DNA from: a virus
Lineage: Duplodnaviria > Caudoviricetes
Reading direction: 5' to 3' (one strand)
DNA length: 60,180 bases
IMG/VR virus record: IMGVR_UViG_3300028840_002990
Location: 1 to 60,180 of that record
The notes beneath the pieces are model-generated. The model saw nothing but the letters and a program-made list of their open reading frames with translations, was not told the DNA's origin and searched no databases. This document shows positions 1 through 60,180 of this stretch, in pieces; positions within the stretch are counted from its first letter, which is position 1; each line of letters opens with the position of its first letter. Position numbers and translations under genes: made by a program.

Positions 1-144
1 TTAGGCCGCCCCTTGCCTGAGAATGGGGCAGAAAGGAAACCATGAACGCAAGTATCAAGGTGATGAATAGTTATGATTATTGCCATTTTGAAGTGGCATT
101 ATCAGCCGAAGATGTCTCTCTTGAAGATGTTGACAATCTTCGCA
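1..144. repeat. Terminal direct repeat, left copy (circular assembly overlap)
   Basis: 1-144 is identical to 60037-60180 and splits a gene; unit genome 60,036 bp. Confidence 0.95.
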
Positions 145-383
145 AAGATGCTCAACGGCTGGTAGATAAGGCAATCAAACAGTACAAGATTGCCAAGCGT
201 GTTGCGGCGATTGATCGAACACCATCGCTAGAATTGGAGCGCAAGGTTCAGGCTATCAAAGAAAATTTTCCACAGTCGGAGTGGTCGCCTGAACAGCAAG
301 CATACGTGAAAGAACTTGAAGATCGGAACTTTCGCGCCTCGCTATCTTACGACTACGAAGATGATTGGGAAGATGATTATTAG
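42..383 (+). CDS. Hypothetical protein, cassette B5 cargo
   Basis: 113 aa ORF with AAGGA RBS; flanked by GTTAGGCCGCC (60036 onward) and GGCGGCCTAAC (383-393). Confidence 0.8.
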   Translation: MNASIKVMNSYDYCHFEVALSAEDVSLEDVDNLRKDAQRLVDKAIKQYKIAKRVAAIDRTPSLELERKVQAIKENFPQSEWSPEQQAYVKELEDRNFRASLSYDYEDDWEDDY

Positions 384-410
384 GCGGCCTAACAAAACGT
401 GCAGACGTAA
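383..410 (+). mobile_element. Truncated attC (left half) of cassette B5
   Basis: GGCGGCCTAAC then AAAACGTGCAG resembles the R''-spacer-L'' of the intact sites; no R' follows. Confidence 0.7.
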
Positions 411-430
411 TTCCGGTGAAAGTAGGTATC

Positions 431-658
431 ATGTTCAAGATTGATGTTTGCAAAGTTTGTGGCGTGAATTGCTTTTGGATTGAATGCGTTGACGGTGACT
501 TAGCAGAAAAAGAAGTTTGCTCACCTGAATGTCTGGCGAAATTATCAGTCTGCCCAACACAGCATGCACTTGACGGTGGTACGGGTTCCGTTTTGCATGG
601 AATTTACACAGAAGAAGGATGGATAACCCCGCAAAGGGGCAGGAAGGAAGGTGAATGA
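431..658 (+). CDS. Small Cys-rich hypothetical protein (degenerate cassette)
   Basis: CKVC and CSPEC motifs; reads through an attC left half at 552-578. Confidence 0.6.
   Translation: MFKIDVCKVCGVNCFWIECVDGDLAEKEVCSPECLAKLSVCPTQHALDGGTGSVLHGIYTEEGWITPQRGRKEGE
552..578 (+). mobile_element. attC left-half remnant
   Basis: GCCCAAC-ACAGC-ATGCAC matches the R''/spacer/L'' pattern of 58422 and 59157. Confidence 0.55.
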
Positions 659-749
659 TGGATGAAATAACCCAAAGAAACAACTTTATGAGGATTTTTG
701 TCTTGCCTGATAATTATCCAGAAGGTTTTTTGTTTGGCGGCGCTCCTTT

Positions 750-772
750 GCCGCTAACGCAAACCGTTAGGT
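750..772 (+). mobile_element. attC right-half remnant
   Basis: CCGCTAACGCAAACCGTTAGGT; CTAACGCAAACCGTTAG is identical to the right end of attC B3 (59228-59244). Confidence 0.75.
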
Positions 773-779
773 GGCTTGT

Positions 780-989
780 ATGTGGAAATTAGTGTCAAAA
801 GAAAAACCGCCGATGGAAGATGTCCTTGTATCAACGCCTAGGCATGGTTATTTTGTGGCATGGTGGGCAGAAGATTGGAAAGAATGGTGTTATCCAGGCA
901 GTCGTGATGTTGTCCAGTTGTCCAATCCACTGGATTGTTACTGGCAAGCAATCACGCCACTTTGCAAAGATAACCCCGTAAAAGAATAG
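780..989 (+). CDS. DUF551-like small phage protein, last cassette cargo
   Basis: WKLVSKEKP..VLV..W..W..YWQAITP pattern; starts right after an R' box. Confidence 0.6.
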   Translation: MWKLVSKEKPPMEDVLVSTPRHGYFVAWWAEDWKEWCYPGSRDVVQLSNPLDCYWQAITPLCKDNPVKE

Positions 990-1001
990 GAGAAAAGAGC
1001 A

Positions 1002-1418
1002 ATGAGAATGAATACACTTGACATGGACGTTGCAAGCCTCGAAAAAATGGATGCGCTTGCTTTTGCGTTGAACAATACCCGCAGATCAAAGGGGCAGGAA
1101 GTTGGTAACGTTTCAAACATCGCCCGGTTGCTGATTGATTTTGCTCGTGATAGGGAGGATGCCTTTGATGGGTGGTTTGCCCTGGTGGGCATAGATCAAA
1201 AAGGGGAACGGAAAAGTTTCAGTTTCCAAGCCCCCGATGAGGTTTCAGACTGGCTTTCGGAAAAGGCAAAGGATTTGAAAATCCTTCGCCGCAGGGACGG
1301 GAAGAAACAGCCGAATGTGTCTAAACTGGTACGGTTGATCGCCAAGTTTGCCTTTGACAATAAGCCTACCCTCAAGTTGTGGTTGCTTGACAGGATTGAG
1401 GATGCGTTGCCGGAATGA
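1002..1418 (+). CDS. Putative tandem ribbon-helix-helix DNA-binding protein
   Basis: Internal repeat NVSNIARLLIDFA / NVSKLVRLIAKFA, each preceded by a short beta-like segment. Confidence 0.45.
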   Translation: MRMNTLDMDVASLEKMDALAFALNNTRRSKGQEVGNVSNIARLLIDFARDREDAFDGWFALVGIDQKGERKSFSFQAPDEVSDWLSEKAKDLKILRRRDGKKQPNVSKLVRLIAKFAFDNKPTLKLWLLDRIEDALPE

Positions 1419-2071
1419 GAAATATGTCATTCGCTCTTACCCCGAATCAATACAAAAGCGGCCTGAAAACTGTTACCCGGCGCAATGGTTGGAAGTTTGC
1501 AAAACCCGGTCAGATATGCCGGGGGGTGAATAAGGTAATGGGTTTCAAGAGGGGCGAAAAGCCTGTTGAATATGGGCAACACGTTTTTCTAGACTCACGC
1601 TTTGAACCGTTGCGAAGGTTGATTGATGTTCCCAAATATGGGGAAATCGAAATGGTGCTTGAAGGTTTTCCCGGTACTCCCCCGGAAGAATTTGTAGAAA
1701 TGTACTGTAAGCACAACAAGGTTACACCTGAAACCGAAGTAAATAGAATTGAATTTCGCCGCCTTTTGAACATGGGAGAAATCCCCCCAACCCCGCCTCC
1801 CTTCAAGTGCCCGATTTGCAAGGCAGATATTGAAATTACAGAAATTGACTCATGGATAGAAACCGGATTTCCGGGAATTTTCAAAGCTGATCATGTTTCT
1901 ATTGATTGTGTAATGTCGCCTAATATTGACTCTCCTGATTGGGAAGATTGGATTGGTTGGCATTGGTCAACGCCTTATGTGGATTGGTATGTGGATTGGT
2001 TGCCTGTTTCTCACCTTGTGGAGCGTTGGGTAAATCGTCATTGGCGGTTTGTTGACAATAAAGCATCTTGA
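1415..2071 (+). CDS. ASCH-like domain protein with C-terminal extension
   Basis: MSFALT..GLKTVTRRNGW..KPG ASCH signature; ATGA overlap with the upstream stop. Confidence 0.7.
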   Translation: MRNMSFALTPNQYKSGLKTVTRRNGWKFAKPGQICRGVNKVMGFKRGEKPVEYGQHVFLDSRFEPLRRLIDVPKYGEIEMVLEGFPGTPPEEFVEMYCKHNKVTPETEVNRIEFRRLLNMGEIPPTPPPFKCPICKADIEITEIDSWIETGFPGIFKADHVSIDCVMSPNIDSPDWEDWIGWHWSTPYVDWYVDWLPVSHLVERWVNRHWRFVDNKAS

Positions 2072-2126
2072 CACATTCTCTGTTTTGTAGTAAGATTCTC
2101 TATATAAACCATCCACAAAATAGGAG
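2068..2126 (+). promoter_or_regulatory. Sigma70-type promoter with conserved AAACCATCCA..TAGGAG leader
   Basis: TTGACA-17-TAAGAT; leader motif at 2106-2126. Confidence 0.75.
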
Positions 2127-2131
2127 ATATT

Positions 2132-2494
2132 ATGACTAAACGCGCAATTGGAATTTTCAACGGAAATAGCCGACATGCTCAATATGCCCGTGAGATCAAT
2201 GCCCAAATTGATTCAGAGCGGGAAATCTTTCTTCTGGATTTTGGCGATGCCCTAAACGAATTGAAATCGCTTGATTCTGGTTGGGAAGAATGGTATGACA
2301 ATCGCCCTGAACAAAAATTACGTGAATTGTATCCTCTTATCGTAGAGCGGGTAAAGATGTTGAAAGCATTACAGGTTGAGGCGGTAGAAGTTGACCTTGA
2401 TCATATCCCCCCCAAGCCCCTGAAAGAAATGACGCCCGAAGAACAAAAAGAATGGTTTGAGAATGTTGAGCCTGTGGAGGTGGGTAATGACTAA
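2132..2494 (+). CDS. Hypothetical early protein
   Basis: 120 aa ORF with strong RBS behind a promoter. Confidence 0.75.
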   Translation: MTKRAIGIFNGNSRHAQYAREINAQIDSEREIFLLDFGDALNELKSLDSGWEEWYDNRPEQKLRELYPLIVERVKMLKALQVEAVEVDLDHIPPKPLKEMTPEEQKEWFENVEPVEVGND

Positions 2495-2990
2495 ACCTCG
2501 TGCATTCCGGCACTACTGCGGGGAGTTGGTTTTTGCTGAGATTTTCATTGCCCCGGACGGTGAAACAATCCCCGCTTTTTTCCCCAAAACAGATCGTGAG
2601 GGGGTAGGGGTTCCAGTTCACAATTGCCCCGGATGCCGAGAAATCCTGAACATTGACTTTTGCGGGAGTCCTTACTTGGTTGAGCCTATGCCTTATGAGG
2701 TTGCGGCGAGAACTGAGAATCACCGTCATTGTTCTAACTGTTGGCAAATGGATTGGGAAATCCTGCCTGCTACAAGCCCGACCGGGGATGACATTGGAAA
2801 TTATTTATTGTGCCGCCATTGCCGGGAGGACACTATTGGATATGTGAGCTATCAATTTGTATTGACTCAACAGTCTGAGGATTATCTAATCTATTCCCGA
2901 AATAGAGAGGCGATTTCCGAGGCGTTGAATATTCCCCTGCCTGAGCCAATCAGGACGATAGGGGAAAATCTAAAAGATTTAGGATTCTAG
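2487..2990 (+). CDS. Cys-rich (Zn-binding) hypothetical protein
   Basis: HYC, CPGC, CSNC and CRHC motifs; GGAGG RBS. Confidence 0.7.
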   Translation: MTKPRAFRHYCGELVFAEIFIAPDGETIPAFFPKTDREGVGVPVHNCPGCREILNIDFCGSPYLVEPMPYEVAARTENHRHCSNCWQMDWEILPATSPTGDDIGNYLLCRHCREDTIGYVSYQFVLTQQSEDYLIYSRNREAISEALNIPLPEPIRTIGENLKDLGF

Positions 2991-3000
2991 GAGAAAAAAG

Positions 3001-4242
3001 ATGCCTATCAGAAATATTGACTTACGAAAGCAACATTTGCCAAAGATCATGAACATTCGCAAGGGAATCAAAGTGCCAGTGATGGACAGAAAGACGAATA
3101 AACCCAAACTAGATGAACGGACGGGGGAGATTGTTACAAGGCCGAAAGAAGTTTCTTATTTCGTTTTTCACTTTGATGACAGTGATGACGAAACGAAATC
3201 AATTATTGAAAGCGTGTACGGGGATGAACCGGACAAAATAAACGCATTCTTGGCCTATGACGATAAAGATAAGACCTGGGATTACTGGTTTGAGGCTTAC
3301 ATTTATGGTCAATTGGTTGCCCGGTCTGACGGGGTAGTTATCACCCTGTTGTTCGATATAACGAATGGTCAACGCTTGATCGAGCGCGGTCAGGTTTGCG
3401 CTATCCCTGACAATCCCGAAAGCACAGCCGGGAGATTGATTGTTGATAACAATCTTGGAGTTGGTGATATTCTCAGCTATTACGAGGATATGGTTGTTGC
3501 AACTACTCAGTCAGGCAGGGCGGTTACATTTGATGCCGTTGGTCGGTTGAGTATTATCATTCCAGAGGTCGGACGCTATGCAACCGCAACTGTTCATACT
3601 GGTGGCTTATGGCATGATGTCCCTCATATCACCGAAATGGTTGAGAGGGTTTTTGAGATCGCCTCTGGTATCAATCGCCCCCCGAATCTTATTCCCGTCA
3701 TCTTGACGCGAGTTCCATATGAAATGAGCTATAAAGACCCGGATGGAAAGGCGCATAAGCGGACAACCTGGAATATTCAAATGGAGATTGCCCCGCAGAT
3801 TTTCAAAGGCTTGCTCAAGGCTTATCATGATACCCCGGTGGCCTTGCTTGCGGCTGAACCGCCTCCGCAACTTGCGCCTCCTGTTGATATGTTTGGAGAG
3901 AATGAACCTACCTCTCCCTACTTGGTTGATGGGGTATCCGAAGATTGGCAAGATGATGTAGTTTCTCAGAATCAGGGAGAGCCGCCGATTGAACAAGAAT
4001 CAAAGGCAATCCCCCGGAAACCATCCAAGCGCGAAACAGAAAAACCAAGTGGCCCTGTGGGTATCCTGATGGATTTGGACGAAGAATTGAATACTTTCCG
4101 CGCCGCGAATATCGCAACCAAGTTACAGTTGACATCCGATATGAGCATAGAGGTCATTGATAATCTATATTCAAGTTATCGAACTTTGCGCGATAATGAT
4201 GAATATAGCCCGGACGAAGCCGCCGCAATGGTGCTTGATTAG
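3001..4242 (+). CDS. Gp3-like (recombination directionality factor-like) replication/recombination protein
   Basis: IRKG..RPK..YFVF N-terminus resembles the phiC31 gp3-like family; acidic tail. Confidence 0.5.
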   Translation: MPIRNIDLRKQHLPKIMNIRKGIKVPVMDRKTNKPKLDERTGEIVTRPKEVSYFVFHFDDSDDETKSIIESVYGDEPDKINAFLAYDDKDKTWDYWFEAYIYGQLVARSDGVVITLLFDITNGQRLIERGQVCAIPDNPESTAGRLIVDNNLGVGDILSYYEDMVVATTQSGRAVTFDAVGRLSIIIPEVGRYATATVHTGGLWHDVPHITEMVERVFEIASGINRPPNLIPVILTRVPYEMSYKDPDGKAHKRTTWNIQMEIAPQIFKGLLKAYHDTPVALLAAEPPPQLAPPVDMFGENEPTSPYLVDGVSEDWQDDVVSQNQGEPPIEQESKAIPRKPSKRETEKPSGPVGILMDLDEELNTFRAANIATKLQLTSDMSIEVIDNLYSSYRTLRDNDEYSPDEAAAMVLD

Positions 4243-4272
4243 TTCTCAAAACCTGCAAGACAGGTAGAGAAT

Positions 4273-4309
4273 CCCGCTCCCCCCCCTCTTGGCTCGGAGG
4301 GGAGCGGGG
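4273..4309 (+). other. GC-rich stem-loop (terminator or processing site)
   Basis: CCCGCTCCCC / GGGGAGCGGG inverted repeat, no U-tract. Confidence 0.45.
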
Positions 4310-4322
4310 CAAGGAAAATAGC

Positions 4323-4430
4323 ATGAATAAAGAAATCCCATTTTTGGCAATCCTGCTTATGGCAATCGTGAAAGTGATTGCTTGGGTTGTAGATTCGATT
4401 TTCACAATATTCAGAATAGGAGTAAGGTAA
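4323..4430 (+). CDS. 35 aa hydrophobic peptide
   Basis: AAGGA RBS; MNKEIPFLAILLMAIVKVIAWVVDSIFTIFRIGVR; below the ORF-track cutoff. Confidence 0.5.
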   Translation: MNKEIPFLAILLMAIVKVIAWVVDSIFTIFRIGVR

Positions 4431-4433
4431 ACA

Positions 4434-4730
4434 ATGAGTGACATTCAAAAATTGCTGAAGCAGTACGCAGAAGTTCAAAACCAGATCGAGGAAATGAAAT
4501 CAGAATTCCCCCAACTGGCAGAGGCCGAAAAAGAGGCCAGTGATCTTAGGAAAGAGATTCAGGCATACGCCAAAGAGAACGGGGAAGTGGAGGGGGAAGG
4601 TTTTCAAGTCAAGGTTTACGAGCGGGTTTCGTGGGATACAAAGAAACTGCCCGGATTTGCCGCCGCTTATCCTGGCCTGAATGATTTGAAAAGCACAATC
4701 AAGGTTGCCAGTATTCGCAAGGTGAAATGA
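4434..4730 (+). CDS. Hypothetical coiled-coil protein
   Basis: 98 aa ORF, GGAG RBS. Confidence 0.75.
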   Translation: MSDIQKLLKQYAEVQNQIEEMKSEFPQLAEAEKEASDLRKEIQAYAKENGEVEGEGFQVKVYERVSWDTKKLPGFAAAYPGLNDLKSTIKVASIRKVK

Positions 4731-5152
4731 AACCAGAAACTAAAAAACGTATTGAAAAGATGCTCAAAGATAAACGGTACTGGAATGTCAAAAGGGGGAA
4801 AAGAGAGATTGATTTCAACCGGGTTATTGGAGCAATCAGAGAGATTCAAGAGGGGAAATTTTATGATTCTTATTATTGGCCTCGTGTGGTTTGCTTTTGC
4901 TCTTTGGTCAAATCAAGGCATAGAGACAAGGATTGGCAGGCAATCAGGTTTGGATATAACAAACTTATATTTTGTGATTGGTCTTATGAAATTGATTTGG
5001 TAGGGTGGTTTGAGTTTCTTTACAGGGAGAAAATGGAGTCTAAGTGGGGGGAATGGTTTGACATCCCCTCGAAGCAAGAAATCCAAGATTTAGCTCCGTT
5101 GGTTTTAGATCAAGAATTTGAAGATGGGGCAAAACAACCCGCTTTTCTCTAA
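4727..5152 (+). CDS. Hypothetical protein
   Basis: 141 aa ORF, ATGA overlap. Confidence 0.7.
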   Translation: MKPETKKRIEKMLKDKRYWNVKRGKREIDFNRVIGAIREIQEGKFYDSYYWPRVVCFCSLVKSRHRDKDWQAIRFGYNKLIFCDWSYEIDLVGWFEFLYREKMESKWGEWFDIPSKQEIQDLAPLVLDQEFEDGAKQPAFL

Positions 5153-5173
5153 CCTATTTCTAATGAAACATTC

Positions 5174-5233
5174 TTGACAAATAAGCAGTTATGCACTATC
5201 CTTACGGCATCAAAACCATCCAAAACTTAGGAG
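5174..5233 (+). promoter_or_regulatory. Sigma70-type promoter with conserved leader
   Basis: TTGACA-17-TATCCT; AAACCATCCA 5213-5222; TAGGAG 5228-5233. Confidence 0.7.
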
Positions 5234-5242
5234 AAACAAAAA

Positions 5243-5812
5243 ATGAAAACTCGTTGGATACCAGAAAACTTTACTCAGGAATTACTCCCGGAAGATGCCC
5301 CTAATATCGTGGTTTATCTCTATGAGAACCGAAAAGGGAAACCCTGTGCGGTGGCATACAGAGACAAGAAAAGCAAGCCTCTTTTCAATTATGCCTATGG
5401 GAACGAAAAAGCCCGGTTGAACCATCTGAACCAAGAAAGAAAATGGTGGGCGCGGGATTGGGAGCAGAGACAGGCGTACCAAGCTAAAAAGGCCGCTCCG
5501 AGCGAATTACAACCCGGTGACATCGTTTATGTTACATGGGGATATGATCAAACCAACGTAGACTTTTACGAGGTCTTGAGCCTGACCAAAACCCGCAAGA
5601 GCGCACGAATCAGACAGTTGGAAACCGCAACAAAAGAGTCATCCCCCTTAGCAATGAGTGGATACGCTACCCCGGTTTTAGGGAAGTACGAAGGGAAAGT
5701 GGAAACCCGGCGCACAGTTGGCAAGGATGGGGTACATACAGATGTTAGTGCTTATGGTGGGGCGGCAAAGCGGTGGAACGGTCAACCCGTAGCTTGCTCA
5801 TGGGATTTCTAG
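5243..5812 (+). CDS. Conserved phage early hypothetical protein
   Basis: GDI.Y..WGYDQTNVDFYEV motif, recurrent in phage early genes. Confidence 0.75.
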   Translation: MKTRWIPENFTQELLPEDAPNIVVYLYENRKGKPCAVAYRDKKSKPLFNYAYGNEKARLNHLNQERKWWARDWEQRQAYQAKKAAPSELQPGDIVYVTWGYDQTNVDFYEVLSLTKTRKSARIRQLETATKESSPLAMSGYATPVLGKYEGKVETRRTVGKDGVHTDVSAYGGAAKRWNGQPVACSWDF

Positions 5813-5817
5813 GAGAA

Positions 5818-6084
5818 ATGAAAATGAAAATCTTCGAGAATACCGAATATTATTGTGGGGGGGCGGTTTGGGGGTTGGTTCATAAAGACCAACCCAACCC
5901 GGATGAAGTCAGGGTAAATGTATACGGTAATTGTAATGAGGTTACTGTATTCGCCCGTTACGAATTTGAGAATTGGCTTAGGGAAGATGTTATTCGCCCT
6001 ATTTGTGGGATATGCAAAGAACCGCAAAATTATCAGGCATTTCCCCATCACGTCAAAACTCACTTGGTAAAGGTGCATGGTTAG
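5818..6084 (+). CDS. Hypothetical protein with C2H2-like motif
   Basis: CGIC..HVKTH; TAGGAG RBS. Confidence 0.65.
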   Translation: MKMKIFENTEYYCGGAVWGLVHKDQPNPDEVRVNVYGNCNEVTVFARYEFENWLREDVIRPICGICKEPQNYQAFPHHVKTHLVKVHG

Positions 6085-6090
6085 GAGAAA

Positions 6091-6444
6091 ATGAAAATGA
6101 TAACAACAGAAGAACACAAAGCAATTGCAACAGAAATCTTGAGACAATTGGGGGGAAACAAGTTCAAGGTTATGACCGGGGCATATCAACCCCTAGCACT
6201 TGACAATACCCCTCATGGTGGCCTGCAAATCAGATTCAAGGGAAGCAGGAAAGCGAATTGTCTACGGGTGATCGTTGACGCGATGGATACTTACACGGTT
6301 GAATTTTGGCGACTCCCGCGTAAAATTCCGAAGAAACAACCGAAGCCCGTAAAGGTTTATGAAGGTGTTTATAATGATATGCTTCAAGACATTTTCAAAG
6401 ATGTCACAGGTTTGGAAACTTCATTAGGCACTTTAGGACGATAG
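6091..6444 (+). CDS. Conserved phage hypothetical protein
   Basis: IL.QLGGNKF..MTGA and DTY.VEF motifs. Confidence 0.75.
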   Translation: MKMITTEEHKAIATEILRQLGGNKFKVMTGAYQPLALDNTPHGGLQIRFKGSRKANCLRVIVDAMDTYTVEFWRLPRKIPKKQPKPVKVYEGVYNDMLQDIFKDVTGLETSLGTLGR

Positions 6445-6595
6445 GAGAAGGGAGCGTGATTGGTATATCTCGCGCATGTGATAATTGCGGCAACCCTATA
6501 CAGGATACAGATGAAATCCTGTGAAGGTGACGATATTTTCCCATTCTAATCTCTGAATACATGGTATATTAGGCATATTAGAGAAGGAGTCTAAT

Positions 6596-7144
6596 ATGCC
6601 TAAATCACCCCTAAAAGAGATTGAAAATATCCGTTTGAGATTGTCAGGAGGTAAAGGGTCTGGACATCATGGGCATAAGGGCAGGCCGGGAAAACGCGGG
6701 GGGAGTACGCCGAGGGGAGGCGGTGGAACTGCAACCAAAACCAAAGCCCCAAAGACCTATGAAGGTGTTTATAAGAAGCTCATAGAACAGGGAGGGTTTA
6801 CCTACCAACCCATTTATGACATTTGGCCTGAAACCGGGTTCATGGTTTCTCCCTATTCCGAGCGAGAAAAAGTCATTCCCATGAGCGCATTTTCCCGGCG
6901 TGACTTGCGAAAGTATGTCAATCAGAATGCTGACCTGCTAGGTAAGGATGACCATTATTTAGGCGGTTGGGTCTATGAAGGGAATGCCTATCTTGATATA
7001 AGTATCCGCTCGGACACTAAAGAGCAGGCAAACCGAATTGCTAAAGAGAATAATCAAATTGCTTTTTTTGATCTGTCAGAAATGGAAGAAATCAAGACGA
7101 ATATCTTGAGAACTATCAACCTAATTAGGAGAAAATTGTTATGA
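6596..7144 (+). CDS. Putative head-packaged protein with GGKGSG..GH.GRPGK.GGS tag
   Basis: N-terminal tag shared with 32888-33487; GGW..YLDIS..NQIAFFDL domain. Confidence 0.65.
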   Translation: MPKSPLKEIENIRLRLSGGKGSGHHGHKGRPGKRGGSTPRGGGGTATKTKAPKTYEGVYKKLIEQGGFTYQPIYDIWPETGFMVSPYSEREKVIPMSAFSRRDLRKYVNQNADLLGKDDHYLGGWVYEGNAYLDISIRSDTKEQANRIAKENNQIAFFDLSEMEEIKTNILRTINLIRRKLL

Positions 7145-7329
7145 CGACAAACCAGAAACCACAATTGCATTTATCATCCCCCAAAGACCGAAGTTTTGAG
7201 GCTTACCGGGATTGGATAAATAAAATGGGGGATGCCCTGAAACTTCCCCCGGATGATTCCAGCGTAGAGGAATTACAAGCGGATTGGAAGGAATTTTGGG
7301 AATCCTATGACGCAAAAAACAAAGTCTAA
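7141..7329 (+). CDS. Small acidic protein coupled to the 6596 gene
   Basis: TAGGAG RBS, ATGA overlap. Confidence 0.65.
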   Translation: MTTNQKPQLHLSSPKDRSFEAYRDWINKMGDALKLPPDDSSVEELQADWKEFWESYDAKNKV

Positions 7330-7981
7330 GCCTCCCGCGAAAAAGGAAGAAAACGAATCCCTGTACTATGTGGAAATCCCCGCAGATGTACGGGATTCGT
7401 TCGTAAAACTAGGGAAGCGAAAATTATCAATTGTTGCCTTTGGTATCAAGAGGGCAAGTCAATTTCAACATCACCCAAACAACCCAAAAAACCATCCTGA
7501 ATTTCAACAAAGGGTTGTAGAGGGTTCCTTGAATTCGTTGGGCTGGATTGATACCCCTATCGAGAATCGTACTACTGGCAACTTGGTGGATGGTCATGAG
7601 CGGGTTTGGAATGCCTTGAAACATGACGACTCTCCTGTGCCTTACTTTCAAGTTGATTTGACAAAAGACGAAGAGGCCCAGGCTCTTTTATCCATTGACC
7701 CGATAGCGGCAATGGCTGAAACAGATCAAGAGCAAGTTGATACTCTTTTGAAGCAAGTCGCAGTTGACGACCCGGATTTGATGATATTCATGGAAAGTTT
7801 GGGAACGGGGAACGGGGGGGGAGATATGGCTAGAGGCTTTGAGCAAAAAGAAGAATTGAAGCCTTTCAAGATGGTCAGGGTCTTGATTAGTTTCCCGATT
7901 GACTCGGCGGTTTTCGCCTCGGAGTTGATAGACCAACTGCAAGAGGTAGAAGGGATTGAAATTGATTATGGGGCTAATTAG
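7307..7981 (+). CDS. ParB/Srx-like N-terminal domain protein
   Basis: HPNNPKNH..SL...GW..P..N..TG.LVDGHER. Confidence 0.75.
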   Translation: MTQKTKSKPPAKKEENESLYYVEIPADVRDSFVKLGKRKLSIVAFGIKRASQFQHHPNNPKNHPEFQQRVVEGSLNSLGWIDTPIENRTTGNLVDGHERVWNALKHDDSPVPYFQVDLTKDEEAQALLSIDPIAAMAETDQEQVDTLLKQVAVDDPDLMIFMESLGTGNGGGDMARGFEQKEELKPFKMVRVLISFPIDSAVFASELIDQLQEVEGIEIDYGAN

Positions 7982-8522
7982 AAAGCAACTAAAAAAAACG
8001 GATAATGCTCATTTGCTTGATAAAGTGTACATTCGGAGCAAGCACTTACCAGAAGCCCCGGTTGTATTGGATTGTTTTGCAGGCGAGGGGGCGATCTGGC
8101 AGCGGGTAAAGGAGGAAAACCCGGATAAGAAAATCATCACCTTATCCATAGAGAAGATCAAAGAAAAAGGCGGCTTTCACTTAGTTGGGGACAATACCCG
8201 CTTTCTATCCGCTCTTGATTTATCGGTTTACAATGTGATTGACCTTGACTCTTATAGTATCCCCTATGACCAATTGAAAATCTTGTTTGACCGGGAGTAC
8301 AAGGGAATTGTTTTTTTTACTTTTATTCAAGCGGGGGTTGGTGAATTGCCTCACAAGATGCTTTTGGAAATTGGGTTTAGCAAGGATATTTTATCTAAGG
8401 CTAGGATTTTATGTATGCGTAGAGGCTGGCAATATTTCTTGTCTTATCTGTCTCTACATGGGGTTTCGGAAGTCACTTATATAAACCACCATCGCAAATA
8501 CTATGGGTATTTTGTCATGTAA
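7968..8522 (+). CDS. SAM-dependent methyltransferase-like protein
   Basis: VLDCFAGEG motif I; VIDLDSY motif IV-like. Confidence 0.65.
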   Translation: MGLIRKQLKKTDNAHLLDKVYIRSKHLPEAPVVLDCFAGEGAIWQRVKEENPDKKIITLSIEKIKEKGGFHLVGDNTRFLSALDLSVYNVIDLDSYSIPYDQLKILFDREYKGIVFFTFIQAGVGELPHKMLLEIGFSKDILSKARILCMRRGWQYFLSYLSLHGVSEVTYINHHRKYYGYFVM

Positions 8523-8527
8523 TTTAC

Positions 8528-8590
8528 TTGACAGATAAGGGGAAATAGAGTAAAATCCTTATATACAAAAACCATCTAATCAATAGGAGA
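8528..8590 (+). promoter_or_regulatory. Sigma70-type promoter with conserved leader
   Basis: TTGACA-17-TAAAAT; AAACCATCTA; TAGGAG. Confidence 0.75.
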
Positions 8591-8594
8591 AAGA

Positions 8595-8828
8595 ATGAAA
8601 TTACAACTTTTTGGTAAGATTTTCCACTTGAATGTTTTAGTCAAAGCGAGGGTTGAAAAAGCCCCTACTGACCATCCCTATATTGTAGGAAATTTGAGAA
8701 CCGTTGAGACTCTAACTAACAGATGGGAAATTGTTGAGGACGATAATAGGAAACGTTACCTATTTCATGCCAAGTGCGATGTTATAGCAGAGGATGGTAA
8801 ATGTATTCTCTGCGGCGAAGTTAGATAA
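8595..8828 (+). CDS. Hypothetical protein
   Basis: 77 aa ORF after promoter and RBS. Confidence 0.7.
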   Translation: MKLQLFGKIFHLNVLVKARVEKAPTDHPYIVGNLRTVETLTNRWEIVEDDNRKRYLFHAKCDVIAEDGKCILCGEVR

Positions 8829-8855
8829 CCATCCAATCAATAGGAGAAATTGAGA

Positions 8856-9335
8856 ATGAAAAGCTATGAGTTGTATTATCTTCAAAATGTCCGAAGTGCA
8901 AAGAGTGATCTTTGCAATCCCCGCATAAGTTTCAATTCCGGTTATTGGGATGCGAAAAGCGACCTAAAAAATGAACGCGAAATCAGGGACGTTTCAGATC
9001 ATTTCAATCCTTATTACGCGGCTGGATACGAGGCGGGGCAAGGCAGGCTTGCAAGCAACCAATCCAGTGAGATTGACTTTGCTATGTTTTGCAAGGGTTT
9101 ATCCGGTTCAGACTATGAGACTACTGCGAAAGCAATTCTTGAGTCTCTTATTCGAGGTCGTGAATATCTTTTCTCAAAAAAGCGCGACCGCTCCCAATTC
9201 ACTGACCATGATTGGAATGATATGATTTCCAGATATGACCGGGAGTTACCCGCTCAAAACCCTGAGCAATTCTGTATAAAGCATAGTGTTTTGAATCAAT
9301 TCGGTTTGCTCAACTATACGTTTGAGGGAAGATAA
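8856..9335 (+). CDS. Hypothetical protein
   Basis: Preceded by an AACCATCCAATCAATAGGAG leader copy. Confidence 0.7.
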   Translation: MKSYELYYLQNVRSAKSDLCNPRISFNSGYWDAKSDLKNEREIRDVSDHFNPYYAAGYEAGQGRLASNQSSEIDFAMFCKGLSGSDYETTAKAILESLIRGREYLFSKKRDRSQFTDHDWNDMISRYDRELPAQNPEQFCIKHSVLNQFGLLNYTFEGR

Positions 9336-9336
9336 T

Positions 9337-10254
9337 ATGCCTCAAGATCAAATTCAAAAAATCCCCTTTGACCAAATCTACCCCGGCAATAATGACCGGA
9401 CGGTATTTGATGAAGATGCTTTGAGTGAGTTGGCAAATTCAATCAAAGAGAATGGGCTTATTCAACCAATCACGGTTCGGTTGTTTGCTCCTGACCCCGG
9501 CGCGGTTTTCGGTGGTGATAGATTTGGGGAAGCGGCCCAATACCAGATTGTAGCCGGGGAGCGTAGGTTTCGAGCCTTGCGGATTTTGGAGGTTGAGGAA
9601 ATCCCCTGCATTGTAAAGGAACTGACCGACTCCGAGGCCTCGGCAATCATGTTATCCGAGAATGTTTCGCGTGACGATCTTGACCCGATAGATGAAGCTA
9701 ACGCATACCATCACAGGATTTCCAATCTAGGTTGGACTGTAAAAGAATGTGCTGAAAAAGCCGGGGTAAGTGACATCCGGGTTCAATTCCGCTTGAAACT
9801 TTTACATTTGCGGGATGACGTTCAAGACCTTGTTCGTTCTGGCAATCTTCAAATGGGTTATGCTCGGATACTGGCAGATGCGAAGTTGGATACGAATCGT
9901 CAAATGTTGGCGATTTCCAATCTTCAAAAGAATCCCCGTCCTACTACTGGATGGTTCAGGAAACTTGTCAATGAGTACGCGGAGCAACAGAACCAAGCTA
10001 AGATGTTTGAGGATGATTTCTTGGTTTGCCAACATGCCCCAATCGAGGCCTTGAATTTTGATACCCCTCCCTCCCCGGCTGTTGATAATCCTGAGATCAA
10101 AGGGGAAACTCCGGAAGATACCATTTTGCAACAAATTGAGTATTGGAAAGATGCCAGCGAAGGGTGGGAGAAATTGGGCAAGACGTTCAAACAAAAGGAA
10201 TGTAACGCGGCGGTATCCGCTTTACAATATGCCTTTAGTTCAATTTATGGATAG
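9337..10254 (+). CDS. ParB/RepB/Spo0J family protein
   Basis: LANSIKENGLIQPITVR..YQIVAGERRFRA..ENVSRDDL.PIDEA plus HTH. Confidence 0.9.
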   Translation: MPQDQIQKIPFDQIYPGNNDRTVFDEDALSELANSIKENGLIQPITVRLFAPDPGAVFGGDRFGEAAQYQIVAGERRFRALRILEVEEIPCIVKELTDSEASAIMLSENVSRDDLDPIDEANAYHHRISNLGWTVKECAEKAGVSDIRVQFRLKLLHLRDDVQDLVRSGNLQMGYARILADAKLDTNRQMLAISNLQKNPRPTTGWFRKLVNEYAEQQNQAKMFEDDFLVCQHAPIEALNFDTPPSPAVDNPEIKGETPEDTILQQIEYWKDASEGWEKLGKTFKQKECNAAVSALQYAFSSIYG

Positions 10255-10264
10255 AATAGGAGAA

Positions 10265-10609
10265 ATGAGAATGAACGAAAAAGAACGTTTGGATGAAATG
10301 AATCGAAAGTTCAATCAAATATTGCAGGATACCGGATTGGCTGATTTGTTTTACACTACCTCACCAAATTACCGTTATTGGGAAACAAAAGATAAACGGC
10401 AGTTTTGTTGGACAACCGAAAGAATGGATGGGAAATTTTGGTGTTGGGATTATGTCCCACTTGGTAAAGGGGCGCGGTCTGGAAATCCTACTAAGTGGAG
10501 ATTGAAAAACAAAGTTGGTTTCAAGAAACGCAAAACTGCTAAATCTCGTGCGGCTTCTAGGGCAAAAAAGCATGAAGCATATTTAGAAACAAAAGGAAAA
10601 TCAAAATGA
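10265..10609 (+). CDS. Basic hypothetical protein
   Basis: TAGGAG RBS before ATG 10265. Confidence 0.7.
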   Translation: MRMNEKERLDEMNRKFNQILQDTGLADLFYTTSPNYRYWETKDKRQFCWTTERMDGKFWCWDYVPLGKGARSGNPTKWRLKNKVGFKKRKTAKSRAASRAKKHEAYLETKGKSK

Positions 10610-11457
10610 CTTCTCAAATGTCAATGTTTGACACTGGACAAAAACAGGTGAAACCCCCGGTCTTCAACGAGGACGGGGTTTCTCTGCAAGGTTGTAAAAT
10701 CATCTATTCCCCTAAAGGTCAGGCCGGGGAGTATGCCCCGCTTGCTACCAATCTGTATAGGGGATGTGGGCATAAATGCTCTTATTGTTATGTTCCCGGT
10801 TTCACTTACATGAACCGTCAAGACTTCAACGCAAAAGCAATCGAGCGGAAAAACTATCTTCCCCAACTGGAAAGGGACGCGGGGAAATATCAGGTTGCAG
10901 GCTCTACCGCTCAAATCATGCTTTGCTTTACAACAGACCCCTACCATCCCTTTGATACCTCTCTAACCCGTAAAACCTTGCAGGTATTGATAAATCACGG
11001 TTTAGCCTTTTGTACTTTGACCAAAGGCGGGAGTCGGGCTTTGCGTGATCTTGATTTATTCAGACCTGACCGGGACGCTTTCGCCTCTACCCTTACAAGT
11101 CTTGACCCGTCTGTCTCTTTGAAATGGGAAAGCGGAGCGGCCTTACCAGATGACCGGATAAAAACCCTCAAGGCTTTTCACAAGCATGGGATTTTCACAT
11201 GGGTATCATTAGAGCCAACCCTTGACACTGAAACCAGTTTGCAGATTGTCAGGGAGACTCACGAGTTTGTTGATCTGTACAAGATAGGCAGGGCGAATTA
11301 TCTTCCCATGACAAAGACTACTGATTGGGAGGGGTATACTCACAGGATGATAGAATTGTGTCAGGAGTTGGGCGTAAAGCATTACATCAAACGTGATCTT
11401 CAACCCTTCTTACCGGAAGGATACCAAAACCCTAAGAGAGTCGAGCAACATAAATGA
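10606..11457 (+). CDS. Radical SAM protein (SPL/SplB-like phage family)
   Basis: N.YRGCGHKCSYCY CxxxCxxC; TTDPY; LTK; WVSLEP. Confidence 0.88.
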   Translation: MTSQMSMFDTGQKQVKPPVFNEDGVSLQGCKIIYSPKGQAGEYAPLATNLYRGCGHKCSYCYVPGFTYMNRQDFNAKAIERKNYLPQLERDAGKYQVAGSTAQIMLCFTTDPYHPFDTSLTRKTLQVLINHGLAFCTLTKGGSRALRDLDLFRPDRDAFASTLTSLDPSVSLKWESGAALPDDRIKTLKAFHKHGIFTWVSLEPTLDTETSLQIVRETHEFVDLYKIGRANYLPMTKTTDWEGYTHRMIELCQELGVKHYIKRDLQPFLPEGYQNPKRVEQHK

Positions 11458-11678
11458 TGGATGAAAATCTAAAAATAGGAGAAATGGTTATCTTTTCTAG
11501 GGTACACCATGCCCACAACCGCCATTTGAAAAAAAGAGTTGGTGAGCGGGGCATGGTTGTTTCAGTTCCAGAAAAAAGAAATGATGTCTTGGTTCAATTT
11601 CATGGGGGATATGAACCAAGATTTTGGATAAATAAGATGTATTTAGAATTTCCAAAAGATAATTTGGATGGGTTGTAA
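11454..11678 (+). CDS. Small SH3-like hypothetical protein
   Basis: 74 aa; KIGEMV..GERGMVV..VLVQF pattern. Confidence 0.55.
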   Translation: MMDENLKIGEMVIFSRVHHAHNRHLKKRVGERGMVVSVPEKRNDVLVQFHGGYEPRFWINKMYLEFPKDNLDGL

Positions 11679-11680
11679 AG

Positions 11681-12514
11681 ATGAACAGTTACCTTAGTCT
11701 TGGCGGCGGTTTACAATCCAGTACGATAGTTGAAATGATGGTAGAGGGGGAGTTATCGCCTGTTGATTTAGTTCTTTTTGCGGATACAGGCGATGAACCT
11801 GATTATGTCTATTCACAGGTGGGTTATCTAAAGGGTAGATTGCAATTGATCAATGTTCCTTTGGAGATTGTTTCGATTGGAGACATGATAAAACATTATC
11901 ACGAACCGTGGAGGCGATTTGCCACCCTTCCAGTTTTTACGAAATTAGGGGATAATATTGGCAAAATGCCTCGCCATTGCACGCACGATTATAAAATCAA
12001 TCCAATAGAAAAACGAGTAAGAAGGGGATTGCTTGAATTAGGAAAAGCCACTGAGCAATCAAACGGTGCAATCAGGATAAACAAGGGGGTACAAATTGAA
12101 TGTTGGCTTGGAATTTCCCTAGATGAAGTTCAACGCATGAAAGAAAACAAACACAAGTGGGTGTTCAACCGATGGCCTCTAATAGAAAAAAGAATGACTC
12201 GTTTAGATTGCTCAAACTGGCTTTCTCAAAGGGGTTTGCCAGTTCCTAGAAAGTCCAGTTGTAGAATTTGCCCTTACCACAATGATGATCATTTTAGATG
12301 GATGAAGGATTACAGGCCGGATGATTGGAAACACGTTGTTGAATTTGACGATTTTCTTAGGAATGGAAACGGAAAAATAACAACATCTGCAAGGGGAGAA
12401 TTGTTTTTGCATAAGTCTTGTGTTCCTATGTCGGAAGTAGATTTATCAAACCAACAAGACAAGGGACAGTTAGAAATGTTTGATGTATGCGATGAAGGGT
12501 ATTGTTTTATTTGA
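11681..12514 (+). CDS. PAPS-reductase-like (PP-loop) protein
   Basis: LSLGGGLQSS, FADTGDEP, CT..YKI.PI, GISLDE..R, KSSCRICPY. Confidence 0.82.
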   Translation: MNSYLSLGGGLQSSTIVEMMVEGELSPVDLVLFADTGDEPDYVYSQVGYLKGRLQLINVPLEIVSIGDMIKHYHEPWRRFATLPVFTKLGDNIGKMPRHCTHDYKINPIEKRVRRGLLELGKATEQSNGAIRINKGVQIECWLGISLDEVQRMKENKHKWVFNRWPLIEKRMTRLDCSNWLSQRGLPVPRKSSCRICPYHNDDHFRWMKDYRPDDWKHVVEFDDFLRNGNGKITTSARGELFLHKSCVPMSEVDLSNQQDKGQLEMFDVCDEGYCFI

Positions 12515-12582
12515 TTTGTCCTTGAATCTTTTTCCCAATCTGTTATACTGTAATCATCAAATCGCTAGGACGATTACAGTAT

Positions 12583-13035
12583 ATGGGCAGACCAACCAAA
12601 CTAACAGATGACACAATACAAAAACTTGAAACGACAATTGCCGCCGGGAATTACTATGAGGCGGCTTGTCGCTTTGCTGGAATTAGTTATACCCTTTTCA
12701 GAGAATGGATAAAAGCGGGGCAAGAGGTCAGGGATGGAAAGCGGAAAAGAACACAAAAGAATCTAAAATTTCTTGAGTTTCTTGAGGTAATGGAGAGGGC
12801 AGGGGCTAAAGCTGAAATTAGGATGGTTGCTAACTGGCAGATGCACGTCCCGACTAACTGGCAGGCGGCGCGGGATTTCTTAGAAAGGCGATACCCTGAA
12901 AGGTGGGGAAAGAAAAGCAGAGTAGAAAGTATTGAAAAATATATTGATTTATCTAAACTGTCAGATGATCAACTGGAAAGATTGTCAAGGGGGGAGGATG
13001 TAATTGATGTCCTTACAAACCCAAGTTCAAGCTGA
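12583..13035 (+). CDS. terS: Terminase small subunit
   Basis: MGRPTKLT HTH; WQAA..FLERRYPERWG; immediately upstream of TerL. Confidence 0.85.
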   Translation: MGRPTKLTDDTIQKLETTIAAGNYYEAACRFAGISYTLFREWIKAGQEVRDGKRKRTQKNLKFLEFLEVMERAGAKAEIRMVANWQMHVPTNWQAARDFLERRYPERWGKKSRVESIEKYIDLSKLSDDQLERLSRGEDVIDVLTNPSSS

Positions 13036-14518
13036 ATTAGAACTACGGCGTAGGGCGCAAAGCGGGGAAATAAAAAAATCAAAATACAAAGAATTTCAGG
13101 AAAAATACCGAAATGATTTAGCGGGGTTTGCAAACGATTGTATATCGTGGCGCGAAAAAGAATATCCAACAGATTACCAGTTAGAAGGAATGCGGCGGCT
13201 AGTAAAGTACAAGCGTTTTTCATTGCGTGGCCCTCATGGTTTGGGGAAAACCATGTTTGCCGCAATTGCTGTTTTATGGTTTGCTCTAACTCGTGATGGG
13301 GAAGATTGGAAAATTCCTACACTTGCCTCGGCCTGGAGGCAGGTATCAAAATTTCTTTGGCCTGAAATAAGGAAATGGTCAAGGCGGTTGAAGTGGGGCG
13401 TTATTGGTCGCAACCCGTTCAACGAGAATAGAGAATTGCTTACACTGAGTTTGAAGTTGTCAACTGGTGAAGCCTTTGCAATGGCAAGCAATGATGAGTC
13501 TTTGATTGAGGGGGCACATGCGGACAATATACTATATTTGTTCGATGAATCGAAATCAATACCAGATGCAACATGGGATGCCGCAGAAGGGGCGATGTCT
13601 ACAACCGGGGAGTGCTATTGGTTGGCAGTATCAACGCCCGGTGAACCGATTGGGAGATTCTTTGACATTCATTCTAAAAAGGGCGGGTATGAGGATTGGG
13701 ATGCCCTTAAAGTCACACTAGAAATGGCAATCAAAGCGGGGCGCATAGATAGGGATTGGGCTAAAAATCGGGCAAGGCAATGGGGAAAAGATTCGGCGGT
13801 ATATATCAATCGAGTCAAGGGAGACTTTGCGGAAAGCGATGAGGATAGTGTTATCTCGTTGGCCTGGATTGAACGTTCAAACGAGCGATGGTTAGCAAGG
13901 CAAGAGGCAAACGATTTTGGGGATGTTACAGGCTTGGGGGTGGATGTAGGACGAGGCGGAGACCCGTCTGTTATCTGCCTACAATGTGAAGATGCAATAA
14001 AAGAATTCCGCAAAATACAGGTAAAAAATACAATGCACGTTACCGGATTAGTTATTGGTTTGCTGAAAAACCATCATAAATCAAAGGCAAGTATAGATGT
14101 GATCGGAATAGGGGCGGGAGTCGTTGACAGATGCAGGGAAGTTATAAACGAATTGAGAAACGTAATATTTCCAAACCCGAATGATAGGATTATTGCTTTC
14201 AATGCCGCAGAGAAAACAGACTTAAAAGATAGTTCAGGGGAATTGGGCTTTGTGGATTCTAGGTCGGCTGGATGGTGGAATCTTCGTGAGAAGTTGCAGA
14301 ATGATGAGGTTGATTTACCCCCGGAAGATGAATTGACCGGGGAGTTAGTTTCTCCTAAATGGGTGGTACAATCAGGAGGAAAAATAAAAGTTGAAAGCAA
14401 GAAAGATATAAAGAAACGCTTAGGCCGAAGTACCAACTATGCAGATACGGTCATTCAGGTTTACATGCCTCCCCCCGTTCAAAAAATGGCTGGTGCATTC
14501 GGTAGGAGAAAAAGGTAA
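13007..14518 (+). CDS. terL: Terminase large subunit
   Basis: Walker A GPHGLGKT, Walker B YLFDES, STP, nuclease GVDVGRGGD, RSTNYAD. Confidence 0.93.
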   Translation: MSLQTQVQAELELRRRAQSGEIKKSKYKEFQEKYRNDLAGFANDCISWREKEYPTDYQLEGMRRLVKYKRFSLRGPHGLGKTMFAAIAVLWFALTRDGEDWKIPTLASAWRQVSKFLWPEIRKWSRRLKWGVIGRNPFNENRELLTLSLKLSTGEAFAMASNDESLIEGAHADNILYLFDESKSIPDATWDAAEGAMSTTGECYWLAVSTPGEPIGRFFDIHSKKGGYEDWDALKVTLEMAIKAGRIDRDWAKNRARQWGKDSAVYINRVKGDFAESDEDSVISLAWIERSNERWLARQEANDFGDVTGLGVDVGRGGDPSVICLQCEDAIKEFRKIQVKNTMHVTGLVIGLLKNHHKSKASIDVIGIGAGVVDRCREVINELRNVIFPNPNDRIIAFNAAEKTDLKDSSGELGFVDSRSAGWWNLREKLQNDEVDLPPEDELTGELVSPKWVVQSGGKIKVESKKDIKKRLGRSTNYADTVIQVYMPPPVQKMAGAFGRRKR

Positions 14519-16758
14519 TGACTGAAAAACCCACTCCCCCCCGAAAAGGCACAAGAGCAGATTTGAAATTGAGATTGAATCGGGCAGAACAAACCATACA
14601 GTTTTTGGCGAATTCAACCCTGACCCGCAGAGCCGCTTATGCGGCCTCTCTAGGAAAACAGTTTGACGGTGATCGAGATTTATATGCCGTTTTTGGATAT
14701 AAAATATCCCCTGATTTTCAAGACTTCTTGCTTGCCTATGAGCGCGAAGGGCTCGCAGCTAGAGTCGCAGACGCAAAGCCAAATGCAACATGGAGCAAGC
14801 ACCCAATCCTTTATGTTGGTGGCGAGGCTCCAAGCGAAGAAAATCCGGGGGAACTGCAAAAGAAGTTTGACGAATTTGCTAACGAATACGACCTCTACGC
14901 AAAACTGAAAGAGCTTGATAGAGCCTGCGCGATTAGCCGCTTTGGTTTGATGTTCCTGGGTTTACCCGGCGACCCTAGAGAGCCAGTAGAAAACGTCAGA
15001 GAGGGAGATTTAGCCTTTATCACTGTACACGATGAGGGAGATGGGGAAATAGATGAGGGGAGCATTATTCAAGACACAGAAAACCCCCGCTTTGGCCTGC
15101 CTGAGTATTATTACATCATTGTTAGCGAAACCAATCAGGAAAAGAAACGAGTCCATCATTCCCGCGTAATCCATTACAAGCGAGGCAAGCAAAGAACTGG
15201 GTACGGGCGCGTGTACGGTGTTCCTGATCTGAAAAATATTTTCAACCGATTCTATGATCTTGAAAAAGTGGTAGGCGGTGGGAGCGAGGCATTTTGGTTG
15301 TTAGTGCGAAAAGGTCTTGCATTGATGGCAAGGGATGGAATGAATTTACCCTCAGAGGGAACAGACGCCTATGAAGTTTTAGAGGATGAGGTAGAGGAAT
15401 ACGAGCATCAATTATCCAGAATTATGAAATTGGTCGGCCTGGATATTCAGGAATTGGGAAGCGACCCGGTTTCTAGTCGAGATCAATTCGATGTGTTGAT
15501 TGAATATATTGCAGGGTCAGAGGAAATCCCGCAGAGACTTCTTTTAGGGTCTGAGCGGGGAGAACTGGCAAGTTCACAAGATCAAGCAAATTGGTTTGGT
15601 AACATTGAAGAAAGGCGAAATAACGAGGCCGAGCCTTATATTTTGCGGCCTGTTCTGGATAAGCTGGATGAATTGGGTCTTTTCGATTTACCAGATGAAT
15701 ATAAAGTTTTCTGGCCTCCATTGTTTACGCTGACAGAACCGGAGGAGGTAGAGGTTGCTAGTACGGTTGCACAGACTATTTATACAATCACAGGCGGTAT
15801 GCCTGAGTTGGCTATTCCGCTTGAGGAATTCATGAAACTGCTACCGGGTAAATGGTCATATGCGATGGATAAAGAGCAGATCAAAAAGATTGAGGAAGCA
15901 AAGCGGAAACCGGACGAAGCTAACCAAAAGGAAGATGAAAAAACAAAGGTTGACATTTCTGATTTGCTCTCCAAGTTGCCACAAGGGGAGGAAACAAAAC
16001 AGAATGCCCGGGCAATTATGAGCCGCCTTATCGAGGGGGTAAGCGGGTCAATCAAGGGCGATTTAGTGGAGAACTTCGGGACACTGGACGCTTACCAGAA
16101 TCCTATGGTTTGGCACAATGCAAATGGAACGGGCGAGTATGCAACCATGATTGCATTCATGATACCCGAAGTCATCCGCCAAGAGTTGAAAGCAAAATAT
16201 CCCTGGATACAAGATGACGTGTTAGACGAAATGCACATGACTCTTGTGTACCTGGGTGACATTCGCACATTATCAAGAGCTAGAATTTTCGAGGCGGTTG
16301 CTGAGTTTGCGAGTACGGTACAACCGATCAAAACCACTATGCAGGGACTCGCCCGGTTCGTTTCTGAAATGGAAAAAGACCCGATTGTCGCAACTTATGA
16401 CAGTCCACAAAATGAAATCGTTATGCTGCGGGAACAGTTAGCGGCTATACTTCGCACGATGGGAATCCCATACCATGATAATCATGGGTTTATCCCCCAT
16501 ACGACATTTGCATACATCCCTAAAAACGAGTCTATGCCTGATGACTCTTTTGAGCGGGTAGAGATCAATTTCAATATGGTTTCGGTGGTGATTGGTCAAG
16601 AGCAATATGATTTCGATTTAGGTAGATACCCTGACAATTTGCCTGAGATCATGCCTCCTCCCCCTCCACAAAAGGTACAACATCCAATAGAGGATTCAGG
16701 TCTTGACCCATACAATGAGCGGGGTAATTTTGACCCGGCAAATGAGGAGACTCATTGA
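14518..16758 (+). CDS. Portal protein (DUF1073-type) fused to a C-terminal 2H phosphoesterase
   Basis: Follows TerL; IPQRLLLGSERGELASSQD; HMTL and PHTTF 2H motifs. Confidence 0.85.
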   Translation: MTEKPTPPRKGTRADLKLRLNRAEQTIQFLANSTLTRRAAYAASLGKQFDGDRDLYAVFGYKISPDFQDFLLAYEREGLAARVADAKPNATWSKHPILYVGGEAPSEENPGELQKKFDEFANEYDLYAKLKELDRACAISRFGLMFLGLPGDPREPVENVREGDLAFITVHDEGDGEIDEGSIIQDTENPRFGLPEYYYIIVSETNQEKKRVHHSRVIHYKRGKQRTGYGRVYGVPDLKNIFNRFYDLEKVVGGGSEAFWLLVRKGLALMARDGMNLPSEGTDAYEVLEDEVEEYEHQLSRIMKLVGLDIQELGSDPVSSRDQFDVLIEYIAGSEEIPQRLLLGSERGELASSQDQANWFGNIEERRNNEAEPYILRPVLDKLDELGLFDLPDEYKVFWPPLFTLTEPEEVEVASTVAQTIYTITGGMPELAIPLEEFMKLLPGKWSYAMDKEQIKKIEEAKRKPDEANQKEDEKTKVDISDLLSKLPQGEETKQNARAIMSRLIEGVSGSIKGDLVENFGTLDAYQNPMVWHNANGTGEYATMIAFMIPEVIRQELKAKYPWIQDDVLDEMHMTLVYLGDIRTLSRARIFEAVAEFASTVQPIKTTMQGLARFVSEMEKDPIVATYDSPQNEIVMLREQLAAILRTMGIPYHDNHGFIPHTTFAYIPKNESMPDDSFERVEINFNMVSVVIGQEQYDFDLGRYPDNLPEIMPPPPPQKVQHPIEDSGLDPYNERGNFDPANEETH

Positions 16759-17210
16759 TGAAGTATGATAGCGAGAAGGAAACAAAAACACATATTTGGA
16801 TAGTTTGTGGATTCTTGGTGAAATTTGCATTGGAAATATTGAAGCGTTGTAATTCTCACGACTCAAGCAAATTGCAAAAACCCGAAAAACCAGTTTATGA
16901 TGAATTTACTCCTAAGTTGCGAGAATCAACCTATGGGAGCGATGAATACAAGGCGATACTCAAGGAAATTGGGCCTGCTCTAAAACATCACTATGAAAAC
17001 AATTCCCACCACCCCGAACATTTTGAAAATGGTGTAAACGGAATGACTTTGCTTGACCTGATTGAAATGTTAGCGGATTGGAAAGCGGCAACCTTGCGCC
17101 ATGATGACGGTGATATTCAGAAAAGTTTGAAAATCAACAAAGAGCGTTTTGGGATTTCTGATCAACTTTCAGAAATCTTTGAGAACACTATAAAAGAAAT
17201 GGGATGGTAA
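16755..17210 (+). CDS. DUF5662-like HD-related protein
   Basis: HDSSKL..HHY.NNSHHPEHF..M.L.DLIEMLADW. Confidence 0.75.
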   Translation: MMKYDSEKETKTHIWIVCGFLVKFALEILKRCNSHDSSKLQKPEKPVYDEFTPKLRESTYGSDEYKAILKEIGPALKHHYENNSHHPEHFENGVNGMTLLDLIEMLADWKAATLRHDDGDIQKSLKINKERFGISDQLSEIFENTIKEMGW

Positions 17211-19820
17211 ATGACTTTCCCTACCCCCCTGCCTGAATTGCCCGTTCTCCTCCCTCCCCGTCCATACCGTGACGGGGGAGAGCCTTTCTTTGCTTTCACA
17301 GACAAAGAGACTCAGGAATTCTTGGAAGACAATTCAGACATCCAAAATAGTATTGACCTATGGAATAGAAAATCCCGCCTGGTTGGATACCTTGAGGCTG
17401 AGTCAATTGATGTTATTCAATTCCACTATGGCCCCGGCCCCCATCCCGGTACTGGTACGAGTCAAGATGTACATGGAGGGGATGGGGTAAAGGCTGAACC
17501 AAGAGGAAAGTATAAACATCCAATTCTAAAAGATGATGAACCTTTGAGTATTGCAAAAATTTGGGAGTCTTTTCAATGGCTTGAAAAGCAAAGACAGGAG
17601 GAGTTAGAAGCGGAATTGGAAAGGGAGCAAGGCATTGATAAAGAGGCAAGAGAGGAACGAATAGAGGAATTATCTGATGAATATGCAAAAGTTTTAGCTG
17701 ATGAATATGAATCATTTGCATTTGAGCATTGGAATTCTCTGACCGAAGAACAACAAGAGGCAATCAGGGAATATCAAAATGGGGAGTATGGTGATATAAA
17801 CGAATATCTTAGGGAGGGTGTCTATTTAGAAAATGAACATTATGTTGATCTTATTGCTGATTCTGCTACTCCATCCCCTCAAGATATAATGCTTTATAGG
17901 GGCATGGAAACCATGAGGTATGAAGATTTAGAGGCGGGGGACATTATTACAGATGACGGTTTTTTTTCATCCTCTGTTCACCAATCGGTTGCTTATTCTT
18001 TCATAAAGAATGCAGATAAAGGGGAACAAGAGGTTGCTTTTATTATTTTGGTAGATGAAGGGTTTCCGATTATCCCGGCTGATAGTAAAGACTATCCTAG
18101 TGAGGATGAAGTTATACTATTACCCGGTACAAGTTTTCATGTAGTGGATGTTTTCGAGGATGAATTTTTCTACAGTGACGATATTGATAAAGTTGTTTAT
18201 TTGAAAGCATTGACTCCAAGCGAAGCCCAAAACGGACTTGATAAGGGTTGGGAACTTTTACCAGAACCAAAACTAATACCAAAACCAGAACCAACCCCTG
18301 ATTTGCAACCTGCTTTGTTTTCAAAAGAACCAATCCCGATTCCAATTCTGGAAAGATGGGATGAAAATTTTTATTCCGAGGGCATAAGGGTTTACAGGCG
18401 GCAAAAGGTTTCCCAACATCATTATGGCCCCGGCCCCCATCCCGGTACTGGTACGAGTCAAGATGTGCATGGAGGGGATGGGGAGGAAAGAACTTACTCA
18501 GAAGTTGAAAAATATATGTATGAGGGTTTTGCAAAGAGGCATTGGGAAACCCTTACCCCTAGACAAAAACAGGTGATCAAAGCCTACGGTGATGATTACT
18601 ATGAATATTATAATGGGTATGCAAGAGGCCAAATTACAGCCACAGATTACAGTGAACAGGTTTCTGAAATAAATTCTGCTAGTATGCCTGCTCCATACGA
18701 TATGAAGGTGTACCGGGGAACTGAAAGTTTCCGATTCAACGATCTTGAAAGTGGTGATATATTTCATGATGCTGGATTTTTCTCTACTTCAATCCATAAA
18801 GATATTGCTGCAGATTTTGCCGATGTTCCATCAAAGGAAAAAGATCAAGTTGTTTTTGAAGTTCTTATTCCACATGCATTTCCTATTATCCCCTACGATA
18901 GCACAGACTTTGAACCAGAGGATGAAATCTTTTTTCCCGCTGGCACTTATTTTGAGGTCAAATCATCTGAGGATGACGTTTATTTTTCTTATGCTGGCAA
19001 TGTGAAACTTATTCAACTTGAGGCTATATACCCATCACAAGCAAGGGCAAAACAGAATGTAGAGAAAAGTAAAGTGCCTGAAAAATTGATTCCTGTTCCA
19101 ATTCTTGAGCGGTGGGCAACCGATGATTTTGATGGGGTTGGGATAACGATTATAAAGAAAGAAAAGAAAGAAAAGAAAATTTCCCAACATGCCCGGAAAC
19201 TTGTAGAGGTTTATTTCGATTTTCCAACAGGGGTTTATAGGTACATTGTTTCAGGCCGAAAAGTACCTGACCATCGTTTGCATTTAGGGAATGCCAGAGT
19301 CGCAAAGTCTCAACAAGGGGCAATGAAAGAGCTTACTCGGCAATTGGTAAACGGCGAGATCAATCAAGAGATTTGGTATAAGGAAATGCGACAAATGATG
19401 AAAGATCAATACCGGGCGGCTTGGCTTGCCAGTATTGGAGGCAGGGAGAACTATACCCGCTCCGAGATTTCAAAATTTGGTTGGGCTGTACGCCCTCAAT
19501 ACCGCTGGCTTGACAATTTTCTTGCTGAGTTGCAATCAGGAAAACAACCCTTGAATGCTTTTGCTATCATGCGATCTGGCATGTACGCGAGGGCGGGGAA
19601 TGCGATCTACCAGAACAATAGACTTAGGATAGCAATCGAAGCAGGGATGAAAGAGGCGAGGAGAATTCTAGGGGTTACGGAACATCACTGTCATGATACG
19701 TTGACCAAACCTGGGTGTATTGAATTAGCGGCTGAGGGATGGATTCCTATAATGCAAGCTGTACCAATCGGGGATGCAAGTTGTTATTCAATGTGTTTGT
19801 GTAGATGGGAGTTTAGATAA
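17211..19820 (+). CDS. Minor head (MuF-like) protein with two VIP2-type ADP-ribosyltransferase domains
   Basis: Two R-S-ExE sets (LYRG/FFSSS/SEDEV and VYRG/FFSTS/PEDEI); C-terminal HC..C..C...C.C; lies after the portal. Confidence 0.8.
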   Translation: MTFPTPLPELPVLLPPRPYRDGGEPFFAFTDKETQEFLEDNSDIQNSIDLWNRKSRLVGYLEAESIDVIQFHYGPGPHPGTGTSQDVHGGDGVKAEPRGKYKHPILKDDEPLSIAKIWESFQWLEKQRQEELEAELEREQGIDKEAREERIEELSDEYAKVLADEYESFAFEHWNSLTEEQQEAIREYQNGEYGDINEYLREGVYLENEHYVDLIADSATPSPQDIMLYRGMETMRYEDLEAGDIITDDGFFSSSVHQSVAYSFIKNADKGEQEVAFIILVDEGFPIIPADSKDYPSEDEVILLPGTSFHVVDVFEDEFFYSDDIDKVVYLKALTPSEAQNGLDKGWELLPEPKLIPKPEPTPDLQPALFSKEPIPIPILERWDENFYSEGIRVYRRQKVSQHHYGPGPHPGTGTSQDVHGGDGEERTYSEVEKYMYEGFAKRHWETLTPRQKQVIKAYGDDYYEYYNGYARGQITATDYSEQVSEINSASMPAPYDMKVYRGTESFRFNDLESGDIFHDAGFFSTSIHKDIAADFADVPSKEKDQVVFEVLIPHAFPIIPYDSTDFEPEDEIFFPAGTYFEVKSSEDDVYFSYAGNVKLIQLEAIYPSQARAKQNVEKSKVPEKLIPVPILERWATDDFDGVGITIIKKEKKEKKISQHARKLVEVYFDFPTGVYRYIVSGRKVPDHRLHLGNARVAKSQQGAMKELTRQLVNGEINQEIWYKEMRQMMKDQYRAAWLASIGGRENYTRSEISKFGWAVRPQYRWLDNFLAELQSGKQPLNAFAIMRSGMYARAGNAIYQNNRLRIAIEAGMKEARRILGVTEHHCHDTLTKPGCIELAAEGWIPIMQAVPIGDASCYSMCLCRWEFR
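17424..18483 (+). repeat. Two 64 bp near-identical copies encoding HYGPGPHPGTGTSQDVHGGDG
   Basis: 17424-17487 and 18420-18483; third diverged copy at 23895-23951. Confidence 0.9.
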
Positions 19821-19826
19821 AACGCA

Positions 19827-20093
19827 ATGAATGAGAAAACATTGAAGCGCGATAAAAATCAATCAAAAGACAAACTGATCAAGATCGTGGACGATGAGGG
19901 GCATGTTCTGTTTTTCTTCAACCCTGAAACGGGTTGCGTTGAGGTTAGGGGGAGAACACGCGGGGGGAATCGCAGTACCAACCATAAAATATTTGAGATC
20001 AACTTGGATGAAATATCAAGAGCAGGGAGAACCAATATCCTAGCCGCTAAACCAATCTATGAAATCAAGGCCGGGGTGATTGAAACTATTTGA
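19827..20093 (+). CDS. Hypothetical protein
   Basis: 88 aa ORF. Confidence 0.65.
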   Translation: MNEKTLKRDKNQSKDKLIKIVDDEGHVLFFFNPETGCVEVRGRTRGGNRSTNHKIFEINLDEISRAGRTNILAAKPIYEIKAGVIETI

Positions 20094-20094
20094 C

Positions 20095-20123
20095 TTGACA
20101 CATTTACAAATGTACATTACAAT
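20095..20123 (+). promoter_or_regulatory. Sigma70-type promoter driving cassette array A
   Basis: TTGACA-17-TACAAT; overlaps the palindrome AATGTACATT (20109-20118). Confidence 0.8.
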
Positions 20124-20153
20124 GTACTTACCCTAAAAAATAGGAGTTATTAC

Positions 20154-20360
20154 ATGGGTGATTTCAGACCAAAATTAAATTCTCATGAAGATATTTTCTT
20201 AGCAATTCAAGAGGAATTGAATAAGAATGCTGTTACCTCATTGAATCTTACAACTATTGTAAAGATTTGTGGAGAACGGGCTTTTTTATCTCTTTTCCCT
20301 GACAGGAAAAATGAGTTGTTGGGTTTACAGCGTCAACGATATGAGAAAATTGATTTTTAA
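20154..20360 (+). CDS. Small hypothetical protein ending at attI-like site A
   Basis: TAGGAG RBS; stop codon overlaps the AATGTACATT palindrome. Confidence 0.7.
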   Translation: MGDFRPKLNSHEDIFLAIQEELNKNAVTSLNLTTIVKICGERAFLSLFPDRKNELLGLQRQRYEKIDF

Positions 20361-20389
20361 TGTACATTCCGCTCAAACACTAGTTAGCC
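20359..20389 (+). mobile_element. attI-like site A
   Basis: AATGTACATTCCGCTCAAACACTAG|TTAGCC; 25 of 27 bases through GTT match 58249-58275; heads the array. Confidence 0.72.
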
Positions 20390-20410
20390 GCCACTTGAAG
20401 GAATAGTCAC

Positions 20411-20635
20411 ATGGCATATAAAAAAGGTAATCACTGTAACAATAATTGCGCCCACTTTTTCGGCGAAGATGTAACTATCTATAATCCGTATCATGGCGGC
20501 AATCCTGGCTCAACAGATTATGAGCAATATCAAATGTATTGTTGCGCCGAAGTTGCCCATGGTGAGCGTATCTATAAAGTCCGTTATGCTTGCCCTATCT
20601 ATCAGGCAGCTAACAAAGCATGGAGCGGACGGTAG
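20411..20635 (+). CDS. Cys-rich hypothetical protein, cassette A1 cargo
   Basis: AAGGA RBS; reads into the attC (ANKAWSGR). Confidence 0.75.
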   Translation: MAYKKGNHCNNNCAHFFGEDVTIYNPYHGGNPGSTDYEQYQMYCCAEVAHGERIYKVRYACPIYQAANKAWSGR

Positions 20636-20693
20636 AAATGTTACCTGAAATCCTGACAGCTTTATCGTCCGCCGCTCATGCAGGCCGTTAGGC
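20608..20693 (+). mobile_element. attC site A1 (86 bp)
   Basis: AGCTAAC..GCATGGAGCGG / CCGCTCATGC (one extrahelical base)..GTTAGGC. Confidence 0.9.
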
Positions 20694-20708
20694 GCTATCT
20701 TGCAAAGG

Positions 20709-21032
20709 ATGAAAATGATTACAGAAAAAGAACTCGATGCAATCGCTTGGCGTGCTGGTCGTGGTTGTCATTTTGAAAAAACGTTTGTTGGCCCAAATGG
20801 GTACACACAGAAAGTGTGCGAAGAAGATGTGCCTGCGCTTATCAGAGAATTGCGAATGGTGAGAGAATTTGTCAAGGCAAATATTGAGCTTGCAAATCTC
20901 AACACTACTTTGATTGAGTTTGTGTCAGAAGTCAATTACTCTCCATACAATGATAGTGATTGTCTTTCGCTTTTAGAAAGTTTGCGTTCACGAGCTGCGA
21001 CAATCCTGAGAGAGATTGAAGCGCCTAAGTGA
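20709..21032 (+). CDS. Hypothetical protein, cassette A2 cargo
   Basis: Begins after GTTAGGCGCT and ends over the remnant AGCGCCTAAG (21020-21029). Confidence 0.75.
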   Translation: MKMITEKELDAIAWRAGRGCHFEKTFVGPNGYTQKVCEEDVPALIRELRMVREFVKANIELANLNTTLIEFVSEVNYSPYNDSDCLSLLESLRSRAATILREIEAPK

Positions 21033-21125
21033 GGGGTTCATGTATTATGATATTCTGAAAATGTGCGGGGAAGAGGTTGAGGCTTGGTCAAAAGAGGCAC
21101 ATGAATTGATTACAGGGAAAACGGG

Positions 21126-21956
21126 ATGAATTTATTGCTGAAACAAAACGTTCAATGGAAACGTTTACAGAAAACATTTGAAAAAATCTTATATGCCCTT
21201 GTTCTAATCGGTTTGTTTTTTGTATCCATAATGCAAAGGGAAAATAATTCAGTTGATCTTCGGATACTACTAGAGTCGGGCAATGCCGCAATCAACGGAA
21301 TAAACCCATACAGGGAATTACCGTTCTACTCCCCCGCTTGGTTTCTTCTCCTGCTTTCCCCTTTGTCATTACTTCCCTTTGATTTTATTCATGCCCTATG
21401 GACAATTTGCACCCTCGCGGCGTGGGTTTTCATCCTTCATAAGTTGGAAATATCAGTAATTGATTCCGCTCTTTTTATGCTCAACCCTTTTATGTGGTTT
21501 GGGATGTCACTAGGAAATTATGATTGGCTTGTGCTGTTGGGTTTGTTTCTTCCCATGAGCCGGGGAATATGGCTGTTGCTTCTCAAGCCGCAAATTGTTT
21601 TTGGAGCTTTCCTTTTATGGTTGAGATATGTAAAACTCAAGTATGCAATCAAGGTTTTCTTTTTCCCCGCTCTAATTATTTTGATTTGTTTGGGGGTTGG
21701 GTTGTACCGTTCTCCCGATCTAAAAGAAATGATATGGAATCAATCATTAGGGCTATGGGGAATCCCTGTTGGGTTGATCATGATGTATTTTGCTTTCAAG
21801 AGGAATGATAGTATTTTGGCTCTCGGAGCATCCCCGTTTCTTTCTCCCTATGTTGGTATCCAATCCTGGGCAATCCCCTTCTTGCTCCTGACAAGAGATA
21901 GGCGGTTGTTGATCATCGGATTGATTTTGTCGTGGGCATTTATTTTTGTGAGGTGA
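21126..21956 (+). CDS. GT-C fold (GT87/DUF2029-like) polytopic membrane glycosyltransferase
   Basis: G.NPY..FYSPAW..LL.PL..LP, GNYD, LLKPQ; many TM helices. Confidence 0.7.
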   Translation: MNLLLKQNVQWKRLQKTFEKILYALVLIGLFFVSIMQRENNSVDLRILLESGNAAINGINPYRELPFYSPAWFLLLLSPLSLLPFDFIHALWTICTLAAWVFILHKLEISVIDSALFMLNPFMWFGMSLGNYDWLVLLGLFLPMSRGIWLLLLKPQIVFGAFLLWLRYVKLKYAIKVFFFPALIILICLGVGLYRSPDLKEMIWNQSLGLWGIPVGLIMMYFAFKRNDSILALGASPFLSPYVGIQSWAIPFLLLTRDRRLLIIGLILSWAFIFVR

Positions 21957-21960
21957 ACAG

Positions 21961-22119
21961 ATGCGAAAATACATATCAAACATATTTGGTGGATTGACAA
22001 TGATTGCCGGGTTTGCAATAATTATATCTGAGTATGGACTTGTACTAACATTTGGCATAGCATTTATTATTTTTGGTATTTATTTTTTGATGGAGAGTAA
22101 TGATGCAAATAAAAACTAG
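21961..22119 (+). CDS. 52 aa two-TM membrane protein
   Basis: GAGGTG RBS; hydrophobic translation. Confidence 0.5.
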   Translation: MRKYISNIFGGLTMIAGFAIIISEYGLVLTFGIAFIIFGIYFLMESNDANKN

Positions 22120-22303
22120 ACACAGCGAAATTGTAATTGATATAAAAACAAAAAAACCGTTTTTTGAATTTTCAAAAGAAGAACATGCTATTTATTCCGA
22201 ATTGGTTAGTGAAATTTGTGAATACCTTGATGGTATTTTTACAAGAGAAAATTACGGACTATTTTTGCAAGATCAAAATAAGGATTTGCGAGACGACCAA
22301 TGA
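22100..22303 (+). CDS. Hypothetical protein
   Basis: 67 aa ORF, GGAG RBS. Confidence 0.6.
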   Translation: MMQIKTRHSEIVIDIKTKKPFFEFSKEEHAIYSELVSEICEYLDGIFTRENYGLFLQDQNKDLRDDQ

Positions 22304-22333
22304 TTATTTCAATTTTACGAGGTGAGGTGAAGG

Positions 22334-22573
22334 ATGGAAACTGAAACTATTCTGGCAGTATTACTAGGTTGTATGATAGGAATATCTATTTGTGGCATTT
22401 TATCTAAAATCGAAAATCCCACTTTAGACAAACGAAAGCAAGAATTGGGATTAGGGAAAAAGTTTGAATACAAAGAAACTTGCCCGACCTGTAACGGTTG
22501 TGGTAGGCATTTATATGATGGAACAAAAAAACACGAACGGTGTCATACTTGCAAGGGGATAGGCAAATTGTAA
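22334..22573 (+). CDS. TM-anchored protein with DnaJ-type Zn finger
   Basis: N-terminal TM; CPTCNGCG and CHTCKGIG. Confidence 0.65.
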   Translation: METETILAVLLGCMIGISICGILSKIENPTLDKRKQELGLGKKFEYKETCPTCNGCGRHLYDGTKKHERCHTCKGIGKL

Positions 22574-22575
22574 TC

Positions 22576-22800
22576 ATGATTTCAGAATCAAGAAAAATAG
22601 AACTGGAACTAAGGAATGAGGAAATCTACCAAAAGCACTTGGATAAGGTTTCTAATTCTGATTTATCAAAAGAATATGAGCTAGACCCAAAAACTATTCA
22701 GGCAATTATTACTCAGGAAAAGAAAAGAGCAACGAGGCGAAAACCCCGAAACCTGATGTGTAATATCGGTTTGGATTATGTGCAAATGAGGCAGGCATGA
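22576..22800 (+). CDS. Mor-like HTH transcription regulator
   Basis: RNEEIY..S..DLSKEYEL..KTIQAII; just upstream of the head genes. Confidence 0.55.
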   Translation: MISESRKIELELRNEEIYQKHLDKVSNSDLSKEYELDPKTIQAIITQEKKRATRRKPRNLMCNIGLDYVQMRQA

Positions 22801-22893
22801 TCAATCTAAGAAAATACGTGTCTGAGTTCTTTTCTAAGAAAAATAAGGAATTATTTGGTCGGGGGACTCGCGTTTCTGTGCTATAATGAGTAT

Positions 22894-22973
22894 ACTTATA
22901 ACCTGCCCTCCCACTCCCGGCATGGTTATCATCCTTTCAACAATCCCCTTGCGGCGAACAAGGGGATTGTGTT
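22894..22973 (+). ncRNA. Candidate small RNA with CUCCCACUCCC loop
   Basis: Extended -10 TGcTATAAT (22879-22887); hairpin ATAACCTGCC/GGCATGGTTAT; 12 bp terminator-like stem. Confidence 0.5.
22940..22973. terminator. Intrinsic terminator-like hairpin
   Basis: ACAATCCCCTTG-CGGCGAA-CAAGGGGATTGT. Confidence 0.7.
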
Positions 22974-22978
22974 ATCCC

Positions 22979-23007
22979 TTGCAGAGAGTCTTATTTTGAG
23001 ATAAACT
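22979..23007 (+). promoter_or_regulatory. Putative head-operon promoter
   Basis: TTGCAG-17-TAAACT. Confidence 0.45.
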
Positions 23008-23063
23008 ATATAAGAATTTGAATATCTACTAAATGCGCTTGACGCTCATAGTAATAGAGTCAG

Positions 23064-24257
23064 GTGCATTTTATGTCAAATATTACTCCCCATTCTGTAC
23101 AAAACGCTCTACTCTCTTGGAGAGAGGAATCCATAGGCGACAAGTCTTATTTTGTCGTCAACGGAGTTCCCCTGGTTGAGGGTGTTCTAAATGGTCGGCT
23201 GGTTGAGGCAAAAGAGTTCGGTGCATTCGTCAAAGATTGGAACGGTGTACCTGTTGTTATGCGTCATCCAAAATCAAACGGGGGTTCGGCTCGTGTAATT
23301 TCTCCTGATGTCCCGGTGGTGGGACGTTTCTACAATGCAAAATTGGACGGGACTCGCCTCGTGGGTGAGTTCTGGCTTGACCCGGATATGTTGCAAGAGC
23401 AGGATGGTCAAGAGCTTATTTCCATGATCAAGGCCTCAAAGCCCGTAGAGATTTCTACGGGCTATTATGCTGAGTCCGTCCCTACAACTGGTCAGTGGAA
23501 TGGGAAAGATTATGGACTTGTTGACCAAAACTTACACCCTGACCATATTGCCCTTTTACCGGACGAAATCGGGGCTTGCTCGGTTGCCGATGGTTGCGGA
23601 TTGAATCGCAATCAGGAGGACGAAATGAAAGAGTTTGTTTGTCCCTATGCCGATTTGCTTCAACCCCAAACTGCTAAGAATGTTCAAAAAATACTTGGTG
23701 ATTTGGCAAATGATTTGGATGTTTCGATCCAGAACGTTGAAGGCCTTACAGGGGCGGCGGCTGATATGTGGGAGGAAGTATACAAAAATGCTTTGGAGCA
23801 ATACGAAGGGGATAAGGAACGGGCTTCAAAGGTGGCATGGGCGGCAATCAAAAAGAAGTACAAAAAAGAGGGTGATGATTGGGTGTTGAAAAATCATTAT
23901 GGCCCCGGCCCTCATGAGTCTGGAAGTTCTCAAGATGTACATGGTGGGGAGGGTGGAAAATCCCCTAGAAAATATAATGCTCATGAAAAAGCGGTACTTG
24001 AACGCGCAACCTATTTGGGGAAAAAAGCAGGGAAAGCGGTTAGGAGCAAAAGAAGGGATGAATATTTATCTTATGCAAGGTCTTTGGATTCTTTGCTTGA
24101 ATCTGTTCCTAAAGATTTTAGGAACGATGTTAGAAAAGCCTATGAAGAAAAATATAAATCTTATACCAACAATTTGAAAAACACAGAGTCGAAATTTGAC
24201 ATTCCGCAACATGAACTTGAAGGGCTTGCGAGTCTTGTTGCGTTTGTAGCAGAATGA
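23064..24257 (+). CDS. Prohead protease (DUF2213-type) with ChaB domain and HYGPGPH tag
   Basis: WNGVPVV.RHP, VEISTGY, PDHIALLP..GACS.ADGCG; ChaB-like W..VYK.A..QY..A.KVAWAAIKKKY. Confidence 0.82.
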   Translation: MHFMSNITPHSVQNALLSWREESIGDKSYFVVNGVPLVEGVLNGRLVEAKEFGAFVKDWNGVPVVMRHPKSNGGSARVISPDVPVVGRFYNAKLDGTRLVGEFWLDPDMLQEQDGQELISMIKASKPVEISTGYYAESVPTTGQWNGKDYGLVDQNLHPDHIALLPDEIGACSVADGCGLNRNQEDEMKEFVCPYADLLQPQTAKNVQKILGDLANDLDVSIQNVEGLTGAAADMWEEVYKNALEQYEGDKERASKVAWAAIKKKYKKEGDDWVLKNHYGPGPHESGSSQDVHGGEGGKSPRKYNAHEKAVLERATYLGKKAGKAVRSKRRDEYLSYARSLDSLLESVPKDFRNDVRKAYEEKYKSYTNNLKNTESKFDIPQHELEGLASLVAFVAE

Positions 24258-24309
24258 AATTCTGTATAGAGGCGCAAGTTTGCGCCAATCCTAAAAGGAG
24301 ATGTAGCTT

Positions 24310-24894
24310 ATGGATAAAACACTTTTTCAAAAATTCGCTCGTACTTTGGGCTTCAATGTGTCGGCTGATGCAATTCAGACCATCACGAATGAAGCCGAGT
24401 ATGACGCGGATTATCCCGACAATTGGGATGAAATGACCGAAGATGAAAAAGAGGCTTGGAAGCAGGAACACATGGTCAAAGCACAAGCTCAAGACAAGCC
24501 CAAGAAACCTGCTCCCAAAGAGCCTGCCCCAACCCCTGAGTTGCCGGATGAAGTCTTGCAATTCAGTTCTCTGATCAAAGAGTTAGGCGGGGTGGATTCA
24601 CTTCGGACTCTGCTTTTGTCGGCGGCAACTGTCACGGCTAACGCCTTGACACAGGAGGAGGCCGAGCGCGGTAAGTTGGTTGATGCAATCATCGCTAATT
24701 CCGCAGATCAATTCAGTAAGGACGAACTTGAGGAAATCGAGTTGCCCGTACTGAGGAAGATGGCCTCGGCTCTTACCCCACAAATGCAACGTGCCCCGGT
24801 GGATTACGGTGCGCTTGGCTCGGTTCAAAACAAGGGCAAGGACAAGATCGCTGAACGTCCTGTTTTCCTGTTGAACCGAAAGGCTAAGGAATAG
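24310..24894 (+). CDS. Capsid scaffolding protein
   Basis: Between protease and capsid; acidic and helical; AAGGAG RBS. Confidence 0.65.
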   Translation: MDKTLFQKFARTLGFNVSADAIQTITNEAEYDADYPDNWDEMTEDEKEAWKQEHMVKAQAQDKPKKPAPKEPAPTPELPDEVLQFSSLIKELGGVDSLRTLLLSAATVTANALTQEEAERGKLVDAIIANSADQFSKDELEEIELPVLRKMASALTPQMQRAPVDYGALGSVQNKGKDKIAERPVFLLNRKAKE

Positions 24895-24904
24895 GAGGTA
24901 TGAA

Positions 24905-25393
24905 ATGATGGCTAAAACTAATCCTAGCATTATCTTGCTCAAGGGCAACCCCGTTTATGAGGAATTCCCGCTTGCCCCTATAAGCGCGTCAGGCGTGACT
25001 GCTATCACCCCCGGCATGTTGGTTGAGCTATCGGCTGGCGAGGTGCGCCCACACTCTACGCAAGGCGGGGATGTTACCCCCCGCATGTTTGCCGTAGAGG
25101 GGTTGAATGAAGATTCCAGTACTAAGACAATGGGCGACATTGATGTTGACTATGACGATGACAACGCGGCTGTGAAGTGTGCTGTTTGCGCTGGTGGTGA
25201 ATGGGTCTACGCCCTGTTGGGTGCAGGTCAATCCGTTGCGGCTGATGGCCTGCTTCAGTCTGCCAGTGATGGCTATTTGATGGCCTATTCTGCCGCCGCT
25301 CAGAAACCAGAACGAATCGTAGGGCAGGCAATCGCGGCTGTTGACAACTCCGCAGGCACTACCCCCGCCCGCGTGAAAGTGAGGGTTTTGTAA
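24905..25393 (+). CDS. Head decoration/cement protein
   Basis: ITPGMLV..L.SA.DG.L pattern; directly before the MCP. Confidence 0.7.
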   Translation: MMAKTNPSIILLKGNPVYEEFPLAPISASGVTAITPGMLVELSAGEVRPHSTQGGDVTPRMFAVEGLNEDSSTKTMGDIDVDYDDDNAAVKCAVCAGGEWVYALLGAGQSVAADGLLQSASDGYLMAYSAAAQKPERIVGQAIAAVDNSAGTTPARVKVRVL

Positions 25394-26367
25394 TGAATAA
25401 CCAACCCCTACACCCATCTGTAAAAGCCTGGTTCAACGAAGCCAGGACTCTGGATGTCAATGCAATGCGCCCTCATTTGGGTATGCACCACAACGCCCTG
25501 TTGCGCCGGGATGAATGGCTTGAAATTGACGCCGCTGTTCTGGATACGGTCAAAACTGGTTTGGTCGGTATCAATGACCTGATCAACGCTGGTCTAACTA
25601 AACCGCTTGGTGGTCTTGGTACTCTGCTCTCAGGGTATGAGACAGTAAGCGAAATGACAGAGGCCGATGTGTCAATGGACGGGGATGTACCGGGCGAAGA
25701 GGACGCCGTTGAATACGGTGAGAACTTCGTGCCAATCCCCATAATCCACAAGGATTTCAGGATTTCCATTCGCAAGTTGGAAGCGTCCCGCCGCATGGGT
25801 GAATCCTTAGACACAACCCAAGTACGCTCCGCGACTCGTGTCGTCCGTGAGAAGATGGAAGCGATGCTTTTCAACGGCCTGACCAAACAATTAGCCGGGT
25901 ATCCGATCTATGGATACACCAATCACCCTAACCGTATTACTGGTACGGCTGTGGGCGATTTCGGTACGGCTGGCAACGGCTACAAAACGATGGTCAAGGC
26001 TTTGGGTGCGCTTGGTGCGCTTGGCTTCAATGGCCCGTTCAATGTGTACCTTGCTCAAACGCAGTACAACGAACTTTTCAACCTGATTTCTACCAGCTAC
26101 GAACGGAATGAGTATCAGGTGATCGTGGACGGACTCCCGCAGATTTCATCCCTCAAACCATCGTTTGACCTGACTGCGGGTGAGCTTGTCTTTGTCCAGA
26201 TGGACAGGGAAACAATTGACTTGGCAATTGCTGAGGACGTTACCCCGGTTCAATGGGCAGAAATGGGCGGTTTCATTTCCAAGTTCCGCGTAATGACTGC
26301 ACTCGCTCCTCGAATCAAGAGCGACTTCAACAGCGTTGTCGGTGTACTACATTACACTGGTTGCTAG
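25393..26367 (+). CDS. Major capsid protein (HK97 fold, encapsulin/linocin-like)
   Basis: NALLRRDEW.EID..V; PIPIIHKDF.I..R.LEASR; YGYTNHPNR. Confidence 0.88.
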   Translation: MNNQPLHPSVKAWFNEARTLDVNAMRPHLGMHHNALLRRDEWLEIDAAVLDTVKTGLVGINDLINAGLTKPLGGLGTLLSGYETVSEMTEADVSMDGDVPGEEDAVEYGENFVPIPIIHKDFRISIRKLEASRRMGESLDTTQVRSATRVVREKMEAMLFNGLTKQLAGYPIYGYTNHPNRITGTAVGDFGTAGNGYKTMVKALGALGALGFNGPFNVYLAQTQYNELFNLISTSYERNEYQVIVDGLPQISSLKPSFDLTAGELVFVQMDRETIDLAIAEDVTPVQWAEMGGFISKFRVMTALAPRIKSDFNSVVGVLHYTGC

Positions 26368-26383
26368 AAAAGGATAATATCTC

Positions 26384-26722
26384 ATGCCTCCAAAGACCTA
26401 TAAATACAGGGTGAAGCCTGGGTTGAAGCACAATCAAGGCACTCCCGAAGAAATAGGCGAGGGCGAGATAGTTGAGTTGACACTTGAGCAAGCGGATTCG
26501 TTTTTGGACAAGCTAGAACCGCTTGAGTCTGAGGCTCAAAATCCCCCCGCTGTTGAAGATGCGCAAAAACCTGAACCTAAAGATATGGTTGATAGGGCTG
26601 GCCTCGGCAAGATGACTGTCAAGGAATTGAAGGAACTTCCTGAATGGGTATTAGTTCCTGACCCGAAGCCAGTTCTGAAAGCCCATATTATCAACGCAAT
26701 TGTTGAGTTGAGGACTCCATAA
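26384..26722 (+). CDS. Head-associated protein with Rho-N/HeH-like tail
   Basis: MTVKELKEL..LKAHIINAI; follows the MCP. Confidence 0.55.
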   Translation: MPPKTYKYRVKPGLKHNQGTPEEIGEGEIVELTLEQADSFLDKLEPLESEAQNPPAVEDAQKPEPKDMVDRAGLGKMTVKELKELPEWVLVPDPKPVLKAHIINAIVELRTP

Positions 26723-27151
26723 ATGACCTATGGAACGGTTCAAGGCGTAGCTGATCTATCAAGTATGTGGACAGATGGAGGCTCTTTTTCGGCCTCCACT
26801 GTCCCTACCTCTACGGTTGTTTCCGGTTGGTTAGAGGATGTTTCAAACTTGCTAGACACTGCTCTTGAGGATGAATGTTTTACTACCCCAATCACAGTTG
26901 CCGAGGCTGTTAGCATGTGTGACTTGCTAGTTGAGGGCATAGTAAAAGATTTGGTAGATTACTCTCACGGGGCAGGCCGCTTTTTCACTAAAAAGGCTCT
27001 TGATGCTGGCATTTCCCCATTCATGGCAATTGATGAAGAAATACATGATTGGGTGAAGCGTAAAACGGTCGGCCTTGAAAAACACGGAGTCCCTCGAAAC
27101 GAGTCAGAGGTTGCAGGCCGTTCAACCGCCTCATTTGCGGTTTTATCTTAG
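26723..27151 (+). CDS. Head-tail adaptor
   Basis: Position and size; MTYGTV..V start typical of adaptors. Confidence 0.6.
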   Translation: MTYGTVQGVADLSSMWTDGGSFSASTVPTSTVVSGWLEDVSNLLDTALEDECFTTPITVAEAVSMCDLLVEGIVKDLVDYSHGAGRFFTKKALDAGISPFMAIDEEIHDWVKRKTVGLEKHGVPRNESEVAGRSTASFAVLS

Positions 27152-27163
27152 AACCTTTATAAA

Positions 27164-27658
27164 ATGCCCTGGATTTCCTATTCCCAAAAGACAAAGACAA
27201 GTTCCAAGTTGGTGCGCCAAGGTCTTGAAAGGTTGCGAAAAGCGATTCCCTTGATTGGGCGAAAGCGAATCTATGACGCGGCGGTTGAAATCCGCAAGCG
27301 CATGAAGACGCCCGGAAAGAAACCGACATACCCGATTCAATGGGATAGCGTGAAACAACGAAAAGCCTTCTTTGCCTCTAATGGATTTGGACGCGGAATT
27401 CCTACCAAGCGGTCAGGCACGTATACAAAGAATTGGCAGGTCATCAAAACTGCTAATGGGTATGACGTAGGCAACCCGCTTTCGTGGGCGCAATATGTAG
27501 GCGGTACAGCACGAGGGGCAAGGCAGTCAAGTATCCATAAAGGCCGCTGGCCTGTATTCCGCAGGCAGGTCGAGATTGTTATAAACAAACTTCCCTTGAC
27601 TGTACGCCGAGCAATGAAACTAACTGCCCGGAATCTAGGATTTAGGACGAGCGAATGA
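27164..27658 (+). CDS. Neck/tail completion protein (HK97 gp10-like)
   Basis: Basic; RSG.Y..NW..VGN..WAQYV. Confidence 0.55.
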   Translation: MPWISYSQKTKTSSKLVRQGLERLRKAIPLIGRKRIYDAAVEIRKRMKTPGKKPTYPIQWDSVKQRKAFFASNGFGRGIPTKRSGTYTKNWQVIKTANGYDVGNPLSWAQYVGGTARGARQSSIHKGRWPVFRRQVEIVINKLPLTVRRAMKLTARNLGFRTSE

Positions 27659-28143
27659 CTGATCAATATAGTGTAGTGGAAAAAGGTTTTCGAGATTATG
27701 TCAAAGCACAAATGACAACCTATTTCCCGCTTGTTACACAGGATGTTCAAGTTACCAAGTCTGACGCAACCGTCCTAACACGTGGCTATGATTATTATCT
27801 CGTTACCTACCCCGGCGCATTTCCCACGATTGACAGGGAAGCAGGAGTCAGGATTATTGAGACTAATTGGGAAATCTTGGTTGAAATTTTCAGCCGATTC
27901 CCAAAGAGCGAACAAGACGCCTGGGACAGGTTTATCCCTTTTCGGTCTGATTTGTTCAACACGATAAATGCAACCGAAGCAGGTAGAAACCTGAACGGTA
28001 CGAACGGTATAAGAGGTTGTTTGATTTCAGCCGAGGAGCGGCCTTACTACGTTCCTGTGAATGCCGATGACCCGGACTCCCCCGCCGCTTTTATCTCACA
28101 GGTATGCGTTTTGAATGCACGTCAAGTGATTGTGAAAACATAA
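27655..28143 (+). CDS. Tail terminator-like protein
   Basis: Position before the major tail gene. Confidence 0.5.
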   Translation: MTDQYSVVEKGFRDYVKAQMTTYFPLVTQDVQVTKSDATVLTRGYDYYLVTYPGAFPTIDREAGVRIIETNWEILVEIFSRFPKSEQDAWDRFIPFRSDLFNTINATEAGRNLNGTNGIRGCLISAEERPYYVPVNADDPDSPAAFISQVCVLNARQVIVKT

Positions 28144-28145
28144 TT

Positions 28146-28325
28146 ATGACAACCAAAAAGAAAATTGATTGTCCAGTAAAAGGACACAAACACAAAATAG
28201 AACTTATCCCCCACCCGGATATGCCGGGTAAAGTTATTGGCATTTGCGGTGAACGGGTTGTGATCGAGCAAGACAAGCCCAAACCTACAGCCCGTAGAAC
28301 CTACAAAAGAAAAACGAGGAGTTAA
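28146..28325 (+). CDS. Small basic hypothetical protein
   Basis: CP..H..C motif; 59 aa. Confidence 0.55.
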   Translation: MTTKKKIDCPVKGHKHKIELIPHPDMPGKVIGICGERVVIEQDKPKPTARRTYKRKTRS

Positions 28326-28327
28326 AA

Positions 28328-29203
28328 ATGACTATCGTTACTAAAGAACCAATTGTATTTTCGGGCTTTCACAAAGGGGTTGCCTACGAGTTGAATACTT
28401 ACGGGCGACCTGACCCGTCAACCGCTGACCCGTACATTGGCCCATATACGGGGATTGAAATCTTTGCGGCGAAAACCTTTGCCCTGACAGTTCCCGGTAC
28501 TCGTAAGGTGAGTCATATCGGGAATGACCGCTTGATTGCCGTCCAACAGTTTCCTCCCCAAGAGCCTATTACGGGCGAATTGGGAGTCGGTGCTGAGGAT
28601 TTGGATTTGGTTGAGGCGTTGAGCGGTGGAACAATTATTACCAACGCAGAAGGGCGCATGTTGCCGCATGGCTCAGACTTACAGGGTAATGAACCTAATA
28701 TTGGTTTCATCTTCCTGCAAGATGCGCTTGCGGAGAGCGGCCCTCAGCGTTACCGCTTCTTGATAGTGCCCTCTACAAAGGCAGTACCACGAGCAAGCGG
28801 AGCAGGAGCCGACCCAATTGACTATATGTATGATCTTGCTCCCAACCCTGTGAATCAACACCTTTGGGGTGAACCGCTTTCAATCCTGGCTGACCCGTCA
28901 GACCCCTATTCCGGTGTGAGTGAATCTGGTGCTGAAACCGCCGCTTTTTGGGATGGTTATTCAGAGTATGAGTTGCGGATTTGCTCATGGTTAGCACAGG
29001 CCGCACAAGTTGAATTTCTGTTCCCTGAGAACAAGCAGGCCGCAGATACCGATAAGATCATGGTTTCCTATGCGCTTGGTTCAACCTGGGGCGAAGTCAC
29101 AACCGGAATCACCAAAGCCGTGACAGGCATAACCTTTGATACTGCTCCTGCTACCACCTACGGAGCAGGAACTGAAATTCACGTTCTGTACCAGTTAGCG
29201 TAA
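28328..29203 (+). CDS. Major tail protein
   Basis: 291 aa, strong RBS, precedes chaperones and tape measure. Confidence 0.65.
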   Translation: MTIVTKEPIVFSGFHKGVAYELNTYGRPDPSTADPYIGPYTGIEIFAAKTFALTVPGTRKVSHIGNDRLIAVQQFPPQEPITGELGVGAEDLDLVEALSGGTIITNAEGRMLPHGSDLQGNEPNIGFIFLQDALAESGPQRYRFLIVPSTKAVPRASGAGADPIDYMYDLAPNPVNQHLWGEPLSILADPSDPYSGVSESGAETAAFWDGYSEYELRICSWLAQAAQVEFLFPENKQAADTDKIMVSYALGSTWGEVTTGITKAVTGITFDTAPATTYGAGTEIHVLYQLA

Positions 29204-29213
29204 AGGAAAAAAA

Positions 29214-29663
29214 ATGACTAATGATGCTAAGACATCCAAGACATCCAAAAAATCAAAACAGGTTGCGGTGGTAACTGACTCGCGCTTGTCTGATGAAGGA
29301 TTGAAAGAAATCGTTTTGCAACTAGGCAACCGTGAGATAGTTGTCAGTGAAGAAGATTATTTTTCCGAACACAAACGGGGCAGGGCAGTACAGGATATTT
29401 TATCTGACCCTTTGGAAGATGAATTTTTGCAAGCAATGACAACCGCTCTCCTCCCCTCCCTTGTTGCTTGCTCTTACGGCGATTTGCCCGATCATCACCA
29501 ATTTGGAAAAATGGCAAAAGATTCAATCAAACTTTGGATTGAAAAGGCGCGTGAATTGAATCCCGGTGTAAGTTGGTTTGACTTCTTAGACCAGATTGAA
29601 AAAGCAACCGAAGATTCTGAAAAAGAACTTGCAAAGGAAGTCGAAAAAAAAGACAAAGCCTAG
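29214..29663 (+). CDS. Tail assembly chaperone (G-like)
   Basis: Between MTP and TMP; ends at an A8 slippery run. Confidence 0.7.
   Translation: MTNDAKTSKTSKKSKQVAVVTDSRLSDEGLKEIVLQLGNREIVVSEEDYFSEHKRGRAVQDILSDPLEDEFLQAMTTALLPSLVACSYGDLPDHHQFGKMAKDSIKLWIEKARELNPGVSWFDFLDQIEKATEDSEKELAKEVEKKDKA
29644..29651 (+). other. -1 ribosomal frameshift slippery site
   Basis: A AAA AAA in frame; the -1 frame is open into 29684-30037. Confidence 0.72.
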
Positions 29664-30037
29664 AGTGGCATAAAAAGGCGTTATTGGAACAAACGCCCTC
29701 TAGGAGAGAAAAACCAAAGAACGATTTAGAGCGTCAATTCTTGCGCCTGCTCAAAGATGAGTCTTTGCTTATCAAACGAGTTTTGTACCGGAATGCGCCC
29801 ACAAAAACGCCGGATTATACCATTCCAGAATTATTAGAAATTGACCTGGAAACTTTTATTGAGGTATATCCTGATTGGTTGCGGTGGGTTGCTCTTGACA
29901 GACGCTATCCCCCAACCGTAATAAGAAAACAACCTAGAATATTATTAGATGCTTTCATCTACCTTGATATGTTGCTTGGCAAGATGGAAGGTGAATTTTA
30001 TGAGCAGTTGCGAAAAGAAGCAGAGGCAAAAAAATAA
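29651..30037 (+). CDS. Tail assembly chaperone, frameshifted GT-like extension
   Basis: -1 frame ORF with no good start/RBS; ends at the TMP start. Confidence 0.65.
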   Translation, partial: RQSLEWHKKALLEQTPSRREKPKNDLERQFLRLLKDESLLIKRVLYRNAPTKTPDYTIPELLEIDLETFIEVYPDWLRWVALDRRYPPTVIRKQPRILLDAFIYLDMLLGKMEGEFYEQLRKEAEAKK

Positions 30038-32484
30038 TGGCTGAGACTCTTGATGTTCTGCTTTCTATTATGCTTGACCGGGGGGAGTTGGCTAAATTCA
30101 AGCAAGGGGTATCTGAGTACGAAAAGGAAATTGCTGATCTTGATAAAAAGATTGAGGCAATAGAAAAAAAGCGGAGTGAGTCCGAGGGTGTTTTATTGAA
30201 AAAATCTCTCGATAAGGACATTGCTCAACTAAATGACCAAAAAAGAATTTTACAGGAAAGAAAAAAAACACACGAGAGGATTATTGGTGATCTTGTTGCG
30301 GCAGAAAAACAAATTCAGACAGAGCAAGAGGAAACTGCTCGTGTGCAAGCCGAGATTGCGGCTGAGTGGGAAGCAAAATATGCTGAACCAATCAAGGAAA
30401 GCAATAAAGAAATTGTTGATTTAGAAAAATCAAAGCAACAAGTTTATGAAGATGAACATGATCTTTTAGCTAAACGTGCGCTTGGTTACACAAAGGTTGC
30501 CGATAGTGCAGAGGAAGCGGCGAAAGTTTCACAGAAGATTTTTGTTGCGGGTGTTGGAGTTTTGACAGGTATTTTTGCCGCCGCTAACAAGTATGCCCAA
30601 AATGCTGAAATTGCCACAAAGGAAACCGAAATGTGGTTAGTGGGGATGGAAAAAATAGAACAGTCTGGACAAAGAATCGCGGCGGTTTTGGTTCAGGAGG
30701 CTTTACCTTATCTTGCAGAGGCGGCACAATTAGCAGGAAAGATTGCCGATTATATTGAACAAAATCCTGAGATTGTTAGGGCGGCTGTACAATTTGGTTC
30801 GGCGGCTGTTGCGGTTGGGGCAATTGGTACTGTTATAGCGAAGGGTGTTCAATTGTATTCATCTATTGCGGCGGTAATGACAACCGCTGGAACAATGATG
30901 CAAAAAGCCGCAAAAGATAATTTGATTGCGGCGGGAATTATGGGGAAGGGCGGTATAACCCCTACGGGGGTTGGAAAAACTCTTGGAACGGTTACTTTAG
31001 TTGCTACCTCAGTAATCATTGGCGCAGAACTTGGGGCGGCTCTTGGTAATGCACTTGGAAAATTGGTTTACGGGGAGGGATACAAAAAACAGGGGATAAG
31101 AGAAGCATTATTGACAGGGACAAGGGTTTTCAAATTGCCTACTATTTTGACAGGCGATATTCTCAAAAATATAGGTTTGGAAAAAGTAGGTCAGGGGATG
31201 ATAGATGTTGCTGTAAAAACTGATATATTAGGTCAAAAATTGCTTGGACTTGATCAAACGTCTGAGCAAACTACAACCGCAATGGAGGCGTTAGAGCAAG
31301 CGGTTGAAGGTTTAGGGGGAGTCGGTGGCACAGGAATAAGTGAAGATGTGTTGGATGCCTTTGTTCAATACCGGGAAACCGCAGTAAGACTTGAGGAAGA
31401 TTTTCAAAAAGAGCGATTAGCTATTATTCAGGATTATAACAATGCAGTAAATCAGGCATTAGAATCCAACCGGGCGGCGGTTGCACAGATCAATCAAGAT
31501 TATCAAAACACGGTTGCCAGTATCATGCGGGATGCGCGTGAAGCTGACATAAAAGCGGAGCAAAATTATCTTAGACGAAGGGCGCAAATTGTCAGGGATG
31601 CGAGTCGAGATATTCAACGGATTGAGGAAGATTTACAAGAGCGACTTAGAAAACTCATGCTTGACCATGAGGACAGGGTTGCCGGGTTGGTTGCGGCTCG
31701 TGACGCTTTAGGTCTTGTTCGTGAACAAAGACGATATGACCGGGAACGCGCCGAGGCTGAACGGGCGGCAAATATCGAAATTGCAAGACGTAGACAGGAT
31801 GTAGCAGCCCGGTTGCAAGACCTTCAACAACAGTATGAAATGGAACGGGCGCAACGGGCGCAACAGACACAACAGAGATTAGAGGAAGCGGCATTAGAAC
31901 ACGAAGAAAGATTGAAACAACAGGCAGAATCCCACAATGAAGAATTGAGACAATTGCGGGATGCACATCATGAAAGATTGCGCGAGTTGGCAATGCAACA
32001 CAGGGAAGAACAATTGAGAAATCGGCAGGCGTTTATTGCCAGGGTGCGTGATCTTGACGCATCTCTTTTGGGAGAGCAACAACTAAGGCAGCAATATTAC
32101 CAAGCCATGTTACAGGATGCTCAAAGATTCTTTGAGGAATACAGGAGCAACATGCCAGGAGGGTCAGGGACTACCTATCAGACCCCGACTGTCAGATATA
32201 CAGGTATTACCCGGCAATTCGGCGGCTATACCCCTAATGCTGGTGGATTGGTAAAAACTCACCCGTATGAGTATGTGATGAGCGCAAACACAACAAAAGC
32301 AATGGAGTCCCTGCTTGGTGGTCGCTTGAGTGAAAATGCTTTGCAATCGTTGGCGCGGGGGGGCGGTGGGAATGTGATCAACTTGTCATTCCCCGGTGGT
32401 CTTGTGACCATGCGACAATTGCAAAATGTTTTGAAAGACAATAATGAAAATATGCTTTCTATGCTTGCACAAGGATTAGCATAA
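30037..32484 (+). CDS. Tape measure protein
   Basis: 815 aa, Ala/Gly-rich middle and long coiled coils, after the chaperones. Confidence 0.85.
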   Translation: MAETLDVLLSIMLDRGELAKFKQGVSEYEKEIADLDKKIEAIEKKRSESEGVLLKKSLDKDIAQLNDQKRILQERKKTHERIIGDLVAAEKQIQTEQEETARVQAEIAAEWEAKYAEPIKESNKEIVDLEKSKQQVYEDEHDLLAKRALGYTKVADSAEEAAKVSQKIFVAGVGVLTGIFAAANKYAQNAEIATKETEMWLVGMEKIEQSGQRIAAVLVQEALPYLAEAAQLAGKIADYIEQNPEIVRAAVQFGSAAVAVGAIGTVIAKGVQLYSSIAAVMTTAGTMMQKAAKDNLIAAGIMGKGGITPTGVGKTLGTVTLVATSVIIGAELGAALGNALGKLVYGEGYKKQGIREALLTGTRVFKLPTILTGDILKNIGLEKVGQGMIDVAVKTDILGQKLLGLDQTSEQTTTAMEALEQAVEGLGGVGGTGISEDVLDAFVQYRETAVRLEEDFQKERLAIIQDYNNAVNQALESNRAAVAQINQDYQNTVASIMRDAREADIKAEQNYLRRRAQIVRDASRDIQRIEEDLQERLRKLMLDHEDRVAGLVAARDALGLVREQRRYDRERAEAERAANIEIARRRQDVAARLQDLQQQYEMERAQRAQQTQQRLEEAALEHEERLKQQAESHNEELRQLRDAHHERLRELAMQHREEQLRNRQAFIARVRDLDASLLGEQQLRQQYYQAMLQDAQRFFEEYRSNMPGGSGTTYQTPTVRYTGITRQFGGYTPNAGGLVKTHPYEYVMSANTTKAMESLLGGRLSENALQSLARGGGGNVINLSFPGGLVTMRQLQNVLKDNNENMLSMLAQGLA

Positions 32485-32891
32485 TGCCAACAGATAACTT
32501 TACTCCCCTATACGATTATGAGATTGGTGAGTCATTGTCTACAATGGCAAACATTGAATTGATGGGACTTGACCCCCCCTTCCAAGATTCTTATCGTCCT
32601 CATGGTGTAGAAATTGCGGCGGCTGATGGGTTGGCTTATGGTCATGGGTGGCCTGTTACCGCTTGGAGGTGGGGCTATATTTCACAGGACAACCGGGACA
32701 TTCTCAGAGATTATTGTTCTGGCAAATCTTCGATTGTGTATATCAGAATTTTGGGACATGACAACACATGGGAGTATTGTAAGGCGGTTATGATCTGGCC
32801 TGAAAGAGAGACTCCCGCAGTTGTTGGGAATGTGATTGATTTCTCAATCAGTTTCAGGATTTTAGAAAACTATGGAGCAAGTATCCCGTGA
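32484..32891 (+). CDS. Distal tail protein-like
   Basis: 135 aa, directly after the TMP. Confidence 0.55.
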   Translation: MPTDNFTPLYDYEIGESLSTMANIELMGLDPPFQDSYRPHGVEIAAADGLAYGHGWPVTAWRWGYISQDNRDILRDYCSGKSSIVYIRILGHDNTWEYCKAVMIWPERETPAVVGNVIDFSISFRILENYGASIP

Positions 32892-33487
32892 GATTTGAAA
32901 AGTGGCTTTTGTCTGAATTGGATAGGCTGATTGTCATCCTGAACGGCGGGAAGGGTTCGGGAAACTTCGGTCATGCAGGCCGACCGGGGAAGGTAGGGGG
33001 GAGTCAACCACAAAAGAGAAAAGAGAAAAAACGCCGCTATGACATGAATCTAGATGAACTGGAAAAAGATATTGTTTCTTTAGATTATGAATATTCGGGA
33101 ATATATGCGCAGGATGGCGAAAGGATATTTCATAAGTCAGGTAACAAAAATTCTGTAATGTACACAAGGTCTGAAATAGATAGAATGTTTGGCAAAATTC
33201 TTACTCACAATCATCCGGGTGGGTGGGCTTTTTCTCAAGAAGATTTAGACTTCCAAGAACAAGCAAGACTCTTTGAAATAAGGGCTGTTACTGATACTTA
33301 CACTTATTCTATAAAAAATGAAGATTGGGCAAATCCTGAAAATGTGTTTAGGAATAATTTTCGCCAAGCAATTATTAGTGTTTCCCAAAGAGAAACAAAA
33401 TATACTGGGCGTGATTTCAATCATGAGGTTCTAAAAGAATACGCCAAAACAGCAGGGTTGAAATATGAAAGGATAAAACATGCCTAA
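32888..33487 (+). CDS. JAB/MPN-like domain protein with GGKGSGNFGHAGRPGKVGGS tag
   Basis: Upstream E (YEYS), THNHP...FS.ED JAMM-like motif. Confidence 0.7.
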   Translation: MRFEKWLLSELDRLIVILNGGKGSGNFGHAGRPGKVGGSQPQKRKEKKRRYDMNLDELEKDIVSLDYEYSGIYAQDGERIFHKSGNKNSVMYTRSEIDRMFGKILTHNHPGGWAFSQEDLDFQEQARLFEIRAVTDTYTYSIKNEDWANPENVFRNNFRQAIISVSQRETKYTGRDFNHEVLKEYAKTAGLKYERIKHA

Positions 33488-33641
33488 AACCGATGAAGGA
33501 TATTTGATTATTGACATCCCTCTTTTTACCGATGCACAGATTGAGAAAATTAATGAGCTTTCCAGTGCTGGCAAAGAGGAAGAATTGAAAAAATATATTG
33601 AAAGCATAACCAACGAGGAAGAAACGAAGGATGAGTCTTAG
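33480..33641 (+). CDS. 53 aa acidic protein coupled to the JAB gene
   Basis: AAGGA RBS; MPKTDEGYLIIDIP..EETKDES; overlaps both neighbours. Confidence 0.55.
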   Translation: MPKTDEGYLIIDIPLFTDAQIEKINELSSAGKEEELKKYIESITNEEETKDES

Positions 33642-36552
33642 TTCTACTCAACAAGCATTACTGAGAACTGAGAACCAATATTCTCAATTGTTTTTGATGC
33701 CCTTGCAACCAAAAACGGTTTTTGCCTGTCAGATCAATGATACATTTTCAACACATGATATGACGGTTGAATTTGATTATGACAATGTAACAACCGGGGC
33801 ATATACTGATGTGCTGGCAGATCAAACGGTTTTTATCGGTTCGGCGTCTGGCTTGCGAGATATTGGGATTTGCAGGATTAGAAAATCCCCGACCTCTTCA
33901 AAAATCTATGTAGGTGAAACTTCCGAGATTGACTTTGCCAACAATTTATATGTAACGGTCATAGATGCTTTTGATCTTTGGCCTCGCCATTTGCAAATTG
34001 TGGATGAAACCCCCTACATGGATGTGGATGTTGCTTACAGTGATCAACATTCTAATTATGACCCTATTCCTATTATGGGAGGGCATGTTGTTTTAGATGT
34101 TGATACTTATCCTGTCTCAGTTGACTTTCCCGATGTAGCAAATTCAAGTGTTTATGACTCTTCAATTTCAACCTATGCTTTCACGGCTTCGGATGGGGTT
34201 GTGACGAATGGAGCAACGAGCAACCCGACCCTGACAGTCAACAGTTACCCGACTGATGGATACATCCGAGTCAAGTTGACTGTGACTGCAGCAAATGGGA
34301 AATCCTTCACAGGATACCGTTATGTATTTGTGTTTGATAGCGACAACCGACCGATTGAAAATTTTACTCTTGACAGTTGCATTGCAGATATTCAAGAGGG
34401 CGGTTGGAACGCGCGGGTTACTTTGCACAACCAAAGCGATATTGACCTTATGCGCCATAGAGGACTCGCGGTTATCTTTTCCAAAGATTATTTCGATGGG
34501 TCAATTGATGTGGTTGGAATGCAAGAGGGACGCGAGAATATTTGGATGTCTGGCTGGATTTATGACTACACAGATTTAGACGACCCCGAATTTTCCCCTA
34601 ATTCTTTTGGGATTTATTCTGCTCATTTCTGGTTGCAGAAAATGGCGGCATTTACAACGGGAGTCGAAATTGCGAAAAGTTCAAATTCTTGGACATCTAT
34701 AAAAGGTCTGACAGTTGACCGGGGGGTGTGGCATTTGCTACATTGGAGAACAACCCTGACAAGGGTAATGGATTTGTATCTGACAGGGGATACAAAATAT
34801 TCCCCTGCCTGTGAATCGGCGGCAGGTAATTTGTGGGGGCAGATAGCAGAAATAGCAAACAATCAAATTCTAGCGGAGCCGCGCTGTGATTACAATGGTC
34901 GTCTTTTCGTGAAAGTTCCGTTGAATTTAGTAACAGAAGCGAATAGGGCGGCTGTTTCTACGCTTGTTTTTGATCTAACAACCGTAGACTACACAAAATC
35001 AACTGAAATGACTTATTTACCCCCGCAGGTTTCACAAGTGAACTTGAGCGGGGTACAAGTTCAAATAAGCGGGAATGGAACGGCGATTTTTTCTTTATCT
35101 TATGGTCATACGTTTGGTTATCTTGGAAATCCAGAAATCATAGACAGGCTTTTACTTTCGAGTCAATCACAGGCAAACAGTCTTGCAGGTTTGATTGTTG
35201 GACAAAGGAATAACCCTTACCCTGAAATACCAATTACTTTGAATTCTATTTGTAGAGCATTCGATATTGCCCCATTGCAAAAATCCTCCATTACTTTAGA
35301 TGAATATGACGGTAATATTTTCCCGATTTCGATTGAATATGACCATGATAGTGATACAGGAAAAACGAATGTATCAATTATCTTTGAATCTGAGACAACA
35401 GAACAATTAGCAATCAACGGGGATATACCTTTGGGGAACGGCGAAACCTTGAAATTGCCGAGTCTCCCAAAGTTGCCGAGTCTCCCTTCGTTACCAACCC
35501 TTCCCCTCGTTTCCCCTATTCCGATTGGGGATGTTGGGGTAGGCCCAAAGAATGTGATGATTGCAACAACAAATTTTGGGATTTTGTATACAACGAGTTT
35601 TGACACGGATGACCCGGAATGGCTACACTGGAACTTTGGCTTGACAGACATTCAAAAAAACTCAGTTTACAGGATTCATTGTTGTCCGAGCGGTTTGATT
35701 GTTATAAGCGTTGACGATGACTCTTATGTGTATCAATCTTATGGTGATAGACTTTTTGCCGCCGAACAGTTAGGCGCGGAGTGGGTTGAAATCTTTGACC
35801 CTGAAACCGCATATGCAGGGGGAACAATCTTCGGTTTTGCTGTAAATCCAGTTGCTTATGAAAGCATTGTTGCAATTGTGAACGCGGAGCGAGATGGAAA
35901 TTTACAATCATGGTTAGGTAATAGGGCGGGATTAACCTATGCGGCTAATAATATTCAACTTCGCCGCTATCAAGGTGGTGAACCTGATTATATTCAGGGT
36001 CAGTATATTATCTCAGGCAATTGGGATAATATTTTCAACACGCCCGGAATGTCTAGCATTACCTCTGCGGGGGGAGTAGTGCAACCCTTTTTTGCAACCG
36101 CTGGATTCAATGGCTCTTATGTTTGGTCGAGGCGTGGTGGCGATAAATTATATACTTTCAATCAAGACACTCGCGGTGTTATTCGATGGGATGACCCTCT
36201 TACTTCAACCCAATTGACCGGAATTCCTGGCGGCGGGGTTGGGGTTCAATTGTCAAAATGCCCTGCTGGGATTTCCCCTGATGGGTCTAGGCTTTTGGGT
36301 GCGGTTGCAAGCAATACAATTGTGGCTCTTAGGTCATCTGACTATGGAGTGACATTCGGGCCATGTACAGGAATCAATGTCGGTTATTCCGTATTCGATT
36401 GCTGTGATCATGAAGATTCTTATATTGGTGCTACAACCCAATCGGTTTTATATACTAACGATTTTGGTGACACTTGGTATGATAAGAGCGGCAATCTTCC
36501 ATTTATCGCTCCCCTATGTGCAATGCGGCACATAAAGTTTATTAGTTGGTAG
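33631..36552 (+). CDS. Tail tip/baseplate hub protein with C-terminal beta-propeller-like region
   Basis: 973 aa; Pro-rich LPSLP linker; Asp-box-like SSDYGVTF and TNDFGDTW. Confidence 0.65.
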   Translation: MSLSSTQQALLRTENQYSQLFLMPLQPKTVFACQINDTFSTHDMTVEFDYDNVTTGAYTDVLADQTVFIGSASGLRDIGICRIRKSPTSSKIYVGETSEIDFANNLYVTVIDAFDLWPRHLQIVDETPYMDVDVAYSDQHSNYDPIPIMGGHVVLDVDTYPVSVDFPDVANSSVYDSSISTYAFTASDGVVTNGATSNPTLTVNSYPTDGYIRVKLTVTAANGKSFTGYRYVFVFDSDNRPIENFTLDSCIADIQEGGWNARVTLHNQSDIDLMRHRGLAVIFSKDYFDGSIDVVGMQEGRENIWMSGWIYDYTDLDDPEFSPNSFGIYSAHFWLQKMAAFTTGVEIAKSSNSWTSIKGLTVDRGVWHLLHWRTTLTRVMDLYLTGDTKYSPACESAAGNLWGQIAEIANNQILAEPRCDYNGRLFVKVPLNLVTEANRAAVSTLVFDLTTVDYTKSTEMTYLPPQVSQVNLSGVQVQISGNGTAIFSLSYGHTFGYLGNPEIIDRLLLSSQSQANSLAGLIVGQRNNPYPEIPITLNSICRAFDIAPLQKSSITLDEYDGNIFPISIEYDHDSDTGKTNVSIIFESETTEQLAINGDIPLGNGETLKLPSLPKLPSLPSLPTLPLVSPIPIGDVGVGPKNVMIATTNFGILYTTSFDTDDPEWLHWNFGLTDIQKNSVYRIHCCPSGLIVISVDDDSYVYQSYGDRLFAAEQLGAEWVEIFDPETAYAGGTIFGFAVNPVAYESIVAIVNAERDGNLQSWLGNRAGLTYAANNIQLRRYQGGEPDYIQGQYIISGNWDNIFNTPGMSSITSAGGVVQPFFATAGFNGSYVWSRRGGDKLYTFNQDTRGVIRWDDPLTSTQLTGIPGGGVGVQLSKCPAGISPDGSRLLGAVASNTIVALRSSDYGVTFGPCTGINVGYSVFDCCDHEDSYIGATTQSVLYTNDFGDTWYDKSGNLPFIAPLCAMRHIKFISW

Positions 36553-36559
36553 GTTTTAG

Positions 36560-37483
36560 ATGCAACGATATTTCAGGAAAATCAAGGCTAGTTTTGAAGC
36601 ATCGAAGCCCGAAGAAACGGTAAAGTTTGCGGCTGTTTTGGGTAATACAAGCGGCGTGGTTTCTACGGGTATTTCCGGTATTGTTTATGCAACTAAATTC
36701 AACGGCGAAGTGATTCGGGTAATAAATCGCCGTGTACCAAATGAGGCTTTCAAGCATGTAGTCATTGGGTATGACCCGTCCTATCCCGGCGTTTTGCAAG
36801 TTCTGAGAGAGAGAACGGTATTCAGTACACAGGACGCAAGAGTCCCGGCTGTACCTGAACATGACCATACCTACAATAGCGGGATGGCTCATTTTGTTTA
36901 TGACTTGACTATTATTCCATTTTTGGTTCTCCCCTATTCAGGGTTTACCGTTCAAATCTTCGGCGGGGTATTTCTCAAATCGGATGGCTCTTTTGGTTTG
37001 CTTGATAATCAAACTTTAGATTTGTCATCTTATCAACCTGTGAGTGGTGCTATTTGGGTTACGCTTGAATTTGATGACGATGGAGATATAAACGTTTTCG
37101 AGAGTAGTGCGGTAAACGATAAATCTTTGCTTACAATTGCAAATATTTACCCTGCAAGCAATTACCCACTTGTTGCTATCCAAATGTATTATGACCAAAC
37201 GGAATTGCAACGCGACCCCGAAGGGACAAATGACTTTTTTGATTTACGTTTTGGCGGTAGTACGCTTATAGATGCCGACAATGTGACATACACCCCGGAT
37301 GACTTGAATGATTGGAACTGTCTTGCAGACCCCGGAAATGTTGCAGAGGCCCTAGATCAACTTGCCGACAACGCAAAATCTTTGAGATACCGCCGCCATG
37401 TGATTGTTCAGGAAAGCGGCGGGGGCTGGTCGTTTGTCACATTGGATAATGAACCTGTAATGGTTTTAGACGAATTGGAGTAA
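36560..37483 (+). CDS. Minor tail/fibre protein
   Basis: Tail module; carries the YTP.DL.DW.C..DPG.V..ALD.LA repeat. Confidence 0.6.
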   Translation: MQRYFRKIKASFEASKPEETVKFAAVLGNTSGVVSTGISGIVYATKFNGEVIRVINRRVPNEAFKHVVIGYDPSYPGVLQVLRERTVFSTQDARVPAVPEHDHTYNSGMAHFVYDLTIIPFLVLPYSGFTVQIFGGVFLKSDGSFGLLDNQTLDLSSYQPVSGAIWVTLEFDDDGDINVFESSAVNDKSLLTIANIYPASNYPLVAIQMYYDQTELQRDPEGTNDFFDLRFGGSTLIDADNVTYTPDDLNDWNCLADPGNVAEALDQLADNAKSLRYRRHVIVQESGGGWSFVTLDNEPVMVLDELE

Positions 37484-37485
37484 TT

Positions 37486-38250
37486 ATGTCTGGAAAATTT
37501 GAGGTACTAATCGGCTATGGTACAAGAGCCGCTCAGCCCTCTGCGACTCAAGCGGGTAGTTTATACTTCGTTACCGATGAAGGGGTACTTGAGAGGGCGA
37601 ATGGTTCAACTTGGGATACTCTAGGGTTTGATGCAGATGGATTATCATTTACCCCCATTGACCTAAATGATTGGGATTGCCTTGTAGACCCCGGCGGAGT
37701 CGCTGACGCTTTGGACGAGTTAGCGGGGAGGGTCACAGACTTAGAGGGAGTGGGGGCGGCGGCTGGTGATTATGAGCTAATAGAGCATTTAGATAAAGAC
37801 GTAGCGGCTGGTGCAAATTTTGATTTCACAGGCATTGCTTCCACGTATGCCCACCTTATGATTATAGTAGGTGCAAGAACAACAGACGCGAGTTCTCGAA
37901 AGCTAAACATGACATTCAATGGAGATAGTGCGGCAAATTATCAATGGCGTTATGAAAATAGATTAGGCACAGCGAACGGGGCAGGTGTAAATTTTATGTC
38001 CCTGATTGATTTGCCCGATTCCGGTGATACGGCAGATCGTTTATCTATTGTGAAAATTCTTATTCCCCAATATACGAGTGCTAATTGGGATAAAGAATAT
38101 TTTTCTGAGGGGTATGACCCTATAAACGATGTACATGTTAGGTCATATGGAGTTTGGAACAACACTAATGCCATAACACGAGTAACCCTTACCCCCGCCG
38201 CAGGCAATCTTTCTCAATATAGTTACGCTGATCTATACGGGATAAACTGA
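37486..38250 (+). CDS. Tail fibre/receptor-binding protein
   Basis: Same repeat; F.GI..TY.HL..W.NT.AIT....LYGI head domain. Confidence 0.65.
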   Translation: MSGKFEVLIGYGTRAAQPSATQAGSLYFVTDEGVLERANGSTWDTLGFDADGLSFTPIDLNDWDCLVDPGGVADALDELAGRVTDLEGVGAAAGDYELIEHLDKDVAAGANFDFTGIASTYAHLMIIVGARTTDASSRKLNMTFNGDSAANYQWRYENRLGTANGAGVNFMSLIDLPDSGDTADRLSIVKILIPQYTSANWDKEYFSEGYDPINDVHVRSYGVWNNTNAITRVTLTPAAGNLSQYSYADLYGIN

Positions 38251-38576
38251 TGAAGAATATAAAAACTATCAAAATCGAAGATGGAAACACTATTGTTGAA
38301 TTTCAATTCAACGAAGATGCCACTCTTGAAGAAATCCAATCAATTGCAAGCATTTTTGGGGTGAATTTGCCGCAAGTTGAGATTGATTCAAAAACTAATC
38401 AATTGGACGTAGAAACAAGATTCAATTTGTCTCAGTTGGCAAACAAAACCCCTCAAGAGATTTACACGCTCATGCAAAGCGCAATGGATAGTTGGTCAAC
38501 CCTTGCAGATGCAAGGTCAGATTTGCGTATATGGTTGCCCCTTATGGCGGCAATCATCGCTTGGAAGGTTCGATAA
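38250..38576 (+). CDS. Putative fibre chaperone
   Basis: Small ORF after a fibre; C-terminus resembles 39752-40159. Confidence 0.45.
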   Translation: MKNIKTIKIEDGNTIVEFQFNEDATLEEIQSIASIFGVNLPQVEIDSKTNQLDVETRFNLSQLANKTPQEIYTLMQSAMDSWSTLADARSDLRIWLPLMAAIIAWKVR

Positions 38577-39752
38577 ATGCCGATTGACCCAAAGGGATTA
38601 CAGATCATCCCTCATGAGCAGTTACAGGATTGGCTAGAGCAAGCAAGTGACCCCTCTGCCCCTGAAACTGGTTATTGGATTCTCTATTTCAAGTCAGGGG
38701 GAGTGTATGTCATAGATGATGCAGGGGTGGTCACTGGCCCTTTAGGAACAGGAGGAGCGGGTTCAGTAGATGCCGCAGATGTCACTTACACCCCGGATGA
38801 TTTGAATGATTGGTTTTGTGTTCTTGACCCCGGCGACGTTCAAGAGGCATTAGATCAATTAGCCGCAAGGGTGACGGATGAGGAGGGGCGTGTTTATGAT
38901 GCAGGTGAAATTACATTTACCCCGTCAGATTTGGATGATTGGCTTTGCTCGTTAGACCCCGGCGACGCCAAAGACGCTTTAGACGAATTGGCCTCTCGTG
39001 TTACTACTTTAGAGGACGAGGGTGGGGGCGGCGGACTGACCTATTCTGCATCCACAGTCACAACCGGCAACGTTACAGGCGTAGAAGGAACACTTCATGC
39101 CCTAACAATTGCGGGACTTACAGCCGAGAGAAAGTTCACATTACCAACCCCAAGCGCGGCAGGTAAATATTGCGGAATGATTATCTTAGATGGTGATGCA
39201 GATTACTCAATGATGCCGCAGATCAATAGCGTAGATGTAGACGGGTACAATCTGTTTATTGCCGGGGAGTTACTTATTTGGATTTCAACGGGAACGGGGG
39301 CAACAGATTGGGAAGTTTATGAAGATGGTCGCATAAAATGTAAGGCAAAGATGCACCTTGCTTCCGCTCAAACAATTACAACCGGAACGAACACGATTAT
39401 CGAGCATGATACACCGGATTGGAACATAGGCGATATTTTAGACATATCCAATTATAGATTTGTGCCACGCAGGGCTGGAAAATATGAAATGAAATGCGGC
39501 ATAACATTCAACTTAGCAGATCAGGACAGAATCACTACATGGATTATGCTGGACGGCTCCGCAATTTCCCGCTTCGACTCTTATCATTCTTCCGGCAGCA
39601 CATCCAATATTGCAGTAGAATCTTCTCTAACTTATGAGCTATCGGCAGGCGCACTAATCACCCACCAATGTAGGCATGAGTACGGCTCAGATAGAGACAC
39701 ACTGGAAAGCGTTTACAATTGGCCTAGATTATCAATCGAGGAAGTTTTCTAA
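38577..39752 (+). CDS. Tail fibre protein with C1q/TNF-like head
   Basis: Two repeat copies; D.SNYRF.P.RAGKY C1q-like motif. Confidence 0.65.
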   Translation: MPIDPKGLQIIPHEQLQDWLEQASDPSAPETGYWILYFKSGGVYVIDDAGVVTGPLGTGGAGSVDAADVTYTPDDLNDWFCVLDPGDVQEALDQLAARVTDEEGRVYDAGEITFTPSDLDDWLCSLDPGDAKDALDELASRVTTLEDEGGGGGLTYSASTVTTGNVTGVEGTLHALTIAGLTAERKFTLPTPSAAGKYCGMIILDGDADYSMMPQINSVDVDGYNLFIAGELLIWISTGTGATDWEVYEDGRIKCKAKMHLASAQTITTGTNTIIEHDTPDWNIGDILDISNYRFVPRRAGKYEMKCGITFNLADQDRITTWIMLDGSAISRFDSYHSSGSTSNIAVESSLTYELSAGALITHQCRHEYGSDRDTLESVYNWPRLSIEEVF

Positions 39753-40159
39753 TGGCGAATATCCCCCCCCATTTTGATGGTAACGCTTTTGAAACCTACT
39801 ACAATCTAACTGATGAAGATTGGAGCGTATCGAACGGGGTTATGATATGCCCATCATTACCCAATTTGACAACAGAAGATTTAGCCGTTTTTGTAGTGGA
39901 TTTAGAGCAGTTTGTGCGGGTAAAGGACAGGGAAGAGAACGCAAAACCGAACGCGAAGGCCGTTCCAGGTTGGGCGGTATGGGACGAAGCGCAAGCAAAT
40001 GATTGGTACAACGTCCACATATCCGATGCACAGATAGAAGCGGTGTCAAACCTTGAAGAAGCAAAAGTAATCATGAAAGATATGTCTCTTGCGCTTCGCA
40101 ATTTAGGAATCATTGTCATTGCCATGCGGGATAGGCTTTGGCCTGACCTACCAGAGTGA
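39752..40159 (+). CDS. Putative fibre chaperone
   Basis: Follows a fibre gene; helical C-terminus. Confidence 0.45.
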   Translation: MANIPPHFDGNAFETYYNLTDEDWSVSNGVMICPSLPNLTTEDLAVFVVDLEQFVRVKDREENAKPNAKAVPGWAVWDEAQANDWYNVHISDAQIEAVSNLEEAKVIMKDMSLALRNLGIIVIAMRDRLWPDLPE

Positions 40160-40176
40160 TTGTCGGAAAGTAGAAA

Positions 40177-40440
40177 ATGGAACAATATCTAACCCTCTTT
40201 TTCAGTGTGCTTGCTCTTTTTTTGAATGTTGACCATTACAGGAGTGGCGGTCAATCATTTTGGAGGCTTGTATTCTGGTTGATTTTTTGGGGCACTTCTG
40301 CTTTGTTTTATGTTCTTGTTTTATTTACAGATATTGGTATGCACCCCTACTCCCCTTCTGTTCGATTGTTCCATGCTGTTTTATTGCTATCGTGGTTTTT
40401 CAGAGGTTATATAAAGCACAAGGAAAAACAAAATGCCTGA
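40177..40440 (+). CDS. Three-TM membrane protein, holin candidate
   Basis: Three hydrophobic segments and a basic tail, upstream of the endolysin. Confidence 0.5.
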   Translation: MEQYLTLFFSVLALFLNVDHYRSGGQSFWRLVFWLIFWGTSALFYVLVLFTDIGMHPYSPSVRLFHAVLLLSWFFRGYIKHKEKQNA

Positions 40441-40906
40441 TTGGTTACTCTCTCTCATTGCAATTGTAATACCAATCATCGTTACATGGATAGTCAATAG
40501 GCGTATGAATTCTTCTCTTATCAAAAAAACACAATCCGATACTAAACGGATAGAAGCCGACACTGGCAAAATACAGATTGATACCATTTCAACGATGCAA
40601 GAGACAATTGAGAAAATGGCAGATCAACAAAAATCTGACAGGAAAAGTATTGAGGAGTTGAGAGAATCTATCAACAGGTATGAAGGCTTATTGGATGAAT
40701 ACAAGGTTTTGCTATCTAAGGAAATAGAGAAAAGAAAAAACCTTGAAAAAGACAACCTAAAAAAAGACGAACAAATCAGGGCTTTACAAAAACAAATTTC
40801 TGAAATTGTGAGACAACATGACCTAGAGAGGGAACAGCTTATTGGTACAATTGATCAATTGACTGTGAAAATGAGATTGTTGCAGGAAGAAAAAGAAGAA
40901 AAATAA
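40433..40906 (+). CDS. TM-anchored coiled-coil lysis-region protein
   Basis: N-terminal TM then long coiled coil. Confidence 0.6.
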   Translation: MPDWLLSLIAIVIPIIVTWIVNRRMNSSLIKKTQSDTKRIEADTGKIQIDTISTMQETIEKMADQQKSDRKSIEELRESINRYEGLLDEYKVLLSKEIEKRKNLEKDNLKKDEQIRALQKQISEIVRQHDLEREQLIGTIDQLTVKMRLLQEEKEEK

Positions 40907-40931
40907 ATTATAATTATGCTATCTCAAATAA

Positions 40932-41084
40932 CTGTACCCGCGATATAGATACGTTGCTCAAATTCAAGTAAATAGAAGAAACAAAAAAATTGGGAGGTAT
41001 GATACTCCTGAACAGGCCGCAATAGCTTACAATGAAGCTGCCGTAAAGTATTTTGGTGAATTTGCTAGGTTGAATGAGGTGTGA
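40932..41084 (+). pseudogene. AP2 domain remnant (HNH-AP2 endonuclease-like)
   Basis: Frame reads YVAQIQVNRRNKKIGRYDTPEQAAIAYNEAAVKYFGEFARLN with no ATG; in-frame stop at 40929. Confidence 0.72.
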
Positions 41085-41087
41085 GAA

Positions 41088-42896
41088 ATGCCCACAATAA
41101 AACATCCCCCTGGATACGATATTTCGAGATATGAAACTGTAAATGATTTCAACCTAATTGAACCAAATCCATTCTTGATTATTACTAAAGCGACTGAGGG
41201 GCTAACTTATATTGACCCGACTTTTGAGACATATTTTGGCGGTATCAAATCATCCAATATTCGCAGGGGTGCATATCATTTTCATCGCAAGGCTTACAAC
41301 CCGATAGACCAAGCAAACCATTTTTATGATACTTGTTTTAGTACCGGACTTGACAATAATGATATTCTTGTTTTGGATGTAGAGGAGGGCGGGGAAACCG
41401 CTGACCAGTTAGAGCAATTCACAAAGCAATTACAGGCGCATTGTGACAACAAAATAATAATTTATTCCAGAAAAAATCTATTAGACCCTATTGAGATGAC
41501 TCAAGAACAGAGGGATTTTTTTATTGAGATTCCTATATGGACGGCAGGGTATCCATACAATCCAGATGCTTATGATTCTCCCCCTGCTCATTACATTCCA
41601 GATCAATCAAAATGGGGAGCGGTTTGGATGTGGCAATATTCAGATCAAGGCATTGTAAAAGGCATTGATGGTAAAGTAGATTTGAATTGGTTATCCCCTG
41701 CCATAATTGATTGGTTGGGAGTTCCCCCGGAAACTACCAAAAGTTATTTTTATGATATTGCCCCTGAAAATGTTGTTCGTGCCGAGGTCACAGGATACCC
41801 AACATTTCGGACAGTTGAGCAGGTAGCACAAGAATTCCATGCAACTGTACAACCCGGAAACCACTCGATTGTTGTCAATGGGGATGGGTGGGGAACGCAC
41901 ACCCTGAGAGTGTGGGCAGAGAAACTCATGCCCTTGATTCGTCCTGTGCTTGTGAGGGCTACTTATCCAAACGGGGATTGGGTTGTGGATGGGATTTGGA
42001 AACACATACAACCAAGAGACACATATCACCCCCGAATCACATTTGACTCCCAACAAAAAGGTGCGATTGCAGAGGCGCGAGGGGCGGGGTGGTATCCAAA
42101 TCAATTGATTGATCATAACGCATTTGGCTTGACTCGTAGGCTTGTCGTGAATTCTGTAATCAACCCTGCTTTTCAGGAAACAGGGGAACTAAACTCTCGA
42201 ATTGGATTCGGATTCACCCCGGATGGTCATTTGATAATTTGTGCAAAGGATGGGTGGGATTACTATAAACCTGACAATGGCAAAACTCCCCCCGCAGGCT
42301 GGACTTTGACCAAACTCGGTTTAGAACTGATTTCGCGCGGCGTTGTGATGGGAGGGGATGGGGATGGCGGCGGTAGCATGACCATCGCGGTAGACGGTCA
42401 AGTTATAAATGGCTATAATAACGATGGCGAGAAAATTATGCGCAATGTTTTCAATTGTGTTATGTTGGAGGTGGCAGAATTGGACGGTTTGCCAGAACCA
42501 CCAATTGAGCCGCCGCCAAATGGAGGCGAAATGATACCCGGTGAAGCACAAGAAAAACTTGGAAAAACTATGACTGTTCGTGATCAACCCGGCGCGGTTT
42601 CCGGGTCTGACATAGGAGAGCGGATTTACCCAGATAAAAAATTCGATTGGTACGCAATTGTGGATGATGTAAATTATCCGAATGACCAAAATTATCAGTG
42701 GTTTGTGATTGCGATTGATGCCGATGGAAACCCAACGAAGTATACCAATTACATTTACCCCCCGAACGGGGAACGGGCTACAATATTGAGCGAACCGCAA
42801 GACCCAACAGAACCACCGCCTACAGAGGGAAGAAAAATAGCTGATGCGATAATCAATTATGATGACGGGTCAAGCGAAAGGCTGATACCAGAATGA
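41088..42896 (+). CDS. Endolysin: GH25 muramidase plus phosphodiester glycosidase (NAGPA-like) domain
   Basis: DISRY, KATEG, GAYHF, LDVE, WQYS..G..VDLN; SRIGFG..DG..DGGGS. Confidence 0.85.
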   Translation: MPTIKHPPGYDISRYETVNDFNLIEPNPFLIITKATEGLTYIDPTFETYFGGIKSSNIRRGAYHFHRKAYNPIDQANHFYDTCFSTGLDNNDILVLDVEEGGETADQLEQFTKQLQAHCDNKIIIYSRKNLLDPIEMTQEQRDFFIEIPIWTAGYPYNPDAYDSPPAHYIPDQSKWGAVWMWQYSDQGIVKGIDGKVDLNWLSPAIIDWLGVPPETTKSYFYDIAPENVVRAEVTGYPTFRTVEQVAQEFHATVQPGNHSIVVNGDGWGTHTLRVWAEKLMPLIRPVLVRATYPNGDWVVDGIWKHIQPRDTYHPRITFDSQQKGAIAEARGAGWYPNQLIDHNAFGLTRRLVVNSVINPAFQETGELNSRIGFGFTPDGHLIICAKDGWDYYKPDNGKTPPAGWTLTKLGLELISRGVVMGGDGDGGGSMTIAVDGQVINGYNNDGEKIMRNVFNCVMLEVAELDGLPEPPIEPPPNGGEMIPGEAQEKLGKTMTVRDQPGAVSGSDIGERIYPDKKFDWYAIVDDVNYPNDQNYQWFVIAIDADGNPTKYTNYIYPPNGERATILSEPQDPTEPPPTEGRKIADAIINYDDGSSERLIPE

Positions 42897-43765
42897 CTAG
42901 GTTGACCATCAATTATGATGACGGGAGCAACGAGGTTTTAGTCAGTGTTCCTCCTCCATCAAATGACCTTGTTTATCCAGAAGGCTACGAACTTGCTTGG
43001 GTAAAACCCGATTGGTTGCTTCCGGCGTATGGCGATTCTGTTGGATTTGACTATGATATTCGCAGTAACAATCTAACGGATAGAGGGCAAGGTACTCCGG
43101 GCGTCCATCGTTTTGGAGAAATGGGGCCGAGGTTGGTTTATCACACCTATACAAGCCGCTCGGTGTTCGACAAAGGCAAACAAGAATTTGCGGCTGATGT
43201 GCTGGCGGTAAAAAGATATGGTAAGAAATTGAACGAACTACCCCCCGATCAGGCCGCTCATATTAGAAAGGTGTTCGGGGCAGAATATTCTCACGGTCTT
43301 TTCATTACGAATTTTGCCGGGGTTGATATTTGCAAAGATTACATCAACCAAGAAAACTTGGACAAGGACGATTCAAAGATTGACCCATTTATTGTCCACA
43401 CTAATACCATTGCAGTAAAACGGATTGATGATACCTGGGTAAGAGCTTATGGTTATGAAGTGAACGAGAAGTTGCCAGAAGTAATTCCTGAATTACTTGA
43501 AGCAGACCCGCGTATTTTGAAAGCGGGTATCATCTATCCGAAGAAGTTCACAGAATTCCCGAATGACCGAGGCGTAGTCTATCCCAATCATTTGGGGTAT
43601 GCCTATGTCATTGGAAGATTCCCAACATATCAGGACGGGAGCGGCACAGATGTTTTGTACCCGTTTTTCATTCCTCGTGATACTAACGGTCATTACCCTG
43701 CTGAGTTCCTACATTTCTACTCAGACGGCGAAGAAATACGGTTGCCATATAATCCGCCTAAGTAG
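42893..43765 (+). CDS. Hypothetical protein sharing INYDDGS with the endolysin C-terminus
   Basis: 290 aa, ATGA overlap. Confidence 0.7.
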   Translation: MTRLTINYDDGSNEVLVSVPPPSNDLVYPEGYELAWVKPDWLLPAYGDSVGFDYDIRSNNLTDRGQGTPGVHRFGEMGPRLVYHTYTSRSVFDKGKQEFAADVLAVKRYGKKLNELPPDQAAHIRKVFGAEYSHGLFITNFAGVDICKDYINQENLDKDDSKIDPFIVHTNTIAVKRIDDTWVRAYGYEVNEKLPEVIPELLEADPRILKAGIIYPKKFTEFPNDRGVVYPNHLGYAYVIGRFPTYQDGSGTDVLYPFFIPRDTNGHYPAEFLHFYSDGEEIRLPYNPPK

Positions 43766-43776
43766 GAGAGTGATCA

Positions 43777-44595
43777 ATGCGCCAATCCCATGACGTGAAA
43801 GGGGTACAGAAATTCAAAGGGGCTTATTATGGTGGGAAAGCCTTACTTGTACTTGGTGGAAATTCGGCTGAGAATTGGGAGTCTGTCAGGGATGATATAA
43901 ACCCGGATGTGATCTTAGGAGCGAATGGTACTTGTTTCAATATAGACAATCTTGATTTTCACATGGTTACAGAGAATATGCACATGGCGTCAGGCAAGGC
44001 GGTACAGGGAGACAAACGCTATCAGGAAATCATGGGAATCATTACCAATAAGCACAATGCTAAGGTCAGATTGATTTCTTATCTAAGTTGGGATTTGTTG
44101 GATTACAGGACTAAAGAGAAATCCATTTGTATAAAACGGATTGGGGAATTAGGCGATGACTATGAGAGTCAAATGCAAGATTTCTCTTTCAGGGAATACA
44201 AACATGGTTATTTGGCTGGCCCTCTATTTGACCATCCCGGCACATTGACAAGCAAGCGGATAAAATTTAGGGTTGGAACGGTAGCAACCCAATTGTTACA
44301 TCATGCCGGGGTTTTAGGGGTTTCGGAAGTTCATACCGTTGGAATGGATTTTTGTTTCAAAGACCAAAATAAACATCACAACTATAACTATCCTACTTAC
44401 CAACCAGATAGGTTTAGAACTGCCAAAATGTTTACAAAATACAAAGATGTATCAACTATGTGGGATTGGGTACAAGGAGGCCTATGGATGAAAGAAGTTG
44501 TTGAGCCACTTATGGAACGTGACGGACTGAAATGGGTTGATCATTCAAATGGATTATTGAAAGTTATGGGTTTGAGGTGTGCAAATGGTAGATAA
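43777..44595 (+). CDS. Glycosyltransferase-like protein (Maf/DUF115-like)
   Basis: LVLGGNS..LGAN..A..LG.SEV..VGMDF. Confidence 0.55.
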   Translation: MRQSHDVKGVQKFKGAYYGGKALLVLGGNSAENWESVRDDINPDVILGANGTCFNIDNLDFHMVTENMHMASGKAVQGDKRYQEIMGIITNKHNAKVRLISYLSWDLLDYRTKEKSICIKRIGELGDDYESQMQDFSFREYKHGYLAGPLFDHPGTLTSKRIKFRVGTVATQLLHHAGVLGVSEVHTVGMDFCFKDQNKHHNYNYPTYQPDRFRTAKMFTKYKDVSTMWDWVQGGLWMKEVVEPLMERDGLKWVDHSNGLLKVMGLRCANGR

Positions 44596-46474
44596 GGGTG
44601 CAAGCGTAAACCTGAATCAACCCGGCTCGAATGCAAATTTTGAGCTAATCCAATTATGGAAAGATATAGGGAGCGGGTATCATGCTCCTATTTTTGGAAT
44701 AGGTGGCTCCGGGGTTGAAAGTACACAAAATTCTACAAATGATAATTTGGCGGCTGGTGGGGTTTACAACGGTGAAAGTGAGTATGTTTTGCATTATGGG
44801 GAAATTACTATTTCAGTAATTGCAGATGTTATTAGTGCCGCAAATGGTATTGAATGTTTGTTTTCTTTTGATAATGTAGATTGGCATGTAACAGATGAAT
44901 TTGAAATAAATTCAGAAGATTTGGATACGGTAAAAACTTGGAAGATTCAACGGGTTTTGCCATATTTCAAGATACGTTATACAAACGGCGCAAGTCCTAC
45001 AACGCATTTCCATTTGACTGTTATGTATTCAGGGGTTGCCAGTGTTCAATTTTCTCACAGGCTTGATTCTGATTTGTCAGGCGTTGACGATGCGGGGTTG
45101 ATAAAAGCAATCTTAGCCGCTGATAGCGGCGATGGGAAATCGTTTCAAAATATCAGTGTCCAGAATCCTCTACCAATATCACCTTATAGAGTGTTCAAGC
45201 CTGATATTGATAGAGACACAAGCACTTCAACAAATTGGACGGGAGGAACTGTTGTAACCTTGTTTGATGGTTCTGGTGTGTTGGTCAATTCTACGTCAGA
45301 AAACCCGAAAACAATTTTGATTGACCTGAAAAAGGCTATAAGGACGAGCATTTTAGGGATTGGAACAGTTGCAGGGACATCCTTTAGTAACACAAAAATT
45401 ACTGCCATTTTAGGATTTGGGGCAGATGCAATCTCAACAGTTTTGATAGATGAAAGCGGAGATAACACAGATAAAACCCTTCTTGTCCCTGACATTGCTC
45501 CTGTTGAATTTAATCAACTTTTGATCGAGTTCCACACTGCGGATACTTGCGCGTTGGCATACGTGGTAATCGTCAAGGCAATTTCTACTATTTCCAGAAT
45601 TCAGGGGAGTAAACCAGATGGGACGATTGCTGATTTTCAGGCTACAACCGCAGGCAATTTTAAGGTCAGTTTAGAGGAATACGAGACAGGTGTTGTTTTG
45701 CCAGTTTCGCCGGAGGAAGATTATTTCCTAGAGGTGCAGCGCGGAAATCGAACTGGAAAATCTGTCGTCCATAAATTCGGTGGTTCGGCGTCCGTTGTTG
45801 CGACTCTAGTCCCGGTCACAATTTCAAACACTTACAATACCCCTACTGCTCCTGTTGCGCTGGAATTTTTATCAAGTAGTGCGAATGACAATTCTGCCGG
45901 AAGCGGCGCAAGAGAGATAATAGTACAAGGGATACAATCCGCAGTAACGTGGGAACTATCAACGCAAACATTCGCCACAAATGGAGTGACTCCAGTTGCA
46001 ATTGGTTCGTGGTTGCGCATTTTTAGGTGGCTTGTTTCTGAGTCTGGAACTTATGCAACCCCTGCTGCTGGCTCTCATGCTGGAATATTGACCATCCGTG
46101 TCGCTGGTGGGGGAGCTACCTGGACTCGAATACCTATTACCCCGTTTCCGGTTGCACAATCTCAAATATCTGTCTATACTATTCCGAGCGGCAAAACTGG
46201 TTACTTCCGTTCTGCCGATGTTTATGTGGATTCCACTAAAAGTCTGAATGTACTATGTTTTCAACGACCGAATGCAGATGTAGTTACCGCTCCATATTCG
46301 TCTATGAGGCTTGTCAACCAATGGGTGGGTTTGAGCGGAGAAATGCACTACGAACCTGATTATCCAAACGGCCCCTATGTCGGCCCCTGTGATTTTGGAT
46401 TTATGGCTCAAGGATCAGCTGTAGCCTCCGATATTACAATTGACTTTGAACTTGAGCTTATTGATGATGCCTAG
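44579..46474 (+). CDS. Beta-rich putative virion-associated protein
   Basis: 631 aa, Ser/Thr-rich; VHKFG..SSSAND..G.GAR..YTIP.GKTGY motif common in phage structural proteins. Confidence 0.5.
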   Translation: MQMVDKGASVNLNQPGSNANFELIQLWKDIGSGYHAPIFGIGGSGVESTQNSTNDNLAAGGVYNGESEYVLHYGEITISVIADVISAANGIECLFSFDNVDWHVTDEFEINSEDLDTVKTWKIQRVLPYFKIRYTNGASPTTHFHLTVMYSGVASVQFSHRLDSDLSGVDDAGLIKAILAADSGDGKSFQNISVQNPLPISPYRVFKPDIDRDTSTSTNWTGGTVVTLFDGSGVLVNSTSENPKTILIDLKKAIRTSILGIGTVAGTSFSNTKITAILGFGADAISTVLIDESGDNTDKTLLVPDIAPVEFNQLLIEFHTADTCALAYVVIVKAISTISRIQGSKPDGTIADFQATTAGNFKVSLEEYETGVVLPVSPEEDYFLEVQRGNRTGKSVVHKFGGSASVVATLVPVTISNTYNTPTAPVALEFLSSSANDNSAGSGAREIIVQGIQSAVTWELSTQTFATNGVTPVAIGSWLRIFRWLVSESGTYATPAAGSHAGILTIRVAGGGATWTRIPITPFPVAQSQISVYTIPSGKTGYFRSADVYVDSTKSLNVLCFQRPNADVVTAPYSSMRLVNQWVGLSGEMHYEPDYPNGPYVGPCDFGFMAQGSAVASDITIDFELELIDDA

Positions 46475-46495
46475 AAACAGGCTGAGGGTGTTTTT

Positions 46496-47629
46496 ATGGC
46501 GATGAATTGCCGACATTGCAATAGTGATCGGATTATATTTGTCAAGCGAATGAGAAACGTTGATAAATATAATTGCAGGAAATGTAACAGGAATACATTT
46601 TTTCCAATTCCAAAAAATGAGCGGAATCCCCCGCGTACAGGAAGTGGATATAATCGCCGCCGCTACGCTCATATTCCGGTACATATTGCTCCCCCTAATA
46701 GTTTTGTGTGCTTCAATCACCAAGATAAAGGAAATGCTTATGTCCGGGCATTACAGGGAGTAGGCTACAACAAACTTGAAAATAGGGATTTTCAAAAAGG
46801 TCTTGAAATTGTCCTGACAGATAGTGACATCATGGGTCGCAAGGCGGCACTAAATAAAATGAGAAATTTAGGGGCAAAGACAACATTCCTAATCCCCCAT
46901 ACTGCAAGACCCAATCTAGTGAATGATATTGAGGACGGGTGGGAGCATACAACCGCTCAATTTGTAGTTTCGCGGGGCCATAAAGAGATCATGGAAAGTT
47001 ACGGTTTTGATAAACCGATTCATCCGGTAGGCTGGACACTCTGCCAAATTCGTAAATTCAAACCCCGCAAAGAACCAAGAAATGTTTTGTTTGCCCCTAT
47101 CCATCCCCGGTGTAGTAAAGTAGATCAAGATGTGAATGCAGAAACTTTCAAGAGGCTTGAAAAACTTGCCCGGTCAGATGACATTATTCTTACAGTCAGG
47201 TACATAAAAAACTTATGGGATTCTGGATTGAAGCAAGTCAACCATCCAAACATAAGATATGTGCCTGGATATATGGGTCAGGAAGATGCAACTCAATTAC
47301 AACAACTGAATGAGGCTGATGTTTCAGTAGGACATCAAACCTTTGCTTGGAAATCGGTCTCGTATGGTATCCCTACCGTTATGATGGCTGAGAGGTCATT
47401 GCCTACACATATTCAAAAGCGGGGCGGCTCGGTGCAGTATGCCCGGAATTGGAATAAGTATGTTGATTTGCTTGCCTATCCCCTGGACATCCTCGAAACC
47501 GATGACACGCTTGGACTTTTGCGCCGAGCGGTTTCCTCGGATGAAGAAATTAAGGATTGGAGGCGTAGGATGATAGGGTATCCGTTTAGGGCAAAACGTT
47601 TTATAGAGATTGTGAAAAGTTACCTATGA
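46496..47629 (+). CDS. GT-B-like glycosyltransferase with N-terminal Zn ribbon
   Basis: CRHC..CRKC; VLFAP; AD.SV..T.A..GIPTV; paralogue of 48264. Confidence 0.55.
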   Translation: MAMNCRHCNSDRIIFVKRMRNVDKYNCRKCNRNTFFPIPKNERNPPRTGSGYNRRRYAHIPVHIAPPNSFVCFNHQDKGNAYVRALQGVGYNKLENRDFQKGLEIVLTDSDIMGRKAALNKMRNLGAKTTFLIPHTARPNLVNDIEDGWEHTTAQFVVSRGHKEIMESYGFDKPIHPVGWTLCQIRKFKPRKEPRNVLFAPIHPRCSKVDQDVNAETFKRLEKLARSDDIILTVRYIKNLWDSGLKQVNHPNIRYVPGYMGQEDATQLQQLNEADVSVGHQTFAWKSVSYGIPTVMMAERSLPTHIQKRGGSVQYARNWNKYVDLLAYPLDILETDDTLGLLRRAVSSDEEIKDWRRRMIGYPFRAKRFIEIVKSYL

Positions 47630-48267
47630 AAAAAATCGGTGTTATTCCTGCGGCCGGATACGGAAAGCGCTGGGGTTATTATCCTAAGTTCTTGTTACCG
47701 TGTGGTGATAAGAACTGGTTATTGAACCATAGCATTGAATTGTTTCCATGTGATGAAATTGTTATTACTGTCAGTGATCAAACGAGGCATGATATTTGTA
47801 GTCATATCACTAGGAGCAGCATTACAAAAAACTTTTCTATTTTGGATAATACTCATATGGAGCTTGACTTTTGGGGTTCTATGCTTGCGGCTCTTGAGGT
47901 CGAAGCGGATTATTATTATTTCACAATGCCTGATACTTATTGCCCCAAAGGGATATTTGAGCAGATGCCAGAAACAGGGTTTTCTTTGGGGGTTTTTCAA
48001 ACTGACAAATCAGAGAGATTCGGAATGTTACGGGATGGGGTTGTGATCAACAAACAAATGGGTGAGCCTGGGCTTGCTTGGGGGATGCTCGGATGGGATA
48101 AAAAAGTTCGTGACCTATGGCGTGTTTCTGCACTCGAAACTTATACAGATGCAATCAATCTAGCTTTACAGGAATTTTCAAGTACACAAATTGAAATGGA
48201 ATATTATTATGATATGGCTACCTGGATTGATTATATAAAGTTCATTGAACAAAGGTTTTTGCAATGA
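47626..48267 (+). CDS. Sugar-phosphate nucleotidyltransferase
   Basis: GVIPAAG.G.RW..PK.LLP; MPDT; YYDM. Confidence 0.82.
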   Translation: MKKIGVIPAAGYGKRWGYYPKFLLPCGDKNWLLNHSIELFPCDEIVITVSDQTRHDICSHITRSSITKNFSILDNTHMELDFWGSMLAALEVEADYYYFTMPDTYCPKGIFEQMPETGFSLGVFQTDKSERFGMLRDGVVINKQMGEPGLAWGMLGWDKKVRDLWRVSALETYTDAINLALQEFSSTQIEMEYYYDMATWIDYIKFIEQRFLQ

Positions 48268-49178
48268 GTAAAAAATTTGCGGTATCACAAAACAAAGACG
48301 CGGCAAATACTTTTGTCTATGCTTTACGTGTTGCGGGGTATGAATACACAAAGCGATTGAAGGATGCTGATTTTCTTCTCTTTGACCATGAAAGCAGAGG
48401 CAGGCGAAGGGTTACAAAAGAAAAATTTTTAGAAAAACACAAAGGGTTTATCTATCCTCATACGCCCCTTACCTATTGGTTGTGGGATGGGGTATACAAC
48501 CCCTTGCCCGTTGCTTGTAATTTTGTTTCTGCTCCCGGTGCGAAATTGTCAATGGAGAGTTACGGATACCCCTACCCCATTGAAGTAGTTGGGTTTCCGC
48601 GTTGTGAAGTTTTACCCTTTCAAAAAACAGACGGGAAACGATTGTTGTTTGTTCCCGCAAGACCCCGAAAAGATAAAGGTCGTCAGGAGATTTTAGATAA
48701 TCAGGCGTTATCTTTTGTACGGGAATATGCAAGTTATTTTGAGTCCGTGACCATATGTAGATTAGATGGACAATTCCCCAACTTGAAGGATGGGGATTTT
48801 GGAATGCGGGTTATCACCACGAATCCGAGGCAATCAAAAAATCCTGCTCAAGAAATGATTGAACGGATTGATAAATCTTCTCTGGTTATATCTACGACAA
48901 CCCCCGCCGCTCTTGCGGTTGCGAGGGGGAAACCCACTGTATTTTATGGAGAAACATCTATACCGGAAACTATTACAGGCTTGCCGCCCAAAAGCTACAA
49001 ACTATATAAAGATATTCACAGGTTTCCGGTTACACTTGAGAGTATGAGCATCGTGGATGTTTTGGGCCAATGCAAGTATACAAATCCATCCGTTGAGAAG
49101 TGGAAGGAGGATAATATTGGAAAAAATTTTGACAAGGAAAGATTTTTGAATGTGATCAAGAATCACGTTGAGTCGTGA
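48264..49178 (+). CDS. GT-B-like glycosyltransferase
   Basis: YPH, VVGFPR, LLFVP, LVIS..T.A.LAVARGKPTVF. Confidence 0.6.
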   Translation: MSKKFAVSQNKDAANTFVYALRVAGYEYTKRLKDADFLLFDHESRGRRRVTKEKFLEKHKGFIYPHTPLTYWLWDGVYNPLPVACNFVSAPGAKLSMESYGYPYPIEVVGFPRCEVLPFQKTDGKRLLFVPARPRKDKGRQEILDNQALSFVREYASYFESVTICRLDGQFPNLKDGDFGMRVITTNPRQSKNPAQEMIERIDKSSLVISTTTPAALAVARGKPTVFYGETSIPETITGLPPKSYKLYKDIHRFPVTLESMSIVDVLGQCKYTNPSVEKWKEDNIGKNFDKERFLNVIKNHVES

Positions 49179-49216
49179 TTCTTTGGTACAATGAAGAAAT
49201 AGAAAAGGAGTCAAAC

Positions 49217-49597
49217 ATGAAATATCTAGCCCCTGTTATCATTGTAGCCCTCGTTGTGCTTTTGCCCGCTGTTGGCGGTACTGTTGGGATGGGTTTTGTA
49301 GACCTGCCCGAACCTGTTGAAACAGGTATTACCGCTGTTGTAGTATGGGCAATTAGTTGGGTTTTCGTCCAGTTGATTACCCTCGTGCCGTTTTTGAAGT
49401 TTCTCGATCAATTCAAAATGCCTTTGGCAATGGCTATTTCTGCTCAATTGATCTCTCTAATTGAAAATCTTGTCCCTGATGCCTTTGGAGGCGTTGCTAT
49501 TTCCGGCATAGTATTTGTGTTGGCGGTGCTTGCCTTGTTTGGTGTCGGTGGGAAATTGGCAGAAAACAACGCTCCCGGTTTCCGGGCGCGAAAGTGA
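49217..49597 (+). CDS. Four-TM membrane protein (possible holin)
   Basis: AAGGAG RBS; hydrophobic; last gene of the late operon. Confidence 0.65.
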   Translation: MKYLAPVIIVALVVLLPAVGGTVGMGFVDLPEPVETGITAVVVWAISWVFVQLITLVPFLKFLDQFKMPLAMAISAQLISLIENLVPDAFGGVAISGIVFVLAVLALFGVGGKLAENNAPGFRARK

Positions 49598-49623
49598 TCA
49601 AGAGTCGAAGTTCGACATTGAAG

Positions 49624-49658
49624 AAATCCCCGTCAATCAGGCGGGGATTTTGATTTTT
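49624..49658. terminator. Bidirectional intrinsic terminator
   Basis: AAATCCCCGTC-AATCA-GGCGGGGATTT then T-rich, between convergent operons. Confidence 0.8.
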
Positions 49659-49790
49659 AGAGTAAAAACGCACAGGAGCGTTTCTAACGCGAAAAACCGG
49701 GGTTTGGCATATAGGAACTGCTTTATACTCTCCCTCTTGAATTTACCTATGCCCTGTCGTGCCTGTATAGCGTCTAGGTTGTTTTGTCAA

Positions 49791-50051
49791 CTAAAATCCC
49801 CCGCCGAAAACAAACCACAGGAAAAAGAAAAGCAGGGTTGCGGCTATTCCTGAAAAGAAACCAATGAAAAACCAAGAGGCTTTTATTATTCTCTGTCCTT
49901 TTGCATATGCCCTAGATAGCTCATGAAATTTTTCTTTATAGGATTCTATTTCAGCATATTCCTCACTGGTTACAAATTCTGTATTGTTGCACACTATACA
50001 CTTAGTTACCTTGTCAGAAACTTTTGTGTTACATTGTCCACAGTATTTCAT
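49791..50051 (-). CDS. Zn-ribbon protein with C-terminal TM
   Basis: CGQC..CIVC; GGAGG RBS. Confidence 0.65.
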   Translation of the reverse strand: MKYCGQCNTKVSDKVTKCIVCNNTEFVTSEEYAEIESYKEKFHELSRAYAKGQRIIKASWFFIGFFSGIAATLLFFFLWFVFGGGF

Positions 50052-50581
50052 AGTTCCTCCATACAATATTCACAATCGCAACATATTAGATTTACATGCC
50101 CCTTTGCCCGGTCAATATCTGTCAGATTTAGTTCTCTTGCTCTTTCCAAAGTGATTGATTTCCGAGGCCCAAATCCGGGGATAGGCCATTGCATGACAAG
50201 AGCCTCGTTATCATGCCTGACCCAAACTACAAAACTGAGCGCATGAATCGCGTGTTTGTTCAAATAGTCAATTTGATGTTTCCCATGCTTGGTCATAATT
50301 CCCCAAGTGAGGTTTTCGTCAACGCTGGAAGTCTTGACCTCCGCGCGAATTGCGACTCCATCTGTCCTGTGCCCCATAATATCCCCGGTTGCCTTTTTTT
50401 TGAAAAAGCCTCTTACCTTGCCCCCACTGGAAATACTAACTACAGAAAACGGGGTAGGGATTTCTTCGGGCATACATACGCCAATTTCAGCGAGTTTTAT
50501 CCTCGCTATTTCTTCCCCTTTGTTTCCGCGTCTTTTATTGCTCATATTTATTGCCGATTTCAGACCAATATTTGTTAGCAT
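50048..50581 (-). CDS. RecU-like Holliday junction resolvase (PD-(D/E)xK)
   Basis: RG..GE, PTP, K.TGD..G, EVKT, HQ..YL. Confidence 0.72.
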   Translation of the reverse strand: MLTNIGLKSAINMSNKRRGNKGEEIARIKLAEIGVCMPEEIPTPFSVVSISSGGKVRGFFKKKATGDIMGHRTDGVAIRAEVKTSSVDENLTWGIMTKHGKHQIDYLNKHAIHALSFVVWVRHDNEALVMQWPIPGFGPRKSITLERARELNLTDIDRAKGHVNLICCDCEYCMEEL

Positions 50582-50771
50582 AGTGGGTGATTGCGTAGCA
50601 GATCAAAATTATCAATAGACCCATGCCGCAACATATATATGCAACTCTGCCTAAAATTTCTCCCATTTTTACCTCACAATCGTCCAAGAAAAAACAAAAT
50701 TGCGAACGACAACCATATAACAGTTGCGAGGGCTATCAACAAAAGCAAACAGGGGATTTTGTCTTTGTGCA

Positions 50772-51416
50772 TCATTGTTGTTTTTTATTGCCTCTTGCGC
50801 CCTCAAATAAATCTACCGCAAGCGGTTTATTGAGAGGGTTTTTTCTACACTTGCCCTCATGACTGTTTGTTGCGTTGATCGCTCCGCGTTCGGTCTGATA
50901 TTGGTCAGACCAACCACAACCGAATCGGCATTCGGTTTTATGTTTGGTCGGTTTGGTCGGTTTCGGTGTGCTTTCGGTCTGCTTCGGTTTTGTTTCGCTT
51001 TTCAACGAAAAAAGCGATTTCCCAGCGACAACCGCCGCAAATACAATAGACAGATCGGGCAAAGACGCCCATGCTACAGCCACAGTAATTGCGACCCATG
51101 ACTCCAAAATTGTTTCGGACAATTCAATCCATAATGCAGGCGCAACCGCAACGGGCGATAGGCACAAAGCTAATGCCATTGCCCCATAACCTAAATACCT
51201 GCGCCTCGGAGATTGGATAGCTGATACCCTAGACGACCCAAAGGCTAGAGATAGGGAGGGGATAATACCCGCGACTGCGCCCATGTACCATCGCTGAAAA
51301 TATATATCCCCCGCAACACTAAATAATACAGCTTGCACAATCCCCGCCACGATTGGGAGATAGTCGCCATTTAGTTTTATTTTCATCTTTTTTCCATTCT
51401 CTAGTTGTCTAGTCAA
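50772..51416 (-). CDS. Polytopic membrane protein with C-terminal Zn finger
   Basis: Four TM segments; CRFGC..H...C. Confidence 0.7.
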   Translation of the reverse strand: MTRQLENGKKMKIKLNGDYLPIVAGIVQAVLFSVAGDIYFQRWYMGAVAGIIPSLSLAFGSSRVSAIQSPRRRYLGYGAMALALCLSPVAVAPALWIELSETILESWVAITVAVAWASLPDLSIVFAAVVAGKSLFSLKSETKPKQTESTPKPTKPTKHKTECRFGCGWSDQYQTERGAINATNSHEGKCRKNPLNKPLAVDLFEGARGNKKQQ

Positions 51417-52561
51417 TTGATTACTATGCCTGATATTACAGGAGACTCAGTGTCGTCAACCTCCTCCCCACCGTCATCTACCCTATGATTCGCGCTCATA
51501 TGAGTGAATTGATCGGGGAAAATTGCATTTTCTGGAAATACAATCGTTATGGGGAAGTGGGTTGGTTTTGTTCTTTTTATGTAGCCACAAAACCATTTCC
51601 CTATTTCTGTTATATGATAAAGGCCGTTTTCGTCAACGATTGCAAAGCCATTATCAATCAAGAAATTCTCACGGAAGAAAACAAAAACATCACGGCTCCA
51701 AAGTGTTTTTGAGTCATCTGCTCCCTCCCATTTGTTTATGCCTAATGTCTCCCCGCTAACAACAATCCTTTCGCAGAATTCATAGAGTTGATCGAGGCTA
51801 CAAAACGCAATCCCCGCCCAAATGCGTGTACCATGACAGAAGTCAAACTCAATCCCGTTTTTCCCTTTTTCTTTTTGCGAGGTTTCGTAATATTTGTCAA
51901 ACGTGTTTGCTGTCTTCGATTCTGCTGGTGCTTGTTCCCTGTAAATGCGACTTGCTCTGACAACTATCCACAGAAATGCGATAACTACAATAATTGCAAT
52001 CCCAAAAACAATCATTGCGATATTTCCAATATAAGATATTCTATCTGCCATTTCAGTGGCTTCTTTGGTTTGGGTTGCCGCGATTCTCATGGCTTCATCC
52101 TGTGCGATTGCAAGCGCAACCTGAGCTTCCCTGTCTTTTTGCGCCATGACTGCCGGGAAAGCGGTAGCAGTCAGGTCAAGACGCCTTTGCTCTAGTGCGA
52201 GTTTTTCCATTTCCCTATCATGCGCATCCTGTTCAACCTGGGCGGTTGCATCAATGTGCATTGCCTCTAATGCGTTGGTAGTTCCAACTGCATTGTTCGC
52301 TTTTTCGCGCTCTATATTGGCCTGTGCCTGTGCTTCATTGGCCTGACTCTCCCATGCCTGAGCGGTCAATTCGTAGCCGATTGTAGCCGTAGGAATGGGG
52401 GTATGCGTTGGCTTTGCCCTGGTTGGTTCTGGCGAATGTTGTACTGTTACGGTTGACTGCTCTGCAATTGCGCTGGTAGTTGGTAGCTCAATATCTGAGC
52501 AGGCGCGATAACCAAAAACCAAAGCAATTGCAAGTACAACAGAGATAACCACTTTTTTCAT
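51413..52561 (-). CDS. Bitopic membrane protein with coiled coil
   Basis: Signal/TM, Pro/Thr linker, TATA repeats, second TM. Confidence 0.7.
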   Translation of the reverse strand: MKKVVISVVLAIALVFGYRACSDIELPTTSAIAEQSTVTVQHSPEPTRAKPTHTPIPTATIGYELTAQAWESQANEAQAQANIEREKANNAVGTTNALEAMHIDATAQVEQDAHDREMEKLALEQRRLDLTATAFPAVMAQKDREAQVALAIAQDEAMRIAATQTKEATEMADRISYIGNIAMIVFGIAIIVVIAFLWIVVRASRIYREQAPAESKTANTFDKYYETSQKEKGKNGIEFDFCHGTRIWAGIAFCSLDQLYEFCERIVVSGETLGINKWEGADDSKTLWSRDVFVFFRENFLIDNGFAIVDENGLYHITEIGKWFCGYIKRTKPTHFPITIVFPENAIFPDQFTHMSANHRVDDGGEEVDDTESPVISGIVIN

Positions 52562-52818
52562 AGCTCACCGTTCCCGACCAAAACCAGCCAGTACAATCCC
52601 GCGAAGATCAAATGGACAAGACCTGACAGGACGAAAAACAAAAACCCTATCAATGCGCCTCCCACAACCATAGTCAGATCGGTTGTCTCTGGATATAGAT
52701 ACATCCATGCAAACGGATAAAGGCAAGAAGCCCAAAATATTCCCAACGCAATTATCATAAGATACCGAAATAATTTTGACCTATGATAGACCTGCTCTAT
52801 AAATCTAGTGTTGCTCAT
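52558..52818 (-). CDS. Two-TM membrane protein
   Basis: ATGA overlaps; hydrophobic. Confidence 0.65.
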   Translation of the reverse strand: MSNTRFIEQVYHRSKLFRYLMIIALGIFWASCLYPFAWMYLYPETTDLTMVVGGALIGFLFFVLSGLVHLIFAGLYWLVLVGNGEL

Positions 52819-53264
52819 TTTCGCTTCCGTGTTTTTATGGGGGGAGGTGAGTGTGTTTTTGTGAACAAAGAAAACAGGTTGCTTGCAGAGGGTGGAGTTA
52901 GATCAAAAAAGTTATCCTCTACCGATATGACCTCTCCGCCCTGAACAACTACATCCGTTTTATACAGTTGTTCGTTTTCTCCCTCCGCTGGCCTGCGGGA
53001 ATTGATTTCGTCTATTGCCTGATTGCAATCTTCAACCGTGATTTCTCCTGACCTGATAAACTGGTTTGGGTGCGCGAACGAAGTCCCAACTGAGGCGCGG
53101 GTTTCTTCATCGTCCCAAAAATATGAGATCGTGAATGGCTTGCTTTTCGTTGGCGATGAATTGATTTCTTGGAATATCGAAATAAGTAATTGCAGGAAAA
53201 CTAAAATCACGACCGAAAGACCGATGATTATTGCCCCTAATTCGCTAATCTCGTTTATGTTCAT
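52815..53264 (-). CDS. Single-TM membrane protein
   Basis: N-terminal TM; coupled. Confidence 0.65.
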   Translation of the reverse strand: MNINEISELGAIIIGLSVVILVFLQLLISIFQEINSSPTKSKPFTISYFWDDEETRASVGTSFAHPNQFIRSGEITVEDCNQAIDEINSRRPAEGENEQLYKTDVVVQGGEVISVEDNFFDLTPPSASNLFSLFTKTHSPPPIKTRKRK

Positions 53265-53497
53265 TTTTCCTCTACTGGCTCAATTATTTCGTACCGGGTG
53301 GTTTTCCCGTCATCCCTTACTCTGACCATTCCTCGTTTTATCATCCTGGGAAGCAGGTTCAAAACAGACCCATGCGATTTATATCGCGCCGTTTCTGCCA
53401 TTAGATTCAGGGTCATCCTCGGCATAAGGCTTTGCTGTTTTTGATACCAAATGCGTTGAAGTTCTTTTAGATCGTCCTCGGTTTTTTTTGTAGGCAT
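53261..53497 (-). CDS. LexA-like winged-HTH regulator (DNA-binding domain only)
   Basis: T...MA....YKS..SV..LL..M...G.V; first gene of the leftward operon. Confidence 0.6.
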   Translation of the reverse strand: MPTKKTEDDLKELQRIWYQKQQSLMPRMTLNLMAETARYKSHGSVLNLLPRMIKRGMVRVRDDGKTTRYEIIEPVEEK

Positions 53498-53503
53498 ATT
53501 CCC

Positions 53504-53531
53504 ATTATACGGTTTTGACAGATGTTGTCAA
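53504..53531 (-). promoter_or_regulatory. Leftward promoter with palindromic operator
   Basis: Minus-strand TTGACA-16-TATAAT; TTGACA-N5-TGTCAA palindrome at 53515-53531. Confidence 0.7.
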
Positions 53532-53552
53532 TACCCAATTTTGGAAAATATC

Positions 53553-53581
53553 TTGACAGGCGGGGAATGTTGCGCTAAACT
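53553..53581 (+). promoter_or_regulatory. Promoter of candidate small RNA
   Basis: TTGACA-17-TAAACT. Confidence 0.7.
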
Positions 53582-53586
53582 GTATG

Positions 53587-53655
53587 CAGATGGTCAGGGT
53601 GACTCCCTCATCCTGATTAGCCCCGAAGCCCTCCTAGCTTTGGGGCTGGTTTTTA
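53587..53655 (+). ncRNA. Candidate ~68 nt two-hairpin small RNA with anti-SD loops
   Basis: TCAGGGTGA-CTCCC-TCATCCTGA; AGCCCCGAAGC-CCTCCTA-GCTTTGGGGCT then T-tract. Confidence 0.6.
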
Positions 53656-53683
53656 TCTAATGGTATTATTACAATAAATACTC

Positions 53684-53744
53684 TTGACAAATAAAAGATA
53701 ATCCCTTATACTTCTCTTATCGAAACCATCCAATATAATAGGAG
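53684..53744 (+). promoter_or_regulatory. Sigma70-type promoter with conserved leader
   Basis: TTGACA-17-TATACT; AAACCATCCA; TAGGAG. Confidence 0.78.
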
Positions 53745-53753
53745 ATATTGAGA

Positions 53754-54359
53754 ATGACTAAATACTTACTTGCAGATAGAGAATTGAACGGCCCAAGCGA
53801 TTCAGATTTTTATGCTGTTTTTTGGGATACCGAAAAGCAGGAAATCCGCTCTGAGTTTTACGGTACTACACGATGCGCCGCCCCGACCGTTGCGCCTGTT
53901 GATGAATATCCTCGTGACATTCCCGAAAGCGAACTTGAAAAGGCTCGGGAATATTTCAAGGCTAGTTTGTTTGAAATCTTGAAAAATCAGGATATTCGTG
54001 AACGTGATAAACCGCAAGATGCAAGCCGGGGGGATTTGTTAGCAGTTTTGGACTCTGGCACATTCAAGGATAAGAAGCGAGGGACAGAGGTTGAATATCA
54101 GGCTGGGGAAACTGGTACTGTAATTTGGGTTGGTACATTCAACAAGATATATCGCAACGGATACAACAAACGCGATAGATCAACCCTTAGAGTCGGTTTG
54201 AAATTTGAAGATGAAAGGGTTATCTTTGTTGACTTGGAAAAATGCAGGCAGGCGCGGGAATACAAAAGCAATGAAGAATTAGAACGCGCCTCTGAACGGA
54301 TAGCGAAAACAGACCGTTTTCATATTTTGTTCAACTATCACGGCTTCATCAAATTCTAG
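53754..54359 (+). CDS. Hypothetical early protein
   Basis: DSDFYA.FWD..YGTTR motif; SH3-like central region. Confidence 0.75.
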   Translation: MTKYLLADRELNGPSDSDFYAVFWDTEKQEIRSEFYGTTRCAAPTVAPVDEYPRDIPESELEKAREYFKASLFEILKNQDIRERDKPQDASRGDLLAVLDSGTFKDKKRGTEVEYQAGETGTVIWVGTFNKIYRNGYNKRDRSTLRVGLKFEDERVIFVDLEKCRQAREYKSNEELERASERIAKTDRFHILFNYHGFIKF

Positions 54360-54537
54360 GAGATATTGAATTTGAAACGTGGCCTCTCCCCGGTTGTCGT
54401 CAAACGGGCTGAGAAAGAGGTGTCACTTGAATTGCCTGCTCTACTGGATACCGTAGAATGATTGAACTGTTACACCTTTTGGTTTACGATGTAGTGATAA
54501 TAGTCATCCTGATTTGCGCCTTGAAAAGAGGATAAGA

Positions 54538-54831
54538 ATGATATTTGAATTTAGCGCATATGATAAGGACTCGAATTGCAAAGTTTGTAAAGAGCATGTA
54601 AGCAATCTCCATTTAGATGGGTGTGAGGTTGGGGCAATTCGCAAGGCGTTGAAAAGGACACAGGAACGTGAGAAATTCTGGCAAGAAAAGGCCGGGAGGA
54701 TGGCGCGAATTGCTAATTGGATGTACCAGAATATCAAGGATAGCGACCTGCCAGATAATGAGGTTGATCAAGCCCATGATTATTTTAGGGAGATCATGGA
54801 ATTGATAGACTTTGACGAAGATTTGATTTGA
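54538..54831 (+). CDS. Hypothetical protein
   Basis: GAGG RBS; CKVC..H...C. Confidence 0.6.
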   Translation: MIFEFSAYDKDSNCKVCKEHVSNLHLDGCEVGAIRKALKRTQEREKFWQEKAGRMARIANWMYQNIKDSDLPDNEVDQAHDYFREIMELIDFDEDLI

Positions 54832-55026
54832 CACAGGATAGAAATCGAGTATAATACCTTTACAACTTAGGCGCGTGACAAGTACACGTGCCGACCGTGT
54901 GGAAAGCGGTAAACTAGCAATGACGAGAACTCCCCTATTTATGGCGTTCTGTGCATCTTGCCCCATTCATTGTTACGGCACTTTCCACAGATCGCAGAAC
55001 GCCATAAGCAGAGGAGTTTTTTTATT
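54828..55026 (+). ncRNA. Promoter and structured leader RNA (C4/CI antisense-like) upstream of the replication genes
   Basis: TTGACA-16-TATAAT; pairs TGTGGAAAG/CTTTCCACA, TAGCAATGA/TCATTGTTA, TTATGGCGTTCTG/CAGAACGCCATAA, AACTCC/GGAGTT plus T-tract. Confidence 0.6.
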
Positions 55027-55120
55027 TCAAAAAAGGATAAGGTATGAGCAAATGGGATTTGAAAAAAAAGAGAGCCGTGTACAATAAAACTTCTGATGAA
55101 TTTATGAGAAAGGGTATCTT

Positions 55121-56053
55121 ATGAGTATAGGAGTTATGGAAGCGGTTTTGAAAGCAGATTTTCCAAAGTATATTGAATGGGAAAAAAACGGAAAACCACG
55201 TAGAACAAAATCAACAACTGCAAAAATTCTTTTGCTGTGCTATGCCGATAAGTCAAACGAAGAGGGAGAGGGTACTTATCCCGGTTACAATCGCCTGAAA
55301 ATAGAAACGGGGAATTTGAGTGATCAAGGGCTTGCGGATACGATTGAGGCTCTAAAACAAAACACTTTTTTAGTTTATGAGGGTAGAAGCAAATACAATA
55401 CAAATTCCTATAAGGTCAATATTGAAAAACTCAAATCAATGTGTCATCCTGTGTTTCTCAAGCCACTTGAGAAACGAGACTCAAGCCACTTGAGAAACGA
55501 GACTCAAGCCACTAGAGAGAATCCGTTAGTTAAACCGTCAGTTAAACCAAATGGTGCTAAAGCACAAAAAGAAAAATCATATAAACCTGATTTAGAATCT
55601 GCAAAAGAACGTATTGAAAAACAAAGAGCAAGCAAGGGAGATATTTTAGACTTCTTTACTCAGACCCAACCAGAAATAAAAATCATCACTGAAATGCGTG
55701 AGCGGGTTAGTGCCGCTGTTGGATTGAACCTTACTAGAGAGTGGGATAAGACCCGCTCTGATTGGAACGGATACGAAAAGAAATTGATAAAACGCGAAGT
55801 GGAAACAGGCGAAACGATTGAGCAATTTATGGAGTGGTACAACTCCGATGAATTTAGGAGAGACAACCAACGGATTTGGTTGAAACCTGATGTGATTGAA
55901 AAGTTTTGGCCTAGTGCGTTTTCAGAACAAGAACCAGATCGCCCGGAATACAAAAAGGTAAAGTATAACCCTGAGGATGACAAAAAATATGCCCCGCCTC
56001 CCGAAACCAAACCCCGAATATTACGAAATCAAGTTGCAAAAAATCAAGAATAA
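55121..56053 (+). CDS. Replication initiator (wHTH, lambda O-like)
   Basis: AK.LLL.YAD..N.EG..YPG..RL..ETG; internal iterons; upstream of DnaB. Confidence 0.78.
   Translation: MSIGVMEAVLKADFPKYIEWEKNGKPRRTKSTTAKILLLCYADKSNEEGEGTYPGYNRLKIETGNLSDQGLADTIEALKQNTFLVYEGRSKYNTNSYKVNIEKLKSMCHPVFLKPLEKRDSSHLRNETQATRENPLVKPSVKPNGAKAQKEKSYKPDLESAKERIEKQRASKGDILDFFTQTQPEIKIITEMRERVSAAVGLNLTREWDKTRSDWNGYEKKLIKREVETGETIEQFMEWYNSDEFRRDNQRIWLKPDVIEKFWPSAFSEQEPDRPEYKKVKYNPEDDKKYAPPPETKPRILRNQVAKNQE
55454..55548. repeat. Iterons, putative replication origin
   Basis: CTCAAGCCACTTGAGAAACGAGA x2.7 (23 bp, palindromic) then CCGT(T/C)AGTTAAA x2. Confidence 0.78.
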
Positions 56054-56249
56054 ATCTGCTCCTATACTTGCAAAATTTGAAGCAGGAACAGGAAAGCAAA
56101 GAGACTTGGCAATATTGATTAGTTATATGCAGGAACTTGATTTCCTTTATGATGAAATGATTACCAATCCCCCGGCTGTTATTAGTCAACCTCTGAGTGA
56201 AGAAGATGCAAATAAAATAGCCGATTTTATGACAAGGAAAAAAGAATGA
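55977..56249 (+). CDS. Hypothetical protein (possible helicase accessory)
   Basis: Between initiator and DnaB; ATGA overlap with dnaB. Confidence 0.6.
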   Translation: MTKNMPRLPKPNPEYYEIKLQKIKNKSAPILAKFEAGTGKQRDLAILISYMQELDFLYDEMITNPPAVISQPLSEEDANKIADFMTRKKE

Positions 56250-57580
56250 CAGAACAAAATATTCCCCAAAACTTAGAGATAGAGGAAACCGTTATAGGGA
56301 CGATTTTTAGGGGAGGTCGTGAAACCTACGAGTTGGTATCTGATTTTGTCTCTGTTTCCGATTTTTATAGTCATTCCTTGCAAACAGTTTGGAATGCGAT
56401 TGAAAATGTCTATCAAGATGGGTTGCAGATTGACTCCATTACCGTAGGTGATTTTTTAGAACGCAATAGACGCTTGCAGGATGTAAGTCATGGGCAAAAG
56501 GTAGGACTCGTGTACTTGTCATATATACACGAAGCGGCGGGGTTGCCGGGGAATATCGAAAGTTACGCAGATCAACTAAAAGAATATTCTGTAAAACGAG
56601 AATTACTGAATCAAGCTAATCAAATTGCCGCTTGGTCATTCAATGGGCGTAGGGCAAAGGATATTGTTTCTGATGTGGTTCACAAATTCGGGGAAATTCA
56701 AGTGACTAATGGGCAGGCTGATAAACATACACAATCAATTGGGGATGCCGTTTCAGATGCTTATACCCATACATCAAAAGCCGCAAATGGAGAAATCCAT
56801 TGCGTACAAACTGGATTGATTGATTTGGATACCCTGCTGACGGGGGTATATGGTTCTGACTTATTGCTTATTGCAGGTCGTCCGGGACAGGGCAAAAGCG
56901 CATTGCTTACCACAATCGGAAAAAACGTTGCAGAAACCGGAAAACGGGTTGCAATTTTTGGTCTTGAAATGTCAAATAAACAAACTGCTCAAAGGTTGGT
57001 TGCTCAGGTTAGTGGAGTACCAACAGACAGGCAGAGAAGCGGAAAATTACTAGAGGATGAATGGGTAAAATATACAAATGGAGTAGAGGAAATAAGCCAA
57101 CTTCCAATTATCCTAAACGATATGCCTGCAATTAGCCCAAATGGGATTAGAAAGGTTTTGCGTAAAATAGGCGATGTTGATCTTGTGATTGTAGATTATA
57201 TTCAACTACAAAAATCAGACGAAAAAAGCGATGTGCGCTATCAGGAGGTGGATGCAATTTCACGCGGATTGAAGGGGGTTGCAAAAGAATTTGATATTCC
57301 TGTTTTAGCGGCGGCTCAATTATCCAGAGCAGTAGAGCAGAGATCAAATAAGCGGCCTGTGTTATCAGACCTGCGCGAAAGTGGGGGATTAGAGCAGGAT
57401 AGCGATGTAGTTATGTTTATTTATCGCGCTGACCTGTACGAAAAGAACGCAACCCAAAACATTGTTGAGGTGATTGTAGCAAAACATAGAAATGGTTCTG
57501 TTGGGAGCGTTGAACTTGTATTCAGACCTACCCTAACGAAATTTGAAAATGCTGTTACTAAACAGGTAGAGTTTGCGTAA
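56246..57580 (+). CDS. dnaB: Replicative DNA helicase
   Basis: AGRPGQGKS, LEMS, IVDYIQL, QLSR..RP.LSDLRESG.LEQD.D, AKHRNG. Confidence 0.96.
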   Translation: MTEQNIPQNLEIEETVIGTIFRGGRETYELVSDFVSVSDFYSHSLQTVWNAIENVYQDGLQIDSITVGDFLERNRRLQDVSHGQKVGLVYLSYIHEAAGLPGNIESYADQLKEYSVKRELLNQANQIAAWSFNGRRAKDIVSDVVHKFGEIQVTNGQADKHTQSIGDAVSDAYTHTSKAANGEIHCVQTGLIDLDTLLTGVYGSDLLLIAGRPGQGKSALLTTIGKNVAETGKRVAIFGLEMSNKQTAQRLVAQVSGVPTDRQRSGKLLEDEWVKYTNGVEEISQLPIILNDMPAISPNGIRKVLRKIGDVDLVIVDYIQLQKSDEKSDVRYQEVDAISRGLKGVAKEFDIPVLAAAQLSRAVEQRSNKRPVLSDLRESGGLEQDSDVVMFIYRADLYEKNATQNIVEVIVAKHRNGSVGSVELVFRPTLTKFENAVTKQVEFA

Positions 57581-57590
57581 TGAAACGTTC

Positions 57591-57619
57591 TTGACAAGCA
57601 ACGCAAGCCATGATAAGAT
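57591..57619 (+). promoter_or_regulatory. Sigma70-type promoter upstream of cassette array B
   Basis: TTGACA-17-TAAGAT; upstream TAATGAAAC(G/A)TTCTTGACAA shared with 5161-5180. Confidence 0.7.
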
Positions 57620-57636
57620 GGATGCAGATAGGAGAA

Positions 57637-58266
57637 ATGAAGGTGAAAACTGAAACAAAACCAGTTGTATATCAAGAGAAATGTCAAAGTTTGACATTTT
57701 GCTCCCCCGAATTTTTGGCTGAGATCAAGGAACACGGCGATACAATTGAATTCAATATCTTTGAGATCGCCCAAAAAGTACGGGATTACATGATTTCTAA
57801 TGCAACCATCCCGGTTGAAACCGTGTACTATGAAATTGCTACCTATGCCCTGAGAGGCCGCAAGCCTCGGACGGTCAGAGATTGGGTTGAGGGGATTGCG
57901 GGATTTCAGGATGAATCAATCACAGGATGGACAGAGGCAGGGCTTACAATGTCTCATTTCAAATCTGCCCGAAAACTGTACCGGGATGATTTCGTAGAAT
58001 CCCCCTCCGAGGCTTTGGATGCCTGCATAAACCAGCGCAAAGAATCAGATCGCCCCTTGACCGTTTCACAAATGGAAAACCTTTTCCTGCCTGTTGAAAC
58101 CGGGCAAGAGGAGTTATTCAAATTTGCTACGTGGTTGAGAAGTATTTTAGACAGGCAACCCCCGGCCTTTTGGCCTGAGAGTAAACGAAAAGAATTTTCA
58201 AGCTGGCTTGATTATGGTAAAAAGTTCATGCCGGAACTAAAATCAAAAAATGTACATTCCGCATAA
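57637..58266 (+). CDS. Hypothetical protein ending inside attI-like site B
   Basis: TAGGAG RBS; last codons NVHSA come from the site. Confidence 0.75.
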   Translation: MKVKTETKPVVYQEKCQSLTFCSPEFLAEIKEHGDTIEFNIFEIAQKVRDYMISNATIPVETVYYEIATYALRGRKPRTVRDWVEGIAGFQDESITGWTEAGLTMSHFKSARKLYRDDFVESPSEALDACINQRKESDRPLTVSQMENLFLPVETGQEELFKFATWLRSILDRQPPAFWPESKRKEFSSWLDYGKKFMPELKSKNVHSA

Positions 58267-58279
58267 ACACTAGTTGGGC
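58249..58279 (+). mobile_element. attI-like site B
   Basis: AATGTACATTCCGCATAAACACTAG|TTGGGC; near-identical to 20359-20385. Confidence 0.72.
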
Positions 58280-58307
58280 GGACTCGTCCAAACGAAAGCG
58301 AGTATAA

Positions 58308-58532
58308 ATGATAACAACTCAAGATAAATGTGTATCAGTAGATGATGCGCTAAAAAAGCTAAATTTTATGAAGGCAAGCGGACGGCGTATGTTTTTTTTG
58401 AGTGAACTCAATCCAGACGCTGCCCAACAACGCGTGCAGCCGACTCGTTGCACTGTGCCGAATTGTCACGCTGGCATGGTTCCAGATGGCACATCAGCGC
58501 GTAAAACATGTCCAGTGTGCAACGGCGGCTAA
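58308..58532 (+). CDS. Cassette B1 cargo; second half encoded by the attC
   Basis: 74 aa; CTVPNC..CPVC lies within the hairpin. Confidence 0.6.
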   Translation: MITTQDKCVSVDDALKKLNFMKASGRRMFFLSELNPDAAQQRVQPTRCTVPNCHAGMVPDGTSARKTCPVCNGG

Positions 58533-58548
58533 CGCAAGTCCGTTAGCT
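58422..58548 (+). mobile_element. attC site B1 (127 bp)
   Basis: GCCCAAC..GCGTGCAGCCG / CGGCTAACGC..GTTAGCT; inner CGTTGCAC/GTGCAACG. Confidence 0.88.
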
Positions 58549-58577
58549 GGCTTCTTTGCCAGAGAAAGAAGGAAACA

Positions 58578-58778
58578 ATGTCAGAAGAAATTGGTTTTGA
58601 AGTCTCGCATGAATCCGCAGTCAAAATTGCTTTGTCAATGTATCTTGGCGAGAAGTGTAAGTATTGCGGCAAAGAGTATAAAACTCTTGAAGATTTGAGT
58701 GATACGGTATGGGCTGGCTATCACGAACATGGTCGCCTTGCCTGTCAATCTTGCTGGAATAAAAATAACGCCAGCTAA
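58578..58778 (+). CDS. Small Zn-finger-like protein, cassette B2 cargo
   Basis: CKYC..CQSC; stop codon inside R''. Confidence 0.8.
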   Translation: MSEEIGFEVSHESAVKIALSMYLGEKCKYCGKEYKTLEDLSDTVWAGYHEHGRLACQSCWNKNNAS

Positions 58779-58858
58779 CAAAGCATGGAGCGGACGGTAG
58801 AAATGTTACCTGAAATCCTGACAGCTTTATCGTCCGCCGCTCATGCAGGCCGTTAGCC
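58773..58858 (+). mobile_element. attC site B2 (86 bp)
   Basis: 58772-58856 is identical to 20607-20691. Confidence 0.9.
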
Positions 58859-58883
58859 TGCTTCGTGCGGGCAAGGAGAAAAC

Positions 58884-59162
58884 ATGAACACACGTGATAA
58901 ATGTAAAAATTGTGGCGGTGATAACAGCATCCATCACTACCAAACAAATCAATGTCCTGTTGGTGGGTGCGAATCCGCAATTGGCAGGAAACAGGAATAC
59001 ATGACAACCACCTTTGAGCCTGATAACGAAAGTGAAGTCTCAGAGTTACGTAATTCTGTAAAGGAATTACTTGCCCGCGTTGAAGAACTCGAAGCGCAGG
59101 TTTCACGCCTGCAATCTGGTGCTGAGTTGGAAGAGTCTGTGCGTATCTTTGGCGCAGGCTAA
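58884..59162 (+). CDS. Cys/His plus coiled-coil protein, cassette B3 cargo
   Basis: AAGGAG RBS; CKNC..HH..CP; stop codon inside R''. Confidence 0.8.
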   Translation: MNTRDKCKNCGGDNSIHHYQTNQCPVGGCESAIGRKQEYMTTTFEPDNESEVSELRNSVKELLARVEELEAQVSRLQSGAELEESVRIFGAG

Positions 59163-59246
59163 CACAGCGTGCAGGCGACAAGGGCGGGCGGTGGTTCTTT
59201 ACTGCCAAAGTTATACCGCCCTTGCGCCTAACGCAAACCGTTAGAA
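59157..59246 (+). mobile_element. attC site B3 (90 bp)
   Basis: GGCTAAC..GCGTGCAGGCG / CGCCTAACGC..GTTAGAA; inner CAAGGGCGG/CCGCCCTTG. Confidence 0.9.
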
Positions 59247-59255
59247 GGCTAAAAC

Positions 59256-60056
59256 ATGTTCACTTTGCACAACAAGGATGTCCGAGAAATAATCGAGTCT
59301 CTGAAACACGGCGATATTGATGTCGTGTTTACAGACCCGCCCTATGGCATAGAAGGCTCATCTGGCAAAATAAATCTTGCGCGTGGCAAAGGTAATTATT
59401 CCAGCGAGTTTGAAGATACGCCAGAGTACATCGAAAAAGTTGTTGTGCCTATTGTCAAGAAACTTATTTCAGTTTGTGGGTGTGTGGTTCTTACTCCGGG
59501 TAACAAAAACTTTTCTTTGTATCCCCAGCCTGATTCGTTTGGTTGCTTTTATCAGCCTGCCGCAGTTGGCTTGCAAGTGTTCGGAAATCTTGACGCGCAA
59601 CCAATTTTTTATTATGGCAAAAATGCGTCAAAGAAAAACATGGGCGTTCCATGTTCCTACCAACTCACCGAGAAAGCCGAAAAGAACGGGCATCCATGCG
59701 TAAAGCCTATAAAGGCATGGAAGAAAATGCTTTCAAATATTAGCCTTGTAGGGCAAACAGTATTTGATCCATTCATGGGTTCAGGCACAACAGGCGTTGC
59801 CGCATTGCAACTTGATAGAAATTTTATAGGCTGTGAAATCTCACCTGAGTATTATTCCATCGCTGAGAAGCGCATACAATCGGCGGCTTTACAGCCATCG
59901 CTCTTTACGCCTTCTAACAACCGCTTGCACCCTGACGTGGGGGATTCACCCGCGCAGCAAGCATTATTCACCCCAGAAGCGGATACCGCCGAAGGGAAGT
60001 TACCTGCACCCGCCCCCCCGCAGGTAAAGCGAACCGTTAGGCCGCCCCTTGCCTGA
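59256..60056 (+). CDS. DNA N6-A/N4-C methyltransferase (beta class), cassette B4 cargo
   Basis: TDPPY..HPCVKP..FDPFMGSGTTG..FIGCE; C-terminus reads through the attC. Confidence 0.92.
   Translation: MFTLHNKDVREIIESLKHGDIDVVFTDPPYGIEGSSGKINLARGKGNYSSEFEDTPEYIEKVVVPIVKKLISVCGCVVLTPGNKNFSLYPQPDSFGCFYQPAAVGLQVFGNLDAQPIFYYGKNASKKNMGVPCSYQLTEKAEKNGHPCVKPIKAWKKMLSNISLVGQTVFDPFMGSGTTGVAALQLDRNFIGCEISPEYYSIAEKRIQSAALQPSLFTPSNNRLHPDVGDSPAQQALFTPEADTAEGKLPAPAPPQVKRTVRPPLA
59912..60042 (+). mobile_element. attC site B4 (131 bp)
   Basis: TTCTAAC..CGCTTGCACC / GGTAAAGCG..GTTAGGC; inner GGGGG/CCCCC. Confidence 0.85.
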
Positions 60057-60180
60057 GAATGGGGCAGAAAGGAAACCATGAACGCAAGTATCAAGGTGAT
60101 GAATAGTTATGATTATTGCCATTTTGAAGTGGCATTATCAGCCGAAGATGTCTCTCTTGAAGATGTTGACAATCTTCGCA
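60037..60180. repeat. Terminal direct repeat, right copy
   Basis: Identical to 1-144. Confidence 0.95.

What the first reader, a model, noticed from the sequence alone, without database searches (positions are those of the whole stretch)
20359..20389. Conserved candidate phage attI site AATGTACATTCCGCnnAAACACTAG|TT
Seen: two copies (20359 and 58249) match at 25 of 27 bases, and identity stops right after GTT, where the first cassette begins. The 7 bp box + 5 bp spacer + GTT geometry (GCATAAA CACTA GTT) parallels the class 1 attI1 simple site (CCCTAAA ACAAA GTT). Established: attI sites are specific to their cognate integrase. Inference: this sequence mimics the host integron's attI and could be used to identify the host.
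Basis: partly seen in the sequence, partly recalled or inferred. Interest (0 to 1): 0.85.

Follow-up and report, generated by a model that had tools for sequence, protein, structure and literature searches.

The report
Phage attI-type cassette docking site
A 26-base sequence found twice in this phage marks the exact point where swappable integron-type gene cassettes are joined to the phage genome, and the same sequence does this job in many other uncultured phages, one of which carries an integron integrase gene next to it.

Summary
Observation confirmed and extended. The 27-mer occurs twice in this complete 60-kb phage, with none expected by chance. Each copy sits at the head of an integron-type cassette array. 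The same fixed-length site, ATGTACAT-N13-TAG|TT, heads 25 different arrays in phage and metagenome contigs. In 13 of 14 heads the 10 bases from GTT onward are the reverse complement, with at most 1 mismatch, of the first attC's R'' box. Mismatched pairings reach that in 28 of 180. Compost-metagenome contigs from another study carry cassette A1, with likeness starting exactly at that G. In one related phage contig an IntI-family gene lies 713 nt upstream of a one-base variant of the site.

It therefore behaves as an attI-type site. The "host attI mimic" idea is not supported. None of 10 bacterial-genome hits is real, and every context is phage. The window and 3 of 6 near-complete carriers encode no tyrosine recombinase, so the integrase must act in trans.

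Phage CALINs and one attI-headed prophage array are published. This scan noted phage integron-like arrays on other DNA. Verdict: new variant of a known kind.

The parts
20095..20123 (+). sigma-70-like promoter (TTGACA-17-TACAAT) upstream of the small gene and array A; its spacer holds ATGTACAT (20110) and a one-mismatch copy (20122)
   Evidence: 11 of 12 consensus matches
20154..20360 (+). small conserved gene (68 aa) whose stop codon abuts site A; family of 532 or more unnamed proteins, no Pfam family
20360..20385 (+). site A: ATGTACATTCCGCTCAAACACTAG|TT, crossover between 20383 and 20384
20384..20687 (+). cassette A1 (ORF 20411-20635; attC R'' 20608-20614 to R' 20687-20693)
   Evidence: compost-run contigs match 20383-20619 only
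20688..21032 (+). cassette A2 remnant (ORF 20700-21032); only an R''-like remnant near 21020-21029, no intact attC
   Evidence: read by eye; no further half-site motifs
57591..57619 (+). sigma-70-like promoter upstream of the 218-aa gene and array B
   Evidence: 10 of 12, TG extension
57610..58266 (+). resident 218-aa gene of unknown family; its last 5 codons and stop lie inside site B
58250..58275 (+). site B: ATGTACATTCCGCATAAACACTAG|TT, crossover between 58273 and 58274
58274..58542 (+). cassette B1 (ORF 58308-58532; attC 58422-58548)
58543..58852 (+). cassette B2 (ORF 58578-58778; attC 58773-58858, identical to the attC of A1)
58853..59240 (+). cassette B3 (ORF 58884-59162; attC 59157-59246)
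59241..60036 (+). cassette B4, N6/N4 DNA methyltransferase (ORF 59256-60056; attC 59912-60042)
1..766 (+). continuation of array B across the 144-nt terminal repeat (1-144 = 60037-60180): ORF 42-383, left half-sites at 387-393 and 552-558, right half-site with G at 766; decayed cassettes

Best explanation
The 26-nt sequence is an attI-type primary recombination site of an integron lineage carried by phages. An IntI-family integrase would join incoming circular cassettes, through their folded attC, to the phage DNA between the G and the TT of TAG|TT. Everything to the right of that point is therefore exchangeable cargo, and everything to the left is fixed. The promoter and resident gene upstream (20095 with the 68-aa gene; 57591 with the 218-aa gene) would then transcribe the cassettes.

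This phage has two such docking sites and no integrase. Cassettes must therefore be gained or lost when an integrase is supplied in trans. The most likely supplier is the IntI clade seen on a related phage contig (G422); a host enzyme is less likely.

Shown: the position of the site, the exact crossover point, the polarity of the arrays, conservation of the site across phages, and linkage to intI in one phage. Inferred: which enzyme acts, that the site is bound as double-stranded DNA, and what the invariant ATGTACAT does (an extra integrase-binding site or an accessory-protein site).
For: 1. The two window copies are not chance.
2. In 14 non-redundant heads, the 10 nt from GTT onward are the reverse complement of a box ending in AAC within the next 600 nt. 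9 of 14 match exactly, 4 of 14 with 1 mismatch and 1 of 14 with 2 mismatches. Among 180 mismatched pairings, 5 are exact and 23 have 1 mismatch (the duplicates L021 and L022 were dropped).
3. In the first 9 viral records mapped, all 11 sites are followed on the same strand by attC half-site motifs, and the one record without a site (G005) has none.
4. Across all loci there are 25 distinct array heads and 14 site variants. attC half-motifs number 39+40 in the 1.5 kb downstream against 4+5 upstream.
5. A search anchored on the small protein, independent of the DNA pattern, found a site of identical length directly after the gene in 7 of 8 loci. ATGT.CAT, C10, G12 and TAG|TT were invariant.
6. 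In 4 of 6 folds, attC bottom strands form hairpins that pair R' with R'' and have an internal loop and single-base bulges.
7. Contigs of two compost runs from another study match the window only from 20383 to 20619, with 21 differences. In those contigs the match is preceded by the end of another attC instead of the site.
8. One cassette is shared at 81% over 773 nt between two arrays, at different ranks and with different neighbours.
9. G422 is a tailed-phage contig. It has a 345-aa gene that scores 258 bits on TIGR02249 (E 1.3e-76), is 35% identical to IntI1 over 320 aa and aligns across the IntI-specific segment. This gene lies 713 nt upstream of ATGTACATTCCGCTCATACACTAG|TT, which is followed by five cassettes.
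10. Sixteen other viral IntI loci, at 29-36% identity, have no such site: 0 of 16.
Against: The window has no tyrosine recombinase and no IntI-clade hit. Only 1 of 18 site-bearing viral records shows an IntI-family gene; many of those records are fragments.

In G422 the integrase is co-oriented with the cassettes and separated from the site by two reading frames, which is not the classical divergent intI/attI layout. Its TIGR02249 score is 7 bits below the curated cut-off.

The presumed L arm varies among site variants. It resembles the inverted R arm only moderately: mean 5.0 of 9 against 2.26 of 9 for random 9-mers, and two of those positions are fixed by construction. The most conserved part, ATGTACAT, has no counterpart that I could test.

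Not every array starts with the full site. The second array of G415 keeps only the right part, and the first array of G422 starts after an unrelated sequence. Positions fixed in my search patterns are invariant by construction. No recombination has been observed directly.
Confidence: 0.75

Rival explanations
1. Host-attI mimic. The site copies the attI of the host's chromosomal integron, so that the host IntI loads cassettes onto the phage, and the motif would identify the host.
For: The window and 3 of 6 near-complete carriers lack any tyrosine recombinase, so some enzyme must come from outside. That integrases prefer their cognate attI is established knowledge, not tested here.
Against: An 18-base core gave 10 hits in the one-genome-per-species collection, and 0 of 10 extend to TAGTT. 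The attC family pattern was found in 0 of 401 sampled Pseudomonadota genomes and in 0 of 5 other genomes. All real copies are on phage-like contigs, and the site is tied to a phage gene or its remnant. The only linked intI is on a phage. The bacterial scan needed exact matches to one variant, so a diverged host site would have been missed.
Confidence: 0.1
2. Regulatory site only. The ATGTACAT palindrome is an operator for the small protein (or another factor), and the cassettes abut it merely because one ancestral cassette landed at a nearby GTT.
For: The palindrome also lies in the promoter of the small gene in the window (20110, with a one-mismatch copy at 20122) and near a promoter in L014. 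In 9 of 14 heads the small gene or a remnant of it directly precedes the site. The AlphaFold2 model shows an extended N-terminus followed by helices, which I read as possibly ribbon-helix-helix.
Against: No DNA-binding family was detected: Pfam found none in 44 members, PDB sequence search found none, and Foldseek gave 0 hits. Other loci have no second ATGTACA near the gene. ATGTACAT with one mismatch is not enriched in the window: 25 observed against 22.6 expected. An operator does not explain 25 different first cassettes all joined at the same G|TT. The two roles are not exclusive.
Confidence: 0.06
3. The site is serviced by the short Xer-like recombinase found in several related phages, not by an IntI.
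For: Xer-like genes of 273-309 aa occur in G001, G002, G004, G005, L024, L028, G420 and G422. In G422 one starts 10 nt after the last attC. Earlier notes of this scan link such enzymes to phage arrays on other DNA (unchecked leads).
Against: The gene is absent from three complete carriers: G000, G006 and G415. It is present in G005, which has no site and no attC. Its position and strand relative to the arrays vary. It has negligible similarity to IntI1, whereas the attCs are of the classical IntI type.
Confidence: 0.05
4. Fossil junction. A single ancient insertion at a secondary GTT site has since been carried along by descent and by homologous exchange of whole arrays, and the site has no present function.
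For: IntI can insert cassettes outside att sites (preprint 10.1101/2022.09.11.507474; abstract only, seen in the listing). Distal cassettes in the window are decayed.
Against: The 26 nt are 92-100% identical between phages whose flanking small gene is only 67-86% identical and whose downstream DNA cannot be aligned. That pattern indicates selection on the site itself. The break in likeness falls on the same phosphodiester bond in all heads.
Confidence: 0.04

Closest known systems
attI1 of class 1 integrons (read here from plasmid R100)
   Same: Both lie at the head of the array, with the first cassette joined after the G of G|TT. Both have an A-rich box about 7 nt to the left of the crossover: GCCCTAAAACAAAG|TT in R100 and CCGCATAAACACTAG|TT here.
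   Different: There is no sequence identity beyond that. Here no divergent intI abuts the site. The invariant left element is an 8-bp palindrome, ATGTACAT, at a fixed 13-nt distance, not the repeats seen upstream in attI1. Binding by an integrase is untested.
[quoted passage not shown] 2023, PMC9892861; passages read)
   Same: An attI copy heads an integrase-less array inside a phage genome. That published site also has a palindrome followed by an A-rich run and G|TT.
   Different: That attI is the host's own (one base from S. oneidensis MR-1) and lies in an inactive prophage beside a host-type integron. The present site has no bacterial counterpart in my searches. It occurs in complete, integrase-free phage genomes and is linked to a phage gene.
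CALINs in virulent phages (Qi et al. 2023, section 3.4 read)
   Same: These are integrase-less series of attC-bounded cassettes in phages, and methyltransferase cassettes are among them.
   Different: No conserved head site was described for those CALINs in the sections I read; their boundary table is a supplement I could not open. Here the head site is the conserved feature, shared by 25 arrays.
Integrons whose integrase is co-oriented with the cassettes (recalled from the literature; no call)
   Same: In G422 the IntI-family gene reads in the same direction as the cassettes, with the site downstream of its 3' end.
   Different: Two reading frames lie between the integrase gene and the site. 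The comparison rests on recall only.

Membership tests
attI (primary recombination site of an integron) | Lies at the head of a cassette array, with the first cassette joined between G and TT of a GTT-type core | tested here: met
attI (primary recombination site of an integron) | Adjacent to its cognate intI gene | tested here: not met
   The window has no tyrosine recombinase and no IntI-clade hit. The feature is met in 1 of 18 site-bearing viral records (G422, 713 nt, co-oriented). I therefore file the window's sites as attI-type sites of integrase-less arrays, not as the attI of a complete integron.
attI (primary recombination site of an integron) | Simple-site geometry: an L arm that is an imperfect inverted copy of the R arm, about 7 bp from the crossover | tested here: inconclusive
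   The L arm matches the inverted R arm at a mean of 5.0 of 9 positions, against 2.26 of 9 for random 9-mers, and two positions are fixed by construction. The L arm varies among the 14 variants. Compared by eye with R100 attI1.
attI (primary recombination site of an integron) | Recombined with attC by an integron integrase | not testable with these tools
   Needs a recombination assay.
attC cassette sites (for the repeats downstream) | R''(..AAC) and R'(GTT..) inverse cores, L''/L' pairing, and a bottom-strand hairpin with an unpaired spacer and bulged bases | tested here: met
   36 distinct sites of 59-133 nt. In 4 of 6 minimum-energy DNA folds R' pairs with R'', with an internal loop and single-base bulges; the other 2 folds keep only the inner stems.
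CALIN (cluster of attC sites lacking an integrase) | Two or more attC sites in series and no integron integrase nearby | tested here: met
   Array B has four intact attCs plus decayed halves, and there is no integrase in the whole genome. Array A has only one intact attC, so it would not qualify on its own.
Integron integrase IntI (the G422 gene, not in the window) | Matches the IntI model and carries the IntI-specific extra segment | tested here: inconclusive
   TIGR02249 scores 258 bits against a cut-off of 265, covering 2-314 of 315 positions. BLASTP to IntI1 gives 35% identity over 320 aa at E 1e-64, aligned through the segment W.WFW.F...DP.SG..RHH.Y.
Ribbon-helix-helix regulator (the 68-aa protein) | Detectable RHH family or fold | tested here: not met
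   Pfam finds no family. A PDB profile search finds nothing significant. Foldseek gives 0 hits. The model shows only an extended N-terminus plus three helices.

The most novel reading that the evidence does not exclude
Uncultured phages run a communal integron of their own. A phage-borne IntI clade sits on a few genomes. Many integrase-free phages keep one or two copies of a dedicated docking site, ATGTACAT-N13-TAG|TT, usually paired with a small accessory protein that binds the palindrome. Any phage with the site can then load or shed accessory-gene cassettes when it meets an integrase-carrying relative in the same cell.
Probability: 0.3. Interest if true: 0.85.

Novelty: new variant of a known kind. 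Interest (0 to 1): 0.62.

Why it matters
Integrons are treated as bacterial devices, and the phage examples in print are captured pieces of host integrons or head-less attC clusters.

Here a short, sharply conserved head site is shared by at least 25 arrays on phage contigs. It is tied to a phage gene and, once, to a phage-borne IntI-family gene. That gives a concrete handle on three things:
- a 26-nt probe to find phage cassette arrays in metagenomes;
- a defined enzyme-site pair (G422 IntI with this site) that can be tested in a standard recombination assay;
- a way to ask how phages without an integrase exchange accessory genes such as the orphan methyltransferase in cassette B4.

Tried and rejected
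- **Phage records.** Megablast of both array regions against 50,697 phage records gave no match.
- **Rfam.** Scanning the window at gathering thresholds gave nothing.
- **First attC finder.** It required core complementarity plus a fold energy. It was far too permissive and also missed true sites. I replaced it with two half-site motifs read from the arrays.
- **Host clues.** The protein atlas search on DnaB gave only weak "Bacillota commonest" rows. The best match to the large terminase was 45%, to Streptomyces and Actinoplanes phages. The small protein had no match in phage records. None of these names a host.
- **Bacterial attC search.** The attC family pattern occurred in 0 of 5 genomes behind the chance loci and in 0 of 401 sampled Pseudomonadota. 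This means not found in those searched, not absent. I did not sample other phyla.
- **Other proteins.** The 382-aa minus-strand protein (51413-52561) has no Pfam, PHROG or PDB match, so it cannot be called a recombinase.
- **RHH idea.** The ribbon-helix-helix reading of the small protein is unconfirmed.
- **Apparent joint.** The joint 20385 to 20607 in runs X1 and X2 is array B of the same phage matching the site and the shared attC. It is not a deletion variant. Parts of the stretch without cover in X2-X4 carry no meaning.
- **Pattern hits set aside.** L016, L017, L025, L069 and 49 other hits of the degenerate pattern are chance or unrelated. L064/L081, L106 and L112 passed my junction criterion with 1 mismatch but have no attC motifs, so I regard them as doubtful.
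- **Not used.** Complex prediction and the search of protein representatives.
- **Supplements.** The supplementary tables of Qi et al. 2023 (CALIN boundaries) were not opened and may bear on whether head sites were noted.

Full report
**What the window is.** The window is a complete IMG/VR virus record of 60,180 nt whose first and last 144 nt are identical, so it is a circularly closed assembly. It is a tailed phage:
- large terminase at 13004-14518;
- portal at 14518-16758;
- head protease at 23064-24257;
- replication initiator at 55121-56053;
- DnaB-type helicase at 56246-57580;
- a putative Holliday-junction resolvase on the minus strand at 50048-50581.

It has no match to the tyrosine-recombinase family PF00589 or to the integron-integrase model TIGR02249 at E of 1 or better in six frames. 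A profile of a phage IntI clade also finds nothing in it.

**The observation.** The 27-mer lies at 20359-20385 and 58249-58275 on the + strand. The copies are identical at 25 of 27 positions, and none occurred in 100 shuffles. Likeness stops right after GTT.

Downstream of both copies lie integron-type cassettes. Each is a short ORF followed by an imperfect inverted repeat that starts with a ..AAC box and ends with a GTT.. box.
- Array A has one intact cassette (20384-20687) and a decayed second one.
- Array B has four intact cassettes (58274-60036), including an N6/N4 DNA methyltransferase. It continues across the terminal repeat into 1-766 as decayed half-sites.

Bottom strands fold as attC sites do. 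In 4 of 6 minimum-energy folds R' pairs with R'', followed by an asymmetric internal loop and a stem with single-base bulges. The other two folds keep only the inner stems. Each array is preceded by a strong sigma-70-like promoter and a resident gene whose end touches or overlaps the site.

**Is the junction a recombination point?** If a cassette was inserted by an integron-type reaction, the bases right of G|TT come from its own attC and must complement the R'' box at its far end. I tested this on all copies then in hand. In 16 of 16, a box ending in AAC that complements the junction lies 140-550 nt downstream. After dropping two duplicate contigs, 9 of 14 match in 10 of 10 bases, 4 of 14 in 9 of 10, and 1 of 14 (site B of the window) in 8 of 10. 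Of 180 deliberately mismatched pairings, 5 are exact and 23 have one mismatch.

An independent check came from public runs. Contigs of two compost-metagenome runs from a different study match the window only from 20383 to 20619, with 21 differences. They start at the very G of the crossover. In those contigs the match is preceded by the end of another attC, not by the site. Cassette A1 is therefore a mobile unit whose left border is the predicted crossover.

**The site elsewhere.** Exact-pattern scans gave these results:
- Viral contigs: three further contigs (L003, L014, L015).
- Metagenome contigs: 12 stretches, of which 11 are preceded by the untested bases ATGTA and 1 is chance.
- Bacterial genomes: an 18-base core gave 10 hits in the collection of one genome per bacterial or archaeal species. 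That is roughly the chance number for 596 billion bases, and 0 of 10 continue with TAGTT.

Nine of the 14 heads are directly preceded by a small gene of 65-72 aa or by a broken copy of it. Using that protein as an anchor, with no DNA pattern, I found 8 viral loci. Seven have a site of the same length right after the gene. In these, ATGT(A/G)CAT, C10, G12 and TAG|TT are invariant and the middle is variable. The eighth (G005) has the gene but no site and no attC motif anywhere.

A scan with the resulting degenerate pattern returned 74 viral stretches. Most are unrelated sequences that fit a 15-base pattern by chance. Pooling all loci gives 25 distinct array heads with 14 site variants. attC half-site motifs number 39+40 within 1.5 kb downstream of these heads, against 4+5 upstream. 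Positions written into my patterns are invariant in these sets by construction. Only the protein-anchored set speaks for their conservation.

Between phages the site is 92-100% identical, while the small gene next to it is 67-86% identical in DNA and the cassette side cannot be aligned. One cassette recurs at 81% identity over 773 nt in two arrays, at different ranks and with different neighbours.

**Exceptions.** Mapping three more records showed that the rule is not absolute:
- G420's second array starts with a one-base variant, GTGTACAT....
- G415's second array keeps only the right part, ...TAAACTCATAG|TT.
- G422's first array begins after an unrelated sequence just downstream of a promoter.

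L058, which my motifs had missed, has the site followed by a single cassette with a divergent attC.

**Who does the recombination?** I searched 19 viral records for PF00589; 18 of them carry the site. Six have a hit over the cut-off. Five of these hits (G001, G002, G004, G005, G420) are short Xer-like enzymes, and the same family also occurs in the metagenome loci L024 and L028. This family does not track the arrays:
- It is missing from three complete carriers, G000, G006 and G415.
- It is present in G005, which has no site.
- Its place and strand vary.
- It is barely similar to IntI1.

The sixth record, G422, is different. It is a tailed-phage contig of 44,297 nt with terminase, portal, protease and major head genes. 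Its features on one strand are:

| Position in G422 | Feature |
|---|---|
| 752-874 | an attC ending 3 nt before the next gene |
| 871-1905 | 345-aa IntI-family gene |
| 1993-2376 | a 127-aa frame |
| 2396-2606 | copy of the small gene broken by an in-frame TAG |
| from 2618 | the site ATGTACATTCCGCTCATACACTAG\|TT, one base from site A of the window |
| up to 4889 | five cassettes |
| 4899-5828 | a Xer-like gene |

The 345-aa protein scores 258 bits on TIGR02249 (cut-off 265, E 1.3e-76, 2-314 of 315 model positions). It is 35% identical to IntI1 of R100 over 320 aa and aligns through the segment peculiar to integron integrases. It has eight cluster-level relatives at 56-66% identity, on contigs of at most 39 kb. 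Its own cluster reaches 81.6 kb. Proteins that sources name integron integrase are at most 37% identical to it. Sixteen other IntI-like loci in viral contigs, at 29-36% identity, have no such site.

**Anatomy of the site.** I read it against attI1 of R100...GCCCTAAAACAAAG|TTAAACATC. Both sites have an A-rich box ending about 7 nt left of the crossover. That box resembles the inverted form of the cassette-derived right arm only moderately, and it varies between site variants. The parts that never vary are ATGTACAT, exactly 13 nt from TAG|TT, and TAG|TT itself. The palindrome recurs in the promoter of the small gene in the window (20110, with a one-mismatch copy at 20122) and near a promoter in L014, but not near the gene in the other loci.

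The small protein has no Pfam, PHROG or PDB relative. Its model shows an extended N-terminus and three helices at mean pLDDT 76.8, and Foldseek finds nothing. My impression that it is a ribbon-helix-helix protein is therefore only a guess. Its family has at least 532 members, none named, on contigs of at most 42 kb among the 120 listed.

**Reading.** The best-supported account is an attI-type docking site of a phage-borne integron lineage. This phage carries it in two copies without the integrase. The crossover point, the polarity of the arrays, the conservation of the site and one case of linkage to intI are shown. The acting enzyme, double-strand binding and the role of the palindrome are inferred. 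It cannot be excluded, because my bacterial scan needed exact matches to one variant.

**Relation to what is known.** Qi et al. 2023 (PMC9892861) report 17 CALINs in phages, show that five of six attCs from virulent phages recombine with attI1 under IntI1, and note methyltransferase cassettes (section 3.4). [quoted passage not shown] Three literature searches listed no paper on a phage-specific head site or on this motif. I judged those by titles and abstracts only, apart from the one paper read. Earlier notes of this scan describe phage integron-like arrays on other DNA, several with Xer-type enzymes. I treated them as leads, and the Xer link did not hold here.

**Verdict.** The host-mimic inference is not supported. 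I class this as a new variant of a known kind.

Noticed in passing
L133 (G422) 752-905: An attC ends 3 nt before the start codon of the IntI-family gene, as if the integrase gene itself sits at a cassette position behind an upstream array.
   Followed up: partly
L133 (G422) 4889-5828; G420 11912-13480: In G422 a Xer-like recombinase gene starts 10 nt after the last attC of the array. In G420 a Xer-like gene is followed by two attC right-half motifs.
   Followed up: partly
window 20697-20706; several loci just after G|TT: Some cassettes share a leader ATCTTGCA(A/C)A followed by GGAG, placed right after the crossover. It occurs in 12 distinct contexts, 5 of them directly behind a junction.
   Followed up: partly
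window 59256-60056: The methyltransferase ORF of cassette B4 runs through its own attC and ends 20 nt inside the next cassette, so its last residues depend on the neighbour.
   Followed up: no
window 17211-19820: An 869-aa protein next to the portal carries ADP-ribosyltransferase domains (PF03496, two stretches, E 2e-21).
   Followed up: no
G005 (L036, L042): A complete 25-kb relative has the small gene and the Xer-like recombinase but neither the site nor any attC motif. It serves as a natural negative control.
   Followed up: yes
L132 2396-2606; L027; L029: The small gene upstream of the site is broken in several contigs: by an in-frame TAG in G422, a frameshift in L027 and an internal deletion in L029. 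The site itself stays intact.
   Followed up: partly
window 1-144 and 60037-60180; G415 ends: The window and G415 both end in a 144-nt direct repeat. This is probably an assembly overlap of a circular or permuted genome rather than a biological terminal repeat.
   Followed up: no
G002 (L015/L035): Like the window, this complete 27.8-kb phage has two arrays. One lies behind the small gene with a variant site, and one lies behind another gene with the canonical site plus a 14-nt remnant of the small gene's 3' end.
   Followed up: partly

Follow-up and report, generated by a model that had tools for sequence, protein, structure and literature searches.

Integrons are regarded as bacterial devices, and in phages the reports known to us are limited to attC clusters, taken as passive, and a small number of complete integrons. 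Sedentary chromosomal Chloroflexota integrons (here L022, L111, L125, L126 and L129) share with the phage locus described below their attC family, their attI core and the orientation of their cassettes; these host arrays adjoin intI, have very uniform attC sites of about 130 nt and carry attI sites with TTATAC(A/G)G-type repeats, whereas the phage attC sites range from 59 to 221 nt and the phage attI has TGTACA. The closest systems described in phages come from Qi, Rajabal, Ghaly, Tetu and Gillings (2023; PMC9892861), who screened 10,705 GenBank phage genomes and reported 17 clusters, and in whose assays IntI1 recombined 5 of 6 phage attC sites. The accessible text of that paper describes phage CALINs, for which two attC sites close together without intI are the minimum, as attC-bounded cassettes without an integrase, occurring also in virulent phages and, as here, including methyltransferase cassettes; a conserved phage-specific attI-type head with a linked small-protein gene, two platforms per genome, Chloroflexota-type attC sites and a wide spread in IMG/VR set the present system apart from what is described there. 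The CALIN of Shewanella prophage M16-3 (PMC9892861) is likewise an attI-headed array in phage DNA with no adjacent integrase, but according to the same text that prophage is inactive and has a complete intI integron as well, and the attI is of the ordinary host type, whereas here the whole genome is without intI and the left part of the site is phage-specific. Secondary-site insertion by IntI, as far as the accessible part of a preprint describes it (10.1101/2022.09.11.507474), also places cassettes outside a complete integron with IntI acting in trans, at loosely defined sites in contrast to the 26-nt site conserved among phages here. A search of the full-text literature, with subscription journals outside its coverage, returned no description of such an orphan attI, and the accessible part of PMC13323075 makes no mention of phage integrons; phage attC clusters are already published (Qi et al. 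2023), and it is the orphan phage-type attI with its linked small protein that appears to be new.

The window, by which we mean the whole stretch of 60,180 nucleotides analyzed (IMG/VR record IMGVR_UViG_3300028840_002990; Duplodnaviria, Caudoviricetes), is a complete virus record of 60,036 bases plus a 144-base terminal repeat. We take positions 20359-20693 to be a genuine integrase-less integron-type platform that is served in trans by a host integron integrase, IntI, and put the probability of this reading at roughly 0.7. Profiles of tyrosine and serine recombinases (PF00589, TIGR02249 and PF00239), run in six frames across the whole genome, found none; the attI-type site at 20359-20385 thus adjoins no intI, with 0 PF00589 or TIGR02249 matches genome-wide, and no locus combines intI, attI and at least one attC as a complete integron does, intI being absent from the genome. 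With no integrase of its own, the phage would depend on catalysis in trans for its cassettes to be inserted, excised or exchanged.

The first cassette at this platform, A1, is 304 nt long and lies at exactly 20384-20687 on the plus strand, as the first-pass annotation had placed it; its boundaries, read from the sequence, are two G|TT crossovers (20383|20384 and 20687|20688), and it encodes a Cys-rich protein of 74 aa without a known family (20411-20635), whose reading frame runs through the 5' arm of the attC. That attC, which the annotation had called intact, matches a covariance model of the structure and sequence of bacterial integron attC sites at 20608-20693 on the plus strand (39.8 bits, E 1.1e-9); the model was built exclusively from bacterial sites, 60 in number, and its short calibration makes its E-values rough. 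Those 60 are a random draw from the 107 sites that survived a start/end filter, themselves part of a set of 159 HMM-paired sites, which were used because regex-paired short host sites proved too noisy for modelling. Across the genome the model gives five full-length matches, all on the plus strand, and the next best has an E-value of 0.098; an early narrow pattern for short attC sites had returned 0 matches, and a loose attC 3' pattern performed at chance level (18 matches versus 15.6 expected). Measured against the published consensus of the inverted core sites, RYYYAAC for the 5' R'' and GTTRRRY for the 3' R' (PMC9892861, accessible text), the A1 site has AGCTAAC at 20608-20614 (6/7) and GTTAGGC at 20687-20693 (7/7). 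On the minus strand 20605-20697 folds into a bulged hairpin with two single-base bulges on its 3' arm (z -1.48). In the bottom-strand hairpin of attC sites, the extrahelical bases lie on the R''/L'' arm.

Could these elements be something other than integron parts, either phage hairpins with a regulatory role, as terminators or as operators, or else copies of a small mobile repeat that is non-autonomous? attC hairpins can be weak terminators (PMC9892861, accessible text), and the folding-energy z-scores of single attC sites are modest, between -1.5 and -2.4. Against this, the sites match the bacterial attC model with E-values from 1e-9 to 1e-16, all lie on one strand and each sits at the 3' end of a small ORF. 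Their structure is also maintained by compensatory covariation: in 63 phage attC sites 94.2% of cells pair, versus 73.9% after shuffling (0 of 500 shuffles equal this), and compensatory changes occur in 12 of 16 pairs. We regard a non-integron origin as scarcely credible.

The platform is headed by an attI-type site. Situated among the head genes of the phage, at the stop codon of a gene for a 68-aa protein, this orphan site (20359-20385, plus strand, 27 nt) consists of a TGTACA palindrome and an integrase-type core ending in GTT, with a putative crossover between 20383 and 20384 (G|TT). The attI-like element proposed at first pass holds up well: 20359-20390 is 88% identical over 32 nt to 58249-58280, at the head of the other array, and a motif matrix derived from 12 phage sites gives 28.3 and 29.8 bits at the two array heads, against 15.1 bits for the next best position in the genome. 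When the 12 sites are compared, all at array heads and ending in GTT at the crossover, pairwise agreement falls from 79.4% identity over the 26 nt leading up to the crossover to 35.8% on its right. The core also shows kinship to attI sites of a plausible acting integrase, since a 19-nt core matrix derived from these 12 sites reaches 14.6-18.4 bits precisely at the intI-adjacent attI in 5 of 7 host loci, a level that random 300-nt windows reach in 0.2-0.3% of 5000 draws; between host locus L129 and window positions 20369-20385, 15 of 17 positions agree. Another 12 of 15 viral loci with a 17-nt core pattern lacked the TGTACATT prefix and were discarded as chance, and TCTTGCAAA after the crossover was rejected as a phage-specific motif (3/194 host versus 3/184 viral sites).

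These features bear on the idea that host IntI, which is able to insert cassettes at such places in bacterial genomes, simply used chance GTT sites in the phage, with no dedicated or selected platform. Efficient IntI-catalyzed insertion outside att sites has been described (10.1101/2022.09.11.507474, accessible part), and among related viral loci there are two that would suit it, L226, where the site upstream of a cassette is divergent, and L264, which has attC sites and no attI-type site after the small gene. A loose choice of sites would nevertheless be hard to square with 12 sites that are 79% identical over 26 nt up to the crossover, with scores above 16 bits confined in the window to the two array heads, or with a core resembling true intI-adjacent attI, and we consider this account improbable.

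The other array begins at 58249 and is the larger. A promoter-like TTGACA-17-TAAGAT, read by eye (57591-57619), lies upstream, followed by an ORF for 218 aa of no known family (57610-58266) whose stop codon falls inside the attI-type site (58249-58275; crossover 58273|58274). Four cassettes follow, all these features being on the plus strand: cassette 1 (58274-58542), with a 74-aa ORF ending within its attC (58422-58548); cassette 2 (58543-58852; attC 58773-58858); cassette 3 (58853-59240; attC 59157-59246); and cassette 4 (59241-60036; attC 59912-60042, E 1.1e-16), which carries an N6/N4 DNA methyltransferase gene (59256-60056). Beyond these four attC matches (E at most 6e-9), the array extends over the record ends to a long plus-strand attC of 221 nt at 552-772, which closes the part lying across them. 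With five or six attC sites from 58.2 to 60.0 kb and on to 0.8 kb, this array has the composition of a CALIN; the 20-kb platform, where only one attC-bearing cassette is demonstrable, does not. An isolated attC 5' half-site was also seen at 379-421.

The first-pass annotation had read the 20-kb locus as a second, independent array with the same layout of promoter, resident gene, attI and cassettes as the one at 58 kb. Both sites do head attC-bounded cassettes, and to that extent the parallel stands; what is duplicated in the genome is only the site of about 27-32 nt, and neither the promoter nor the resident gene. The arrays are also not fully independent, since they share one attC, the A1 site being 100% identical over 85 nt to 58772-58856, in cassette 2. 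In Logan contigs from two runs, possibly the source of the record, these 85 nt form a separate piece at about 1.7x the depth of its flanks, which agrees with two copies. An identical attC on two unrelated ORFs is not a product of standard IntI chemistry and counts against the host-IntI reading. So does base composition: cassette GC (0.41-0.47) does not set the cassettes apart from the phage (0.436), which means that they have not lately been acquired from a source richer in GC.

Downstream of A1, gene A2 (20688-21032, plus strand; ORF 20709-21032) has no attC of its own. The annotation had assigned it a reduced attC, an R'' remnant at 21020-21029, to which half-site HMMs and the covariance model are silent: from 20694 to 23060 there is no attC signal better than E 3.3. 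The N-terminal half of A2 (55 aa) is homologous to cassette-borne genes in viral contigs L191 and L236, and in the homologues the attC starts at the equivalent of window position ~20870, not 21020. Judged by this homology A2 is of cassette origin, its attC presumably lost or never present here. The next gene (21126-21956, plus strand) encodes a membrane protein of 276 aa that is 28% identical to the first cassette of L022, a host-type integron, and has no attC here.

What kind of host could supply the integrase? Genomes with Chloroflexota names account for most occurrences of the attC 3' motif (76 of 120 loci, titles counted by eye), and 3 of 5 such genomes with the motif have an IntI above the curated cut-off. 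The host is most likely an Anaerolineae-type Chloroflexota bacterium, as judged only from attC type and attI type; in 596 Gb chance alone should produce any given 16-mer some hundreds of times, so that single matches in other phyla weigh little either way. The TGTACA left part of the site is a different matter, for it occurs in 0 of 20 host sites scoring at least 14 bits, versus 11 of 22 viral sites, and none of 401 genomes from the presumed host class, that of G001, contains the full 25-nt phage site (up to 3 mismatches). This makes the left part phage-specific and, since IntI would not necessarily bind it, counts against the host-IntI reading.

These counts weigh against the view that a single event of illegitimate or homologous recombination brought in pieces of a host array together with an attI fragment, which have been inert passengers since. 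Off-target or illegitimate recombination has been suggested for phage clusters (Qi et al. 2023, PMC9892861, accessible text), the window is without an integrase, and A2 and 21126-21956 resemble decayed former cassettes, all of which would fit such an uptake. A single passive capture would not, however, be expected to carry the phage-specific TGTACA part, nor to recur. The phage-type attI is present in 18 other IMG/VR records, each with different cassettes at the same site, and conservation stops at G|TT, which agrees with the annotation's view that the site does not reflect one accidental capture; the opposite outcome that it had named, the same fixed genes in relatives, was not observed. Two sites are present both in the window and in G408, another complete genome with two platforms, and the partial record L226 has arrays at two positions. 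Passive capture is in our view unlikely.

The association of the site with its upstream gene can be judged from homologues of the 68-aa protein, which were collected without reference to attC. All 11 of the small-protein loci are followed on the same strand by attC sites, 57 altogether and between 1 and 13 at each locus, and in 10 of 11 the attI-type site is right at the stop codon of the small gene, so that the site is tied to a phage gene family, again unlike a chance uptake. Empty alleles, which the annotation had proposed to look for in relatives, were absent from the 11 loci. L226, which has a homologue 56% identical to the 504-aa product of ORF 13004-14518, carries arrays at both equivalent positions: one attC cassette lies downstream of its counterpart of the ADP-ribosyltransferase protein, and the gene for the homologue of the 504-aa protein has five more upstream of it. 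A search for relatives via the protease found none, a portal search among cultured phages gave best matches of at most 35% identity, and no IntI-type integrase was detected in any of the 5 relatives' records examined.

The gene for the small protein (20154-20360, plus strand), correctly foreseen at first pass as a small ORF, belongs to a conserved family and has no match in Pfam, PHROG or PDB sequences. In a monomer model of low confidence (pLDDT 63), residues 8-24 and 32-47 form the two main helices. As a homodimer the protein scored 0.70 versus 0.02 for the best control, with at least 92% contact agreement between runs, partner pLDDT of at least 77 and a modelled interface at residues 1-12 and 36-44. 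Of 30 solved same-chain pairs 20 reach the homodimer mark, as does 1 of 23 single chains; the alignment used here was a custom one, for which these counts apply only roughly, and the pass may reflect resemblance to solved dimers. Ribbon-helix-helix proteins combine an N-terminal strand with two helices in an intertwined dimer. The models suggest a two-helix fold, predicted to be homodimeric and perhaps ribbon-helix-helix, and the protein is probably DNA-binding. Upstream lies the promoter that the annotation had noted, a plus-strand TTGACA-17-TACAAT at 20095-20123 known from its consensus match only (11/12), with a palindrome, ATGTACAT, inside its spacer (20110-20117); promoter-like sites in the region are as frequent as expected (9 observed versus 9.7), so only the quality of the 20095 site carries weight.

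Might the phage then move its cassettes without any IntI, through an unrecognized recombinase of its own, perhaps together with the small dimeric protein? The tight linkage of that protein to the site and the phage-specific palindrome could be seen in this light, as could the many window proteins of no family. Several large phage proteins have no assigned function, for example that encoded at 51413-52561 on the minus strand, and could mask an unrecognized recombinase, which counts against the host-IntI reading; a minus-strand protein of 381 aa has no match in Pfam, PHROGs or Atlas. Autonomous movement is nonetheless opposed by attC sites that fit the bacterial-integron model with their structure kept, by the match of the site core to intI-adjacent attI, and by the lack of any detected recombinase family. 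Some other viral loci of the set carry full IntI homologues (41-49% identity), which indicates IntI as the enzyme of the system, and we judge a phage-encoded recombinase distinctly unlikely.

We therefore return to a platform served by host IntI, which would work as follows. A short double-stranded attI-type site at the end of the small-protein gene, 3' of a strong promoter-like site, would receive promoter-less cassettes such as A1, inserted at the G|TT of attI and closed by the folded attC hairpin. Catalysis would fall to an integron integrase encoded by the host or by a co-resident element. Phage replication would supply the single-stranded DNA for attC folding, and transcription of the cassettes would start at the phage promoter upstream. 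The small protein may also take part, for instance by binding the TGTACA palindrome. More tentatively, and with somewhat less than even confidence, we suggest that Chloroflexota phages own such integrase-less platforms as a class, with a phage-specific attI made of TGTACA and the host core, often coupled to a dedicated small dimeric DNA-binding protein and sometimes two per genome, and that they parasitize host IntI to shuffle phage-adapted tiny genes, such as those for methyltransferases and zinc-ribbon proteins. If this is true, phages actively exploit a host enzyme in trans for gene exchange, which would open a path for genes to pass among phages as well as between phage and host. It would account for the hot spots of tiny accessory genes that lie amid structural genes. 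It would also provide a defined, testable set of sites with untapped compact phage genes, possibly anti-defense, and a phage-side counterpart to the bacterial integron stores of defense genes.

For this phage, neither recombination events nor empty sites or alternative alleles appear in the public data, which are contigs in which rare variants are invisible, and two further sequencing runs added nothing. A joint from 20385 to 20607 with 496 letters between, present in contigs of two runs, was considered as an alternative allele and proved to be the paralogous array at 58 kb. In other phages, the platform of L001 lies immediately 3' of a Phage_min_cap2 gene, and L003 and L191 share, by eye, a common cassette start behind different upstream cassettes.

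The head-gene region of this phage holds a real and well-supported integron-like platform that is kin in its anatomy to bacterial sites, has no integrase and, from phage to phage, varies in content at one conserved site. It lies downstream of the portal gene (14518-16755; Phage_portal_3, E 9.6e-30, fused to a LigT-like domain) and of the gene for an 869-aa protein with ADP-ribosyltransferase domains (17211-19820), placed where a MuF-type gene would stand and without a MuF match in Pfam; the genes for a DUF2213 protease with ChaB (23064-24257) and an HK97-type capsid protein (25393-26364) lie downstream. Bases 1-144 recur exactly at 60037-60180 and the record is listed as viral, with direct terminal repeats and 100% completeness, so the genome comprises 60,036 b. 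A six-frame search of the window gave no match to tyrosine recombinase PF00589, integron integrase TIGR02249 or serine recombinase PF00239.

What marks the point of insertion? The first-pass annotation had pointed to an attI-like site, and the 32 nt at 20359-20390 do recur at 58249-58280, at the start of the other array, with 88% identity. In three Chloroflexota integrons whose adjoining integrases score above the cut-off (L125, L126 and L129), the bases leading up to the first cassette are similar to the phage site; the same likeness is seen in L111, adjoining a 216-aa N-terminal IntI match cut by the locus end, and in L022, adjoining an intI fragment. L129 agrees with window 20369-20385 in 15 of 17 positions. 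A 19-nt core matrix built from 12 phage sites scored 14.6-18.4 bits at the exact place of attI in five of seven host loci, with no match there in L124 or L008; such scores are reached by 0.2-0.3% of 5000 random 300-nt windows. Within the window the matrix scored 28.3 bits at 20367 and 29.8 bits at 58257, the next best being 15.1. Pairwise identity over the 12 phage sites falls from 79.4% in the 26 nt left of the crossover to 35.8% in the 26 nt after TT, so conservation ends at the canonical crossover. The TGTACA palindrome stands directly before the core in 11 of 22 viral matches of at least 14 bits but in 0 of 20 such host matches, where a TTATAC(A/G)G-type inverted partner takes its place, and none of 401 genomes of the class of G001 contained the full 25-nt phage site with up to 3 mismatches. 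By these sequence comparisons, the left part of the site is specific to phages. In one viral contig (L249, 988-1004) the core match is preceded by a GTTATACC-type motif, not TGTACA, and may be a host-type attI.

The promoter predicted at 20095 is borne out by a promoter-like site at 20095-20123 (TTGACA-17-TACAAT, matching 11/12 consensus positions), and the small ORF upstream of the attI-like site proves to be a real 68-aa ORF (20154-20360) of a conserved family that shares an N-terminal FRPDL segment, two helices and a basic tail. Modelled as a monomer, the protein gave low confidence (pLDDT 63), with helices at residues 8-24 and 32-47. The homodimer model scored 0.70 against 0.02 for the best control, passing a mark reached by 20/30 solved same-chain pairs and 1/23 single chains, counts that are only rough given a self-made alignment, and resemblance to solved dimers may account for a pass; between runs, contacts agreed to at least 92%, with a partner pLDDT of at least 77 and an interface of residues 1-12 and 36-44. 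The predicted homodimer supports binding without showing it, and the models fit a ribbon-helix-helix protein, an assignment that found no confirmation in the profile libraries searched. The TGTACA palindrome also occurs in the promoter spacer (20110-20117), and we infer that the small protein may bind it. Elsewhere in the genome, a promoter-like 58-nt repeat containing TTGACAAATAA lies at 5166-5223 and 53676-53733 (71% identity), and a leader motif, AACCATCCAnnnnnTAGGAGAnA, precedes early genes at 2107-2129, 5214-5236, 8570-8592 and 8827-8849.

The first cassette, A1, spans 20384-20687 exactly as annotated, because G|TT falls at 20383|20384 and 20687|20688. Its attC is indeed intact: a covariance model of bacterial attC sites matches 20608-20693 on the + strand (E 1.1e-9). 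This model rests on 60 bacterial sites, drawn at random from 107 that passed a start/end filter among 159 paired by HMM. With filters off, it gives five full-length matches in the window, all on the + strand, namely that of A1 and those at 59912-60042 (E 1.1e-16), 59157-59246 (E 1.8e-14), 58422-58548 (E 6e-11) and 58773-58858 (E 6.2e-9); the next best has E 0.098, and 42 have E <=10. Default filters yield a long attC at 552-772 (36.1 bits). The array that had been placed at 57591-60036 is present and, given the terminal repeat, continues past the record ends into 1-~780. Half-site HMMs built from 186 bacterial sites match the window on the + strand only and in the two arrays only, at A1 in 20607-20633 (E 0.015) and 20670-20695 (E 0.013).

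A search for the conserved 3' motif of these sites, with each prokaryote species represented by a single genome, gave at least 120 loci; among those listed, 76 bear Chloroflexota names, mostly Anaerolineales (titles counted by eye), 11 belong to Pyrinomonadaceae or Blastocatellia, 27 to other taxa, and 6 are without a name. By our own arithmetic a 16-mer is expected a few hundred times by chance in 596 Gb, so single matches prove little, and multi-copy loci and taxon bias carry the weight. Three of five genomes with the motif encode an integron integrase above the NCBI curated cut-off. Across 63 model-aligned phage attC sites, 94.2% of cells are paired versus 73.9% in shuffles (0/500 reach 94.2%), in an alignment that favours pairing because it was fitted to the model; 12 of 16 pairs show both-sided changes, and when the partner is slid along, pairing drops to 21-42%. 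Folding of 20605-20697 (bottom strand) gives a hairpin whose 3' arm has two single-base bulges, at a modest energy z-score of -1.48. Phage attC lengths range from 59 to 221 nt, whereas those of hosts are uniform at ~130 nt.

The R'' remnant claimed at 21020-21029 for the attC of the next gene, A2 (ORF 20709-21032), fared worse: the model E is never better than 3.3 in 20694-23060 and the half-site HMMs are silent there, so it is not distinguishable from chance. Over its first ~55 residues A2 shares 52% identity with an ORF in L191 and 47% with one in L236. The L191 homology runs right up to the start of an intact attC (model match 317-441); the L236 homologue sits inside a cassette between two attC sites, and its own attC survives as a decayed 5' stub. 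By homology, A2 appears to be of cassette stock. The 276-aa membrane protein at 21126-21956 shares 28% identity with the first cassette behind attI in the Anaerolineales genome L022. The interval as far as the protease thus resembles a single live cassette with genes behind it that may once have been cassettes. This array has one attC only, at A1, and cassette GC equals phage GC. At L236 7340-7380, where the attC of the A2-like gene is the 5' stub, the ORF is fused with the next cassette's sequence, a visible example of cassettes becoming fixed.

The exact attI-type site recurs in three viral loci (L001, L002 and L003), with a different set of small attC-bearing cassettes behind it in each, and counting sites found by the matrix, 18 other IMG/VR records carry a phage-type attI. 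Small-protein homologues, found by protein similarity alone, occur in 11 loci, of which three represent a single sequence present in three contigs and two come from the L002 and L184 records. The attI-type site falls at the stop codon of the small-protein gene in 10 of the 11, all 11 have same-strand model matches downstream (1 to 13 each, 57 in total), and no empty site was seen among them. Small-protein gene, attI and 13-attC array are identical in three contigs of 21.8, 80.3 and 30.2 kb (L265, L266 and L267; also L176 and L247). The position of the platform is partly conserved. In L001 a Phage_min_cap2 gene is followed directly by promoter, small ORF, attI and cassettes; this minor capsid protein 2 gene (7897-9990) contains an intein (Intein_splicing, E 2.3e-10). 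L226 encodes homologues of the 504-aa ORF at 13004-14518, presumed to be the large terminase (56% identical), and of the C-terminal part of the ADP-ribosyltransferase protein (29%); one attC cassette (model match 2294-2427) comes shortly after the latter and five further attC sites lie upstream of the former, all with different gene contents. A complete genome, G408, has two platforms, L003 and L263. For the window's phage, the contigs alone gave no sign of cassette turnover, the sole 'joint' being the paralogous array.

None of the five relatives' records examined has an IntI-type match; two have ordinary tyrosine recombinases (283-290 aa), and the complete record of L184 has none. Among viral loci fetched by attC motif, 46 of 59 have at least one model match at E <=1e-4 (179 matches; loci hand-counted). 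Full IntI homologues, 41-49% identical to a host IntI, occur in four viral loci with this attC type (L230, L194, L152 and L245); these contigs are either phages that carry a complete integron or host DNA wrongly classed as viral. Partial homologues occur in L175, L206 and L207.

How might such a platform work? The phage would keep short double-stranded attI-type sites behind promoters, at which an integron integrase, when present, would recombine the folded attC of circular cassettes at G|TT. The enzyme would be supplied by the host or another element in the cell, the latter because some related viral contigs carry one. The phage promoter would then express the cassettes, and attC loss would fix some genes in place, perhaps A2 among them. 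We give this in-trans integron reading a probability of about 70%; enzyme, host and activity are what we infer. Points that count against it, or that it leaves unaccounted for, are the absence of visible turnover in the contigs of this phage, the single attC of this array, the equal GC of cassettes and phage, and the joining of one identical attC to two unrelated ORFs. Lacking intI, the window falls outside the definition of a complete integron, and the stretch itself is below the two-attC minimum for an attC cluster; on our reading it would nonetheless work like an integron platform. In a screen of 10,705 phage genomes, Qi et al. 2023 (PMC9892861) described 17 integrase-less attC clusters, five methyltransferase cassettes, and a Shewanella prophage that has a complete integron as well as a cluster with its own host-type attI; they also showed recombination of 5/6 phage attC sites by IntI1. 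Those clusters share attC cassettes and methyltransferase cargo with our phage (here an N6_N4_Mtase cassette gene, 59256-60053, E 6.5e-24); our phage differs in its conserved phage-specific attI, in the protein linked to that site, in having two platforms in a genome without an integrase, and in the Chloroflexota type of its attC sites. The full-text literature searched contained no description of a phage-specific attI-type site; the supplementary tables of Qi et al. may bear on array boundaries.

The 85 nt at 20607-20691 and 58772-58856 are 100% identical, and comprise attC exactly and nothing beyond; two unrelated ORFs terminate within them, in different frames. Since the attC body stays with its ORF in standard attC x attC or attI x attC exchange, the sharing is unexplained; gene conversion and strand-swapped recombination are possibilities. 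Several phage cassettes have ORFs that read on through attC (window 58308-58532; L226 2294-2427, - strand; L184 6720-6853; L001 11220-11344), encoding a CxxC...CxxC zinc-ribbon-like C-terminus in the variable hairpin middle. Position 1 of the record (1 / 60036-60037) corresponds to the first T following the G|TT crossover of attC 59912-60042, which puts the start of the contig precisely on a cassette boundary. Given ~7 crossovers in 60 kb, chance is an unlikely explanation; the assembly graph may have branched there, at a cassette junction that is polymorphic. Among the head proteins, the portal has a C-terminal 2'-5' RNA ligase / LigT-like phosphoesterase domain (residues ~566-680). In the 869-aa protein an ADP-ribosyltransferase module is internally duplicated; a motif coding HYGPGPH..GT(G/S)SQDVHGG occurs twice in it (17419-17491 and 18415-18487; 64 nt at 97% identity, 996 nt apart) and a third time in the protease-ChaB protein (23890-23959), and might be a processing or capsid-targeting signal common to both.

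Follow-up and report, generated by a model that had tools for sequence, protein, structure and literature searches.

Results

Two cassette arrays in a complete phage genome

The window, i.e. the whole stretch of 60,180 nucleotides that was analysed, is IMG/VR record IMGVR_UViG_3300028840_002990. Positions 60037–60180 are a repeat of positions 1–144 (an end overlap of 144 bp), and because of this duplication the genome was taken to be 60,036 bp long. IMG/VR assigns it to the terminal class of direct terminal repeats, and its CheckV completeness is 100%. The best match of its TerL in a cultured phage was 45%. In the region studied, the sole matches from cultured phages were to methylase genes (70–77%).

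A series of single-gene units, designated array B, extends from position 58249 across the origin to about position 989. The original prediction had described these units, and its coordinates and unit boundaries were found to be correct by a boundary test and by a covariance model (CM), both given below. The features of array B and its upstream region are as follows.

57591–57619, + strand: promoter-like site (TTGACA, 17 nt, TAAGAT, with TG; 10 of 12 consensus positions)
57610–58266, + strand: resident ORF, 218 aa, no Pfam match
58249–58275, + strand: attI-like site, crossover placed between G58273 and T58274
58274–58542, + strand: cassette B1; ORF 58308–58532, 74 aa, Cys-rich
58422–58548 (127 nt), + strand: attC of B1, CM score 53.6 bits
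58543–58852, + strand: cassette B2; ORF 58578–58778, 66 aa, zinc-ribbon-like
58773–58858 (86 nt), + strand: attC of B2, CM score 44.4 bits
58853–59240, + strand: cassette B3; ORF 58884–59162, 92 aa, coiled-coil tail
59157–59246 (90 nt), + strand: attC of B3, CM score 69.8 bits
59241–60036, + strand: cassette B4; ORF 59256–60056, N6/N4 DNA methyltransferase (PF01555, E 6.5e-24)
59912–60042 (131 nt), + strand: attC of B4, CM score 59.6 bits
1–421 (starts at 60037 = position 1), + strand: cassette B5; ORF 42–383, 113 aa
431–767, + strand: remnant of cassette B6; ORF 431–658, 75 aa
768–989, + strand: last unit, B7; ORF 780–989, 69 aa

The number of promoter-like sites in this region was not above that in shuffled sequences, and the site at 57591 is a consensus match only. 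The stop codon of the 218-aa resident ORF falls within the attI-like site, and no relatives of this ORF were found in the viral_contigs set.

Past the origin, decayed remnants of sites lie at 387–772. The R''-L'' half alone of the B5 attC has survived (384–421; 15.3 bits, E 0.016, left half), and the start of B5 is complementary to 384–393. The B6 attC (552–772) is long and atypical. It scored 34.5 bits with its halves joined across 221 nt, and 10.2 and 8.2 bits with the halves scored apart. B7 has no recognisable attC, and there was no CM match downstream of it.

A second array, array A, was found at 20359–21029. Both this array and the small conserved gene before its attI were absent from the original prediction.

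20095–20123, + strand: promoter-like site (TTGACA, 17 nt, TACAAT; 11 of 12 positions; consensus match only)
20154–20360, + strand: small resident gene, 68 aa, ends at attI
20359–20385, + strand: attI-like site, crossover placed between G20383 and T20384
20384–20687, + strand: cassette A1; ORF 20411–20635, 74 aa, Cys-rich
20608–20693, + strand: attC of A1, CM score 45.1 bits
20688–21029, + strand: cassette A2; ORF 20700–21032, 110 aa

Array A contains one full attC and one remnant, the attC of A2 having shrunk to its R'' remnant (21020–21029). Since its second site is a remnant, array A alone counts one attC. The decay in both arrays suggested that the distal units are no longer mobile. A membrane protein is encoded downstream (21126–21956), for which no relatives were found in viral_contigs. 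The spacer of the array A promoter-like site contains ATGTACAT. This palindrome was considered as an operator and was unsupported, TGTACA being present in just 2 of 15 listed upstream regions.

Phage genes flank both arrays on either side. The sequencing depth of the array unitigs (21–30) was equal to that of the phage backbone (25). The unitig of an 85-nt attC stood at about double depth, as expected from its two copies in the genome. The array is not an assembly chimera.

Cassette boundaries carry a junction scar

The boundary test took each GTT with the 8 bases following it and required that the 9 bases after the G recur downstream as their reverse complement, plus C, at a distance of at most 1.6 kb. 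In the whole genome, five sites passed. Four of them were the array boundaries at 58542, 58852, 59240 and 60036, and the fifth was a 36-nt hairpin at 55453.

Complementarity between the cassette start and R'' was 9/9 in B2, B3, B4 and B5, 8/9 in A1 and 7/9 in B1. The start of A2, TTAGGCGCT (20688–20696), is the reverse complement of 21020–21028 (9/9, judged by eye), and the base after the latter stretch is G in place of C. Judging from the sequence, this complementarity is the scar of circle insertion at G|TT by IntI-type recombination.

The attC sites

The original prediction had proposed a check with attC covariance models. We built our own model, which is neither IntegronFinder nor HattCI. 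It was trained only on the attC-type sites of 67 host loci (chromosomal integrons of Anaerolineales, Chloroflexota), and 22 of the training sites came from the four genomes in which IntI was found. The model found five full sites in the window, with scores of 44–70 bits, all on the + strand. With this host-only model the four sites of array B gave E values of 3e-10 to 4e-17. The sixth-ranked match in the window scored 15 bits, and all remaining matches had E values of at least 0.29. The likeness of the boxes between host and phage is partly by construction, because the training sites were found with a phage-derived pattern.

All five full sites have an R'' ending in AAC and an R' starting with GTT, with the L'' and L' inner repeats. 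The R' boxes GTTAGCT, GTTAGCC and GTTAGAA (3 of 5 in array B) depart from the strict GTTRRRY.

To the sequence of the boxes was added the evidence of pairing. In an alignment of 47 phage sites, itself fitted to the covariance model, 93.5% of the cells were paired, compared with 67.4% in shuffles and 33–43% when the partners were slid. Compensatory changes, in which both sides varied, were present in 15 of 17 pairs. None of 500 shuffles matched the observed pairing and covariation.

In integron attC sites, extrahelical bases stand on the R''/L'' arm of the folded bottom strand. In the consensus structure, the R''/L'' arm has a 1-nt bulge and a 2-against-1 bulge, 5 pairs apart. Bottom-strand folds of single sites, e.g. 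the attC of B3, also placed bulges on this arm. These bulges may be the extrahelical bases read by IntI. The folding z-scores of the individual sites were modest (−0.3 to −2.4).

The 85-nt core of the B2 site (58772–58856) is 100% identical to 20607–20691 in array A. A recent event was suggested by this identical attC standing behind unrelated genes at two loci.

These elements of the window are attC sites and gene cassettes of the integron type. The predicted architecture of attC sites and gene cassettes behind an attI-like site was borne out, on stronger grounds than first stated.

The attI-like site and the small resident gene

Both arrays are headed by the same 27-bp site. The site at 58249 and positions 20359–20390 are 88% identical over 32 nt, and the likeness stops after GTT. 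The exact attI pattern was found at 14 other retrieved loci (3 viral and 11 metagenomic), and attC sites followed in all 14. The sequences after G|TT in these loci were of at least nine different kinds. The exact pattern occurred in 0 of 185,579 species genomes.

At five host loci, an attI lies 130–180 nt upstream of intI, with a junction half like that of the phage site; in some phage variants this half agrees with the host sequence at 14 of 15 positions. The left halves are unlike each other, the host attI carrying TTATACAGC-like repeats. We interpreted the 27-bp site as a putative attI because of where it lies, how it is conserved and how its junction half resembles that of host sites. Its binding by host IntI is likewise putative.

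Homologues of the small resident gene stand directly before attI at 6 pattern loci and 8 IMG/VR loci. Its family is large, with 522 clusters in the protein database, none of them with a Pfam family. The gene was found in 0 of 5 host genomes (the window control was positive). For the 68-aa protein, neither Pfam nor Foldseek gave a match, and no solved structure matched it in sequence. Its AlphaFold2 model (pLDDT 78) has two helices and an extended N-terminal part, and the nearest named protein-atlas cluster is a ribbon-helix-helix family (0.90). A ribbon-helix-helix fold would be our guess from these predictions. The small gene has diverged to 31–37% protein identity, with the 27-bp attI nearly unchanged. 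Together these results suggested a recurrent docking site in many uncultured phage contigs, kept under selection.

No integrase in the window, a true intI in a relative

Six-frame searches of the genome with PF00589, TIGR02249 and PF00239 gave no candidate at E ≤ 1. The original prediction had noted no ORF resembling a tyrosine recombinase, and the two profiles concerned, PF00589 and TIGR02249, agree with this. Tblastn of the recombinases of three relatives, including the IntI of G016, against the window gave nothing significant. The window genome encodes no IntI, tyrosine or serine recombinase. Array B, with four full attC sites within 1.7 kb and no intI in the genome, is a CALIN as defined by Cury et al. 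2016 (at least two clustered attC sites with no integron integrase nearby; PMC4889954).

The relative G016, an IMG/VR record of 61.2 kb and 100% completeness, has a TerL 70% identical to that of the window and a syntenic structural module. Its IntI scored 376 bits (cut-off 265) and is encoded immediately in front of an array that has the same attC type. This intI lies between the replication genes and the terminase, a place comparable to that of the window array. It is co-oriented with the cassettes, and the junction is at the intI stop codon. Treponema also has integrons in which intI is co-oriented with the cassettes. The G016 IntI is 47–53% identical to the IntIs of Anaerolineales, and the opening 10 bases of the first cassette in this complete integron are also those of B1. 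G016 differs from the window in the presence of intI, in the absence of the small resident gene and in having no array at the head-gene locus. There, without the array A module, 234 nt separate the flanking homologues, compared with 1,032 nt in the window. Cassette gain and loss among relatives was compared with this distant genome only. IntI-like genes (47–49% identity) were also seen at the viral loci L192–L195, which have no sites of this attC type.

The attC pattern matched at least 120 stretches, compared with about 3 estimated by chance. Among the 80 pattern matches listed, 65 were labeled Chloroflexota and 10 carried labels of other phyla, and arrays reached 9 sites per 8 kb. Of the 5 pattern-bearing genomes tested, 4 had an IntI that exceeded the TIGR02249 cut-off. 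From the likeness of attC, attI and IntI alone, the host is probably a member of the Anaerolineales (Chloroflexota). This provides a host clue for a phage group without cultured relatives.

Supply of IntI in trans to the phage arrays is plausible. It is favoured because the attC type and the junction half of attI match those of intI-carrying chromosomal integrons of Anaerolineales, and because a true intI stands next to the array of the syntenic relative.

Cassettes in other contexts

A copy of B4 was found in run X4 of another study, with 34 differences in 690 nt (95% identical). In this unrelated metagenome the copy sits right behind a host-type attI and shares the G|TT at which B4 begins. 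This cassette, encoding the DNA methyltransferase and likely a counter to restriction, occurs in both kinds of context. Compared by blastn with all retrieved loci, the two arrays gave one match, of the 3' end of the phage methyltransferase (73%) to host locus L019.

The contigs of X1 and X2, the runs holding the phage and possibly its source samples, contained the window arrangement only, and no recombination event was seen in the phage; rare variants are invisible in contigs. A joint 58275>58772, considered as an alternative arrangement, turned out to be the contig of array A itself. Small shares of the sequence were present in 18 further runs, X4 and X11 among them.

Discussion

Interpretation of the arrays

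We interpret the locus as two integrase-less integron cassette arrays (CALINs), each with a short attI and served by an enzyme in trans, and give this reading a probability of about 0.7. Recombination of attC x attI would bring in circular cassettes, the new ones docking at attI and the older ones decaying distally. The enzyme may be the IntI of a chromosomal integron in the probable Anaerolineales host. Alternatively, it might come from a co-infecting phage with intI, such as the one syntenic relative. Phage promoters would read through the cassettes, which would serve as accessory genes, e.g. the DNA methyltransferase protecting the phage from restriction.

A wider proposal, which we put forward tentatively and at somewhat less than even odds, is that phages of Anaerolineales carry a dedicated integrase-less platform, on which the IntI of the host or of an intI-bearing phage swaps genes with the host cassette pool. 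Its parts would be a promoter, the small conserved (possibly ribbon-helix-helix) gene, the 27-bp phage-specific attI and a short array. The platform would be present up to twice per genome, and gained or lost as a unit.

The arrays might instead be inert. They would descend from an ancestral phage that had intI, or be copies of part of a host integron, and would persist as ordinary accessory genes without recombining any longer. Such a relic would account for a window without integrase, for the distal attC sites decayed or lost in both arrays, for the single arrangement in the runs holding the phage, and for the intI of the relative at a comparable place between replication genes and terminase. 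However, five attC sites are intact and their structure is conserved, and the identical 85-nt attC behind unrelated genes at two loci points to a recent event. The cassettes after attI also vary between contigs, and the 27-bp attI has remained near-constant beside a small gene at 31–37% protein identity. We consider a relic unlikely. A recombinase other than IntI, of the small Xer-like tyrosine type that occurs in related phages with small genomes, could also act in trans, perhaps with the small resident protein as helper. Among six near-complete viral records that contain the attI module, four (G002, G003, G009 and G011) do have a Xer-like recombinase (273–342 aa, called or in an open frame), about 3–5.5 kb from the module as reckoned from coordinates. 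But these proteins fall short of TIGR02249 and are not adjacent to attI, and the window and G012, both 100% complete, are without any tyrosine recombinase. The sites, moreover, are of the same type as in host genomes with true IntI, and the helper role, fold and DNA binding of the small protein are putative. An enzyme of this type is very improbable.

An origin outside integrons can be given almost no weight. The elements would then be terminator-like hairpins, phage repeat elements or a chimera with host DNA made in assembly. Positions 58526–58549 do fit a terminator-like pattern, and the folding z-scores of single sites are modest. On the other side stand the model scores, the covariation and the scars at the junctions, together with the copy behind an attI in X4, the phage genes on the flanks and the equal depth of array and backbone unitigs. 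Our preferred reading remains that of two CALINs supplied with IntI in trans.

Comparison with known systems

The original prediction overstated the novelty of a phage-borne array. Phage CALINs, and a prophage CALIN bearing an attI, are described by Qi et al. 2023 (PMC9892861). In the account given there, 17 phage CALINs are reported, some in virulent phages, and IntI1 recombined 5 of the 6 phage attC sites tested. Like the window, these CALINs (in Tetrasphaera phage TJE1, Pseudoalteromonas phage PH101 and others) have co-oriented attC cassettes without intI, with N6_N4_Mtase cassettes among them. As far as they are described there, they differ from the window, which has a conserved attI-like head on each array and two arrays per genome, an attI that recurs with the small gene in uncultured phage contigs, and the attC type of Anaerolineales. 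The Shewanella prophage CALIN of the same paper has its own attI and, like the window, starts with a host-type attI. Its attI is one nucleotide off that of Shewanella oneidensis MR-1, whereas the window attI shares the junction half only. That prophage is inactive and holds an intact intI in the same element, and the window has none.

Integrons in Chloroflexi are mentioned by Cury et al. 2016 (PMC4889954). The term 'Chloroflex' does not occur in the main text of PMC9892861; its list of 21 phages could bear on novelty. In the literature searched, we found no report of a phage-specific attI or of integrase-less, attI-headed arrays in phages of Chloroflexota.

The sedentary chromosomal integrons of Anaerolineales and Chloroflexota share with the phage the attC family and the logic of the G|TT junction, and the junction half of their attI is similar. 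In these host integrons, the arrays lie beside a divergent intI and the attC sites are very uniform, mostly 121–122 nt. The phage arrays, in contrast, are short, have attC sites of 86–131 nt and no intI, and lie in phage operons.

Implications

Integrons have been treated as bacterial devices. Clusters of attC in phages were reported only recently, are rare and come from cultured phages, and the window suggests a more organised case. Should the platform prove functional with a borrowed integrase, it would explain one origin of integrase-less attC clusters. It would also be a cheap way for phages to sample host cassettes, and the reverse, and would provide a minimal 27-bp attI for experiments. 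If this is true, the integron would be a gene market shared between a bacterial lineage and its viruses.

Array B and its cassette junctions

The genome was 60,036 bp long, the 144 bases at the window end being a copy of the first 144. The IMG/VR virus record carries terminal repeats, and its completeness was 100% by CheckV. The units that the original prediction had named in array B, which crosses the origin, proved to be real. Each closes with an imperfect palindrome running from ...AAC to GTT... (127, 86, 90 and 131 nt, in order).

58249-58275: attI-like site of array B
58542, 58852, 59240 and 60036: cassette boundaries of array B
384-421: left half-site
552-772: long atypical site
20154-20360: ORF of 68 aa, ending at the attI-like site of array A
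20359-20385: attI-like site of array A, followed by cassettes A1 and A2

After the G of each R' box come nine bases whose reverse complement is exactly the R'' box in the cassette's own (next downstream) attC. Such complementarity is the trace expected of a circular cassette that has inserted with a crossover between G and TT. A scan of the whole genome for it passed five GTT sites, four of which were the array B boundaries; the other was a 36-nt hairpin at 55453. The start of cassette B1 agreed with its own R'' box in 7 of 9 bases. This junction logic is the strongest internal evidence for array B.

Beyond the origin the array decays, with the left half-site, the long atypical site and a final unit that has no site. 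Just past this end sits a 218-aa ORF (1415-2071). Over its C-terminal half, identity was 36% to a gene carried by a cassette in locus L009 and 33% to one in a host array (L123), and the ORF may be a former cassette, now fixed in the phage. The first base of the record (1 and 60037) is the T immediately 3' of the G|TT crossover in the attC at 59912-60042. The 144-bp terminal overlap starts at this cassette boundary, perhaps by chance, perhaps through the assembly, or perhaps because the genome really ends here.

Identity of the attC sites

A two-box pattern derived from these sites matched at least 120 stretches in a species-genome collection, with about three chance hits estimated. Among the 80 matches listed, 65 were labelled Anaerolineales, Anaerolineae or other Chloroflexota, 10 belonged to other phyla and 5 were unlabelled; these are MAG labels and may be wrong. 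Arrays in the matched genomes reached 9 sites per 8 kb, and four of the five genomes examined encoded an integron integrase that scored over the curated cut-off of TIGR02249.

The covariance-model check bore out the attC assignment. The model, trained on 67 host sites alone and, with the alignments, partly circular, detected full sites at exactly five positions of the window (44-70 bits, all on the + strand), followed by remnants. Every other match in the rest of the window had an E-value of at least 0.29. The sites of B2 and A1, which are identical, do not fit the search pattern, and therefore their scores did not arise by construction.

Pairing was seen in 93.5% of cells over 47 sites of the window and of related phage loci, and shuffled and slid controls were far lower. 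Of 17 pairs, 15 showed compensatory changes; the alignment was one fitted to the model. On its R''/L'' arm the consensus structure had a pair of asymmetric bulges. Such bulges are a hallmark of attC, and the two here may be the bases that IntI reads. We conclude with high confidence that the window units are cassettes of the IntI type, inserted at an attI-like site.

The second array and the attI-like site

Array A was confirmed as a second array. Its attI-like site is a near copy of that of array B, and the identity ends right after GTT. The 85-nt attC core of A1 is identical to that of B2, with different genes. In A2 the attC is down to an R'' remnant, which still complements the start of the cassette. 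Promoter-like sites, strong but by consensus matches only, lie 250-650 nt upstream of both arrays. The octamer ATGTACAT, with which the attI-like site starts, recurs at 20110-20117 in the spacer of the promoter-like site 20095-20123, and is present six times in the window, where 0.8 occurrences would be expected. TGTACA stood at promoter-spacer distance in only 2 of 15 listed upstream regions.

The exact 26-base pattern was found in three other IMG/VR contigs and 11 metagenome loci (one duplicating a viral record, two overlapping each other); no match to it turned up among 185,579 species genomes. All 14 pattern loci had attC sites at E <= 0.001, and the sequences after the G differed, with at least nine distinct starts. 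In L009 the site is internal to a longer array. The host site, in five loci, is 130-180 nt upstream of a divergent intI, and over the 13-15 bases that precede G|TT it is similar to the phage site. Variants of the phage site in other contigs matched the commonest host form in 14 of 15 bases; the left half (ATGTACAT...) is unlike the host repeats. One small, complete record with terminal repeats (G003, 27.8 kb; loci L149 and L003) had two attI-headed arrays and an Xer-like recombinase.

Homologues of the 68-aa protein (31-37% identity) were encoded directly 5' of the attI in six pattern loci and eight IMG/VR loci; attC followed in all eight of the latter, with at least two sites in seven. The family comprised 522 clusters in a large protein database and matched no Pfam family. 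The gene was found in none of five host genomes searched, by a search that recovered the window copy as positive control. Array B is without it. The protein has diverged strongly and the attI DNA hardly at all, which argues that the attI-like site itself is under selection.

Absence of an integrase

As originally predicted, the window holds no integrase: no IntI, other tyrosine recombinase or serine recombinase was found. IntI was also absent from all nine related viral records with the module. In four of six near-complete records a small recombinase of Xer-like type was encoded a few kb from the module, and action of this enzyme in trans on the arrays is the weaker of two rival explanations; the enzyme was absent from the window and from another record (G012).

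Three of 18 TerL relatives, mostly fragments, had attC sites of the window type. One of them, G016 (61.2 kb, 100% complete), had a TerL 70% identical to that of the window and syntenic structural genes. It encodes a true integron integrase (L185:1072-2064; 376 bits versus a cut-off of 265), co-oriented with the cassettes, with the junction to the first cassette at the intI stop codon. This IntI was 47-53% identical to those of Anaerolineales. The array A module is wholly missing from G016. Another TerL relative (G015, L189) contained a further methyltransferase cassette closed by a window-type attC, and repeats resembling a second, different attC-like family.

Other features of the genome

Genes for terminase, portal, MuF-like head protein, protease, endolysin, replication initiator and DnaB-type helicase were found, almost throughout on the + strand. 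The best TerL match among cultured phages was 45%, a distant one.

14518-16758: portal protein, 746 aa; residues 564-709 match PHROG families annotated RNA ligase / head maturation protease
17211-19820: 869-aa head protein, with a MuF-like C-terminal part and two Alt-like ADP-ribosyltransferase modules
17424 and 18420: 64-nt repeat within that range, 97% identity
55457-55502: 23-nt unit, present as an exact tandem duplicate within the replication-initiator gene (55121-56053); may be an iteron-bearing origin
2107, 5214, 8570, 8827 and 5166, 53676: repeated leader family (AACCATCC...TAGGAGA) and promoter-like family (TTGACAAATAA...), preceding several operons

Signs of cassette mobility and relation to known systems

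Attachment of the arrays by chimeric assembly was argued against by unitig depth: in two runs with the phage, array unitigs equalled the backbone, and the shared 85-nt attC was at about double. The main rival is that the arrays are an inert relic. A contig from a bioreactor metagenome of another study (run X4) carried the methyltransferase cassette B4 with 34 differences in 690 nt, the same starting G (59240) and a host-type attI end directly before it. This copy appears to be a direct sign of cassette mobility. Relatives of B4 lay behind other contexts in a wastewater run (X11).

Clusters of attC in phages are already known. Of 10,705 phage genomes surveyed by Qi et al. 2023 (PMC9892861), 21 contained parts of integrons, among them 17 CALINs (attC clusters lacking an integron integrase), methyltransferase cassettes, like B4 here, and a prophage CALIN with its own attI. 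The same study showed that IntI1 recombines phage attC sites. CALINs were defined by Cury et al. 2016 (PMC4889954), who name Chloroflexi among the phyla bearing integrons. The literature search found no earlier report of a phage-specific attI that recurs behind a conserved gene, nor of phage genomes with two arrays each or of an Anaerolineales link.

The host is probably a member of the Anaerolineales. The best-supported interpretation is that the platform would still be in use, with IntI supplied by the host or by an intI-bearing phage.

What the first reader, a model, noticed from the sequence alone, without database searches (positions are those of the whole stretch)
58273..60046. Each cassette's end box complements its own start: footprint of insertion as circles
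Seen (start / end): B1 GTTGGGC / GCCCAAC; B2 GTTAGCTGGC / GCCAGCTAAC; B3 GTTAGCCTGC / GCAGGCTAAC; B4 GTTAGAAGGC / GCCTTCTAAC; B5 GTTAGGCCGCC / GGCGGCCTAAC (383-393); A1 GTTAGCCGCC / GGCAGCTAAC; A2 GTTAGGCGCT / AGCGCCTAAG. R'' matches the R' at the start of the same cassette rather than the R' of the hairpin it sits in. Established: this pattern results when a circular cassette is opened at G|TT. Seven such matches argue for real recombination events rather than terminators or REP-like repeats.
Basis: partly seen in the sequence, partly recalled or inferred. Interest (0 to 1): 0.88.

Follow-up and report, generated by a model that had tools for sequence, protein, structure and literature searches.

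The report
Integron gene cassettes inside a phage genome
A complete 60-kb phage genome that has no integrase of its own carries two rows of integron gene cassettes, and each cassette shows the textbook scar of having been inserted as a small DNA circle.

Summary
For B2, B3 and B4 the 10-nt box at the cassette start is the exact reverse complement of the box at the same cassette's end. B5 matches 11/11, A1 and A2 9/10, B1 8/10 with an exact 7-nt core. The R' box in the same hairpin matches only 3-5 of 7 variable positions.

This split-attC pattern is the known mark of integron cassettes. I found the same signature in 122 bacterial cassettes and 160 cassettes from other viral contigs, with 0 of 10000 shuffles reaching it each time. 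Circularising at G|TT stabilises the bottom-strand hairpin by about 5 kcal/mol.

The window is a complete tailed-phage genome with no tyrosine recombinase. Its five intact sites match a covariance model built from Chloroflexota integron attC sites. Both arrays begin at a 25-nt attI-like site. That site recurs in four other viral records in front of different cassettes, and in 0 of 401 bacterial genomes searched.

In two other metagenomes the B4 methylase cassette starts at exactly the same base, behind a bacterial-type attI.

The principle is known, and cassette clusters in phages were published in 2023. The phage-type attI may be new.

The parts
58249..58275 (+). attI-like site of array B (AATGTACATTCCGCATAAACACTAG|TT). 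The crossover G is at 58273. The stop codon of phage ORF 57610-58266 lies inside the site.
   Evidence: The same 25-26 nt occur in four other viral records, and identity ends at G|TT.
58274..58542 (+). Cassette B1: ORF 58308-58532 (74 aa, Cys-rich) and attC 58422-58548.
   Evidence: Covariance model hit, E = 1.5e-10. Boxes match 8/10.
58543..58852 (+). Cassette B2: ORF 58578-58778 (66 aa) and attC 58773-58858.
   Evidence: Model hit, E = 1.2e-8. Boxes 10/10. The own start gives the best fold.
58853..59240 (+). Cassette B3: ORF 58884-59162 (92 aa) and attC 59157-59246.
   Evidence: Model hit, E = 2.3e-13. Boxes 10/10.
59241..60036 (+). Cassette B4: N6/N4 DNA methyltransferase ORF 59256-60056, which reads through its own attC at 59912-60042.
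   Evidence: PF01555. Model hit, E = 1.6e-12. Boxes 10/10. Contigs of runs X3 and X4 start at 59240 behind a bacterial-type attI.
1..417 (+). Cassette B5. It starts at 60037, which equals window position 1. ORF 42-383 (113 aa), R'' box 383-393. Only the left half of its attC remains, at 387-417.
   Evidence: Boxes 11/11. Weak model hit, E = 0.13.
418..772 (+). Decayed distal end of array B: a left attC half at 552-596 inside ORF 431-658, a right half ending in G|TT at 766, then backbone.
   Evidence: Weak model hits at E = 0.1-0.17. No own end box exists for the start at 766.
20095..20360 (+). Promoter-like site 20095-20123 and small gene 20154-20360 (68 aa), directly upstream of attI-like site A.
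   Evidence: 11 of 12 consensus letters. Homologues of the 68-aa protein lie directly upstream of the attI-like sites in G002 and G003. G009 has a similar reading frame, judged by eye.
20359..20385 (+). attI-like site of array A (AATGTACATTCCGCTCAAACACTAG|TT). The crossover G is at 20383.
20384..20687 (+). Cassette A1: ORF 20411-20635 (74 aa) and attC 20608-20693. By eye this attC is essentially the same as that of B2.
   Evidence: Model hit, E = 4.1e-9. Boxes 9/10. The own start gives the best fold. A contig of run X1 maps across both copies.
20688..21029 (+). Cassette A2: ORF 20715-21032 (105 aa) with a cassette-type leader. Its attC is reduced to the R'' box at 21020-21029, which ends in AAG.
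   Evidence: No model hit follows it.

Best explanation
These are genuine integron gene cassettes. Two co-oriented arrays sit in a complete tailed-phage genome that has no integrase.

Each cassette once existed as a circle carrying one attC hairpin. An integron integrase (IntI) cut the folded bottom strand in the conserved AAC triplet, which reads G|TT on the top strand. It joined that end to the G|TT of an attI-type site or of a resident attC. The cut splits the R' box. The letters TTxxxxxxx that pair with the cassette's own R'' box therefore end up at the cassette's 5' end, and the R' left in each hairpin is a hybrid with the next cassette.

Shown here:
- the box complementarity
- the attC anatomy
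- the kinship of these sites to attC sites of Chloroflexota integrons
- the unit boundary at G|TT
- the attI-like junctions that recur in other viral records.

Inferred:
- that the insertions took place in phage DNA at the phage's own attI-like sites
- that the enzyme came in trans, from the host (probably a Chloroflexota bacterium, class Anaerolineae) or from a phage-borne IntI such as the one on viral record G009.
For: 1. Boxes. Own end 6.75 of 7, hairpin partner 4.00, other cassettes 3.89, and 0 of 10000 shuffles reach this. The same holds in 122 bacterial cassettes (6.55, 4.20, 3.88; 0 of 10000) and in 160 cassettes from 119 further viral loci (5.78, 3.62, 3.52; 0 of 10000).

2. Folding with DNA parameters. 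In 121 bacterial cassettes the mean was -34.1 kcal/mol with the own start, -29.7 for the linear site and -29.4 for random starts. The own start was more stable than the linear site in 111, equal in 5 and less stable in 5. In the window the own start is best of 8 for 4 of 5 sites. The predicted bottom strands show an R stem, an asymmetric unpaired spacer, single-base bulges on the 3' arm and a variable tip.

3. A covariance model built from 52 bacterial sites hits the window at exactly the five intact sites (E = 1e-8 to 2e-13, all on the + strand). It hits nowhere else in the 60 kb above E = 0.1.

4. The bacterial loci came from a scan whose hits are mostly Chloroflexota: about 49 of the 80 rows shown, by my count of the names. 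TIGR02249 IntI scored above its cut-off in 4 of 5 genomes tested.

5. The window has no PF00589 match in six frames, and IMG/VR rates it a complete record with direct terminal repeats. Terminase, portal, head protease, head protein and endolysin are all present.

6. The attI-like site recurs in four other viral records (G001, G002, G003 twice, G009). Counting the window's two copies that makes seven sites in five records. Left flanks are unrelated, first cassettes differ, and identity ends at G|TT.

7. Contigs of runs X3 and X4 hold the B4 cassette at about 95% identity, starting at 59240. The letters before it end in ...GTATAAAACATA, the attI ending found next to intI in loci L134 and L137.

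8. Of 11 non-identical homologous cassette pairs between records, 10 align from cassette position 1. All 7 pairs I checked have unrelated neighbours apart from attC pieces.
Against: - No integrase is encoded in the window, so the enzyme is inferred.
- No circle junction or excision product was seen. Only contigs could be laid, not raw reads. The one joint in run X1 (58275 to 58772) is array A mapping onto array B.
- B1 (8/10), A1 and A2 (9/10) are imperfect. B5 and A2 lack a complete attC.
- The bacterial sites used for the model were found with motifs taken from the phage sites. The model hits are therefore not fully independent.
- The X3 and X4 evidence is one contig each, at depth 4-6, with 30 loose letters.
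- The attI-like site differs from the attI next to intI in the 4 bacterial loci read. Its function is untested.
- The host is not identified directly.
Confidence: 0.9

Rival explanations
1. The arrays were assembled in a bacterial integron and copied into the phage as blocks by illegitimate or homologous recombination. The footprints would then record events in the host, not in the phage.
For: Qi et al. 2023 suggest this route for cassette clusters in phages (PMC9892861, section 3.4 read). The distal cassettes are decayed. The footprint itself cannot say where the insertion happened.
Against: The left junction is a site found in five viral records (the window included) and in 0 of 401 genomes of the class searched. 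It occurs twice in this phage with different first cassettes. It overlaps the stop codon of a phage gene. No intI remnant lies beside either array.
Confidence: 0.15
2. A non-IntI recombinase makes these insertions, for example the 273-277 aa Xer-like tyrosine recombinase carried by G002 and G003.
For: G002 and G003 each carry such a gene 3-4 kb from their array, in divergent orientation.
Against: The window has no tyrosine recombinase at all. The sites match attC sites of IntI-bearing bacteria. G009 couples the same attI type with a full-length IntI-like protein: TIGR02249 scores 258 bits against a cut-off of 265.
Confidence: 0.05
3. The boxes and hairpins have nothing to do with integrons. 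They are terminators, REP-like repeats, or the inverted ends of small transposons.
For: One hairpin (58526-58549) passes the terminator scan. Each unit is bounded by 10-nt inverted repeats.
Against: Terminator-like sites number 0 and 1, against 1.1 and 3.4 in shuffles. The boxes differ from cassette to cassette beyond GTTAG. The units abut with no spacer or target duplication. The model hits and the recurrence of B4 behind a bacterial-type attI also argue against it.
Confidence: 0.02

Closest known systems
Integron gene cassettes and their attC sites, as in class 1 integrons and sedentary chromosomal integrons
   Same: R''/R' boxes with AAC/GTT, an unpaired spacer, extrahelical bases, a variable tip, one co-oriented ORF per unit, crossover at G|TT, and an attC that is whole only in the circular form (PMC2674596 and PMC5027507, passages read).
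   Different: The carrier is a phage with no intI. Two ORFs (B1, B4) run through most of their attC. The core is GTTAG/GTTGG/GTTCG followed by a G+C-rich extension, so the complementarity reaches 10-11 nt.
Clusters of attC sites lacking an integrase (CALINs) in virulent phages; Qi et al. 2023, PMC9892861 (abstract and section 3.4 read)
   Same: attC-bounded cassettes in phage genomes without intI, including DNA methyltransferase cassettes. That paper showed phage attC sites recombining with IntI1.
   Different: Here two arrays each start at a conserved attI-like site shared by unrelated viral records. In the passages I read, that paper marks attI only for the temperate phages with integrons (the Figure 1 legend). 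The paper holds no mention of Chloroflexota. Its supplementary tables were not available to me.
Sedentary integrons of Chloroflexota (Anaerolineales MAGs: loci L037, L107, L121, L134-L137)
   Same: The same attC family: left half ..AACAAAGCGTGCA.., right half ..TAACGCAAACCGTT... The same box statistics. An attI that ends ..ATAAAACATAG|TT.
   Different: The bacterial attC sites are almost uniform at 129-130 nt. The phage's are 86-131 nt. The bacterial attI carries TATACAGC/GCTGTATA repeats, while the phage site carries an ATGTACAT palindrome.
IntI-mediated insertion at non-att genomic sites (attG); preprint 10.1101/2022.09.11.507474 (abstract seen in a search listing only)
   Same: Cassettes inserted by IntI outside a classical integron platform.
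   Different: Here the target is a conserved 25-nt site that has been used repeatedly, not a dispersed short motif.

Membership tests
integron attC site / gene cassette | R'' and R' boxes with the conserved AAC and GTT triplets flanking an imperfect palindrome | tested here: met
   five complete sites, all on the + strand.
integron attC site / gene cassette | Folded bottom strand with an unpaired central spacer, extrahelical bases on the '' arm and a variable terminal structure | tested here: met
   Predicted folds only. The bottom strand is more stable than the top in 4 of 5 sites; B3 is the exception.
integron attC site / gene cassette | R'' pairs with the start of its own cassette, so the attC is whole only in the circular form | tested here: met
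   Own end 6.75 of 7 against 4.00 for the hairpin partner; 0 of 10000 shuffles.
integron attC site / gene cassette | Similarity to attC sites of arrays in genomes that encode IntI | tested here: met
   Model R1 gives E = 1e-8 to 2e-13. IntI is present in 4 of 5 source genomes. The training sites were chosen with motifs taken from the phage, so independence is partial.
integron attC site / gene cassette | Recombined by an integron integrase | not testable with these tools
   Needs an attC x attI assay.
complete integron | intI gene next to the array | tested here: not met
   No PF00589 match in six frames. tblastn with a Chloroflexota IntI finds nothing real.
complete integron | attI site at the head of the array | tested here: inconclusive
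   A conserved 25-nt site ends in G|TT with different first cassettes in seven sites of five viral records, the window's two included. Its last roughly 12 nt resemble bacterial attI. Function is untested.
complete integron | Promoter upstream that drives the cassettes | tested here: inconclusive
   Consensus matches at 20095-20123 (11 of 12) and 57591-57619 (10 of 12). These are pattern matches only.
CALIN (cluster of attC sites lacking an integrase) | Two or more attC sites with no intI nearby | tested here: met
   Array B has four intact sites. Array A has one intact site plus a remnant.
intrinsic terminators / REP-like repeats | G+C-rich stem followed by a T run; the same repeat at every copy | tested here: not met
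   0 and 1 terminator-like sites against 1.1 and 3.4 in shuffles. The boxes are specific to each cassette.

The most novel reading that the evidence does not exclude
Phages that probably infect Chloroflexota carry their own kind of integron platform. It is a compact attI (ATGTACAT box, about 10 nt, then ..AAACACTAG|TT), often preceded by a small conserved gene, and usually has no integrase.

With it a phage would draw cassettes, such as orphan methyltransferases, from the bacterial cassette pool. The IntI would be supplied in trans by the host or by a related phage; G009 carries a divergent IntI beside this attI type. Cassettes would then move in both directions between phage and bacterial integrons.
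Probability: 0.45. Interest if true: 0.75.

Novelty: new variant of a known kind. Interest (0 to 1): 0.55.

Why it matters
The footprint itself is textbook. Its value here is as proof that the small genes at two places in this phage are real integron cassettes and not phage genes with odd hairpins.

The wider picture is the more interesting part. The right-half motif of this attC family occurs in at least 118 stretches of IMG/VR. About 27 of the arrays examined begin at an attI-like junction. Of 26 viral records checked, only 4 encode an IntI above the cut-off.

If phages hold integrase-less landing pads for cassettes, integrons and phages share a gene pool directly. That bears on two open questions: how cassettes spread between lineages, and how phages acquire anti-restriction genes.

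Tried and rejected
- My first scan used the classical RYYYAAC/GTTRRRY consensus and missed most sites, because these boxes read GCTAAC/GTTAGC. I replaced it.
- The search for related loci with the 218-aa protein upstream of array B found no relative in viral contigs.
- Pfam and PHROGs give no family for the small cassette proteins or for the two upstream proteins. The 382-aa ORF on the minus strand (51413-52561) is not a recombinase by Pfam or PHROGs.
- Circle junctions: only Logan contigs could be laid, and no go-back joint was listed. The single joint in X1 is cross-mapping of array A. This says nothing about whether circles exist.
- The closest metagenome relatives of the B4 methylase (L142-L151, 50-69% identity) are not flanked by this attC type. 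More distant ones are: L152, L154 and L158 (36-45% identity) have hits flanking the gene, and L156 and L157 carry hits within the locus.
- G009's IntI-like protein has no close relative in viral contigs: only itself and one hit at 34% identity.
- The box GGCGGCTAAC at 58524-58533, inside the right half of B1's attC, is the exact complement of A1's start. I could not decide between chance and history.
- Two rows were mis-indexed by me and were redone.
- Rows dropped before counts: duplicate sub-loci L004-L013; the doubtful 558/766 pair; cassettes outside 80-2500 nt; and 10 cassette pairs at 100% identity, set aside as probably overlapping loci of one record.
- Literature searches found no paper on a phage-specific attI type. 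Supplementary tables of PMC9892861 were closed and might list such sites.
Full report
**What the window is.** The last 144 nt repeat the first 144 nt, so the unique sequence is 60036 bp. IMG/VR holds it as a virus record with direct terminal repeats, rated 100% complete. A six-frame search finds no tyrosine recombinase domain (PF00589), while the same search hits all 14 control genomes. Large terminase, portal, head protease, head protein, endolysin and a DnaB helicase are present. It is a tailed phage with no integrase.

**The observation.**
- B2, B3 and B4: exact 10-nt reverse complements.
- B5: 11/11, across the terminal repeat.
- A1 and A2: 9/10.
- B1: 8/10, with an exact 7-nt core.

I scored only the 7 letters after GTT, on the 8 phage cassettes bounded by two detected attC sites (3 in the window, 5 in related viral loci). 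The own end matches 6.75 of 7. The R'' in the same hairpin matches 4.00. Ends of other cassettes match 3.89. None of 10000 shuffles reaches the observed sum. Two window sites, B1 and B4, were added by hand because 1-nt indels hide them from my pattern.

**The proposed test.** I circularised each cassette at G|TT in a script and folded the bottom strand with DNA parameters. In 121 bacterial cassettes the mean energy is -34.1 kcal/mol with the own start, -29.7 for the linear site and -29.4 for random starts. In the window, the own start is the best of 8 starts for B2, B3, B4 and A1, and second for B1.

**What the sites are.** The folds show the following:
- an 8-11 bp R stem
- an asymmetric unpaired spacer
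- an L stem with single-base bulges on the 3' arm
- a variable tip.

These are the attC features listed by Nivina et al. 2016 (PMC5027507, passages read).

About 49 of the 80 rows shown carry Chloroflexota names, by my own count. Many of those loci hold arrays. Their attC sites are nearly uniform at 129-130 nt. TIGR02249 integron integrase scores about 440 bits in 4 of 5 genomes tested.

A covariance model built from 52 of these bacterial sites hits the window at 58422-58548, 58773-58858, 59157-59246, 59912-60042 and 20608-20693, with E between 1e-8 and 2e-13. It gives weak hits only at the decayed halves 387-417, 552-596 and 650-772, plus one chance-level partial hit on the minus strand at 19807-19871 (E = 0.22). 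The training sites were chosen with motifs that came from the phage, so this support is partly circular.

The 122 bacterial cassettes show the same box statistics: 6.55, 4.20 and 3.88, with 0 of 10000 shuffles.

**The heads of the arrays.** Both arrays start behind the same 25 nt: AATGTACATTCCGC, two variable letters, AAACACTAG, then TT. The pattern occurs in four other viral records:
- G001
- G002
- G003, twice (the second copy is a variant)
- G009.

The left flanks are unrelated, the first cassettes differ, and identity stops at G|TT.

G002 and G003 are related to each other. They share with the window only a 68-aa protein, which sits directly upstream of the site.

The pattern was found in 0 of 401 genomes of the class of one Anaerolineales-type MAG.

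The attI next to intI in four bacterial loci ends ..GTATAAAACATAG|TT or similar. It resembles the phage site only in the last dozen letters. Two bacterial loci, L020 and L051, share TAAACACTAGTT exactly.

**Integrases on related viral records.** Of 26 viral records with such junctions, 4 encode IntI above the cut-off. Among the 10 that are at least 90% complete, 2 do (G023 and G033). Those IntI-bearing records use a different attI ending.

G009 has the phage-type site 700 nt downstream of a full-length IntI-like gene. The gene scores 258 bits against a cut-off of 265 and is 29-35% identical to the nine bacterial and viral IntI proteins compared.

G002 and G003 carry only a Xer-like recombinase, which does not match TIGR02249.

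**Mobility of the unit.** Contigs of four public runs were laid on 56200-60180.
- X3 (freshwater) and X4 (bioreactor): a contig matches the B4 cassette at about 95% identity, starting exactly at 59240. The letters before it end in ..GTATAAAACATA, which is the bacterial attI ending.
- X3 also holds the cassette behind an attC right half.
- X7 (wastewater): the stretch 59159-59242 recurs without a difference, but in another context.

Among 300 cassettes from my loci, 10 of 11 non-identical homologous pairs align from cassette position 1. All 7 pairs checked have unrelated neighbours apart from attC pieces.

**Mechanism and limits.** The cassettes were opened at G|TT by an IntI-type enzyme. That part is as secure as sequence analysis can make it. 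Two further steps are inferred: that the insertions happened in the phage at its own attI-like sites, and that the enzyme came in trans. No circle junction could be looked for in raw reads. B5 and A2 have lost most of their attC, so the distal ends of both arrays are decaying.

**Comparison with what is known.** The rule that a cassette's attC is whole only in the circular form is standard (PMC2674596). Cassette clusters in virulent phages, methyltransferase cassettes among them, were reported by Qi et al. 2023 (PMC9892861). What I did not find in print is a phage-type attI shared by unrelated phages that mostly lack intI.

**Earlier notes of this scan.** Notes on the same window record the second array, the attI candidate, the shared attC and the distal decay. 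I reached the same points independently before reading them.

Noticed in passing
window 1-144 and 60037-60180: The two ends of the window are identical (a 144-nt direct terminal repeat). Array B therefore runs across the end of the record.
   Followed up: yes
window 20607-20691 and 58772-58856: By eye essentially the same attC follows two unrelated ORFs, A1 and B2. I ran no alignment of the two. Contigs of run X1 map across both copies.
   Followed up: partly
window 58524-58533: A second R''-like box inside the right half of B1's attC is the exact complement of the start of cassette A1 at the other array. I could not tell chance from a trace of past recombination.
   Followed up: no
window 59256-60056: The methyltransferase ORF has no stop before its attC. 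It reads through all 131 nt of the site and stops 18-20 nt into the next cassette. The ORF of B1 likewise runs through most of its attC.
   Followed up: no
window 20095-20130, 20359-20368, 58249-58258: The palindrome AATGTACATT occurs in the promoter-like site upstream of the 68-aa gene and in both attI-like sites. Related boxes flank the promoter in L001. It could be an operator for a small phage protein.
   Followed up: partly
L338 (G009) 832-1905: The IntI-like gene of this viral record starts a few bases after the G|TT of an attC site, as if it were itself a cassette. It is co-oriented with the array.
   Followed up: partly
L338 310-369 against window 59151-59213 and 766-775: G009 holds the left part of the window's B3 attC (95% identity), joined to the same GTTAGGTGGCTT that ends the window's array B.
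   Followed up: no
window 17211-19820 and 14518-16758: A head-module protein carries an Alt-like ADP-ribosyltransferase region. The portal protein has a C-terminal extension that matches RNA ligase families in PHROGs.
   Followed up: no
L020 (Chloroflexi MAG), position 1952 on the minus strand: An attI-like core (..CCTAAACACTAG|TTGGGCGGC) lies in the middle of a bacterial cassette array, with attC sites on both sides and no intI within 8 kb.
   Followed up: partly
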